A DNA stretch of 33,487 nt from UHGV virus genome UHGV-0364569, one strand, 5' to 3'. Numbering within the stretch: position 1 is the stretch's first letter; each line of letters starts with the position of its first letter. Both the position numbers and the translations under genes were made by a program. Shown one piece after another: positions 1-33,487 of this stretch. This DNA comes from a virus. The notes under the pieces were generated by a model, which had not been told where the DNA came from, searched no databases, and saw only the letters and a list, made by a program, of their open reading frames with translations.

Positions 1-60
1 CACCCTCACGGGTGCGTGGATTGAAACTTCCGGATGGCACGTCAACAACGGTGGTGAGGG

Positions 61-84
61 ATGACAGGATAGTTGATATAAGTT
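61..84 (+). repeat. left-end transposase-binding-site-like repeat L1 (ATGACAGGATAGTTGATATAAGTT)
   Basis: Shares GACAGG plus a TGATATAAGT body with the copies at 189-211 and with the inverted copy at the right end. Confidence 0.6.
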
Positions 85-145
85 GATTTAGGGTTGAAAT
101 CCGTTGGAATCTTAGAAAACACGGGAGTTGGAGCGCTCCTGGCCA

Positions 146-168
146 GACAGGAGATATCTTATAAAAGT
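146..168 (+). repeat. left-end site copy L2, degenerate (GACAGGAGATATCTTATAAAAGT)
   Basis: GACAGG followed by an AT-rich body similar to L1 and L3. The spacing (63, 146, 191) resembles the Mu L1-L3 layout. Confidence 0.45.
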
Positions 169-188
169 CGAAGCCAAAATGCGGAGAA

Positions 189-211
189 ATGACAGGTATC
201 TGATATAAGTG
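189..211 (+). repeat. left-end site copy L3 (ATGACAGGTATCTGATATAAGTG); 20/20 inverted match to the right end
   Basis: Positions 189-208 are identical to the reverse complement of 33424-33443. Confidence 0.65.
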
Positions 212-238
212 CACTGGCTATGCAGAGGGGCTGCACAA

Positions 239-298
239 GGGGTGAAAGCATGAGAAAAAAGCACATGCAATCGCATTGCAGAAAAGGTGAAAGCTGAT
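239..298 (+). promoter_or_regulatory. candidate operator/promoter of cargo gene 312..533: perfect palindrome TGCAATCGCATTGCA (266-280) flanked by direct repeats GGTGAAAGC (241-249, 286-294)
   Basis: A 15-bp palindrome with 6-bp arms is bracketed by two identical 9-mers, 14-70 nt upstream of the ATG at 312. Confidence 0.4.
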
Positions 299-311
299 TG
301 AAATAGCGACC

Positions 312-533
312 ATGTCTGAATCAAATACACCTCTTGTTATAACGCCGATCCCAGTGTACGGATCAGTCACTGTCATCTCGCCGCAGGACCAAGACAAAGA
401 ACACCCCCAGACCTATCATCTGCGAGAGTCGGCCATCGTGCTGATCTGGGCCACTCGTCAAGGGCATAAGGTAACAGCGTGGGTGCGTGACGTACTCGAC
501 AACGTGTGGATCATCGTCCATGAAGACGATTGA
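312..533 (+). CDS. hypothetical 73-aa protein; lone plus-strand cargo gene at the left end
   Basis: ATG-initiated ORF in opposite orientation to the early operon. It has its own palindromic operator upstream and converges on the hairpin at 548-574. No family recognised. Confidence 0.5.
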   Translation: MSESNTPLVITPIPVYGSVTVISPQDQDKEHPQTYHLRESAIVLIWATRQGHKVTAWVRDVLDNVWIIVHEDD

Positions 534-547
534 CCCAAGAAACAAAA

Positions 548-574
548 AGGCCGCCAGGTTGTCCCTGGCGGCCT
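548..574 (-). terminator. rho-independent terminator of the minus-strand early operon (11-bp GC-rich stem, 5-nt loop; T-tract on the minus strand)
   Basis: AGGCCGCCAGG ttgtc CCTGGCGGCCT, preceded on the plus strand by AACAAAAA (read as TTTTTGTT on the minus strand). It lies just downstream of the last early gene (589..819) and also directly follows the stop of 312..533, but without a T-tract on that side. Confidence 0.7.
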
Positions 575-588
575 GAATGGTATCTGGG

Positions 589-819
589 CTAGTCATCGCA
601 TAAAGCGCGGACAAATGGAGTCATCTCCTTGCCCGGATGATCCTCTATCAGCTTACCCGTCCGCTCATCGACGATACCCAGAATAGTAGAATAGAGGCCG
701 TCAGCATACAGGGATTGCTTGGTGGCAACAACAAGTATCTGGATGGCTAGATTGGACTGTTGGCCATTGCGATCAATAACGTAGCAATTAAGCTTATCGC
801 CTGGAGTTAAGGTTTTCAT
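589..819 (-). CDS. hypothetical 76-aa protein (last gene of the early operon)
   Basis: ATG ORF with an A/C-rich SD-less leader. It is in the operon with the upstream genes and followed by the terminator. Confidence 0.5.
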   Translation of the reverse strand: MKTLTPGDKLNCYVIDRNGQQSNLAIQILVVATKQSLYADGLYSTILGIVDERTGKLIEDHPGKEMTPFVRALCDD

Positions 820-863
820 GATGTTTTTTCTGTTTCAATCCACGCCCCTGTGAGGGCGAAAAG

Positions 864-1136
864 TTAGTTGTTATCCGACGGAACACTGGGCTGCTCCATG
901 TCGATGAGGATGGGATTAAACTCATCGACGACTACACGGCCGGAGTATCCTCTCACTACATTACTCGCGGGGGGGCAAGACTGAACCAACCTAATGCCTC
1001 GGCGAGGTCTCCGGCACCACTCCAGTGTCGCGTCGGCAGGTATATCCGTCTCCAGCATGGTGCGCTGATATGGCAGCAGGCGCAGGATCGTGTCCAGTAT
1101 CCTCATGGTTGCTCCTCCTGTGGGACGATACGCCAT
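864..1136 (-). CDS. hypothetical 90-aa protein (alternative start at 1106 gives an ATGA overlap with the upstream gene)
   Basis: ORF track. The internal ATG at 1106 overlaps the stop of 1103..1336. Confidence 0.45.
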   Translation of the reverse strand: MAYRPTGGATMRILDTILRLLPYQRTMLETDIPADATLEWCRRPRRGIRLVQSCPPASNVVRGYSGRVVVDEFNPILIDMEQPSVPSDNN

Positions 1137-1336
1137 CCAGATCGGACCTCGTTACTGCCGATGTCAATAACCCAGTCCTGCCAAATATGATCGACTAGCA
1201 CCCCCTTGGATGGGCTGAATACTGCCATAATGCGGTATCCATCCAATTGAGATAAGCAGGCAGACTCAATCATGGCTCCCTCCTTGGCAGCTCTAAGAGC
1301 CTCCGGCCAGGTGAGCGGATAGTCAGGATCACTCAT
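1103..1336 (-). CDS. small 77-aa protein, DUF2829-like (PEALRAAKEG...GY...DWVI pattern)
   Basis: The ORF track gives 1103..1363. The start at 1336 is preferred because it forms an ATGA overlap with the stop of 1333..1971. The sequence pattern resembles the phage DUF2829 family (tentative). Confidence 0.5.
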   Translation of the reverse strand: MSDPDYPLTWPEALRAAKEGAMIESACLSQLDGYRIMAVFSPSKGVLVDHIWQDWVIDIGSNEVRSGWRIVPQEEQP

Positions 1337-1971
1337 GACTGCACCTCCTGGTCTGGCATCCATATATTACTGCGGAATCCCCGCGCGGTGGGCTTATGCG
1401 GCCCAGGAGTGGTGACAATGCGTACAGCCCCCACATGATCAGCCAGCTTGCCGGGCGGCATCGTGCGCGGATCAGCATGCGGCTCGTAGGTATCCTGGCC
1501 AGTCTCGGAGGCTAGTTTGCGGGCATCCTCCCGACCCCGGTTGATGATAGTATACATCAGGTGCTGGACATGCTCCACGGCAGCGTAATGCCGCAATGCC
1601 TGGTACACATCCCGACCCGTGCAAGGCAGGTGCAACTGGTCCCGCACGATCTCGGCCAGATAGTCTGGGCTGGTCTCGTAGCGCATCATAGCCTCGCGCA
1701 GGTTGTGGAGGGCCGTGTCCATCTCCGACCAAGTCCGGTCCTTGATGGAGGACGTGCCCAGGTAGGTAGCCAGTCTATTATAGATAGGCACGTAGTGCTC
1801 CTGGGTTGCCTTGGTAAGTGACTCGGTGACTCCTGTGGCAGCCCAAACCTCGTCATGCCGCCAATCCACCAGGGACGGCAGGGGGCACCCCTGGGACTGG
1901 ATGCACTTGTAGGCCTTGCCGGCCATGATGGACAGTACGGTGATCTGTCGCTTGGTAAGTGGTTTGCTCAT
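1333..1971 (-). CDS. hypothetical 212-aa early protein (possibly GemA/gp16-like, DUF1018; weak)
   Basis: ATG ORF, translationally coupled on both sides. Position and the N-terminal KRQITVLSIMAGKA...TG...LG pattern loosely recall Mu gp16. Confidence 0.5.
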   Translation of the reverse strand: MSKPLTKRQITVLSIMAGKAYKCIQSQGCPLPSLVDWRHDEVWAATGVTESLTKATQEHYVPIYNRLATYLGTSSIKDRTWSEMDTALHNLREAMMRYETSPDYLAEIVRDQLHLPCTGRDVYQALRHYAAVEHVQHLMYTIINRGREDARKLASETGQDTYEPHADPRTMPPGKLADHVGAVRIVTTPGPHKPTARGFRSNIWMPDQEVQS

Positions 1972-2141
1972 ATATCGATGTTGGGCTTGAAGGGTGTAGG
2001 GTTAATCAGAGCATTGATCAGTTGCTTGTGCTGCGTCGGCGTTAGATAGATTAATGTTGCGGTACTGGCCCCACGGATTGCTCCTGTGGTAATGGACAGG
2101 ATGATGTGGTGCCCCATGTCCTTGACCTCAATCTCAGTCAT
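1968..2141 (-). CDS. small 57-aa hypothetical protein, translationally coupled (ATGA overlaps at both ends)
   Basis: Not in the ORF track because it is under 60 aa. Its ATG at 2141 overlaps the Gam stop, and its stop overlaps the ATG of 1333..1971. Hand translation gives MTEIEVKDMGHHIILSITTGAIRG... Confidence 0.4.
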   Translation of the reverse strand: MTEIEVKDMGHHIILSITTGAIRGASTATLIYLTPTQHKQLINALINPTPFKPNIDI

Positions 2142-2665
2142 GCGCTTATCCTCCCTGCTGTGTCAGTCTTAGGCTCTACCCAATATGCCTCCGTCTGCTC
2201 AATGCGTAGTCCCAGGGCGGCCAGCCGCTCGTCATCCAGCTCGGCCTTGAGCTTGTCCTTGTCCGGCTTGGGATCGGACACCTTGAGGTAGGCGGTGAGT
2301 CCCATCTCCTTAATCTTGTTGCAAACGGCTCCCCAAGTGAATTTGCGGGAGAGTAGCACCAGTGTGGGATTGCCCAGTCTCCAACCCCATCGGGCCTTGC
2401 CGGTCTCTCCGGACTTGGCGTCCCCTTGCAGGAGCGCCTCCCGGTTGCGGATGGCATACTGCTCGGCCTGGGCCAGCTTGGCGGTGATCAGGTTGTTGAG
2501 GCCATCAACTACTCCGCCGTGCTCCTCGCGGGCGGCCAGAATGGCCTTGTCCAGTCGGGCCTGAGCCTTGTCTCGCTTGACGGTCAGCTCGGCGATCTGG
2601 TCCAGGCATTGCTCGTACTCGGCCAGGGTGGCCAGTCCGGTGTTGCGTGTTGTTAATTTAGTCAT
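2138..2665 (-). CDS. gam: host-nuclease inhibitor Gam-like protein (Mu Gam/Ku-like DNA-end binding)
   Basis: The 175-aa product has the coiled-coil N-terminus and overall pattern of the Mu Gam family (PF07352), and sits in the early semi-essential region as in Mu. Confidence 0.75.
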   Translation of the reverse strand: MTKLTTRNTGLATLAEYEQCLDQIAELTVKRDKAQARLDKAILAAREEHGGVVDGLNNLITAKLAQAEQYAIRNREALLQGDAKSGETGKARWGWRLGNPTLVLLSRKFTWGAVCNKIKEMGLTAYLKVSDPKPDKDKLKAELDDERLAALGLRIEQTEAYWVEPKTDTAGRISA

Positions 2666-2667
2666 TG

Positions 2668-2928
2668 TTATGTGTGTTGCTTGTTGATTTGTTTACTTTT
2701 GCGGGCCACCATGGATACGACGTCCTGCCAGGTGAGACCGGGCGTCTGTAGCCATGCGTAGAATTTAGCTCCATCCACCGGGACGTAGCGCTCTCCCAGC
2801 TGCTCCAGACGGATGGCAATCATGCCCGGCCAGCGTGGGTCGTAGATAGTCCAGTAGTTGCCGGAGCTGGCAAATCTGGACAGCTGCATGCTGATCAGCG
2901 TGCACAGGGTCTCTGGATCGTAGGTCAT
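2668..2928 (-). CDS. hypothetical 86-aa protein
   Basis: ATG ORF. Its start overlaps the stop of 2925..3170 (ATGA). Confidence 0.5.
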   Translation of the reverse strand: MTYDPETLCTLISMQLSRFASSGNYWTIYDPRWPGMIAIRLEQLGERYVPVDGAKFYAWLQTPGLTWQDVVSMVARKSKQINKQHT

Positions 2929-3170
2929 GGCTGGTCAATGTACATGTAGATGGGAGGGATGGGATTAACCGGCTCGGCACCGTCTATCAGCTTGTGGATC
3001 AGGTCGTCGGATGCAGCATATCCTCCGTGATGGGATATATAGATATCTCCCCTGAGCCTATCAGCCAGGACGGCTCGACACTCCGGGCAAACCGCATAAG
3101 TCTGTCCATGGCGCTGGATGATCTCCAGGCGTGCGTGCCGGTGGTAATAGCAGTAGATGGGATTAGTCAT
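2925..3170 (-). CDS. small zinc-ribbon-like protein (CYYHRH...CPEC), 81 aa
   Basis: This is the internal ATG of the 171-aa track ORF. The upstream extension is W/S/R-rich off-frame junk. Two Cys/His pairs are present. It overlaps the upstream gene by 8 nt. Confidence 0.5.
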   Translation of the reverse strand: MTNPIYCYYHRHARLEIIQRHGQTYAVCPECRAVLADRLRGDIYISHHGGYAASDDLIHKLIDGAEPVNPIPPIYMYIDQP

Positions 3171-3474
3171 GACGGCTGGACCTCCTCTCCATATCGGTAA
3201 AACGGGGGAGAAAACACCTCTCCAGCTTGCCCGTGTCATGATTAAGATGCGCATTGATGCCCGTGACATCGTGCATGAGATTGAAGTTATCAGCCTGCTC
3301 CATGTCAGCAAGCCGCAGAGGGCAGCCGTTGCAGTGACACGCCTCCAGGTCCATCTGGATATCCAGCTCATCGACGTCTGTATTGCCGTACTTGTGGTAT
3401 AGGGCGCAGGCCCGCTTGGCGATGCGCTCAATGATCTCACGCTCCGCAGGTGTGGCGGTAAACAGGTCTTTCAT
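3163..3474 (-). CDS. conserved phage protein, 103 aa (AxHxNGxPLxL...HD motif)
   Basis: Clean ATG ORF with an ATGA overlap to the upstream gene. The motif pattern resembles an uncharacterised phage family; no functional call. Confidence 0.55.
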   Translation of the reverse strand: MKDLFTATPAEREIIERIAKRACALYHKYGNTDVDELDIQMDLEACHCNGCPLRLADMEQADNFNLMHDVTGINAHLNHDTGKLERCFLPRFTDMERRSSRHD

Positions 3475-3755
3475 TGCTCGCCCTCCCGGTTATGGTGAAT
3501 AGTATCAATTATCACCTCACCAATGGTGTCGGGATTACTGGCGATGAACTCATTGATCAGCGTGGCGACACGGGCGGCAGGGGTCTCATGGTCGGCCTTT
3601 TGGATGGTCTCGCTATAGATGGCGAGTCCGGACCGTCCGCTGTCCGTGATGACGTCCTCGATGTGGAGGACAAAGTTGCCTCCCTTAGGGTCCAGCGTGA
3701 AGTTGGGGGCTTGCCGCCGCCCGTCCTGTTGTTGATTGGTGTTGGTGCTGTACAT
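3471..3755 (-). CDS. hypothetical 94-aa protein
   Basis: Internal ATG of the 154-aa track ORF. The N-terminal extension is low-complexity and overlaps nothing coding. Confidence 0.5.
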   Translation of the reverse strand: MYSTNTNQQQDGRRQAPNFTLDPKGGNFVLHIEDVITDSGRSGLAIYSETIQKADHETPAARVATLINEFIASNPDTIGEVIIDTIHHNREGEQ

Positions 3756-3768
3756 GATAGTAATGGTG

Positions 3769-4125
3769 TTATTGGTTGGTGGTTGAGGTGGGTTGATCGG
3801 CCTCGGATGGACCGACGGTGATGCTGGCCAGGCGCATCTTGCCCAGTAGGGTGTGCAAATGAGATATGGCCAGATTGAGCGAGTCGTAGTCAGTCTTGGA
3901 CAGGAGGGCCGCCTTGCAGTGGCTGACCCGCTCAATGTGGATATGCTGGGTGATGTAGAGCAGTTGCCGGTGCTGCTCCCACTGCTCCTCGCTTAATACC
4001 GGGATGAGCTCCAGGGACAGGCTGTGATGCGTGGTGATGAGGGCGTCGAGGTCGGCTAGGCGGAGGACCACATATCGGGTGCCGTCCAGGTCAACGATGG
4101 TGTACTTGATGGTCTTCTTGCGCAT
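3769..4125 (-). CDS. hypothetical 118-aa protein
   Basis: ATG ORF in the operon. Confidence 0.5.
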   Translation of the reverse strand: MRKKTIKYTIVDLDGTRYVVLRLADLDALITTHHSLSLELIPVLSEEQWEQHRQLLYITQHIHIERVSHCKAALLSKTDYDSLNLAISHLHTLLGKMRLASITVGPSEADQPTSTTNQ

Positions 4126-4137
4126 GGTATCGGAGTG

Positions 4138-4407
4138 TTAATGGGTGTCCTGTGCAAGCATGGCGTCGCGCAGCAGGGTCAGGTCCTGCAGGAGATCGGG
4201 CAGCTGATCAGCAGCATCGGTGAGGACCTGGTGGATATCGCCCAGGTCGACCGGATCGGTCGTACCAATGGCTCCCCATGTTGTCAGCGCCGTGCCGACG
4301 AGGTCAACCAGCTGCGGTATGCCTTCGGCAATCCTGATAGCGGCCAGGGTTTCTGGCGGCACCGTAATGGTGAGCGTGTTTTTCTCGGTGTTGGGTTGTT
4401 GTTTCAT
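4138..4407 (-). CDS. hypothetical acidic 89-aa protein
   Basis: ATG ORF, first gene after B, with an A/C-rich leader (ACCACAAACAATAAGCAAAC-ATG). Confidence 0.5.
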   Translation of the reverse strand: MKQQPNTEKNTLTITVPPETLAAIRIAEGIPQLVDLVGTALTTWGAIGTTDPVDLGDIHQVLTDAADQLPDLLQDLTLLRDAMLAQDTH

Positions 4408-4426
4408 GTTTGCTTATTGTTTGTGG

Positions 4427-5467
4427 TTATACGTGTTCCGGCATCTTGCCGGCTTCCATTTCTTCAAGTTTTCTAACCGCGGCCAGGTAGTAGTCCCAGG
4501 TGAGGTCCACCCCTGCATTGTTGGCTGCCTCCAGACCCTTGCGCAGGCGCTTGGTAGTCTTGCCAAATCCGTACAGGTTGGCCTGCTGCTTGAGGGTGGC
4601 CAGCATGGCCCGGCTGGGAGTCGGATAGCCGTAGTAGGTCCAGAGCGTCTCCAGGTCACGGGTCTCAATGTAATCCGGGAGGCGGTAGATATTGGCCGCT
4701 CCGCGCTTGGAGGTCTGCTCCAGGATGCCCTGCCACTTGTCATTATGCTCCACGTACTCAGCCAATACAGGTGTGCCCACCAGGAGCATGCCGCACTGGG
4801 TCTCATCGTATATCTCCCGCAGCTGCTCAATGCCCTTGCGTCCGGTCTTGTCGCTGTCCAGCGCGTGGTGGATCTCGTCGACAATGAGCAGGTGCTCCGG
4901 AGTCAGGCGGTTGACAATCTTGGCAATCTGGAACTCGGTGTTGCCTTTGACCGACAGGCCTAATTGAGCGGCAATGCGGTAGAGCAGCCGTCCCGGACTG
5001 GTGACTACCGGGCAGCGCACCAGGATGACCGTGCCGGGGTGGCGGCGGGCATACTCCTTGAGCGCCCAGGTCTTGCCCCACTGCGTCTTGCCCACCAGCA
5101 TGGAGGCGTATTGATTAACGTGGGTCAGCTCGGCAATCTGCATCACGTAGCGCGCCAGAGCCGTCTCAATAAACGGGCCGTCCGAGGTTGACTGCTGGCG
5201 TAGGGAAAGGACGCCGCACAGGTCGTCCAGCTTGGCCAGATGGGGGCCGGCAGGCGCTTGGTAGGTACCGTTGAGCAGACGGTGCATGACCGTCGTGCTC
5301 ACCGGCAGCTTGTCGGCCAGAGTACGCAGGGTCCACTGATGCTCGACGGCGTAGTTGATCAGGTCCGTAAGCATCTTCTTGTGGCCTTGCTTGTAGGGCG
5401 TGGCCGGGATGCGTGCCAGATATCTGCTCAGGTCGGCGTCGTTGTTGATTTTGGTGATGTCGTCCAT
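4427..5467 (-). CDS. MuB-like transposition ATPase (N-terminal HTH plus AAA+; Walker A GKTQWGKT, Walker B LLIVDEIH)
   Basis: The 346-aa product lies directly downstream of the transposase, as in Mu. Walker motifs are visible. Confidence 0.85.
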   Translation of the reverse strand: MDDITKINNDADLSRYLARIPATPYKQGHKKMLTDLINYAVEHQWTLRTLADKLPVSTTVMHRLLNGTYQAPAGPHLAKLDDLCGVLSLRQQSTSDGPFIETALARYVMQIAELTHVNQYASMLVGKTQWGKTWALKEYARRHPGTVILVRCPVVTSPGRLLYRIAAQLGLSVKGNTEFQIAKIVNRLTPEHLLIVDEIHHALDSDKTGRKGIEQLREIYDETQCGMLLVGTPVLAEYVEHNDKWQGILEQTSKRGAANIYRLPDYIETRDLETLWTYYGYPTPSRAMLATLKQQANLYGFGKTTKRLRKGLEAANNAGVDLTWDYYLAAVRKLEEMEAGKMPEHV

Positions 5468-5491
5468 ATTGTTATTATTGTGTTTATTATG

Positions 5492-7519
5492 TTATAAAAA
5501 TCTTACATCGGGCAGGTCGTGGGGCAGCTCGTCGTCATCGTTGCCGCTGGCGGGGATGAGGCTGATGTCCGGCATGGACTCGGCCGCCGCCGTGGCTGCC
5601 CTAGTCACGGCCCGCTTATCGGCAGGCGTGGGGGTGAGGGAGTATGCCTGGGCATACTCGGCTGCCGTGACCGGCTTGCCCTCCATCAACCGCCTGTTGT
5701 GCTCGCGCTTGCGGACAATATCCGCCTCGTCCTTGGCTCCGATGATGCGGGCATACTCCAGCTGATGCTCCCGGCGCCCGGCCGCCTTGCCCATGGCCTG
5801 CTCCACGGCGTGCGTATCCGCCGTGCAGACCCTCTGCACGAGGCCTGCAGTGCCGATGATGCGGCCGTCCTGACCGCACACAAATAGCTGGTTGGCATCG
5901 TAGGGATTGACGTAGCCCTGGTACTTGCCGTGGGCCAGCTCCCGGATGGCTCCGTCAGGAGTAACCACGCGGGCCTCGTAGATCAGCTCCTCGTCCTGGA
6001 TAGCCTTGTCGCGCATCCGGATGTAGGCGCTGGCCACCTTGATGGGGCGGGCCAGGTCCATGCCCAGTATCTGACAGATGCACCAGGCGGGCAGCTTGAT
6101 AAGCCTGTTGCCCGGCTTGGCCTCCTCGTAATCCCATGCCTCGGTGGGGCTCATCCGGCGGCGGTGCACCAGGTCGGCTCCGGTCTCGCAGGCGGTGCGG
6201 ATGATCTGGGCGGCCATGGACGGCTCCACCTCGCAGGACGGAGTCCAGGGCGCGGAGGGTGACAGGCGCAGCTCCTCAACCATGTAACCGCAGCGCTCCC
6301 AGCCCTCCAGCTTGTGGGTGGTGCGGGCATTGATGTCGCTGACAATCTTAGTGAGCTCGTGACTCAACTCGTCCATGGTCAGCATGTAGTGCTTGAGTTG
6401 ACCGGCTCTATCCGCGGGCAGCTTGTCCATCGCCTTGATGAGCTGGTCCTCGGCACGCGCCAGGCCGTGCAGGGTTTCCGGCGGCGTGCGGTCGTGGCCG
6501 GTGGCCCCAGGCAGATGGCTGATGCGGTTGTGCTGCAGGTTGTGGTAACTCTCCAGGGGGGCCTTGTGGCGCGGGTTGCCCACCCCACGGCCGCCATGGC
6601 CCTGCTTGAGCGTCTGGCGCACGCCTCCGATGCCGGAGCGGTCCACCTTGATCAGACCGCCGCTGGCATGGTAGAGCAGCTCCTCCATCTCCTTGTCAAT
6701 GGCGGCCGTCCCATTCTCGACCACGAGGGTGGTTCCTCGTGGGGAGTATCCGATTGTAGCTCCCCACAGGGCCAGGATGCTGCGCATGTCCCGCTTGTTA
6801 AGATGGATCATCTTGCCCGTCTCCTCGTCGCGGCGGCGGATTTTTTGGCCCCACGCTACACGCTTGCCCGTAAGGTACTCCAGCACCCCAAGCTGCAGGG
6901 GCTGCCCCTTGTCGCGGCCGGATAAGACCTGGAGGTCCAACCACACGTCGTCAAACAAGAAATGACTGCCCAGCCAGAGTCCCTCGCGGGTGGCCAGTAC
7001 CTGGGCCAGTTGGGGCGCTGCCGTGCGGATGCCCTGCTTGAGCGCCACCGTCTCCAGGGTCTGGGGGGCAAGCCGCTGCAGGTTGCGCAGGCTCCAGCCG
7101 GAGGGGATGCGCGGCCAGCCCGGCCAGTCCTCATAGCCGGGGATGGTGTCGCGCCTCTCCGTCCAGGTCTTGATAAGCTGCAGCCTGGCGGTGGGTATGC
7201 CCCCATTGCGCTGGCACTGGGTGCAGAGACCGTGCCAATAGGCCAAGAATTTGCTGAGGGTAACACGGCTACGGGCCTGTATCTTGCGGTAGCGGCGGTC
7301 CACCAGGGAGAGGGGATTGTCTCCGCTGTTGCGCCAGATATCATACCAGCGGCGCATGGTGACGGAGGATATGCCACAGAGGGCTGCAGCATCCCGGATA
7401 GCTCCCTGCTGCGCTCCATAGCAGGCGCTGGCCTCCTTGATGCGCTTGCAGGCCGCATAGATGGCCAGCACTCTGTCCCGCTCCACCAGCGGTAAATCGT
7501 CCATGGTGATATTGTCCAT
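5492..7519 (-). CDS. MuA-like DDE transposase (676 aa)
   Basis: A long ORF with N-terminal HTH-like segments and a central integrase-like core. The start at 7519 (MDNITMDDLPL...) is chosen 5 nt after the upstream stop. The track ORF extends to 7861 only through an off-frame W/S/P-rich overlap. Confidence 0.85.
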   Translation of the reverse strand: MDNITMDDLPLVERDRVLAIYAACKRIKEASACYGAQQGAIRDAAALCGISSVTMRRWYDIWRNSGDNPLSLVDRRYRKIQARSRVTLSKFLAYWHGLCTQCQRNGGIPTARLQLIKTWTERRDTIPGYEDWPGWPRIPSGWSLRNLQRLAPQTLETVALKQGIRTAAPQLAQVLATREGLWLGSHFLFDDVWLDLQVLSGRDKGQPLQLGVLEYLTGKRVAWGQKIRRRDEETGKMIHLNKRDMRSILALWGATIGYSPRGTTLVVENGTAAIDKEMEELLYHASGGLIKVDRSGIGGVRQTLKQGHGGRGVGNPRHKAPLESYHNLQHNRISHLPGATGHDRTPPETLHGLARAEDQLIKAMDKLPADRAGQLKHYMLTMDELSHELTKIVSDINARTTHKLEGWERCGYMVEELRLSPSAPWTPSCEVEPSMAAQIIRTACETGADLVHRRRMSPTEAWDYEEAKPGNRLIKLPAWCICQILGMDLARPIKVASAYIRMRDKAIQDEELIYEARVVTPDGAIRELAHGKYQGYVNPYDANQLFVCGQDGRIIGTAGLVQRVCTADTHAVEQAMGKAAGRREHQLEYARIIGAKDEADIVRKREHNRRLMEGKPVTAAEYAQAYSLTPTPADKRAVTRAATAAAESMPDISLIPASGNDDDELPHDLPDVRFL

Positions 7520-7523
7520 TGTG

Positions 7524-8324
7524 TTATAATGTAGTTGTGCCGTTGACCAACCCATCCATCGTGGCCTTGACTCGCTGCTCGTCGACGTTGGATATCTTGC
7601 GGGCGTAGGCGGCCAAGGACTCAGCGAAAAGCTCGCGCTCCTGGAGACGCAATAAGTGGATGTAGCCTTGGTCCACAAAGGTCCCCAGCTGCTTGAGCAG
7701 GCAGGCCGCATCCTGCTCGGCCTGGTGCCGGCGACGCTCCAGCTCATCCGGGGGGAGATTGAGGGCGGCCAGGTCATTGGCCAGCTTGTCCATAGGGGTG
7801 AGGGCCAGCGCTCCGTCAGGGTTGCCGGCTCCAGTAAATCCCAGGGGCTTAACCCGGTCATGCGTTGTCCGCTTGCGGGTAGAGATAACTCCCAGGTTGA
7901 GCATCATTTGGCGGGGAGTTTCGGCCCCGTCGGTGGTCTTGTCCACCAGGGCGGCCAGATCATTTACAGGCTCGCCGCTCAGCCCTGCGTCCAGGAGATA
8001 CCTCTCTACATTGGCCAATCGCCCGGCGGCTGTCTTGTAGCAGCGCATGTACTGATTGGCTGATCGACTCGTAAATTCAAATCGGAAGCATGATTCCGAT
8101 TTGGAGTCATTATTTCTGTTGAATAACTTTTCCCATCCCCCATGCGGTGTTACGGCCTTAAGCTCGGTCAGCAGCTTACCCAGCTTGAGTCCTGCCGTCA
8201 CGGCATTGCGGCCAGCGCATGCCGCCATCTCGGCTTGAGCCTGGGCATACCGGTGCAGGCGGTTGGCTTCGCTGACGTCTAACTCCACACGTGTGGAGAA
8301 AGGGATACTTAACTCAATTTTCAT
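7524..8324 (-). CDS. DUF3102-family protein (266 aa), commonly found next to the transposase in Mu-like prophages
   Basis: HGGWEKLF and SRSANQYMRCYK motifs match the DUF3102 pattern. Position is between ner and A. Confidence 0.7.
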   Translation of the reverse strand: MKIELSIPFSTRVELDVSEANRLHRYAQAQAEMAACAGRNAVTAGLKLGKLLTELKAVTPHGGWEKLFNRNNDSKSESCFRFEFTSRSANQYMRCYKTAAGRLANVERYLLDAGLSGEPVNDLAALVDKTTDGAETPRQMMLNLGVISTRKRTTHDRVKPLGFTGAGNPDGALALTPMDKLANDLAALNLPPDELERRRHQAEQDAACLLKQLGTFVDQGYIHLLRLQERELFAESLAAYARKISNVDEQRVKATMDGLVNGTTTL

Positions 8325-8562
8325 GATTGGAAAAATATTGCGCCAATGCAGCGCGGAGTTTATAGAGGGCTGAGTCTTGGATGGACCAGATCATCTTGTC
8401 GGACGGTCCCATGTAATGGGCCAATTCTGGGTAGGTGAGGGGGCCATCGTGATGTACCTGGTAATGGCAGCGCACCTCCGGGATGCACCACATGGCTCCC
8501 CAGATGGCCCACTCATCAGCAGTCATGGGGGCGTCCATATCAACAGGATTATCGTCCATCAT
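8314..8562 (-). CDS. hypothetical 82-aa protein (Trp-rich)
   Basis: ATG ORF whose stop lies 8 nt before the DUF3102 start. It is coupled to the upstream small ORF by an ATGA overlap. Confidence 0.5.
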   Translation of the reverse strand: MMDDNPVDMDAPMTADEWAIWGAMWCIPEVRCHYQVHHDGPLTYPELAHYMGPSDKMIWSIQDSALYKLRAALAQYFSNHEN

Positions 8563-8729
8563 CGTATTACATCTATGACCGGGAGGATGGCCGTGCGCGG
8601 GTCCTTGACGCCGTCGCGCACCTGGCGCTCCTCCGCATCCAGATACCAGCCCCCCACCTTGACCATTCCCAAGAATGCCAGGAACATGACCGCTATGGCG
8701 GCAATGATATTGGCGACGGTCCGCAACAT
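8559..8729 (-). CDS. small single-TM membrane protein (~56 aa; MLRTVANIIAAIAVMFLAFLGMV...)
   Basis: Hand-translated and below the track cutoff. The ATG lies 4 nt after the ner stop, and the stop TGA overlaps the ATG of 8314..8562. Confidence 0.35.
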   Translation of the reverse strand: MLRTVANIIAAIAVMFLAFLGMVKVGGWYLDAEERQVRDGVKDPRTAILPVIDVIR

Positions 8730-8731
8730 AG

Positions 8732-8935
8732 TTACTTGCTCCTCCTCATCCTTGTTAATCTGCGATAAGGCAGTGCATCAACTTTGGCTGTTAGTCGCTT
8801 AGAAACACGACGTCCCGTCAGCACCATATAAAGATGTTGTCGGGACACACCTAGAAATAAGGCAGCATCACTGATAGTCCATCCCATTGCCAGTAGACGC
8901 TGTATGGCGGTCGGCTCTTGTGTTGTTGAGATCAT
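8732..8935 (-). CDS. ner: Ner-like DNA-binding regulator (67 aa, HTH)
   Basis: GWTISDAALFLGVSRQHLYMVLTGRR is a Ner/Nlp-type HTH. It is the first gene of the early operon, divergent from the repressor. Confidence 0.8.
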   Translation of the reverse strand: MISTTQEPTAIQRLLAMGWTISDAALFLGVSRQHLYMVLTGRRVSKRLTAKVDALPYRRLTRMRRSK

Positions 8936-8950
8936 TATGTTAGATGTTTG

Positions 8951-9007
8951 TTTTGTAACGCGTGACTGCGTTACTCGTTACAAGAACGAATTAACATCTG
9001 TGTTAAC
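8951..9007. promoter_or_regulatory. divergent operator region between ner and the repressor: GTAACG/CGTTAC repeats (8955-8981) and the palindrome TTAACA-tctg-TGTTAA (8991-9006)
   Basis: The inverted repeat GTAACGcgtgactgCGTTAC plus a direct repeat CGTTACtCGTTAC, then a second palindrome immediately upstream of the repressor ATG. Confidence 0.55.
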
Positions 9008-9011
9008 TTCT

Positions 9012-9362
9012 ATGCAAGAAAAAAGTTTACAGCTAGGGCAATTTTCCAAGCGCCTAAAATATGCAATTAAACAGAAGAGAATAACACAGAGAGAGTTAGC
9101 GCAACGTGTAAATATTTCTCCTGTAACAATATCTCGCTACATGTCATCAGATGTGCAAACACCAGGAGCGTGGGAACTATACAGGATTGCTAATGCTCTG
9201 GACGTGTCGATGGAATGGTTATTAACTGGTGATAATCCTCCTAATGATACTAAGTGGCAACAACGAGCAGCTACTGCCGAAGCAAAATTAGCATCATTTA
9301 AATTAGGACTACGCAATTTAACTGAGACAGTTTCTTCATTAACTCAAATAATTACAGATTAA
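9012..9362 (+). CDS. XRE-family HTH repressor (116 aa; alternative start at 8937)
   Basis: QRELAQRVNISPVTISRYM is an HTH_XRE motif. The gene is divergent from ner-A-B and low-GC. The C-terminus is helical, consistent with dimerisation. Confidence 0.8.
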   Translation: MQEKSLQLGQFSKRLKYAIKQKRITQRELAQRVNISPVTISRYMSSDVQTPGAWELYRIANALDVSMEWLLTGDNPPNDTKWQQRAATAEAKLASFKLGLRNLTETVSSLTQIITD

Positions 9363-9368
9363 ATAGTT

Positions 9369-9701
9369 ATGAATAATATTTTACGAATTTTTGTAATTGT
9401 TGTAGGGACTGTCCTTGTTATCACGACTGGAATAATTGCGTATTATTTGCGTACTCTCTCAACTGATATCCAGTACATCCACGAACTAAATAAGCAGAAA
9501 ATCCACAAAACATATAAGCAAGATTATGAATATCAATGCAAGAGGTTATATTTGTTTGCTGACGGCAAAATAGATTATCTTGATAAGTTTATGCAAGATG
9601 GGTGGCAGGTTTGCTCATTTGTGGGGGTTGTACATGATGCTGACAGGACCAGAGGAGGAGAAGGACATGTCTACGTTGTCCTACGTCGTCCTCGATCTTG
9701 A
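9369..9701 (+). CDS. single-TM membrane protein (110 aa), AT-rich moron co-transcribed with the repressor; superinfection-exclusion/abortive-infection candidate
   Basis: An N-terminal hydrophobic helix (IFVIVVGTVLVITTGIIAYYL) precedes a roughly 75-aa soluble domain. The start is 7 nt after the repressor stop. Codon usage is atypically AT-rich for this element. Confidence 0.6.
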   Translation: MNNILRIFVIVVGTVLVITTGIIAYYLRTLSTDIQYIHELNKQKIHKTYKQDYEYQCKRLYLFADGKIDYLDKFMQDGWQVCSFVGVVHDADRTRGGEGHVYVVLRRPRS

Positions 9702-9771
9702 TTGACGTATGACACAGCGCAACATCCTGATCATAAATTTTATACATCTAACAAGCGTAACGAATTCATAA

Positions 9772-9779
9772 TAAATTTG
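9772..9779 (+). promoter_or_regulatory. TAAATTTG box (matches the Bacteroidota sigma-A -7 consensus TAnnTTTG) about 47 nt upstream of the methyltransferase ATG
   Basis: An exact TAnnTTTG match. Related TAAATTTT boxes occur at 9734-9741 and 32551-32558 (upstream of the glycosyltransferase). Confidence 0.35.
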
Positions 9780-9825
9780 TTGCGGCGTTAGAGAGAGGCG
9801 CTTGCGTGAGCTATGCTCGCGTCCG

Positions 9826-10510
9826 ATGACCAACACACATACCATGTTACACGGGGATTGCATGTCCCTGATGATGACGATGCCGGAGGCATCCTATGAT
9901 GCCGTGATCACCGATCCTCCCTACGCCAGCGGCGGCCTCTCATCCGCCGCCAGAGCACAAGACCCGCGCGTCAAGTACCAGTTGTCCGGCACCCGTAAAT
10001 ATTACCCGACGTTTGCCAATGACAACCGCGACCAGCGTACCCACCTGATGTGGTCCGTGCGGTGGATGGAGCAGGCCCTGCGCCTGACGCGCCCCGGCGG
10101 CTGGCTGATGGTATTTGCCGATTGCTGGATGGACCTGGAGAGGTATCATCCCGTGGGACAAGACGGAGAGTTGCCGTCCCCAAATGGGCCTTTACCGCAA
10201 CCAGGCGGAGTACGTGCTGACCGCCACGCATGGAGGATACGACAAGTCCATCAAGCTATGCCCTCCAGGAGTGGTGCGCGAGCCAATCCGCCCCAAGGAC
10301 AAGCTCCACCTGACGGGCAAGCCGATACCCCTAATGGAGCACCTTATGACCATCCTGCCTGCCAAGTCCCGCATCCTGGACCCGTTTGCGGGATCGGGCA
10401 CCACGTTGGTGGCCGCCCGCAACAAGGGCCACACAGCCGTGGGGATTGAGCTATCCCCGGACTACCACCGCATCGCCTCGGACCGGCTCGGCTTGGTACT
10501 GCCTGCTTGA
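9826..10510 (+). pseudogene. beta-class N6-adenine/N4-cytosine DNA methyltransferase, disrupted by a +1 frameshift near 10127-10144
   Basis: The N-terminal half (frame of 9802; GDC...DAVITDPPY...LRPGGWLMVFAD) and the C-terminal half (frame of 10115; IIPWDK...AEYVLTATHGG...DPFAGSGTTLVAA) are both methyltransferase-like but lie in different frames. No slippery homopolymer occurs at the junction. Confidence 0.7.
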
Positions 10511-10521
10511 CCTTCCCGCAC

Positions 10522-10555
10522 GCCCCCTGCAGCATCCCTGCAGGGGGCTTTTTTT
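10522..10555 (+). terminator. rho-independent terminator (GCCCCCTGCAG catcc CTGCAGGGGGC plus T7)
   Basis: A perfect 11-bp GC-rich stem and 5-nt loop, followed by 7 T residues, 12 nt after the methyltransferase stop. Confidence 0.85.
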
Positions 10556-10598
10556 GGCCGTCATTAGAGATGGCCAAAAATTGTGGTAAGGTTGAGGC

Positions 10599-10853
10599 AT
10601 GGACGACAAGACGATCAGGGAGTGGGCCTCCGGGCCGTGCTGCACGGTTGCGGAGGCAAGCAAGATACTTAACCGGTCCCCACAAACTGTAAGGCGCATG
10701 ATACGGCGTGGACTCCTGATTGGCTGGCCGCCCAACCCCGCCAGCAGCCATCTCCTGCTGTACAGGCGTCAAGTAGAGGCGATGGCGGTCTCTGAGCAGA
10801 GGCGCGCTGTTAAATACGCCTGTACGATGCAGCGGACTTTTGATTTTTTCTGA
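10599..10853 (+). CDS. HTH DNA-binding protein (84 aa, excisionase/MerR-like HTH_17); candidate late-gene activator (C/Mor position)
   Basis: CTVAEASKILNRSPQTVRRMIRRGLL is an HTH motif. It lies immediately upstream of the lysis and late genes, as Mu C does. Confidence 0.55.
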   Translation: MDDKTIREWASGPCCTVAEASKILNRSPQTVRRMIRRGLLIGWPPNPASSHLLLYRRQVEAMAVSEQRRAVKYACTMQRTFDFF

Positions 10854-10918
10854 CGCTCAAATGCAACAAACGCGCCAAACGCAACAGAGGGTTGCCGGGA
10901 ATGGGCTAAGGTGCCCCC

Positions 10919-11584
10919 ATGAGCAACACTCCCTCTCCTGTTGATAATACTACTGGTGCGCATGATACAATCCCGGCTCCGGGTGGAGCCGGGAACACCG
11001 CCGCCAACAAGACGCCGTTTTACCTGTCCAAATACTTTTGGACTAACTTGGCAGCCCTCCTGGCTCTGATCATCCCCGACGTGCGGGCCTGGCTGGATAG
11101 CAATCCCATCGAATTCTTTAGCGCCCTTGGCGCGGTCAACATCCTGCTGCAGTTTATAAGCGGCGGCAAATACCAGCTTGCCGGAGAGGATGGCCAGAGT
11201 GGCCAGTCCGCCAATCCGGCCGGCGTCCTCCCTCTCCCCGTCGCTTCCATGGGGGAGGACGTCGCTCCCCCTGTGGAGGACCGGAGCCAGTATCCTGATC
11301 AGGATACGTCGTCCATGCCCAATGGCTCCGGGTCCTCCTCACCTTTGTCCGGGACGACCCGCCTGATGATCGTCCTGGGCGCGTTGATGATCCTGCTTGG
11401 CAACTCCTGCAGCAAGGATGCCGACCCGGTAGCCACCAGCGTGGCTCTTACCGACGGGCAGGTGGTGGTCATCCGTGGTGGCTCATCCCTGGTGGTGGAC
11501 CGTGACTCCCACAGCGTTGCCTGGTCCCAATCAACTCCGGACGTTGTCGTAGTACCGCCAGTCGTCCAGGCCACGTCCAAGTAA
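10919..11584 (+). CDS. holin-like membrane protein (221 aa) with a long C-terminal extension containing a lipobox-like hydrophobic segment
   Basis: Two N-terminal TM helices, a G/S/P/D-rich linker, then RLMIVLGALMILLGNSC-SKD. It sits directly upstream of the endolysin. Confidence 0.45.
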   Translation: MSNTPSPVDNTTGAHDTIPAPGGAGNTAANKTPFYLSKYFWTNLAALLALIIPDVRAWLDSNPIEFFSALGAVNILLQFISGGKYQLAGEDGQSGQSANPAGVLPLPVASMGEDVAPPVEDRSQYPDQDTSSMPNGSGSSSPLSGTTRLMIVLGALMILLGNSCSKDADPVATSVALTDGQVVVIRGGSSLVVDRDSHSVAWSQSTPDVVVVPPVVQATSK

Positions 11585-11623
11585 CCTCCACTCTCAACTC
11601 TTAACCCTCCACTCTCCACAGCA

Positions 11624-12226
11624 ATGACCTACGCAGAGTTACAATCCAACACACTGGCGTGGCAGCGCGCCCTCAAATTTGCCGGATTTTACCGGGGCCA
11701 GCTTGACGGCATCACCGGTCCGCTGACCCGTGAGGCGGCGGCCCAGTGGCGCGAGAGCCATCAACAGCTCCAGACCCGCTACGGCCGGCTGGACAAGCGC
11801 ACGGAGGACAACCTGCTTACCCTCCAGCCTCTGGCCGCGCTCAAGGTGCGCCAGATGATGACGGCCCTGCGCGGTCTTGCCGACTGGCGGCTCATCTGCG
11901 GACTCCGCACCTACGACGAGCAAGACAAGCTCTACGCCAAGCGCCCCAAGGTGACCAACGCCAGGGGAGGGCAGTCCATGCACAATTTTGGCATTGCGGC
12001 CGACGTCTGCCTGTTTAGGGACGGCCGTGATATCTGGGCACCCAGCGAGGGACCGGACTCCATCTATAAGCCCGTGGCGGCCCTGGCCCATAAGCTGGGT
12101 CTGGTGTGGGGTGGAGACTGGCGCTCGCCCTACGATCCCGGCCATGTCCAGCTGGGCTCCCTCCCCACGGCCACCCTCCACCGCGCTTACACCACCGGGG
12201 CCAGCACGCTGGCCCAACTGCTCTGA
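11624..12226 (+). CDS. endolysin: N-terminal peptidoglycan-binding domain plus M15 (VanY/L-Ala-D-Glu) zinc peptidase
   Basis: LQRALKFAGFYRGQLDGITGPLTREA is a PG_binding_1-like segment. GGQSMHNFGIAADV...WGGDW...DPGHVQL are M15 peptidase motifs. Confidence 0.85.
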   Translation: MTYAELQSNTLAWQRALKFAGFYRGQLDGITGPLTREAAAQWRESHQQLQTRYGRLDKRTEDNLLTLQPLAALKVRQMMTALRGLADWRLICGLRTYDEQDKLYAKRPKVTNARGGQSMHNFGIAADVCLFRDGRDIWAPSEGPDSIYKPVAALAHKLGLVWGGDWRSPYDPGHVQLGSLPTATLHRAYTTGASTLAQLL

Positions 12227-12228
12227 TC

Positions 12229-12552
12229 ATGATCCTTGCACTAATAGCAGACGCCGCTGCAGGCATCTCGCCGGAGGCAGTGGGCACCATCCTCGGCGTT
12301 GCTCTCGGCTCGTCCGGGACATGGTGGATGGTCAAGGGCCGCAAGGCTCCCCAGCAATCCGACGATCCCCAGCGCTTCTTGATGGAGGACAAGTACGCCA
12401 CCCGTGAGGAGGTGGCGGAACTCAAGGCCCTCCAAGCCAAGACCACCGACGACATGCACAAGAGGCTCAACGGCATCACCGTCAAGCTTAATGAGATGTC
12501 CGGCACCCTCACCCTGATGATCGACATCCTCAAGACCCGTAAATCCTTATGA
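12229..12552 (+). CDS. type-II membrane protein with a coiled-coil ectodomain (107 aa); i-spanin/lysis-accessory candidate
   Basis: ATG 2 nt after the endolysin stop. An N-terminal TM segment is followed by a helical domain. Confidence 0.4.
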   Translation: MILALIADAAAGISPEAVGTILGVALGSSGTWWMVKGRKAPQQSDDPQRFLMEDKYATREEVAELKALQAKTTDDMHKRLNGITVKLNEMSGTLTLMIDILKTRKSL

Positions 12553-12806
12553 CCACTCGCGCCAACATCAAGATCACCGTCCTGCAGGTCCTCGACCGGC
12601 TGCCCGCTGCCTATACCCAGCGCGTGTCTGCCCTCCGGGCCGAGGTATCCCTGGACATGTCTCCGAGTCCAGGTACTGCCGATATCGACCTAGCTATCCA
12701 GGAGCTGGAGGCCCTGCGCCTGATCACGTCCACCACCTGCATGATCACTGGCGAGCGCAAGTACGCCATCACCGACGCCGGCCGCGTCCAGCTTACCCAG
12801 ATATGA
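12549..12806 (+). CDS. small winged-helix-like protein (85 aa)
   Basis: ATGA overlap with the upstream gene. It has a predicted HTH-plus-wing layout (GERKYAITDAGR). Confidence 0.45.
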   Translation: MTTRANIKITVLQVLDRLPAAYTQRVSALRAEVSLDMSPSPGTADIDLAIQELEALRLITSTTCMITGERKYAITDAGRVQLTQI

Positions 12807-12845
12807 GGTAACAGTGAACAGGTAATAGTTAACAGTATTAACGCT

Positions 12846-13343
12846 ATGCTCCGCAAGCCCAGACCAGACAGTGTGATCGGCTCCCAGTTGCCCCCCATCA
12901 TCAAGGACGACGTAGACACCATGCTGCTCTCCGGCGAGTCCTACCGCAAGGTGCAGCAGCGCCTGGAGGAGGACGGCATCAAGCTGAGCCAGGAGGCCAT
13001 CCGGCGCTACTACCACTCCCAAATCCTGCCGGCGCGTCTGGCCCGGCAGAACAAGACGGCCGAGGAGCTCAACAAGATATCCGTGGAGGGGGTGGACGAG
13101 GCCACCATGCGGGCCATCCGCTCCGCCGCCCTGGACCTGGCCGCCTCCCCGTCCTGCGACCCTAAGGCCCTTAACATCCTGGTGGGACTCATCCTCAAGG
13201 CCGAGCAGCTGGCCCAAGACAAGCGCCGCCTCAAGATACTGGAGGCCAAGGCTGCCCAGGCCGACGCCGCCAAACAGGTCACCCAGTCCACCCTCACTCC
13301 AGAGGAGCGCGACCGCAAGCTGCGCAATATCTTTGGATGCTAA
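12846..13343 (+). CDS. terminase small subunit, Mu gp27-like (DUF3486; N-terminal HTH)
   Basis: LSGESYRKVQQRLEEDGIKLSQEAIRRY is an HTH motif. It lies directly upstream of TerL. Confidence 0.6.
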   Translation: MLRKPRPDSVIGSQLPPIIKDDVDTMLLSGESYRKVQQRLEEDGIKLSQEAIRRYYHSQILPARLARQNKTAEELNKISVEGVDEATMRAIRSAALDLAASPSCDPKALNILVGLILKAEQLAQDKRRLKILEAKAAQADAAKQVTQSTLTPEERDRKLRNIFGC

Positions 13344-13418
13344 CGCATCCGGTTAATAGGTAACAGTTAATAGTTAACACCAAATCAACTCTCATCTCTC
13401 CACTCTCAACCCTCCATC

Positions 13419-14870
13419 ATGTCCTCCTCCCTGATCACAACGCCACTGGATCTGCTGCTGCCTTACCAGGCGCAGTGGGTGGCGGACGAGAGCCGGTTTA
13501 AGGCCGGCATCTGGTCCCGTCAGTCCGGTAAGGATTTTAGCACGGCCGCCGAGGCGGTGAGGGATGCGATGATCAGGCCCAAGACCACCTGGATGATCGC
13601 AGCCCCCTCCGAGCGCCAGGCGATGGAGTCGCTGTCCAAGTGCAAGGAGTGGGCGGAGGCATTTAGCGTCGCACTGGCTGCCGAGGAGATTGAGCGCCAG
13701 GACGGCCCCAACACCCTGCTCAAGTCCGGCTCCATCACGTTTGACAACGGCAGCCGCATCCTGGCTGTCCCCGGCCGGCCGGATACCGTGCGAGGCTTTA
13801 GCGCCAACCTGGTGCTGACGGAATTCGCATTTTTCGAGGACCCCGATGCGACGTGGCGTGCAGTGCTCCCATCCATCACCAATCCCCTCCGGGGCGGTGA
13901 GAAAAAGGTCCGCCTCATTACTACCCCCAACGGCAAGACGGGTCGTGGCGCCAGGACGTACAAGATCATCAACGACAACCTGCTTAACCCCAGGGAGGGC
14001 CGCAAGCAGCACTGGTCCTGCCATGTGGTGACCATCGCCAAGGCAGTGGAGGATGGCCTCCCGATCGACATCGACGAGCTCCGCGAATCCTTGGACGACC
14101 CCATTGGTTGGGCTCAAGAGTACATGTGCGAATTCCTGGACAGCAGCAACGTGCTGCTGCCCTACGACCTGATCGCCACGGCTGAGTCGGCAAGTGCCAC
14201 GGTGTCCTGCGACCCGGCCATCTACCTGGGCAACAAGCTGGACCTGCGCCTGGGCATCGACTTTGGACGCACCAACGACCCGACGGTCTGCTGGACATTG
14301 GAGCGGGTGGGGGACGTGCTCGTCACCCGCGAGGTACTGGTGCTGCGCAACATGTCCGTGCCCGACCAGATGGAGGTACTGCGCCACCGCATCAAGGCGG
14401 CCAGACGCGTCTGCTACGACTACACGGGTGTGGGCATCGGCATGGGCGATGTCCTGGTCAAGGAGTTTAAGCGCTGGCATCCGGAGGGCCATGAGTATGG
14501 CAGGATCGAGCTCTGCACGTTTACGCCTGCGTTTAAGCGCCTCATCTTCCCGCGCCTCCGCCAGGCCTTTGAGGCTCCGACCCGCGTCCGCATCCCCATC
14601 GACGTGGAGGTGCGCGAGGACCTGCACGCCATGCAGCAGATATTTAGAGGTACGGACTACAGCTACGAGGCCCCGCACACCAGGGAGGGACACTCCGACC
14701 GGTGCACGGCCCTGGCTCTGGCCCTGCGCGCCGCCGACGGCCACGTGCAGCACCATCTCCCGGCCCCAGGCACCGGCCGCATCATCACGGGAGCGGGCCT
14801 GTTTGGCGGCCGCTCCCACGGCTCGCTCTTTGGCGGCCGTCCCATCCTACATCAACTCCTGGCAGCATAG
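13419..14870 (+). CDS. terminase large subunit (Mu gp28-like)
   Basis: A 483-aa product with ATPase and nuclease halves, sitting between TerS and the portal. Confidence 0.85.
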   Translation: MSSSLITTPLDLLLPYQAQWVADESRFKAGIWSRQSGKDFSTAAEAVRDAMIRPKTTWMIAAPSERQAMESLSKCKEWAEAFSVALAAEEIERQDGPNTLLKSGSITFDNGSRILAVPGRPDTVRGFSANLVLTEFAFFEDPDATWRAVLPSITNPLRGGEKKVRLITTPNGKTGRGARTYKIINDNLLNPREGRKQHWSCHVVTIAKAVEDGLPIDIDELRESLDDPIGWAQEYMCEFLDSSNVLLPYDLIATAESASATVSCDPAIYLGNKLDLRLGIDFGRTNDPTVCWTLERVGDVLVTREVLVLRNMSVPDQMEVLRHRIKAARRVCYDYTGVGIGMGDVLVKEFKRWHPEGHEYGRIELCTFTPAFKRLIFPRLRQAFEAPTRVRIPIDVEVREDLHAMQQIFRGTDYSYEAPHTREGHSDRCTALALALRAADGHVQHHLPAPGTGRIITGAGLFGGRSHGSLFGGRPILHQLLAA

Positions 14871-14871
14871 T

Positions 14872-16626
14872 ATGATCAGACGACTCTACAACTACATCCT
14901 CCACCGCAGGCCCCATGCAGAGGGCGTGCAGCGGGCGCTTACCGCGCCGGACAAGGCATCCCAGGACAGCAAGCCGGCCATGTTTGCCGCACTCGCCCTG
15001 GCCGAGCTGGACAAGGTACGCCGCCGCCAGATTGAGCGCGTGTGCCCGCTGGACTACCTGAGCGTGGATACCATACGGCGCTGCCTGCAGGACTGCCAGC
15101 TGGGCGCCTATGCCGAGCAGCAGTGGATCTGGGAACAGATGGAGCGCTACGACGCCATGCTGATGACCTGTATTACCAAGCGGGACGACGCTCTGAGCAA
15201 GTACGACTGGTCTATCACGGTCAAGCCGGACCTGGACGACCGCGACAGCCTGCTGGCCGAGAGCCAGCAGCGCACCATTACCGACCTGTGCAACGCCATC
15301 GTTAACATGGACGAGGCCATCACCTCCCTGTCCCAGGCGTCCCGCCGGCACTACAAATTCTTGCAGCCCTACGCCGACAGCGATGGCCTGCATCTGTTGC
15401 CCATTGACAACTGGCTGATGTGCCGGGACGGCTACCGGGGTCCCTGGGGGTACAATCCCAACGCCCAGTTTGGCCGCTACCGGGGAGAGGCCTTGCCGGT
15501 CCCGCTGGACGACCTCATCCTGCGCCTGCATCCCCGGCCCATCGACATGCCCGCCCAGATGCTGGTGCTTAACCGTAGCACGACGCTGGCCCAATGGGAC
15601 GTGTTCTTGGAGAGGCTGGGTACGCCGCCGGCATTTTTTGTGCTTCCTCCTGACTGCTCCGAGGAGCTGCGTCAGGAGTACATCAAGATGTCGGCCATGT
15701 GCTACTCGGCGGCCACCGGCGTCATCGACCACGACTCCGATATCAAGTCCATCCCGATATCCCAGACGAGCGTCGACTTGTTTGACCGCCGTTACAAGGT
15801 GGCCACCGAGGAGATCGCCATGCTGACCACGGCCGGCAAGCTCACGGTCATGACCGAGTCGGGCTCCGGTACCTTGGCCGGGGGAGCACAGGCCGACGGA
15901 TTTGCCGACTGGGCCGGCGGCGAGGCATCCTCCATCGCCTCTGTACTGACAGTCCAGCTGGTCAACCGGGTGCTGGATGAGTACCACCCCGGCCAGCCGC
16001 ACCTGGTGAATTTTACGCTCTCCTGCGTGGACAAGACCACGCCGGACAAGGAGATTGCCAACGCCGCCGCCCTGCGTGCCGCCGGCTACGACATCGACGA
16101 CGCCGAGGTCAGCGAGCGCACCGGCTGGCAGGTGACCGCCGGGGTCTCCTCCTCCCAGCTCTACGCCATCAAGGCCGCCGGCTACGTGCCCCAGCAGCAG
16201 GCCATGGAGGGTGTCGTCAAGATGCCCCTGCAGCCCGCCCCCCAGGAGACGCCCTACACGCTTAACTCCCGCCGCCGAGACGCCCTCACTACCCTGGCTC
16301 TGCACCGCAGCACCACACTCTGGGAGCCAGCCCGCCTCCGTCTGGAGGAGGTGGTCGCCCACCGCCTGCAAGACATCGACAAACGCCTGGAGCGGGTCAC
16401 GCTGGAGATGCTGCCCCTCTCCCCGGCGGAGCAGGCCCAGCTGGCCCTGATGCTGCAGGTCCCCGGAGAGGAGGAGATCGTCTCCACCGCACTCCAGATT
16501 GCCCGACGCCTCCAGGAGGCCCGCAACGAGGGGAGACGCCGCGCGGCGGCCATTGACCCGTCTCTCACATTATCCACCCCTGCACGACCCCTGCACGGCG
16601 CAAATTCAGCCCAATCCAACGCATGA
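14872..16626 (+). CDS. portal protein (Mu gp29-like, DUF935), 584 aa
   Basis: First ATG after the TerL stop. The upstream part of the 810-aa track ORF overlaps TerL in another frame and is artefactual. Confidence 0.8.
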   Translation: MIRRLYNYILHRRPHAEGVQRALTAPDKASQDSKPAMFAALALAELDKVRRRQIERVCPLDYLSVDTIRRCLQDCQLGAYAEQQWIWEQMERYDAMLMTCITKRDDALSKYDWSITVKPDLDDRDSLLAESQQRTITDLCNAIVNMDEAITSLSQASRRHYKFLQPYADSDGLHLLPIDNWLMCRDGYRGPWGYNPNAQFGRYRGEALPVPLDDLILRLHPRPIDMPAQMLVLNRSTTLAQWDVFLERLGTPPAFFVLPPDCSEELRQEYIKMSAMCYSAATGVIDHDSDIKSIPISQTSVDLFDRRYKVATEEIAMLTTAGKLTVMTESGSGTLAGGAQADGFADWAGGEASSIASVLTVQLVNRVLDEYHPGQPHLVNFTLSCVDKTTPDKEIANAAALRAAGYDIDDAEVSERTGWQVTAGVSSSQLYAIKAAGYVPQQQAMEGVVKMPLQPAPQETPYTLNSRRRDALTTLALHRSTTLWEPARLRLEEVVAHRLQDIDKRLERVTLEMLPLSPAEQAQLALMLQVPGEEEIVSTALQIARRLQEARNEGRRRAAAIDPSLTLSTPARPLHGANSAQSNA

Positions 16627-17864
16627 GCAACTACCGAGACAGATACATCGCCCGCGGCATCCCGGATTTTGACCCGGCTGCCTGCGCTCCGTACCCCGTC
16701 GGCCAGGTCCCGCAATCAGGCTGGTACCTGATTGAGCCGGCCGGCACCTACACCATCCCGGTGCCCGACACCTCCATCGCCCCAGGCAAGCGCTGGGACG
16801 TGGACGAGGTCATCGACGAGGCAGCACTGCAGGCCATCTGCGAGTCCTACGATCCTGCCATCAACGGCGGCAACGGCATCCAGGTCAACAACGACCACCT
16901 GCATCTGCGCACCACCGGCGATAACCCGGCCCTGGGCTGGTGCAAGGCGCTGGACTACGGCCGGGTCGACGGCAGCCTCTACCAGGCTGCCTACATCGCC
17001 TGGGTCAAGGACACCCACCATGACCTCAACCAAGGCAAGTACTGGGCATTTAGCACCGAGTACAAGCTGGCCGACTATAAGCGCGTCTACGACAACGGCT
17101 ACAGCCCGACGCGCCTGTCCGGTCTGGCCGTCACCAACAACCCGGACCACGAGGCCCAGCCGGGCATCATCCGCCAATCCGCTGCAGGCGATGTGGTCGT
17201 CCACAGCCGCAGTGCCACCATCTCCCAAACCACAACCATGAGCAAGAAAGCAACACAGCAACGGGTCCTGCACTCCGACGATGCCGCCGGAGATGAGGAA
17301 AAGAAGAAGCAAGAAACCAACACCAACAATGACAATCCTTCGCCCGCTACCACGGAGGAGGAAAAGAAAAAGGAAGACGAAACCAATACCAACAACGACG
17401 ACCAAAACAAAGACGAAACCAACTGCAACTCGGACGACGAGGGCTGGCTGGGGATCTGTAACGAGATCGCCAAGGCACTCAACCTGTCCGAGACCGCGAC
17501 CGGGGACGACATCCTCAAGGCCGTGACGGATCTCAAGACGGATTTTGATTTGCTCAAGCAGCAGGTCGATGAGTCCAACGGAGGCTCCGTTGCCCACAAC
17601 AGGGCACCCCTGCCGCGACAGCTGCATAACAAGGGCAACCAGCAGCGCATGGACCCCAAGGTCACTCCTGCGGGTGTGATCACCCACCGCACGCCGGAGG
17701 GCAAGGCCGTCAAGGTGCCGCAGAGCGACGTCGATCTGGTGGCCCATTGCCGCAAGGCCGTGGACGCCGAGGTCACCAAGCACGGCCGCGCTCTGACTCC
17801 GGGCGAGTACAACCGCACCTGGACCAGGGCTGCGGAGGAATTCACGTCCTCACGCAGCAAATAG
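16623..17864 (+). CDS. head maturation protease fused to scaffold (Mu gpI/Z-like), 413 aa
   Basis: The N-terminal domain resembles the Mu-like prophage I protein. It has an acidic low-complexity linker with an internal tandem repeat and a helical C-terminus. It shares an ATGA overlap with the portal. Confidence 0.75.
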   Translation: MSNYRDRYIARGIPDFDPAACAPYPVGQVPQSGWYLIEPAGTYTIPVPDTSIAPGKRWDVDEVIDEAALQAICESYDPAINGGNGIQVNNDHLHLRTTGDNPALGWCKALDYGRVDGSLYQAAYIAWVKDTHHDLNQGKYWAFSTEYKLADYKRVYDNGYSPTRLSGLAVTNNPDHEAQPGIIRQSAAGDVVVHSRSATISQTTTMSKKATQQRVLHSDDAAGDEEKKKQETNTNNDNPSPATTEEEKKKEDETNTNNDDQNKDETNCNSDDEGWLGICNEIAKALNLSETATGDDILKAVTDLKTDFDLLKQQVDESNGGSVAHNRAPLPRQLHNKGNQQRMDPKVTPAGVITHRTPEGKAVKVPQSDVDLVAHCRKAVDAEVTKHGRALTPGEYNRTWTRAAEEFTSSRSK

Positions 17865-17901
17865 CTCCACTCCCAACTCTCAACACTCAACTCTAAACAA
17901 G

Positions 17902-18327
17902 ATGATTATTAAGCAAACTCCCGTGGTGCGCCGCGACTGGCCGGCCGGCACCACCGGCACCGACAAGAGCGAGGGCAAATTCGCCAAGCTCTCCGCTGAC
18001 GGACAGACGATGTCCCTGGTGACGTCCGCCACCACCGTCCCTGACGGCGTCGTCAGCAACCCCGACGGACGCGACGGCGCCGACGGCAACGGCGGCGACC
18101 TGATCCTGATGCCTCATCCGGGCATCGTCCAGGTCCGTCTCAACGACACTCCCGGCATGATCGAGACCGGCACCTATCTGGTGCTGTGCGCTGATGCCAC
18201 CGTCAAGGCAGCCACCGGCACGGCCGGTGAGCTCATCGTGGCTCAGTCCATGGCCCCCAACACCAGCGGACAGGGCAGCTGCCTCCACGAGGCCCTGCTC
18301 GTCGCCTGGGCAACGCCCACCGCCTAA
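17902..18327 (+). CDS. hypothetical head protein (141 aa), possibly decoration/DUF2190-like
   Basis: ATG ORF between the scaffold and the major capsid protein, with a CT-rich leader. Confidence 0.5.
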   Translation: MIIKQTPVVRRDWPAGTTGTDKSEGKFAKLSADGQTMSLVTSATTVPDGVVSNPDGRDGADGNGGDLILMPHPGIVQVRLNDTPGMIETGTYLVLCADATVKAATGTAGELIVAQSMAPNTSGQGSCLHEALLVAWATPTA

Positions 18328-18364
18328 TACGCTATTAACTGTTAACTAATCACTATTAACTCAT

Positions 18365-19333
18365 ATGAGCACATCTGCAACTTACGCCGTCAACCTGCCG
18401 CTGACCAACTACATCGTCGGCTGGTACGGCACTCAACTCCACGACCCGGCACGCTTTCTTGCTCCGGGTGTCAAGGCCCCCGGCTTGCTGACCTCCTACA
18501 AGCGCTACCTGCGCCAGGACGCATTTGCGGTCTCCGATACCCGGCGCGGCATGTACGAGGCACCTCGCACCATCGACATCCAGGGAGAGGACCTCCCGGT
18601 CATGTTGGAGGAGCACACCCTCAAGATCGGCATCGACGACCGCGAGCTGCTCGGTGCCATCGACCAGGAGGTCTACCGTAACAGCCTGCGCCAGGCCAAG
18701 ACCCGGGGACTGGCCCGCCGCATGTTGATTAGCCACAACAAGGAGGTGTTTGATTACGCCAACTCCATCATCCCCAGCATCACCAAGGTGGGCGACACCA
18801 ACGAGGCCAACAAGTGGACCAACCTGGACCTGCCCTTGGCGGATATCCTGAAAAAGATGGCTAAACAATTTGCTCGGAACAATGGAGTCTATCCCAACCG
18901 CATCCTGACTACGGGCGATATCTGGGACCTTGTTGAGGCCAACAAGCAAATCCAGTACAAGATGGGTGAGGGGTCTCCCAAGGTACTCACCCAGGACAAG
19001 TTCCTGGATTTTATCGGTCTAAAAGGAGACGACATCCCGCCGGTCAAGATCATGCGCTCCATCGCCTCCTACAATCCCGGAGGCGTGGCGGGAGCAGAGG
19101 TGGACAACGTCAGCATCGTGGGCAGCAATTTCTACTTGTTTTACGCTGACGACGATCCGAGCCCATTTGACATCACGGCGCTCAAGACGCTCAACATCGC
19201 CGGAGACGACATGTACAGCACGGTGGAGACCTACCGCGACGACGACATCTCCACAGAGTGGCTGCGCATCAAGGGCCACCACAAGGTGGTCTTCTCGGCT
19301 CCCTCCTGCATGATGCGCATGCAGATCGCCTAA
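18365..19333 (+). CDS. major capsid protein (Mu gpT-like), 322 aa
   Basis: Size, position and overall pattern fit the Mu-like major head subunit family. Confidence 0.8.
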   Translation: MSTSATYAVNLPLTNYIVGWYGTQLHDPARFLAPGVKAPGLLTSYKRYLRQDAFAVSDTRRGMYEAPRTIDIQGEDLPVMLEEHTLKIGIDDRELLGAIDQEVYRNSLRQAKTRGLARRMLISHNKEVFDYANSIIPSITKVGDTNEANKWTNLDLPLADILKKMAKQFARNNGVYPNRILTTGDIWDLVEANKQIQYKMGEGSPKVLTQDKFLDFIGLKGDDIPPVKIMRSIASYNPGGVAGAEVDNVSIVGSNFYLFYADDDPSPFDITALKTLNIAGDDMYSTVETYRDDDISTEWLRIKGHHKVVFSAPSCMMRMQIA

Positions 19334-19417
19334 TGCAGAGTGGAGTGTGGAGAGTTAAGAGTTGAGATGCTCTTGCCTCCACGCTCCCTCTCAATTAACA
19401 CTCAACCCTCAATCAAG

Positions 19418-19969
19418 ATGGCAACCAAGAAATCAACCAATACCAACAATACTTACGCTCCTCAGGCTCCCGCCCAGGAGGCGGCCCCCACCAATACCGA
19501 CCATAACCAGACCACGCCGACCGTGGAGGACACCGCTGCCGAGGCATCCACACCGGAGCCTGCAGCCAGTCCCACCCATCAAGCTGCCGTAGATACCCCC
19601 ACGGCTGCTGACAAGGGTGATGGCACCAACCAGGAGGCAGGGGACGATCCCGGCCCCAACATGACCAGTCACGATTACGATGCCCTGCATGGTCTGACCT
19701 CCAACGTCCATGACGACAGTGCCACCGGAGAGCAGCCTCCCCTCGCCCTCCTGACTGCCGAGCGGATTGGATTGACTCCCAGACAGCACGTGACATCCAT
19801 CATCGCCGGAGGCGTGATCAGCGGCATCCTGGCCCGGACCAAACCTTACGAGGTGCTCGACCTGCGCAAGGCAGCCGAGGCCATCGGCATGTGTGACACG
19901 ATCGTCGATATGATCCTGCACCTCGACGATCCCGCCCCGGAGTCCCCGGACGAGCAACCCAACTCTTAA
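19418..19969 (+). CDS. hypothetical 183-aa late protein with a T/N/P/A-rich N-terminal module
   Basis: ATG preceded by the CT-rich leader. The GTG start at 19340 in the track is unlikely. The N-terminus is paralogous to that of 23310..23522. Confidence 0.5.
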   Translation: MATKKSTNTNNTYAPQAPAQEAAPTNTDHNQTTPTVEDTAAEASTPEPAASPTHQAAVDTPTAADKGDGTNQEAGDDPGPNMTSHDYDALHGLTSNVHDDSATGEQPPLALLTAERIGLTPRQHVTSIIAGGVISGILARTKPYEVLDLRKAAEAIGMCDTIVDMILHLDDPAPESPDEQPNS

Positions 19970-19995
19970 CTCTCCACCCTCTACTCTCAACAACA

Positions 19996-20463
19996 ATGTC
20001 AAGCTGGATCACATTGACGGCGGACATGCTCACGGAGGCCATCGACCGAGCGGAGCTGGAGGCCATCACGGCCGCCGACACGGATGGCACCGTCATCCCC
20101 GGCATCATCCAGGACGTGACGGCAGCCGTGCGCGAGGCCATTGCTGCCAACGCCGCCAATGTGATGGACCTGCAGAGCGACACCACCATCCCGCGCACGC
20201 TCAAGCCGGAGGCCCTGGACATGATCGCCTGGCGTCTGCTCAAGCGGTTTGCGGTGATGGTCTCCGAGGACCGGGATAAGGCCAACACAGCCGCCCGCGA
20301 GCGGCTGGAGGCCGTCCGGGCCGGCACCCACCGGGTGATCGGTCCGGATGGCCGCATGCCCGTGCCTCCCGGTAAGCGCCCCTACGTCCAGGGACCGCGC
20401 CCTGCCTACGGCTCCGGAGCTCCGGGGTTGTTCCCGTCCCCCGGACGGGGAGTTAACAGGTAA
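19996..20463 (+). CDS. Mu gp36-like protein (DUF1320), head completion/connector candidate
   Basis: 155-aa product with a DUF1320-like N-terminal pattern. Confidence 0.5.
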   Translation: MSSWITLTADMLTEAIDRAELEAITAADTDGTVIPGIIQDVTAAVREAIAANAANVMDLQSDTTIPRTLKPEALDMIAWRLLKRFAVMVSEDRDKANTAARERLEAVRAGTHRVIGPDGRMPVPPGKRPYVQGPRPAYGSGAPGLFPSPGRGVNR

Positions 20464-20507
20464 CAGCAGCTCAACTCTCCACTCTCAACCCTCCTCACTC
20501 AACAGCA

Positions 20508-21902
20508 ATGCCCTCTCCCTCGGATATCATGCGTGCCAAGGTCACGGTGCCTGCTGCCGGCATGTCGTCGGCGGACTGGGACGGCGTGGACCCGGATATC
20601 CGCGAGCGCTCCTACTGGACGGCCAGGCAGGGGCACTATGCGCGTGTGCAGGGATTTAGGGATCGCTCCCAGGGCATTGTGGACGGCAACCTGTCCGAGG
20701 CCGACGCCCTGCGCGAGGTCCGCGCGATGCTCAAGGCCACCGGCTACCAGCCGGAGCCCGGCACAGAGGGCACCATCCAGGACCTCAACTCCGACGCCCG
20801 CCAGCGCCTGATCCTGGAGACCAACGTGGCCATGGTCCAAGAGCGAGCCTACCGGGACTCCATGATGGGGTCGCTGGCCTATCCGGCCCAGCGTCTGGTG
20901 CGTATCCGTTACAGCCGCCAGCCCAGGGACTGGGCCGCCCGCTGGAGGGAGGCGGCGGCGGCCGTCAACTACGAGGGCGTGGCCACCGACGGCTCCCACA
21001 TCGCGCTGCTTACCTCGCCCATCTGGCGCAAGCTCAGCCGATTTGACCTGGACTATCCTCCGTTTGATTTTAACTCCGGCATGGGGGTTGACCCGGTTGA
21101 CTACGAGGAGGCTCAGCGCCACGGCCTGGTTATCCCGGAGGCGACGGTGGATGACATGGACGGCGAGTCACTCAACGCCAGCCTGGAGGCGTCCATCGCC
21201 AAGATGGACGGCGACCTGCAGCAGGCATTTGTCGAGGCTCTGGAGGATTGCGTGGAGGTGGAGGGAGACCGCGTCTACTACACCGACCCCAACGGCACCC
21301 GCCCGGTGCACTGGAGCGAGGCCGGGCGTGTGATCTGCGGGCAACGCCCTCCCGTCATCCCGGACACCCAGGCCAGGGCCATGGTCAAATTCGTGGAGGA
21401 CCAGCGTAAATTCGACCGGGCGCAGCGCGGAGTCCAGGACTACGCCACCCAGGAGGAGTGGGACGCCCTCTACGATGCCGTCAACCGCATCAAGCCCACC
21501 GACGTCCGGGAGAGCGGCACGCTCTACCGGGGCATGTCCATCGACCCCAACAACGCCGACCAATTCCTGGCTGCCATCAAGCGCGACGGCTACCAGGCAT
21601 TGCCCACCAAGATGGTGGACAGCTGGTCACGCACGGAGGAGACAGCGCAACGGTTTGCCGCTGCCGGCAAACCGGGCAACGAGAGGATCATCCTTGTCAA
21701 CGATGACTACCGCTCCGGCCACCGCATCGACACCATCGTCCGCACTCTCCAGGAGCAGAGGCGTCTTGTCAACAAGTCCGACCAGCATCCCCATACCAAC
21801 GAGAGCGAGGTCCTGTTCATGCAGGGCGTGCGCCACGGGGTCAACAAGATCGTCCGGGGGAGGGACGGTACACCCACCTACGTCTATGTCAGCGAGCAGT
21901 AA
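20508..21902 (+). CDS. MuF-domain head-morphogenesis protein fused to a C-terminal R-S-E-class ADP-ribosyltransferase toxin domain (464 aa)
   Basis: aa 95-195 are MuF-like (RQRLILETNVAMVQERAYRD...YPPFDFNSG). aa ~300-464 carry ART motifs: LYRG (R341, nt 21528-21530), SWS (372-374, nt 21621-21629) and ESEVLF (E432/E434, nt 21801-21809). Confidence 0.7.
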   Translation: MPSPSDIMRAKVTVPAAGMSSADWDGVDPDIRERSYWTARQGHYARVQGFRDRSQGIVDGNLSEADALREVRAMLKATGYQPEPGTEGTIQDLNSDARQRLILETNVAMVQERAYRDSMMGSLAYPAQRLVRIRYSRQPRDWAARWREAAAAVNYEGVATDGSHIALLTSPIWRKLSRFDLDYPPFDFNSGMGVDPVDYEEAQRHGLVIPEATVDDMDGESLNASLEASIAKMDGDLQQAFVEALEDCVEVEGDRVYYTDPNGTRPVHWSEAGRVICGQRPPVIPDTQARAMVKFVEDQRKFDRAQRGVQDYATQEEWDALYDAVNRIKPTDVRESGTLYRGMSIDPNNADQFLAAIKRDGYQALPTKMVDSWSRTEETAQRFAAAGKPGNERIILVNDDYRSGHRIDTIVRTLQEQRRLVNKSDQHPHTNESEVLFMQGVRHGVNKIVRGRDGTPTYVYVSEQ

Positions 21903-21909
21903 TAACAGA

Positions 21910-22140
21910 TCAACCCTTACGCTGGAGATGGCGGTTCTGGCGGCCGTTGTCATGGCGGCCGCTTACAAACGGTCTGGCCGGCTGCCAGCCCTGGGCGCGG
22001 GCGCGGCTTTCCCAGTCGGACGGCTCCGGCCGGGTGGTGGTTGCAGCATCGCGCGGTCTGGCCAGCTCCTTGAGCCACCAGCGCAGGTCGCGGTTGCTGA
22101 TCTTGCCGTCCATCCCACTCATGTCCCCCTTATGCCTCAA
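21910..22140 (-). CDS. antisense small basic protein (76 aa) in the gap after the MuF-ART gene; immunity/regulator candidate
   Basis: Strong GC3 bias in this frame (about 80 percent G/C at codon position 3), unlike the plus-strand shadow frame. An AAGGGTTGAGG motif precedes the ATG. Confidence 0.3.
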   Translation of the reverse strand: MRHKGDMSGMDGKISNRDLRWWLKELARPRDAATTTRPEPSDWESRARAQGWQPARPFVSGRHDNGRQNRHLQRKG

Positions 22141-22160
22141 CCCTTAACCGATGTCAACTC

Positions 22161-22799
22161 ATGATCAGGTTGCACGTAGATGTGATTGGCCTTAACCGGC
22201 TCCCCCTGGCTCCTGCCATCCGCACGGAGATGGTGGCCGATGTAGCCAGGGCTGCCCGCCAGGCGGTGAGGGATAGCTTTCAATCCATGCTCGACCGCAC
22301 CCAGTCCCAGGGATTCTGGGGCAAGGCCAAGCGATCAGTCAACCCTCCCGTCATCCGGGACAACAAGGCCACCATCGACATCACCCACATCGGCGTGCGC
22401 CTGCAGTGGCTGGGCGGCACCGTCAAGCCCTCCGGCCGCAAGTCAGAGGTGACCGGCCGCCGCATCAAGAGCCTGCTCATCCCGTTTAGGGACTCACCAC
22501 TCCGCCGGCGCTCCCTGGCCAGCCTCCACATCCCGGATGAGGAGGTCATGGTCCTGGGCGACGTCGATACCGGCAGCGCCATCCTGGCCCGCGTCAAGCA
22601 GCGTAAGCGCCGCAACAAGGACGGCCGCTACCAGGACGTCACACCACTGGGTGCCCTGGTCAAGTCCGCCACCATCCCGGCCCATCCGGAGGTGATGCCC
22701 TCCCGCGAGCAGATGCGCGAGTATGCCGTGCACGCCGCCACCCTGGTCCTCAACCGCCTCCTGCCCCAAGCCGACGACAACTCCACTCTCAACTCTTAA
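22161..22799 (+). CDS. virion morphogenesis/tail-completion-like protein (212 aa)
   Basis: The pattern TEMVADVARAARQAVRDSFQ...FWGKA recalls the phage virion morphogenesis (gpG/gpS-like) family. Confidence 0.45.
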   Translation: MIRLHVDVIGLNRLPLAPAIRTEMVADVARAARQAVRDSFQSMLDRTQSQGFWGKAKRSVNPPVIRDNKATIDITHIGVRLQWLGGTVKPSGRKSEVTGRRIKSLLIPFRDSPLRRRSLASLHIPDEEVMVLGDVDTGSAILARVKQRKRRNKDGRYQDVTPLGALVKSATIPAHPEVMPSREQMREYAVHAATLVLNRLLPQADDNSTLNS

Positions 22800-22817
22800 C
22801 TCTCTAATCTCCACACA

Positions 22818-23282
22818 ATGGACAAGGATTACAAGCTCGCCGAGCATCTCATCAAGCACCTGCAGCAGGACGACGTCCTGGCTCCGATGGTGTGCCCCAC
22901 CGTGTGGGACGACCAGGACCAGGTGGACGCCATCAACCGCGTGGCCATTGGCAAGCCCGGCAGCGTCGCTGTCACTCCTGCAGGATACGTCCCTCTCTTG
23001 GAGATGGGAGTCGATGCTCCGATGGTGCGCATGCACGCCGTGCTGGCCGTGAGCTGCTTTGCCAGGACAGCCGGGATGCCCGGAGGCATGCCGCCTCTGC
23101 GCTGCCTGTCCGGCATGGTCGGGCAGGCCCTGCACGCGGTCCGCATCTGGGACCCGGTCGTCGACCGCGTCTGCTACGACATGCCCTCCGTGGCATCCGT
23201 CGAGGATTACGATATGAGTAAGTCCAAGCTGACCGGCTTCCGCGGCCGCGCCATCATCCTCTACGCCCCCGTCAACTTTTAA
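22818..23282 (+). CDS. hypothetical 154-aa late protein (gp37-like position)
   Basis: ATG with a CT-rich leader. Confidence 0.5.
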   Translation: MDKDYKLAEHLIKHLQQDDVLAPMVCPTVWDDQDQVDAINRVAIGKPGSVAVTPAGYVPLLEMGVDAPMVRMHAVLAVSCFARTAGMPGGMPPLRCLSGMVGQALHAVRIWDPVVDRVCYDMPSVASVEDYDMSKSKLTGFRGRAIILYAPVNF

Positions 23283-23309
23283 CATCACTCTCACCCACAA
23301 CACACAACC

Positions 23310-23522
23310 ATGGCTAAGACCAATACAACCAACAACACAGATACGACCGGCACGACTCCGCAGGCGCCCGCCCAGGAGGAGACGCTGGTGTTAGTCCGCG
23401 TGACCAAGACAGGCACGCTCATCAACGGCGCTTACGGGCGTGCAGGTGCGACCGCCAAAGTGACAGCCTCCCAGGCCAAGGCCCTGGAGGCGGCCAAGCT
23501 GGCCGTCATCATCGGCGTGTAA
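23310..23522 (+). CDS. small 70-aa late protein with a T/N-rich N-terminus paralogous to 19418..19969
   Basis: MAKTNTTNNT...PQAPAQEE resembles MATKKSTNTNNT...PQAPAQEA. The DNA CAGGCGCCCGCCCAGGAGGAG matches 19/21 with CAGGCTCCCGCCCAGGAGGCG. Confidence 0.45.
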   Translation: MAKTNTTNNTDTTGTTPQAPAQEETLVLVRVTKTGTLINGAYGRAGATAKVTASQAKALEAAKLAVIIGV

Positions 23523-23555
23523 CTACCAACCATTAAACAACCACTAATCACTGAT

Positions 23556-24137
23556 ATGTCTAGATTTATCATCCCCGGCCTGATCATCGGCTCCAAGGTC
23601 AGCATCGCCAAATTCGGAGCCTCCATCGGCAGCGGCGACCAGGCCAAGACCGTGTCTGCAGACTGGCTGCCCGTCCCTCCGAGCGACGAGGACCCCGGTC
23701 CCTGGCTCTACATGGGCAAGGTCCGCACCAGCAACCCCCAGATTGAGCCCAAGACGGCCGAGCTTGAGGGTACCGGCGGCGGGGGCACCTACGAGACCGA
23801 GGAGATGCAGCTGGTCACCAAGCGTAAATTCTTGTTTGCCAGCAACTACATCACCCCGGAATTCCTGCAGTTGTCCTTTGGCCTCAAGGAGGACTGGGGC
23901 ACGGAGCAGGTTGTGTTTGCCGCCGGCTCCACGCAGATCGACGTCTACGTCTACACGGAGTGGACCGACGCCTACCGCGACGGCGCCAGGATCATGAGCG
24001 CCTGCATGCAGGGCCGCCTGCGCTTGGTCAACCCGGCCAAGGCGGCCTCCGATCCGTCCCTGGCCGAATTTGAGCTCAGCGTTGTTTACAACCCGCTCTG
24101 CAAGCTGACGCCTGACGCGGACTATCCGGCGGCCTAA
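23556..24137 (+). CDS. tail tube/major tail protein-like (193 aa)
   Basis: Size and beta-rich pattern. It shares the ACTAATCACT leader with the major capsid gene. Confidence 0.5.
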   Translation: MSRFIIPGLIIGSKVSIAKFGASIGSGDQAKTVSADWLPVPPSDEDPGPWLYMGKVRTSNPQIEPKTAELEGTGGGGTYETEEMQLVTKRKFLFASNYITPEFLQLSFGLKEDWGTEQVVFAAGSTQIDVYVYTEWTDAYRDGARIMSACMQGRLRLVNPAKAASDPSLAEFELSVVYNPLCKLTPDADYPAA

Positions 24138-24213
24138 GCACGCCACTTCCTCCCGGCGATCCCGCCGGGAGGAACCTTTCTCAACTCTCCACTCTCCTCC
24201 CCCCCACACTGAT

Positions 24214-26820
24214 ATGATACTCCTGATTGACTTGGCCACCATGGCCGTCATGCACCCCGGCGGCATACCGGTCACCGACCTGTCCCTGGTGCGCGGCGAT
24301 AAGCTGCCCCTGCGCATCACTCTGCTGGATGAGGGCACTCCGGTGACTCCCTCCGGCACAAGGCCGGCGCTGGCCGTCAAGACCGCCCTGGGTGACGATA
24401 CCCTGGTCCTGGCCGCCACCAACCTGGAGCCGGTCGACGACGCTCTGGGGCTGGCTTATGTTGGCAGCTTGTCGGTCAACACGACTCAGTTGATCGCAGC
24501 CATGGGCAGCGCCGATCGCATCGACCTGGTCGCGGAGGTGGTCATTATTGACGGAGACGGCTCCCAGAGTACATCATCCCTGATCAAGGTAAGAGTGCGC
24601 CAGGATATCATGCCGGCAGACGTCGTCCCTCCAGATGACGTCATCGTCAACTGGGAGGAGATGGTGGCCGCATCCCTGGCCAACCAGCTGCCAGACGCCT
24701 TGCACAACGCCGGCATGTATGTCACTCCGGCCAGCGGCACGGCATCCATGTCGCCTCCCGGCTATGACCAGGACCAGACCGTGGCATGGTCATGGGCTCG
24801 GTTTATATTTGGCGATGACCTCTTGACCGGTTATGTCGGATCGATCTGCAAGGTGCGTGACGTGTACATGTGGGCAGTCCTCGGCACGACGGACACCACA
24901 CCGCGCTGGCTGGACATCTGGCGACGTGCTCCGGGCGGGGACTGGGTATTGGCGGCACGATCCAGTCAGGCCGTAGCATCCAGCACTGACGTGGACCTGT
25001 ACATGTGGGGGATGATTGCCGATACGGATATTGTAATCGGGGACGAGGTGGCGCTGCACGTCTATGGTGGCACGCCCGAGGCGCCAGTGGAGATCCCCCT
25101 GTCCATCGCCCGGCAGATGGTGACGGCAGCCGACGGGCGCGGGATTGCGTCTGCGCTGGACGGACCGATTACCGATGCCACCGTCATGCCCGCAATGATG
25201 TTGTCCTGTACTTATCAGGACGGCGTCAGCGTGGGAGGGGTTAATCTGGCCACCCGCGCCGAGGTGCAGCGGTTGACGGATTATGCTGCCGCTACCAGCA
25301 AGCAGACATACCAGGATGCCCGCGCATCCGAGGCGGCCAGGGACGCAGCTCAGGAGATTGCCGAGGGTCTGGCCATCACTGTTGGCACGGTCACGACGGG
25401 CGAGCCAGGCAGCCAGGCAACCGCCTCCCTGACACCCGGCAGCACGCCGGGATCGTGGCAACTGGACATGACTATACCGCGCGGGGACGTGGGCGCTGTG
25501 GACACCTCCAAATCCTACACATGGACACAGCCACAGGTATTTGATGCCACCGTCACGGCATCCAGGGGCGTGCGTGTGCCTCTTCCCGCCACGGCCCAGG
25601 AGGCGCTATCCTATGAGGCGCTGCTAGAGCAACAGACGGCGGATGATTGGCGGCGGGCGAACTACTACATGGAGACGCTGATCCCGTCTTGGGTGACAAC
25701 ACTGGTGCGGCAGATGCAGATGTCCGACGCTTATAATGTAGTCACGGCCAACGCATCCTCTAAGGAGGCGGTGTATACCAACGATCTGCACGATTTTTTG
25801 ATTACCATGATGCCCTCCGCCGGTGTGTCTTTGATTGGCCGATCTACAGGCGCGTGGAAATTTGCCAATTACATGGGAGATCATAACAATAGTGCTTATG
25901 CCGCCGCCGTTGTATGGCGGATTATCGGCTCTGACAAGGCGTCTATCCTGCTGGGGAGCACATCCCAAGGGTACTCATCGACAACTAATCCGGCAGCGCC
26001 CTGTTATGCTCACCCCATCCATTGGGCTGACTACAATCTGGACGCAGCGGATTACAGGTATCCGTTGCTCAACGCAGTCAATAATTACACCAGCCGGGAC
26101 ATGGCACCCGCATGGCAGGTGACGATTTATCCCACAAGCTACCTGGGGAGTACGACGTCTTGCCTGATCCGAGGCACGGATTATGGGCGCGACGTTGGCG
26201 ACCAGCTATATATGTGGGCGCTTGTGCCCAAGATCACTTACGTTGCCGTGGCAATGGCACCCCGCGCAGCCGCCGATCATCAAAACACGATGAACAGATG
26301 GGAACTGTTTGTCGACGGCAATTATGTTATGCCGATGACATCCTTGTTTTGTGGCAGCGGCCACACGGCCTGCGTCACAGTTAAGGCCAAGGCTCACGAG
26401 GCAAGCAGTACCTTGCAAGTGGGGCTGCGTATGGGAGGCATGAGGATTGACGCAGCCCCCGCGCTGGGGGTCAACGATGTACGATCCATTATGGGGCGCG
26501 TGGTGATGGACGGAGTAACGGCCAAGCCTATGCCGGCGGTGACGGCTTCCGCGCTGGATGTACCTGCGGAGGGCGGTGAGGTAACGCTGACGGTATCGTC
26601 CACGCTGTCCGAGGCGGTTTATATACTCAACGATACCATGTGCGGGCATGACCCCGCCGCCGTATGGTGCATGCAGTCCTCTGAGCAGACACCAGCCGGA
26701 GGCGGCCAGATCACCCTGACGCTGGCTCCCAACACGACTGGCCAGCCCCGGCAGGTGTGGGCGTTTGTCGGCCATCACTACGCCCAAGCCTCCGTCGTCA
26801 AGATTAACCAATTAGCTTAA
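24214..26820 (+). CDS. large virion structural protein (868 aa) with a C-terminal BACON-like Ig domain; sheath-position or fiber/adhesin
   Basis: The C-terminus ALDVPAEGGEVTLTVSS...AVWCMQSSEQTPAGGGQITLTLAPNTTGQPRQVWAFVGH...VVKINQ fits the BACON/Big-like consensus. A GEPGSQATASLTPGSTPGS linker is present. It is flanked by tube-like and chaperone-like genes. Confidence 0.55.
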   Translation: MILLIDLATMAVMHPGGIPVTDLSLVRGDKLPLRITLLDEGTPVTPSGTRPALAVKTALGDDTLVLAATNLEPVDDALGLAYVGSLSVNTTQLIAAMGSADRIDLVAEVVIIDGDGSQSTSSLIKVRVRQDIMPADVVPPDDVIVNWEEMVAASLANQLPDALHNAGMYVTPASGTASMSPPGYDQDQTVAWSWARFIFGDDLLTGYVGSICKVRDVYMWAVLGTTDTTPRWLDIWRRAPGGDWVLAARSSQAVASSTDVDLYMWGMIADTDIVIGDEVALHVYGGTPEAPVEIPLSIARQMVTAADGRGIASALDGPITDATVMPAMMLSCTYQDGVSVGGVNLATRAEVQRLTDYAAATSKQTYQDARASEAARDAAQEIAEGLAITVGTVTTGEPGSQATASLTPGSTPGSWQLDMTIPRGDVGAVDTSKSYTWTQPQVFDATVTASRGVRVPLPATAQEALSYEALLEQQTADDWRRANYYMETLIPSWVTTLVRQMQMSDAYNVVTANASSKEAVYTNDLHDFLITMMPSAGVSLIGRSTGAWKFANYMGDHNNSAYAAAVVWRIIGSDKASILLGSTSQGYSSTTNPAAPCYAHPIHWADYNLDAADYRYPLLNAVNNYTSRDMAPAWQVTIYPTSYLGSTTSCLIRGTDYGRDVGDQLYMWALVPKITYVAVAMAPRAAADHQNTMNRWELFVDGNYVMPMTSLFCGSGHTACVTVKAKAHEASSTLQVGLRMGGMRIDAAPALGVNDVRSIMGRVVMDGVTAKPMPAVTASALDVPAEGGEVTLTVSSTLSEAVYILNDTMCGHDPAAVWCMQSSEQTPAGGGQITLTLAPNTTGQPRQVWAFVGHHYAQASVVKINQLA

Positions 26821-26827
26821 CAACAAC

Positions 26828-27238
26828 ATGCAAGAGATACATTTACATTTTCCGCGCCAAGGCAAGTGGGACAAGTACACCATGACAGCCGTGTACCAGG
26901 ACGCGGACGGCTACACTCACACTGACCATTATACCCAGGATGACATACCCGCCGATCAGGCCCCGGTCCTGGAGGCAACAGTCACCGCAATCGCGAGCAT
27001 GGGTGAGGACTGGCAAGCCTCCCAGGTGTGGGCACAACTGGGAGACGACTCCGTGATCAATAACCCCGCTGCCCGCGAGGGGGCCGTCGAGGTGCACGAG
27101 GCCGTACTACTGACGGTTGAGGCTGTCAATAGTGCCGGCGGCCGGCGCATTTGCACACCCTCCGAGTACATGCAGTTTGTACTCGCGGACCCCAGCGCGG
27201 TGGCGTTTTTCCGGTATTTCACGGCTCTCAACTCTTAA
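26828..27238 (+). CDS. acidic 136-aa protein; tail assembly chaperone or tube candidate
   Basis: Position upstream of the tape-measure gene. Confidence 0.4.
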   Translation: MQEIHLHFPRQGKWDKYTMTAVYQDADGYTHTDHYTQDDIPADQAPVLEATVTAIASMGEDWQASQVWAQLGDDSVINNPAAREGAVEVHEAVLLTVEAVNSAGGRRICTPSEYMQFVLADPSAVAFFRYFTALNS

Positions 27239-27265
27239 GTCTCACCTCTCCACTCTCATCACACC

Positions 27266-27775
27266 ATGCACTACCTCTCTCTCGACACGGTCATCTACCG
27301 TCCGGACGGACTCCGGGATATCGTGCTGTGCCAATACGACGACGTCATGGAGGAGCTGGTGACCGTCAAGCCATCCGTCCAAATCCAGCGCGAGGCCGTC
27401 ATCGCCAGTCCCTGGATGCACCAGGCAGCACGAGGCAACGCCTCCCTGCAGATGTCTTTTACCCTCGTGCGGGCGTTTACGACTTTCGCCCGCGCCCATG
27501 CCTGGGGACTCGACCTGCAGGAGGCGCTCACCCTGCACCCGGAGGGTGTGGTTACCTGGTTGTCCTGCTACTACCAGGGCCGGCCGGGCCGGGTCAGGAC
27601 CTACCACGCTACGGTTGACCTTGCCCAGCCTCTGCCGCTCACGAGCGATCATGACCTCGGTCCGGATGGACCGCGCCTCGGCAGCCGTCCGGAGGATATC
27701 CGGCTGCCGGATGCCGAGGGCAAGGTCTGGGCTGCCCTGCAGGTATCCCTCACCCTTACAAGAGACATCTCTTAA
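27266..27775 (+). CDS. hypothetical 169-aa tail-module protein (chaperone-position)
   Basis: ATG with a CT-rich leader, directly upstream of the tape-measure gene. Confidence 0.4.
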   Translation: MHYLSLDTVIYRPDGLRDIVLCQYDDVMEELVTVKPSVQIQREAVIASPWMHQAARGNASLQMSFTLVRAFTTFARAHAWGLDLQEALTLHPEGVVTWLSCYYQGRPGRVRTYHATVDLAQPLPLTSDHDLGPDGPRLGSRPEDIRLPDAEGKVWAALQVSLTLTRDIS

Positions 27776-27813
27776 TCTCTCTATTAACTTTTAACTCATA
27801 ACTATTAACTAAC

Positions 27814-30357
27814 ATGGCAGACAAGGATTACAAGGTACAGGTAGGCGTGGAGGCCAAGGCCGACACGCGAGGACTGGATCAGGTCAACAAGGGACTGGAC
27901 AAGGTCCGCAAGACGGCCCGGCAGGTCAACGACGAGCTGGGCGGCAATGAGGTCGCCACCAATCTGGAGGAGGTGACCGAGGCCGCTGAGGAGACTGCCG
28001 AGGCCCTGGACAAGACCAGTGACGCTGCAGAGGGTGTGCAGGATGCCGTCAGTCAGGTTGGCCAGGAGGCCAGGACCACCGGCAATGAGATGGACAAGGC
28101 CGGCAGCAAGGGAGAGGAGGCCGGCCGTAAAATGGAGAGGGGAGCCAGGAGAGCGGCGTCCGGATTGGGTAACCTCAAGAGCAAGGTACAGGCGACGTTT
28201 AACATCCCTACCGAGCTGGAGGCTGCCTACAACCGGGGGGTGGCGTGGGGCAAGGCCATCCTGGAGGGCTGGAATAAATATATTGAGGGTGTGGACAAGC
28301 AGGCCGTCAAACGGGCGCGGGAGCTTAAAGACCGGCTGGCCACCGAGGCCGCCACTCGCGAGCAGGCTTATACCGATGCGCTGACCAACGCCAAGCGCGA
28401 GCGCATCTACGACGAGGAGCAGCGCAGGATCACGGCCATCAATGACCTCTACACCCAGCGCATTCAGCTCATCGGCCAGCTGGCCGTCAACCGCACGGCG
28501 GAGGTGGACCACGTGGAGAGCCTCCGCCAAAAGGAGCTGGAGCTGCAGCGCACCATCGTCAAGACCCGCGAGATCAGGGGAGAGATCACCAAGGAGACGG
28601 CCGCCGCTCTGATGGCCGACCTGGATGACTCCGAGGCCAGGAGTGCCGCCAAGTCACGCGAGGATCGTCAGCAGATCATGCTGGAGGCGGCTATTCAAGC
28701 CCGAGACGAGACGGCCAAACAGGTGGCCCAGATCAAGGCTGAGCAGGAGCAGGCGGCCAAGTCTCCTTATGCGGGTGTGACTCCGGATGGATATCGCACA
28801 CTCAAGCGACGGGAGGAGGTGCTTGACAAGGCGCACCAGGAGGCCAAGGACCTCCTGCCGCAGAAACAGAAATTAGAACAGGAAAAACAACGCCTCGAAA
28901 AAAGTATTAGCCTACTCGAAAAGACGCAGGAACTTAACAAGCAGCAACGGATGAATCCGTTGCTGGGGGCAGAAAATGCCGTCTATGAAACAGACCGCAA
29001 AATCCAAGAAACCAAAGCCCATCTGGCTCGCATTAACAAAGAGGCGGCCGCTGCAGACATCGCCATCGCCAAGGACAAAGCTCAACAAGCGGAGCGGCAG
29101 ATTGTTGGGGATAAGATTGCAGCAATTGAGGATCATTACCGTGCCAGCAATCCTCTGGTCCACTACGATCAGGACAACGCCGGCAATATGCAGATGACTG
29201 AGGATATTTCTAATGCCATCAAGGCGCATAACACCAGCACAACGACACGCAAGGAGCGTCTTAAAACGGCTGAGGACCAGCTCAAACTGGATGATGCCAA
29301 CGTCTCTACTCAGCAGCAGATACTGCAGTACCAGCGTGAGATCAACTCCAAGGAGGCTACCATCGCCGCCGCCAAGGCCGACCAGGCCAGCGCCGTGGCT
29401 GCCGACGAGCGCCGGCAAAAGGACCTCGCCGAGCTGGCCAGCCAGCGCAAGGGCGTCCAGGAGCGCTGGCGCAAGCACTACGACAAGCTCACCGCCGGCC
29501 AGGATTACAAGGACCGCGAGACTCCTAGGCTCAAGCGGCTGCTGACTCAGGGTCAGCACATGGCCGATGCCGGCTACATGTCCGAGCAGGACGCCGTGCG
29601 CCTGGGACAGATGCGCGACGAGACCCTCAAGGGGTTGCCCAGGGAGCTGCGCGCCAAGGTCAAGTGGATGGTGGACGACATGATCAAGGGATACTCCAGA
29701 GCAGCGTCCGGAGAGCGCAATTTGATGACTCCCCTGGAGCGCAAGGACCTGGAGGCGAGCCGCTACAAGTCCAAGCTGGACGGCCTCTCCGACATTACGC
29801 CCAGCCTGCCCAAGGATGGGGCTGCCAGCAAGATTGTGGCGATCCTCAAGGACGTGGCCAAGTACGGCGTCCTCAACGAGGCCACCGTCAAGCAGCTCCA
29901 GTCCCTGTCCATGCGGATCAACGGAGACGATGCCGCCGGGCAGCGTGTCGTCTCCCTGGTCAAGGAGCTGGTCCAAGGCGAGCTGGGCCGGATATTGATG
30001 ACCATGTCCAGACCGCAGCCGGTCAAACCCCGCCGCGTTACTCCGGAGGGCCGGGACCTGGACGCAGAGGATGCGGAGCGTGCGCGTATCCGGGCCGGAG
30101 CCCAGGCGCCACAACCTCCTCCGCATCCTGCTCCCCAGCCTGCAGCAGGCCAGGACTACAGCTCCATGATCGGCGAGTTTTCCCGGCAGATGTTTGGTCA
30201 GAGCGACACCTCTGGCCGCATCCTGGATGTCATGCAGCAGTTTGTCATCATCGCCAAGCAGGCGGCCGATAAATCCTCCCAACACAACGATCGTTTGAGC
30301 ACGATTGAGCGGGAGGTGGCCGCCCTCAAGTCCCGCGAGCAGTACGGCCGCCATTAA
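27814..30357 (+). CDS. tail tape-measure protein (847 aa; extensive coiled-coil, Q/E/K/A-rich)
   Basis: Length, composition and position. Confidence 0.8.
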   Translation: MADKDYKVQVGVEAKADTRGLDQVNKGLDKVRKTARQVNDELGGNEVATNLEEVTEAAEETAEALDKTSDAAEGVQDAVSQVGQEARTTGNEMDKAGSKGEEAGRKMERGARRAASGLGNLKSKVQATFNIPTELEAAYNRGVAWGKAILEGWNKYIEGVDKQAVKRARELKDRLATEAATREQAYTDALTNAKRERIYDEEQRRITAINDLYTQRIQLIGQLAVNRTAEVDHVESLRQKELELQRTIVKTREIRGEITKETAAALMADLDDSEARSAAKSREDRQQIMLEAAIQARDETAKQVAQIKAEQEQAAKSPYAGVTPDGYRTLKRREEVLDKAHQEAKDLLPQKQKLEQEKQRLEKSISLLEKTQELNKQQRMNPLLGAENAVYETDRKIQETKAHLARINKEAAAADIAIAKDKAQQAERQIVGDKIAAIEDHYRASNPLVHYDQDNAGNMQMTEDISNAIKAHNTSTTTRKERLKTAEDQLKLDDANVSTQQQILQYQREINSKEATIAAAKADQASAVAADERRQKDLAELASQRKGVQERWRKHYDKLTAGQDYKDRETPRLKRLLTQGQHMADAGYMSEQDAVRLGQMRDETLKGLPRELRAKVKWMVDDMIKGYSRAASGERNLMTPLERKDLEASRYKSKLDGLSDITPSLPKDGAASKIVAILKDVAKYGVLNEATVKQLQSLSMRINGDDAAGQRVVSLVKELVQGELGRILMTMSRPQPVKPRRVTPEGRDLDAEDAERARIRAGAQAPQPPPHPAPQPAAGQDYSSMIGEFSRQMFGQSDTSGRILDVMQQFVIIAKQAADKSSQHNDRLSTIEREVAALKSREQYGRH

Positions 30358-30384
30358 CCCCCTATCCATCACCGATTGATCCCC

Positions 30385-32553
30385 ATGCACGTCATTGAGC
30401 TAACAGGTAGCGCCATCAAGGGCGCCAAGTATGACTGGCGCAATTTTGCGGCCGCCAAGGTATCCTGGCAGCAGCTGGCCCGTGACCAGGACGAGCCGGC
30501 TCCCTATGCCTACCTGGATGATGTGCGCGTAGTCTGGGACGGCGTCACCGTGCTCCAGGGCACGATCCGCAAGTGCGCTCTGGAGCAATCCGGCAATGCC
30601 TGGCGATGGTCCATGGAGGCATGCGATATCCTCCAACCCCTGGAGGCGGCCTTGTGTTTCAATCCTGGCGGTAAGCTAAGCGGCGGCTTGTCTCCCTATG
30701 TCTCCGGAGGCGAGAGCGATGTAGACGTGCCGCGCAAGATCAAGATCGCCGGCACGGTGCAGTGGATACTGGATGATGCCCGCAAGTACGGATTGCTGCC
30801 GGCAGACGTCGGCATTGAGATGGCCGTATCTCCCACGGCCTGGATGTGGGACACCGCACTTGGCTGTGACATGTATGCCGGGGTGCTACGCAAGCTGCTG
30901 GGAGGACGTCCCGGCATGGTGTGCTGGGTTGATTACTCCGGGGCCTCCCCCGTGATCAGGGTGGCCGACGGAGAGGCGTTGCCGCTGGCGACGCTGGACC
31001 GTGTACGCGATCGGTTGTCCGGTATCAACCTGTCTCCCCGCCCGGACTTGGTGCCTCCGGCCGTGGGCGTCGTACTGACGGCCGGACGGCAGGCTTACCA
31101 GTCCCAGGTCTGGCCCAAGGGCTCCGATTTGCACCAGGAGGGATGCGTCACCATCCAGGTGGCGCTGTCCGGCGGCTCTACCGCCGGGGAGGACGACCCG
31201 CCGTCCAGCGAGTCCCCCGTCTGGGATTTTGTCAAGCCAATCGTCGAGGTCAGAGGCGACAGGCTGCCCACGGGTACGGGAGCGGCCGACCTCAAGTGGT
31301 GGACGTCTCAAGTGCCGGAACTGTCCAAGGTAACGGGCGCGGGCCTGGGCGTGATCAAGAAGTCTCTGGTAGCGGACGTAGAGGGCAGCGACCTGTCCAA
31401 TTACTCCACCGAGGAGACGGCCCAGCGATTCCGCCACACGTCCGGTCAGCTGTCCCCCAGCTGCAAGACCATCAAGTGGAGTTACATAGAGCTGCGCCAG
31501 GTTGTATACACCGACACCAAGCCTCCCAAGGGTACCGAGATGATCTTCACCAAGACCCGCAACTTTGGGGGCCGCGTCCGCTATTGGGGATGGCTCAAGT
31601 GGCGCGGGCGCACCATCAACAAGCAGCGCATGCGTTACCGCGCCAGCAAGACCGGGGATGCCGGTGGGGATGACGGCAGCAATCCGCCCATCAGCGGCGG
31701 AGGCACGCCGCCGTCATCCACGATGGAGTGGCCGGATTACACGTCCCTCTTGCGGCAGTATTACGAGATCACCCGTCCGTTGCCCTGGGAGGGCGCGGTT
31801 ACGTCCCTGCGCGCCCTCTGTCCGTCCGGGCTGGTGGGCCGCCGGCTCGTCCTGGAGGGCGCTCGCCGTGCGTACCGGGACATGGCTACCGTCGTCCAGG
31901 GTGTCTCAGTGGATTTATCCGGCGAGACTACGTCACTCACGACGGGCGTACCCAGCCACCTGTCCCTGCAGGACATGGTAGACCGCATCCAGCAGATGGC
32001 TGCCGACCAGCAGGAGCTGGACCAGGAGCAGCAGCAGGACAACCCCATCCAGACATTGCAATATGACGACGAGGCCTACAAGTCACCGGATGCCCCGACC
32101 ATCGGCCCGGAGGGCGGCATGGTCTGGAGCGAGGCCCCGGAGCAGCCTCCCGCCTACGGCTATCAGGTCACATTGGAGCGCGCCGAGGGCAGTGACGACC
32201 TCGCCGGTTGCCGAATTCGTCCGGGCAAGCTGATGCTCTCCGGCCGGTACATCGGTACGGTTCCCACGCCCAACAGCGGGGAGTGGTTTGCGTCCTCGTG
32301 CACGGCAGGCGAGATATGGCTGGACGTCAAATTCAGCGGTAAGGGCAAGCTGACCGGCACCTCCATAGCTTACGAGCAGGGGGCGGTCAACCCCCTCCGC
32401 CTCCAGATGGAGGAGGGCGACCCCTCGGAGGTGTTTTCCTATTCTTTTCATCTTGCAACGATCAAGGACAAGGAGGTCATCCAGCATATCCTGGGCACTA
32501 TCCAGGTGCCGGTCTACGGAGGCACTTTCTACCCATACGGCCCCGCCATCTAA
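30385..32553 (+). CDS. tail tip/central fiber-like protein (722 aa; the track starts at TTG 30376)
   Basis: The only large gene after the tape-measure gene. The first ATG is at 30385. Confidence 0.5.
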   Translation: MHVIELTGSAIKGAKYDWRNFAAAKVSWQQLARDQDEPAPYAYLDDVRVVWDGVTVLQGTIRKCALEQSGNAWRWSMEACDILQPLEAALCFNPGGKLSGGLSPYVSGGESDVDVPRKIKIAGTVQWILDDARKYGLLPADVGIEMAVSPTAWMWDTALGCDMYAGVLRKLLGGRPGMVCWVDYSGASPVIRVADGEALPLATLDRVRDRLSGINLSPRPDLVPPAVGVVLTAGRQAYQSQVWPKGSDLHQEGCVTIQVALSGGSTAGEDDPPSSESPVWDFVKPIVEVRGDRLPTGTGAADLKWWTSQVPELSKVTGAGLGVIKKSLVADVEGSDLSNYSTEETAQRFRHTSGQLSPSCKTIKWSYIELRQVVYTDTKPPKGTEMIFTKTRNFGGRVRYWGWLKWRGRTINKQRMRYRASKTGDAGGDDGSNPPISGGGTPPSSTMEWPDYTSLLRQYYEITRPLPWEGAVTSLRALCPSGLVGRRLVLEGARRAYRDMATVVQGVSVDLSGETTSLTTGVPSHLSLQDMVDRIQQMAADQQELDQEQQQDNPIQTLQYDDEAYKSPDAPTIGPEGGMVWSEAPEQPPAYGYQVTLERAEGSDDLAGCRIRPGKLMLSGRYIGTVPTPNSGEWFASSCTAGEIWLDVKFSGKGKLTGTSIAYEQGAVNPLRLQMEEGDPSEVFSYSFHLATIKDKEVIQHILGTIQVPVYGGTFYPYGPAI

Positions 32554-32573
32554 ATTTTACCTTATATAATAGT

Positions 32574-33410
32574 ATGATCAGGATTTTTATATTTTCATAT
32601 TCAGGAGACGCCGCTGAGGCGGTGGCTTGCGTGCGGTGCGCCCGGATGGCCGTGCCCTATGCGGGCATAACAGTGGTGGACGATGCGTCCAATCCGGTAC
32701 AGGAGGATATCGCAGATGCTCTCCGGTCCATGGGGGCTGATTACGTGCAATCCACCTGGGATCGCAACGGCAACCTGCGCGGCCCGGATTGCATCCGCGG
32801 CATGCTTTCCGAGATGTGCCGTGAGGCAGAGCCCGATGACATCCTGGTCAAGATTGACTGTGACACGGCCTTGCTGGATGACGGCTGGCTGCGCTGGATG
32901 GATGATCACCCGGCATGTCCGATGTACGCATCCGGCGATTTTATCAACGGCTCCTGGAGGATTTACGGCTGTTTGTATGCCTTGCGCGGCTGGATGGCCA
33001 GGCGTCTCTACCAGGTGATGGATTGGACGCTCTTGGATGATTTGGCCCCGGAGGACGTGACGATTGGCCGGGAGGTTCTGGCCAGGGTGCCGGTGACCTT
33101 GTGCCGGATCGAGGAGCCGTGGCGGCAACGATCTCCCTGGAGCGAGTGGACGGCCTGGTGCTGGCCCAGCAGGACAGCGAGTGCCGAGAGCTATGCGGCC
33201 AGGTTTGCGATGGTGACCACCGGTTCCCCTCTCATGGATGACCGGCCGTCCAGCGAGCGGGCCAGAGTGATGCACCTGCTGGCCGACGCCAGGGAGCGGA
33301 TGCTCCGGGAGGGAGTGGCCAGGGAGGACGATGAGGCGGTGGATTGGGGCGGCCTGCTGGCCGCTTGTAAGGGTGAGGCAGAGTCTATGCAGACACCCTG
33401 CACGGAGTAG
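32574..33410 (+). CDS. GT-A fold glycosyltransferase-like protein (278 aa), last gene before the right end
   Basis: IFIFSYSGD...ITVVDDASNP...DCDT (DxD) is the pattern of a nucleotide-sugar transferase. Upstream are TAAATTTT and TATAAT boxes. Confidence 0.5.
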   Translation: MIRIFIFSYSGDAAEAVACVRCARMAVPYAGITVVDDASNPVQEDIADALRSMGADYVQSTWDRNGNLRGPDCIRGMLSEMCREAEPDDILVKIDCDTALLDDGWLRWMDDHPACPMYASGDFINGSWRIYGCLYALRGWMARRLYQVMDWTLLDDLAPEDVTIGREVLARVPVTLCRIEEPWRQRSPWSEWTAWCWPSRTASAESYAARFAMVTTGSPLMDDRPSSERARVMHLLADARERMLREGVAREDDEAVDWGGLLAACKGEAESMQTPCTE

Positions 33411-33420
33411 GCAGACAGGC

Positions 33421-33443
33421 AAGTTATATCAGATACCTGTCAT
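33421..33443 (-). repeat. right-end inverted copy of the terminal site (reverse complement ATGACAGGTATCTGATATAACTT)
   Basis: 20/20 identity with 189-208. It is flanked by a GACAGG...CCTGTC inverted pair (33414-33419 and 33436-33441). Confidence 0.65.
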
Positions 33444-33466
33444 AGTTCTATCAGATGTCTTGGCGC
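33444..33466 (-). repeat. outer right-end partial site (reverse complement AGACATCTGATAGAACTA)
   Basis: A degenerate GACA-TCTGATA-GAAC body about 12 nt inside the candidate terminus (...GCGCGTTACA, 33472). Confidence 0.4.
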
Positions 33467-33487
33467 GTTACAGTGGGCGTGATGTCG

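Follow-up and report, generated by a model that had tools for sequence, protein, structure and literature searches.

The 464-residue product of one gene in the UHGV virus genome UHGV-0364569 is probably a modular, phage head-associated effector, in which a MuF module is joined to an R-S-E ADP-ribosyltransferase (ART) domain, with a proposed route of delivery and a proposed immunity partner. The whole stretch of DNA analysed (33,487 nucleotides, referred to as the window) comes from a temperate Mu-like phage of Akkermansia (Verrucomicrobiota). The features of the gene and its surroundings are listed in Table 1.

Table 1. Positions of the fusion gene, its parts and its neighbours in the window.
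Feature	Position	Strand	Remarks
Mu Gp36-family head-completion gene, upstream	19996..20463	+	Pfam PF07030 Phage_Mu_Gp36, E = 4.3e-7; order same in relatives
Complete MuF-like/ART fusion gene	20508..21902	+	ATG start, 464 aa plus stop; ORF and translation
N-module, aa 1–212, divergent Mu gp30 (MuF)-type head-protein domain (predicted)	20508..21143	+	Ends in nearly invariant YPPFDFNSGM
Disordered linker, aa 213–224	21144..21179	+	pLDDT <50 at aa 213–220 (AF2); length varies in alignments
Middle region, aa 225–300, bridging N-module and ART core	21180..21407	+	Invariant DPNGT (260–264)
R-S-E mono-ADP-ribosyltransferase domain (predicted), aa ~301–464	21408..21899	+	
R341 codon	21528..21530	+	LYRG (339–342); NAD-binding arginine of triad
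S372-W373-S374 codons	21621..21629	+	S-x-S, 'STS' motif
E432-S433-E434 codons	21801..21809	+	ExE, ARTT loop, catalytic glutamate; ESEVLF (432–437)
70-aa small gene, candidate immunity/neutralising protein	21910..22122	-	Fills 259-bp gap after ART gene
212-aa conserved gene, probably structural neck/tail	22161..22799	+	Directly 3' in all related loci, toxin-less included

The reading frame and the motifs LYRG, SWS and ESEVLF had been named in a preliminary description, and were recovered exactly where it had placed them. Homologs of the 464-residue protein fell into 36 close clusters, with further distant members besides. The AF2 model of the protein had a mean pLDDT of 90.1. The protein matched no Pfam family at E ≤ 10 and nothing in PADLOC, and none of 56 family members gave a direct ART or MuF match in Pfam. 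PHROGs returned one weak match, 'minor head protein', over the ART region. Two candidates from searches of the PDB, myoferlin C2 (aa 170–221, single-sequence search) and SBDS (whole-family profile), were rejected as chance matches (E > 0.009) that bear no relation to the fold results. In the middle region, residues D260–T264, P281, Q288 and A291 were invariant (alignment A2), and the same region recurred in homologs carrying different C-terminal tails and in an ART-only chromosomal fragment (P0035).

Agreement of fold, profile and transitive homology supports the C-terminal domain as an R-S-E (C3/VIP2/Vis-type) mono-ADP-ribosyltransferase, a predicted enzyme. The full triad claimed in the preliminary description was borne out in order and spacing, with 31 residues from R341 to S372 and 60 from S372 to E432 (58 from S374). 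The Foldseek comparison suggested there was run against the PDB and returned ARTs exclusively among the 50 matches listed, 40 of them at E ≤ 1e-3. The model contains the split beta-sandwich with NAD pocket of the ART fold and superposes on active ARTs. Structural matches in BFVD included Alt/ModA/ModB-type proteins.

R341, S372 and E434 did not vary among 14 homologs at identities as low as 30% (alignment A2). Wider counts were taken at non-gap positions of 174 ART domain instances drawn from 50%-identity cluster representatives. Position 341 was R in 151 of 154 instances, position 372 was S in 156 of 168, and position 374 was S or T in 152 of 168. E434 was retained in 148 of 151, and position 432 was E, D or Q in 138 of 147. 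Conservation of the triad was at least 93% across these diverged instances, and the motifs took canonical forms (aromatic-R-G, S-[WF]-[ST] and [EDQ]-x-E). Some alleles were frameshifted within the ART domain (P0027 and P0036), and truncated annotations were numerous.

An exhaustive search with the C-terminal profile yielded 355 relatives; a word-indexed search with the same profile added almost none. In P0140, P0161, P0186, P0204 and P0223 the region matched by the profile was Pfam ADPrib_exo_Tox/ART, and several of these proteins additionally bore Phage_Mu_F or portal domains. Alignment to the ADPrib_exo_Tox repeat of P0140 (hhalign) paired all three motifs, including YRG, with EKE placed opposite ExE. 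Matches of the profile to PDB sequences were sub-threshold and ART-enriched, and set the ExE opposite the ExE strand of XopAI. The link to PF03496/PF01129 is transitive only, via the profile-matched proteins. The ExE motif of ARTs is associated with an arginine acceptor, and from this motif arginine is the probable acceptor of the domain.

The N-module appears, by remote homology only, to be orthologous to Mu gp30 (MuF), though highly divergent from it, an assignment that is supported by profile comparison. MuF is a minor head protein that lies inside the capsid with the portal. The family profile was aligned to gp30 with an hhalign probability of 96.15 (E = 2.8e-9, 192 columns), query residues 5–223 corresponding to gp30 11–207, which fully covers the PF04233 span in gp30 (aa 59–188). 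Among 154 Mu/SPP1 ORFs, gp30 was the sole match of the N-module HMM (E = 3.4e-14). Identity between the two was about 18%, and the relationship was detected only by profiles: Mu gp30 used as a single-sequence query matched nothing in the window. PF04233 was matched neither by the 464-residue protein nor by any of 56 homologs, and in a control search gp30 itself matched it at E = 6e-32. SPP1 gp7 had no detectable similarity, and was not matched by the N-module HMM among the 154 Mu/SPP1 ORFs. The preliminary description had named a MuF/SPP1-gp7-like domain; the MuF part of that proposal stood through the gp30 homology, whereas similarity to gp7, a match to PF04233, the CRC terminus and adjacency to the portal were not found.

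The motif YPPFDFNSG (aa 183–191), which had been placed at the position of the MuF terminus, held that position in the alignment. YPPFDFNSGMGV was paired by hhalign with YPPNGWNCRCRV of gp30, with PP and N retained and C-R-C replaced by S-G-M. P185, F186, S190, G191 and M192 were nearly invariant across the N-module family, and so was SGM in place of the MuF CRC. No solved structure resembling the N-module was matched. BFVD entries that matched over both domains included proteins of Raoultella, Xanthomonas and mycobacteriophages, and the annotations of such matches were 'head morphogenesis' and 'minor capsid'.

The portal gene ends at 16626 and is followed by a protease gene; the fusion gene comes four genes later, behind the gp36-like gene. 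This order, not adjacent to the portal, was the same in all relatives examined. No other gp30-like ORF was found in the window with the N-module HMM. As the sole gp30-like gene of a phage in which the portal is followed by a protease, the fusion gene most simply fills the MuF role. Portal-linked packaging of its product is less certain, because MuF genes are usually portal-adjacent (PMC5576092) and this one is not. The 212-aa downstream gene had no match in Pfam, PHROG or PADLOC. The genome encodes a Mu-type portal, protease I, gp36, Gam, a MuB/TniB-like ATPase and a CI-type repressor, and the same element was found integrated in a 669-kb scaffold, as a prophage of a temperate phage. A probable Bacteroidota host had been suggested earlier; the host is Akkermansia, which is named on contigs of up to 1.1 Mb. 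MAG labels of Oscillospiraceae and Collinsella, carried by short contigs, were rejected as mis-binning.

Members of the family carry the N-module alone (258–282 aa) or followed by the ART, a PBECR3-like tail or a tail of another kind. Exchange of C-terminal domains behind one fixed N-terminal head module is the architecture of polymorphic toxins. On 21 contigs the ART-only fragment stood beside the small ORF, with neither a MuF module nor phage genes; a three-gene chromosomal remnant also retains the 212-aa downstream gene. Since the ART-only fragment persists in chromosomes, the ART may be of use even where no capsid delivers it.

The 70-aa gene on the opposite strand is the candidate neutralising partner. 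Gene calling recovered it in related loci too, and its family comprised 35 clusters (66–100 aa), in which full-length members reached identities as low as 35%. The N- and C-termini were conserved, all indels were in frame, and an AAGGGGG Shine-Dalgarno was conserved 4 nt before the ATG. Substitutions showed a third-position bias (9/3/15 and 7/4/16). The toxin-less homolog locus had no spacer, its gene overlapping the next by 4 nt, and ART-bearing loci had an extra ORF of 59–100 aa or a spacer of about 230–260 bp. The small ORF is thereby linked to the toxin and absent from the toxin-less form, as in MuF polymorphic toxins, 89% of which are accompanied by a small downstream ORF (PMC5576092). 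In the present clade it lies on the minus strand, which sets the candidate apart from the described MuF immunity genes.

The same locus can be read differently, and this reading comes close to an even chance: the minus-strand ORF would have nothing to do with the ART. It would be a moron, a gene with a regulatory role, or an ORF that is conserved in GC-rich DNA yet has no function, and the ART would be made only before lysis, with immunity unneeded. The opposite orientation is in its favour, as is the nature of the product, which is basic and mostly disordered (AF2 pLDDT 67, two short helices), with no confident fold and no family match. Two allelic classes of the small ORF, about 35–39% identical, were discordant with ART partners that are 86% identical, and the small ORFs downstream of distant ART loci lay on the plus strand and had no sequence relationship to the 70-aa ORF; both observations point the same way. 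The retention of the frame at 35% identity, with the in-frame indels, ribosome-binding site and substitution bias given above, argues against it. So do the confinement of the spacer to toxin-bearing forms, the retention of the ORF beside the ART fragment of the chromosomal remnant, and the frequency of such ORFs beside MuF toxins. A scan for consensus promoters and terminators around the small ORF gave nothing convincing, and no ARH or macro-type hydrolase was present among the window ORFs scanned.

The comparisons above show the identity of the two domains, the fold, the conserved catalytic residues, the exchange of C-terminal domains behind one N-module and the extra small ORF of toxin-bearing forms. 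The mechanism we infer for the head-associated effector extends to how the protein is packaged and ejected, to its activity as an enzyme with acceptor residue and targets, and to immunity conferred by the small ORF. The 464-residue protein would be synthesised late, its gene being part of the head/neck block of the temperate Mu-like Akkermansia phage, and a few copies would be brought into the procapsid by the MuF module. Upon infection it would exit the capsid along with the DNA. In the recipient cell the ART domain would ADP-ribosylate target proteins using NAD+, the acceptor probably being arginine. In cells that carry the prophage, the ART would be neutralised by the product of the 70-aa opposite-strand gene. 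The capsid delivery put forward in the preliminary description is thus kept as a prediction.

Release rather than injection was considered as an unlikely alternative, in which the protein would be made at induction and act after lysis, free or virion-bound, on neighbouring bacteria or gut epithelium, as a fitness factor or interbacterial toxin and not as an early take-over effector. The model for this is Bxa, the best characterised MuF-ART, a prophage-encoded fitness factor that affects epithelial cells and kills bacteria as well (PMC11699363). The habitat of Akkermansia is the mucus layer, and the persistence of the ART-only fragment and small ORF on 21 contigs also fits release. The sequence carries no sign of secretion or eukaryotic targeting, and the family-wide coupling with a head-protein module is consistent with virion association. 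Release and capsid delivery are not mutually exclusive.

It is considerably less probable still that the N-module does not work as a MuF and that the protein stays unpackaged, acting as a soluble late ART of the ModA/ModB kind or as a neck-associated protein. The position of the gene between gp36-like and neck/tail genes, away from the portal, would suit such a protein, as would the unmatched PF04233, the lost CRC and the want of a structural relative for the N-module. Against this are the specific and significant gp30 homology over the full MuF span, the uniqueness of the gp30-like gene in a phage whose protease directly follows the portal, and the annotation of the two-domain structural matches as minor capsid or head morphogenesis proteins. 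A catalytically dead ART serving as a structural C-terminal extension only, to which the missing direct Pfam match, the frameshifted alleles P0027 and P0036 and the many truncated annotations might point, is scarcely credible given near-universal R, S and E434 in 174 diverged instances, canonical motifs and a confident model that superposes on active ARTs.

The head-associated effector was compared with known systems. The preliminary description had regarded the fusion as a new context for MuF-ART proteins; this was overstated, because such fusions are already documented. They are frequent (PMC5576092, PMC9503650), ARTs being often fused to MuF (PMC9503650). EFV of Enterococcus faecalis V583, a MuF1-ART, is cited in PMC5576092 as experimentally characterised, and Bxa, the MuF-ART of the Bacteroides stercoris prophage PhiBxa, has been characterised experimentally with its adjacent immunity genes (PMC11699363). 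Mycobacteriophage VIP2 fusions are also among the MuF-ART fusions already described.

With the MuF polymorphic toxins (Jamet et al. 2017, PMC5576092) the present family shares a MuF-type N-module with swappable C-terminal toxins (ART, nucleases), occurrence in temperate phages and prophages, a small ORF after toxin forms and abundance in the human gut. It differs in that its N-module is missed by PF04233 and needs its own profile, and in that the gene follows a gp36-like gene and not the portal. MuF toxins were described mainly in Firmicutes (PMC5576092), and the host phylum here is Verrucomicrobiota. Bxa likewise has an R-S-E ART, for which arginine specificity was shown, and is neutralised by neighbouring small genes. 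The host and phage type differ (here a Mu-like transposable phage of Akkermansia), and the ARH1-type hydrolase immunity gene of Bxa has no ARH or macro counterpart among the ORFs scanned in this window. Mu gp30, the founder of PF04233 (protein F), shares with the N-module the homology over its residues 11–207, the 'YPP..N' segment and a Mu-like genome; its gene directly follows the portal and ends in a MuF_C tail, where the present protein has an ART tail and SGM for CRC.

The solved R-S-E mono-ARTs Vis, HopU1, Tre1, C3 and VIP2/iota were 11–21% identical to the ART domain. They are secreted, T3SS, T6SS or binary-toxin effectors and not phage head fusions. T4 Alt (with ModA and ModB) is a phage-encoded ART; Alt travels inside the head and enters the cell together with the DNA. 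It comes from a virulent myovirus and has no MuF fusion; the likeness is one of functional analogy and ART fold only.

No new principle is involved, as MuF-effector fusions, ARTs included, are already established. What is gained is that an unannotated 'hypothetical protein' of many Akkermansia prophages becomes a testable prediction, that of a virion-associated, probably arginine-specific ART with a candidate neutralising partner. The divergent, non-portal-adjacent MuF lineage of Verrucomicrobia to which it belongs escapes Pfam-based surveys of MuF toxins. A more far-reaching scenario, which is doubtful, would have an unprofiled, CRC-less MuF subfamily moved from the portal to the head-completion block. 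The immunity gene, running antisense to the late operon and expressed from the resting prophage, would shield Akkermansia lysogens from the ART of sibling phages, injected or released, and the ART would serve as a kin-discriminating weapon or colonisation factor in a gut commensal of medical prominence. The pair of ART and small ORF would have been domesticated in some Akkermansia lineages, as a chromosomal island free of phage genes. Akkermansia muciniphila is a gut commensal that has been widely studied. Bxa of Bacteroides, the only well-studied analogue, affects gut colonisation, and an Akkermansia prophage ART could accordingly bear on competition between strains, on the dynamics of phage and host or on interaction with host cells.

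The target frame translated exactly as read in the preliminary description, with YPPFDFNSG at residues 183-191, LYRG at 339-342, SWS at 372-374 and ESEVLF at 432-437, and that observation is therefore confirmed as written. No Pfam model matched the protein, even at E ≤ 10, and no Pfam ART model matched any of 56 family members. R341, S372 and E434 were invariant in 14 homologs with identity as low as 30%. A PDB sequence search with a profile of residues 296-464 gave sub-threshold matches enriched for the R-S-E ARTs XopAI, Vis, SpvB and VsdC. Exhaustive HMMER searching of 1.84 billion representatives yielded 355 relatives, some of them very large, with the matched region called by Pfam as ADPrib_exo_Tox (PF03496) or ART (PF01129). 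The homologs P0140, P0161, P0186, P0204 and P0223 combined an ART-type matched region with a Phage_Mu_F or portal domain, and hhalign of the target ART against P0140 paired YRG with YRG, S-W-S with S-S-S and E-S-E with E-K-E (probability 95.5). AF2 modelled the full-length protein with confidence (mean pLDDT 90.1), and the 50 Foldseek matches listed against the PDB were ARTs only (Vis, HopU1, Tre1, C3, XopAI, VIP2, iota and CDTa). Among 174 ART domain instances R was retained in 151/154, S in 156/168 and E434 in 148/151, and position 432 was E, D or Q in 138/147. Based on these profile, hhalign, fold and triad results, which agree with the earlier reading, the C-terminus is very probably a bona fide R-S-E mono-ART, and it is predicted, almost certainly, to be catalytically active. 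The E-x-E motif in ARTs usually accompanies an arginine acceptor, and by analogy arginine would probably be the acceptor here.

Homolog comparison defined the N-terminal module as a conserved unit of residues 1-~212 (up to ~260), found alone (proteins of 258-282 aa) or with differing C-terminal extensions. PF04233 matched no member of this family. The family profile aligned by hhalign to Mu gp30 residues 11-207 (probability 96%, E 2.8e-9), a range that wholly contains the gp30 match to PF04233 (aa 59-188). YPPFDFNSGMGV of the target was paired with YPPNGWNCRCRV of gp30, with S-G-M in place of C-R-C, which puts YPPFDFNSG where it had been proposed to lie, as the counterpart of the MuF terminal motif. 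The module HMM, searched against all 154 ORFs from the late region of Mu and a 9-kb stretch of SPP1, found gp30 alone (E 3.4e-14; next best 0.09), and in the reverse control gp30 found no other ORF of the window. In BFVD, several phage "head morphogenesis" or "minor capsid" proteins aligned across both domains (460-630 columns), including those of Raoultella phage RP180, Xanthomonas phage Xp12 and mycobacteriophages Gumball and Onyinye; T4-type Alt, ModA and ModB matched the ART part alone. No solved structure resembled the module, and SPP1 gp7 had no detectable similarity to it. Of the original MuF/SPP1-gp7-like assignment, the MuF part is supported by homology to gp30 (hhalign, reciprocal HMM), and the likeness to SPP1 gp7 is not supported. 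The module is likely, judged by sequence, to be a remote but specific gp30-type MuF homolog, and it lacks three marks by which a MuF is usually recognised, namely the Pfam match, the CRC residues and a place beside the portal.

The main features of the window, a temperate Mu-like element, are listed in the table. In Mu, gp30 is immediately after the portal, and muf genes adjoin the portal as a general rule (PMC5576092). In the window the protease comes straight after the portal, and the target gene follows the gp36-like gene; this displaced order was repeated in every relative examined.

Features of the window (+, plus strand; -, minus strand)
Feature	Position	Strand	Remark
Mu Gam homolog	2138-2665	-	
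TniB/MuB-like AAA ATPase	4427-5467	-	
HTH protein, probably transposase	5492-7861	-	789 aa
CI-type HTH repressor	8904-9362	+	
M15 peptidase	11624-12226	+	
Large terminase	13419-14870	+	
Mu-type portal	ends 16626	+	
Mu I-type protease	16623-17864	+	
Major capsid protein	18365-19333	+	
Mu Gp36-family head-completion protein	19996-20463	+	
Target ORF	20508..21902	+	ATG start, 464 aa
Small ORF	21910-22122	-	within 259-bp gap ahead of 212-aa gene at 22161

An AT-rich stretch (9001-10000, GC 0.42 vs ~0.62 elsewhere) adjoins the repressor gene where the early (minus) and late (plus) blocks diverge, and is probably a regulatory/operator region. The mechanical portal ORF (14194-16626, +; 810 aa, GTG start) shares ~680 nt with the terminase gene; in a 96%-identical locus the portal is called as 584 aa, which places the true start near 14872. 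The ORF at 19340-19969 (+), flanked by the capsid and gp36-like genes, has a long low-complexity Pro/Thr/Ala/Glu-rich N-terminal half and no family match, and its counterparts in relatives vary widely in length (99-179 aa called). In the tail region (23556-26820 and downstream; a 193-aa gene, then an 868-aa gene) no sheath-like gene was detected with Pfam or PHROGs, which suggests that the Mu-like head and transposition module are combined with a tail of siphovirus type.

The Bacteroidota host suggested earlier was wrong: near-identical proteins were found on contigs, the longest of 1.1 Mb, that bear the names Akkermansia muciniphila or Akkermansia sp., and more distant N-module homologs in other Verrucomicrobia. 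Copies 86-89% identical (loci L015, L016 and L017) were filed on short contigs under Oscillospiraceae and Collinsella MAGs; these labels clash with the Mb-scale contigs named Akkermansia and are likely to reflect phage contigs mis-binned into unrelated MAGs.

Other tails on the N-module fell into a PBECR3-like group, a second module of ~160 aa, tails that are short and helical, and a 233-aa module without assignment. The PBECR3-like tail (P0052, P0053, P0063, P0080, P0081, P0098, P0099; locus L014, 5001-6215) had a conserved LPxxWRxPDxV motif and a weak Pfam PBECR3 match (best E 0.004), PBECR3 being a phage barnase/EndoU/RelE-like nuclease; in L014 a 193-bp gap follows the gene. Two homologs, P0027 and P0036, are frameshifted: beyond about aa 347 or 402 they depart from the ART frame and run on in the alternative one, which the window also keeps open, as an ORF of 229 aa (21475-22164, +). 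They represent natural ART-dead alleles or, alternatively, errors of assembly. Many annotations in the P0028 cluster, from Akkermansia genomes, were N-truncated (190-367 aa).

Where the gene carrying the N-module meets the structural gene that follows, the toxin-less form (P0045) and its neighbour share 4 nt, and every ART-bearing locus had extra sequence: a minus-strand ORF of 70-82 aa in the target's clade, a plus-strand ORF of 59 or 72 aa in distant relatives, or a 232-bp gap. The small ORF had no family match and, modelled alone, no confident fold (pLDDT 67). It appears to be a real gene because its family spans 35 clusters (66-100 aa, full-length members at 35% identity) with conserved N- and C-termini, in-frame indels, a conserved Shine-Dalgarno sequence and third-position bias (substitutions by codon position 9/3/15 and 7/4/16); 15 codon changes were synonymous and 9 nonsynonymous. 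Two allelic classes were present, 70-71 aa and 82 aa (window vs L009, L015 and L016), with common termini and ~35-39% identity in the middle; the partner MuF-ART proteins were ~86% identical. The contrast suggests that the small gene alone has recombined or diversified quickly. Whether this candidate is an immunity gene for the ART is evenly balanced; against it are the orientation opposite to the ART gene, allelic classes that do not follow ART divergence, and the fact that the small ORFs in distant ART loci are not its homologs.

Polymorphic MuF toxins (PMC5576092) and polyvalent proteins (PMC5512222) are established MuF-effector fusions, many Alt/VIP2-family ARTs are explicitly stated to be fused to MuF (PMC9503650), and two MuF-ARTs have been characterised experimentally: the E. 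faecalis protein EFV (cited in PMC5576092) and Bxa, encoded by a B. stercoris prophage (PMC11699363). The fusion, put forward earlier as a new context, therefore adds an Akkermansia example to an established theme. The literature search found no account of this Akkermansia protein. Compared with known MuF toxins, its variant features are the divergent MuF module missed by Pfam, the displaced gene and the antisense candidate immunity gene.

A three-gene island (L011 4001-5737; same coordinates in L012) consists of P0035 (263 aa, ART-only, equivalent to aa 204-464 of the target and keeping the triad), a small ORF of 100 aa on the minus strand, and a gene for 206 aa that is homologous to the 212-aa gene in the window; its neighbours are SIS/CBS, DoxX, SATase and autotransporter genes. 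The island is a prophage remnant, possibly kept by selection. On 21 contigs these three genes persist amid ordinary chromosomal genes, which favours a serious alternative, a Bxa-like role of the target after lysis, that does not exclude the model given next. In the most likely model, the protein would be expressed late, brought into the head by its MuF module and ejected together with the DNA; it would then ADP-ribosylate targets in the recipient cell in an NAD+-dependent manner, probably on arginine, and the small ORF may neutralise the ART in prophage-carrying cells.

Follow-up and report, generated by a model that had tools for sequence, protein, structure and literature searches.

The locus considered here raises a simple question: does the one large gap in the late operon of a Mu-like prophage hold a gene and, if it does, might that gene serve as an antidote to the ADP-ribosyltransferase (ART) encoded directly upstream? 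By 'the window' we mean the whole stretch of DNA that was analysed, 33,487 nt in length. It is a Mu-like transposable prophage, encoding Gam, a MuB/TniB-like ATPase, a 789-aa putative transposase, an HTH repressor and an M15 peptidase, along with TerL, a Mu-type portal, a Mu-like protease, a major capsid protein (MCP) and a Gp36-like protein. The gap itself spans positions 21903-22160, between a plus-strand gene for a 464-aa protein (20508-21902, with its TAA stop at 21900-21902) and the next plus-strand gene, whose ATG lies at 22161 and whose product is 212 aa long. A first-pass annotation of the window had rightly singled this gap out as large, at a length of 259 nt that by our count is 258, and had put all other late gaps at 45 nt or less; most spacers do fall between 5 and 45 nt, but two, of ~84 nt (19334-19417) and 76 nt (24138-24213), exceed that limit, and the gap is about three times the length of the next-largest in the late operon. 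The main features are as follows.

20508..21902, plus strand: 464-aa virion-module protein with a ~250-aa N-terminal carrier domain and a C-terminal ADP-ribosyltransferase domain, as judged from homolog lengths, AF2, Foldseek and BFVD
21405..21899, plus strand: predicted ART catalytic domain, approximately residues 300-464, with LYRG/DSWS/NESEVLF (R-S-ExE, arginine-specific type), from sequence and fold search
21910..22122, minus strand: small gene of 70 aa plus stop, MSGMDGKISNRDLRWWLKELARPRDAATTTRPEPSDWESRARAQGWQPARPFVSGRHDNGRQNRHLQRKG, from GC3, dN/dS, homologs, a low-GC homolog and RefSeq WP_102735122.1
22123..22160, both strands: 38-nt divergent spacer from the small-gene ATG to the 212-aa-gene ATG, its geometry shared by the window family and the L030 and L028 lineages
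22161..22799, plus strand: 212-aa conserved late (structural-module) gene, found in all relatives, with or without an ART domain

A minus-strand gene within the gap

The minus-strand ORF to which the first-pass annotation drew attention (21910..22140) is indeed present, and measures 76 aa when counted from its TTG codon; the start that we prefer is the conserved ATG at 22122, which gives a 70-aa product (MSGMDGK...) and is the one used by gene callers in 20+ public assemblies. An open frame alone proves nothing here, because its length is not above that expected by chance at 64% GC, and in every relative the minus frame and the plus frame opposite, which are exact reverse complements of each other codon for codon, both stay open. 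Codon-position composition, indel lengths, substitutions and protein conservation nevertheless all favour the minus strand, and the ORF is a genuine antisense protein-coding gene, as had been surmised.

The third-position bias ascribed to the minus frame is real, with GC at codon positions 1/2/3 of 0.66/0.58/0.83, alongside 0.55-0.67/0.39-0.56/0.71-0.87 for 12 real genes taken for comparison, whereas the plus frame shows an inverted pattern (0.81/0.59/0.67, GC1 > GC3); this contrast between frames is repeated in all eight distinct relatives. The lengths of the gap in relatives (264, 267, 300 and 303 nt) are every one a multiple of 3. A check for conservation and purifying selection in related prophages, proposed at first pass, came out in favour of the gene: the minus ORF is kept, and across five phylogenetically independent close pairs we count 34 synonymous and 36 non-synonymous differences (omega ~0.32; synonymous excess, p=2.8e-6), distributed 18/15/37 over the three codon positions of the minus frame. 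Read in the plus frame, the identical differences give an omega of ~1.24. For the flanking genes omega is 0.15-0.23 at equal pS, and a single pair of relatives, L006 and L012, differs by 4 synonymous and 0 non-synonymous changes. Rare broken alleles do occur (P0022, P0026 and P0027); intact alleles prevail.

Protein conservation extends to a prophage remnant, L030, in a chromosome of 45% GC, where an antisense ORF lies at the equivalent place. Over 87 aa its product shares 40% identity with the so-called B2 allele of the small protein (E=1e-14; HMM E=4e-22), and the plus-frame translations of the window family and L030 share no similarity.

The opposing view, in which there is no minus-strand gene at all and the gap is either a non-coding control region (a late promoter or terminator) or the seat of a real plus-strand ORF running from ATG 21928 to TGA 22164, with the minus frame as its high-GC shadow, is largely refuted and we consider it very improbable. 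The plus frame, besides being open throughout the relatives, runs into the next ATG as an ATGA overlap, has a leader-like motif, ATCAACCCT, before ATG 21928, and finds a parallel of sorts in the distant L034 and P0065 lineages, which gene callers have given a same-strand small gene. The overlap, however, is automatic, because the 212-aa gene starts with Met-Ile; the frame has no conserved start codon, and the B2 alleles contain no Met in it whatsoever. Together with its inverted codon-position GC, its omega and its failure to match L030, this marks the plus frame as the shadow that the first-pass annotation had taken it for. As for a control region, neither a terminator-like feature on the plus strand nor an Rfam match was found in the gap.

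RefSeq already has an entry for the gene product: WP_102735122.1, 'hypothetical protein [Akkermansia muciniphila]', is the B2 allele of the small protein, and the small-protein gene is present on >700 contigs. Because RefSeq assigns this allele to Akkermansia muciniphila, we take that species to be the host of the phage. The sole locus recovered in a scan of genome contigs carries a 'Collinsella' label, from one MAG, which we set aside as a probable binning artefact given that RefSeq puts the family in Akkermansia. GenBank phage records returned no match, as DNA or as protein.

The upstream protein and the small ORFs that accompany it

The proposal that the upstream protein bears an ART domain is upheld by our models. 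AF2 predicts the 464-aa protein with a pLDDT of 83, and a Foldseek search of the PDB with this model matches its C-terminal ~200 residues to arginine-specific ARTs, with Vis, HopU1, XopAI, Tre1 and C3/VIP2-type enzymes as the hits (E 4e-6 to 1e-3), and the sequence has the YRG/SWS/ESE motifs; BFVD also returns phage ARTs that are T4-type, Alt/ModA/ModB-like. The R / S-x-S / E-x-E motifs are kept in four lineages (the window family, L028, L030 and L034). Of the 'MuF-ART' label given at first pass, the ART half therefore stands, and the MuF half lacks support from Pfam, which has no match for the 464-aa protein or for any of 41 homologs. The sole PHROG match ('minor head protein', E=8e-4) lies over the ART part, and what points to a MuF N-domain is a set of full-length BFVD matches (E 1e-8 to 1e-7, with large rmsd) that are annotated as 'Phage head morphogenesis domain containing protein' or as 'minor capsid protein'; on these fold comparisons we regard a MuF assignment as plausible.

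The N-terminal ~250 aa recur alone, in proteins of 258-282 aa, or with other C-termini, in proteins of 403-537 aa, such that we see a variable C-terminal domain, here the ART, on a conserved carrier; a division of the 464-aa protein into carrier domain plus ART is supported. The gene lies in the head module, five genes downstream of the Mu-type portal and after the protease, MCP and Gp36-like genes.

When relatives of the carrier domain are set out by lineage, the small ORF is seen to track the ART domain.

Window family: ART present; antisense small ORF of 70-88 aa before the 212-aa homolog
L030: ART present; antisense small ORF of 94-100 aa, homologous
L028: ART present; antisense small ORF of 73 aa, same promoter geometry, no detectable homology
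L034: ART present; same-strand gene call of 59 aa
P0065 contig: ART present; same-strand gene call of 72 aa
L032: no ART, N-domain only; no small ORF, 3-nt gap
L056: no ART, N-domain only; no small ORF, 4-nt overlap
L036: no ART, other C-terminus (403 aa); no small ORF, 116-nt gap
L055: no ART, other C-terminus (408 aa); no small ORF
L057: no ART, other C-terminus (537 aa); no small ORF

A small ORF thus follows in 5/5 lineages with an ART and in 0/5 without (two with the N-domain only, three with other C-termini), lineages that are not fully independent of one another. In L032, L056, L057 and L055 the flanking genes abut or overlap, which makes the small gene an extra inserted between genes otherwise adjacent. 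An HMM of the window small-protein family detected no homologs among the small ORFs found in L028 and L034.

Protein features, expression signals and allele exchange

The 70-aa product was described at first pass as very basic, and so it is, with a pI of 11.5; it contains 15 Arg+Lys and 4 Trp residues and is very hydrophilic. From a 22-sequence alignment AF2 yields a model of low confidence (pLDDT 68, pTM 0.25) with two short helices, at residues 10-21 and 37-43, and coil for the remainder, and on this model we take the protein to be largely disordered. A fold search with the model was dropped, its confidence being too low for the purpose. Within the family W16, W37, G45, W46, R61, R68 and K69 are invariant and R40 nearly so, and the sequence can be divided into an N-terminal amphipathic helix, a Pro-rich linker, and a DWExxARxxGW motif followed by a basic tail, GRQNRxxxRKG; in one relative, P0144, the motif-plus-tail unit is found twice. 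Two parts of the window's copy are marked out by conservation.

21985..22017, minus strand: conserved Trp/Arg motif DWESRARAQGW, residues 36-46, with W37, G45 and W46 invariant and the second AF2 helix (37-43) inside it
21913..21948, minus strand: conserved basic C-terminal tail, NGRQNRHLQRKG, from alignments and the identity profile; one of the two conserved ends at which alleles are exchanged

The family is small and confined. Clustered at 90% identity it falls into 37 groups; when 1.84 billion representatives were searched with a profile, 9 representatives at 50% identity were recovered, all from the same phage lineage, and every member sits at this position of that lineage. Family searches with the protein and its variants gave no match in Pfam, PHROGs, PADLOC or NCBIfam; a Pfam domain listed for the variant P0025, PF27530, was not reproduced by a Pfam search. 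In base composition by codon position the gene resembles the neighbouring phage genes, and the local GC of 0.63-0.64 equals that of the flanks.

The 38-nt spacer would serve two purposes at once, for its plus strand is the leader of the 212-aa gene and its minus strand the putative promoter of the small gene. It is exactly 38 nt long in three lineages whose ART proteins are 55-61% identical. On the small-gene strand the window family reads CAT-3 nt-TTGACA-17 nt-CATAAG-6 nt-ATG, and in place of CATAAG the other lineages have CATATA-6-ATG (L030) and TAATAA-6-ATG (L028). The sequence elements in and around the gap that we considered as expression signals or as boundaries are the following.

22152..22157, minus strand: perfect -35 hexamer TTGACA, unchanged in every relative, L030 and L028 among them
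22129..22134, minus strand: -10-like hexamer CATAAG, 17 nt past the -35 and 6 nt before the ATG
21851..21867, minus strand: weak and unconvincing terminator-like hairpin within the ART coding region, with a 5-bp stem and a poor T tract (z=+1.25 vs shuffles)
21910..21919 (left copy) and 22137-22146 (right copy), plus strand: 10-nt direct repeat TCAACCCTTA, both copies being the generic leader motif CTCAACCCT

The composite -35/-10/ATG geometry occurs at a single site on both strands of the 33.5-kb window, where shuffles would lead one to expect 0.035; the -10 element is itself weak, matching at 4/6 positions and lacking the final T. Taken together, the conserved spacer suggests a sigma70-type promoter and, because the -10 element ends 6 nt before the ATG, an mRNA without a leader. 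Leaderless transcripts are documented in this host, Cappable-seq in A. muciniphila having placed ~10% of transcription start sites in that class (PMC4782308). Even the 1.9-kb remnant L030 retains both the small ORF and its promoter-like element.

Shine-Dalgarno sequences were found in 0/27 genes examined, and for this reason we rejected a G-rich run before the small-gene ATG as a candidate ribosome-binding signal; the run is the complement of the late-gene leader, such leaders being depleted of G (5.4% G vs 29.6%) and sharing the recurrent motif CTCAACCCT, and L030 and L028 lack it and still keep the promoter geometry. The same leader motif accounts for the 10-nt direct repeat that flanks the ORF, which we had considered as a target-site duplication and likewise rejected; the repeat is not kept at homologous positions in type-2 relatives. 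Downstream of the small gene neither a hairpin search nor folding, which was no more stable than shuffles, produced a convincing terminator, so that the minus-strand transcript would probably read on into the ART gene from its 3' end, in antisense.

Finally, the small gene varies in a manner of its own. N-terminal types A, A' and B are combined with middle types 1 (short) and 2 (long), all four combinations having been seen, and within an allele type the gene is under ordinary purifying selection. In a 100-nt identity profile against the window, relatives are 80-99% identical across the ART gene and the 212-aa gene, but fall to 46-69% in two bins within the small gene, with borders at its conserved ends; across alleles the ART domain is 82-96% identical and the small protein 39-91%. 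The relative L013 illustrates the point, since its ART domain is 93% identical to that of the window, yet its small protein is of the B2 type and 39% identical. Because divergence is confined in this way, the small gene behaves as an independently exchanged cassette. Cognate co-variation between toxin and small protein was looked for and is absent, allele type being decoupled from ART sequence, so diversification of the toxin is not what drives that of the small gene. A test for charge complementarity between the ART domain, near neutral rather than acidic at a pI of ~7-8, and the small protein likewise found none.

Candidate roles and comparison with known systems

On the strength of its own putative promoter, we suggest that the small gene is probably an independently expressed accessory gene of the A. 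muciniphila Mu-like prophage. As to what it does, an ART-linked immunity or antidote function seems to us the single most likely role, and we hold it tentatively; it is favoured by co-occurrence with the ART and by precedent, in MuF toxins and in the Bxa/Bsi pair discussed below. We propose the following speculative model. The gene would be transcribed from the sigma70-type promoter TTGACA-17-CATAAG that fills the 38-nt spacer, with transcription starting at or next to the ATG to give a leaderless mRNA; having its own promoter, it could be expressed with the late operon silent, in the lysogen or in early infection, and convergent late transcription would then shut it down. Its product, tied functionally to the arginine-specific ART that the head protein upstream carries, would act as an antidote that protects lysogens, and producing cells prior to lysis, from ART made by, or injected with, sibling virions, whether by occlusion of the enzyme (as Bsi does to Bxa) or by offering an Arg-rich decoy.

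Activity of such a promoter while the late genes are off would fit the protection of lysogens from sibling-virion ART. Other observations sit less easily with an antidote: the protein has no homology to immunity families in Pfam, PHROGs, PADLOC or NCBIfam; its low-confidence AF2 model of two short helices is unlike most immunity proteins, which are folded; and the gene has a weak -10 element (4/6) and no terminator that we could identify. Classical cognate immunity in particular is at odds with alleles that do not co-vary with the ART, with a basic, disordered protein facing a near-neutral enzyme, and with small ORFs that are not detectably related between ART lineages. Under a general polymorphic-toxin rule it is also odd that the 403-537-aa relatives with other C-termini have no small ORF.

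What else might the gene be? A possible, if somewhat doubtful, alternative is a moron or an anti-defence/superinfection gene that has nothing to do with the ART, and which, lodged in a permissive spot of the head operon and equipped with its own promoter, diversifies against a variable target in the host or in competing phages. Small, diverse anti-CRISPR genes with their own promoter do occur inside the head operon of Mu-like Pseudomonas phages, and the opposite orientation and putative promoter of our gene, its hypervariable mosaic cassette between conserved flanks and neighbours, its tiny lineage-restricted family (those 9 representatives) and its want of co-variation with the ART would all be at home in such a reading. 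It does not anticipate that presence of the gene should follow the ART domain perfectly in ten lineages, nor a base composition equal to that of the rest of the phage, and neither a partner regulator gene such as aca, a PADLOC match nor a terminator was found. Unlikely, in our estimation, is a regulator of the late operon, in which the Arg/Trp-rich protein binds RNA or DNA in the style of an arginine-rich motif, and/or the antisense transcript damps leaky expression of the ART and downstream late genes in the lysogen. Convergent transcription into the ART-gene 3' end with no intervening terminator, a promoter fused to the next late gene's leader across an invariant 38-nt spacer, and a disordered protein of pI 10-11.5 with a conserved basic tail are what one would look for in such a regulator; against this, purifying selection acts on the protein and not on RNA only, the gene interior (and hence the sequence of the antisense RNA) is freely replaced between alleles, neither a nucleic-acid-binding domain nor an Rfam match was detected, and ART-less relatives manage without the small gene.

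A more specific version, which we think quite unlikely as it stands, would make the small protein a leaderless, lysogen-expressed, disordered Arg/Trp-rich decoy or 'sponge' for virion-delivered ART, or else an arginine-rich-motif RNA binder, that is switched off by late transcription. Off-switching would follow from the base-for-base fusion of its promoter to the next late gene's leader, and a decoy would be free to evolve as a hypervariable cassette because exposed arginines and a short Trp motif are all it requires. Purely as speculation, a decoy-substrate antidote would reconcile an Arg-rich, disordered and fast-changing protein with its link to the ART.

The locus is of a kind already known, namely a toxin encoded in a prophage head module and accompanied by a small neighbouring ORF. 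Where it departs from the usual is in an antisense gene that is probably promoted independently, and leaderlessly, from the invariant 38-nt spacer that also leads into the next late gene, and in the hypervariability of that gene as a self-contained cassette encoding a protein predicted to be intrinsically disordered. This Mu-like prophage is widespread in Akkermansia muciniphila, a key commensal of the gut that is also a candidate therapeutic, and the arginine-type ART of the prophage is of the same general kind as Bxa, an enzyme that in Bacteroides affects both bacteria and host epithelium. Establishing whether or not the small protein is an antidote would tell us whether the ART serves as a weapon or in host takeover, and how lysogens tolerate the enzyme. 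If it is one, a disordered, basic and independently promoted type is added to the known ART antidotes; if not, the locus is a diversifying accessory-gene hotspot inside a structural operon. In either event the invariant promoter/leader fusion offers a compact, testable example of leaderless expression in the Verrucomicrobiota.

Phage T4 provides one point of reference in Alt, an arginine-specific ART that is packaged in the virion and injected with the DNA, and for which, to our knowledge, there is no antidote gene. The likeness lies in the predicted ART fold and ExE motif, with Alt/ModA/ModB-like proteins among the BFVD matches, and by this analogy the head-module location of our ART gene suggests packaging and injection here too. 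Unlike T4, the phage here is temperate and transposable, and lysogens would for that reason be exposed to sibling virions.

Morons, such as lambda bor and lom or HK97 gp15, and the anti-CRISPR loci of Mu-like Pseudomonas phages resemble our locus in having a small extra gene between conserved late genes, with a putative promoter of its own, that differs among phages almost identical elsewhere and whose expression probably falls outside the late programme; a hypervariable small gene at a fixed position is a further trait shared with the anti-CRISPR loci. Unlike morons, our gene does not deviate in base composition and has no terminator that we could find; unlike anti-CRISPR loci, it has no aca-like/HTH regulator beside it, both neighbours being conserved structural genes; and unlike either, its presence is tied to one domain of a neighbouring gene.

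Closer in organisation are the MuF polymorphic toxins, in which an ORF of <150 aa follows 89% of toxins, vs 25% of short MuF proteins (PMC5576092, Jamet et al. 2017). As in that class, a carrier is joined to a variable C-terminal toxin domain, and a small ORF (<150 aa) goes with the ART forms and not with the short forms. Differences are that the N-domain here has no match to Pfam Phage_Mu_F, that the gene lies five genes after the portal and not directly after it, that a small ORF is missing from relatives whose C-terminal extension is of another kind, and that the small ORF is on the opposite strand.

The closest precedent for an antidote, by analogy, is that of Bxa, an arginine-specific ART from a Bacteroides stercoris prophage which is neutralised by an adjacent small protein, Bsi, and a hydrolase, BAH (PMC11699363). 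Our locus differs in having no ADP-ribosylhydrolase partner, in a small gene that is antisense with its own putative promoter, and in a small protein that is basic and predicted to be mostly disordered, whose alleles do not co-vary with the ART; that protein has no detectable similarity to described families, and is likened to Bsi by description rather than by sequence. In common, the two have their origin in the prophage of a gut commensal, a head-morphogenesis-module protein with a C-terminal ART of the arginine type, an N-domain also found in proteins with other C-termini or none, and, directly adjoining the ART gene, one or more small ORFs of unknown family.

Late-gene leaders and the repeat around the small gene

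Across the late region of the window (11582-32571), G makes up 5.4% of the 30 nt lying 5' of 19 late-gene starts, against 29.6% overall; nearly every late-gene spacer is marked by a G-free run of 22-51 nt, and a CTCAACCCT / TTAAC motif recurs in the leaders, none of which contains a Shine-Dalgarno (SD) sequence.

Example late-gene spacers (window coordinates)
13374-13420
17865-17900
19955-19997
20470-20504
22777-22819
27765-27815

Leaders that lack an SD sequence, are almost devoid of G and carry a shared motif suggest that this Akkermansia phage starts translation in a low-structure, SD-independent way.

The small antisense gene is flanked by a perfect 10-nt direct repeat, TCAACCCTTA (21910-21919 and 22137-22146), the left copy of which doubles as its last codons (K-G-stop), while the right falls inside its putative promoter spacer. 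We consider it unlikely that this repeat represents a target-site duplication, as it is not conserved at the homologous positions of type-2 alleles (those with the long middle part). Both copies are instances of the generic late-leader motif of the phage, and the insert may possibly have arisen within an ancestral leader.

Relatives of the small gene and its locus

At one related locus, L028, the ADP-ribosyltransferase (ART) protein is 55% identical to that of the window and is followed by a 231-nt gap left empty by gene callers, where we note the following ORF:

L028 5373-5594, minus strand: 73 aa, Lys/Glu/Arg-rich, antisense

This ORF shares 29 nt with the end of the ART gene, and its start lies exactly 6 nt past a promoter-like TTGACA-17-TAATAA located in the same 38-nt spacer as at the window's locus; similarity between its product and the small protein of the window is not detectable. 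The small protein has a low-GC relative of 120 aa, P0144, in which the DWExxARxxGW motif and basic tail occur twice, in tandem, a duplication that points to the motif-plus-tail unit as the functional module.

A 1.9-kb prophage remnant (L030 4001-5866; also L031), present on more than 20 contigs, sits within a 45%-GC chromosome between a DoxX-like gene and a serine-acetyltransferase gene. All that is left in it is a 263-aa C-terminal ART fragment, whose cluster includes truncated variants, the small antisense ORF with its putative promoter, the 206-aa gene and a 40-aa ORF. The 2.5-kb contig L001 (genome-contig record CALHJX010000070.1), which belongs to this Akkermansia phage, has been assigned to a MAG that carries the label 'uncultured Collinsella sp.', probably through a binning error.

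The carrier domain with other C-termini

The N-terminal carrier domain of the ART protein is also fused to non-ART extensions:

Carrier-domain relatives with other C-terminal extensions (403-537 aa)
L036 3001-4212 (protein P0112)
L055 1182-2408
L057 672-2285

No small ORF follows the carrier forms at these three loci, the next structural gene coming directly after. One of 41 homologs gave a weak match to the PBECR3 nuclease family (E=0.005).

The repressor gene and the ORF in the transposase position

Between the divergent early and late arms of the window lies a sharply defined low-GC island (positions 9001-9500 have 36% GC), which houses the HTH repressor gene (8904-9362, plus strand). A 789-aa ORF (5492-7861, minus strand), for which no Pfam match was found, occupies the position of the transposase in Mu.
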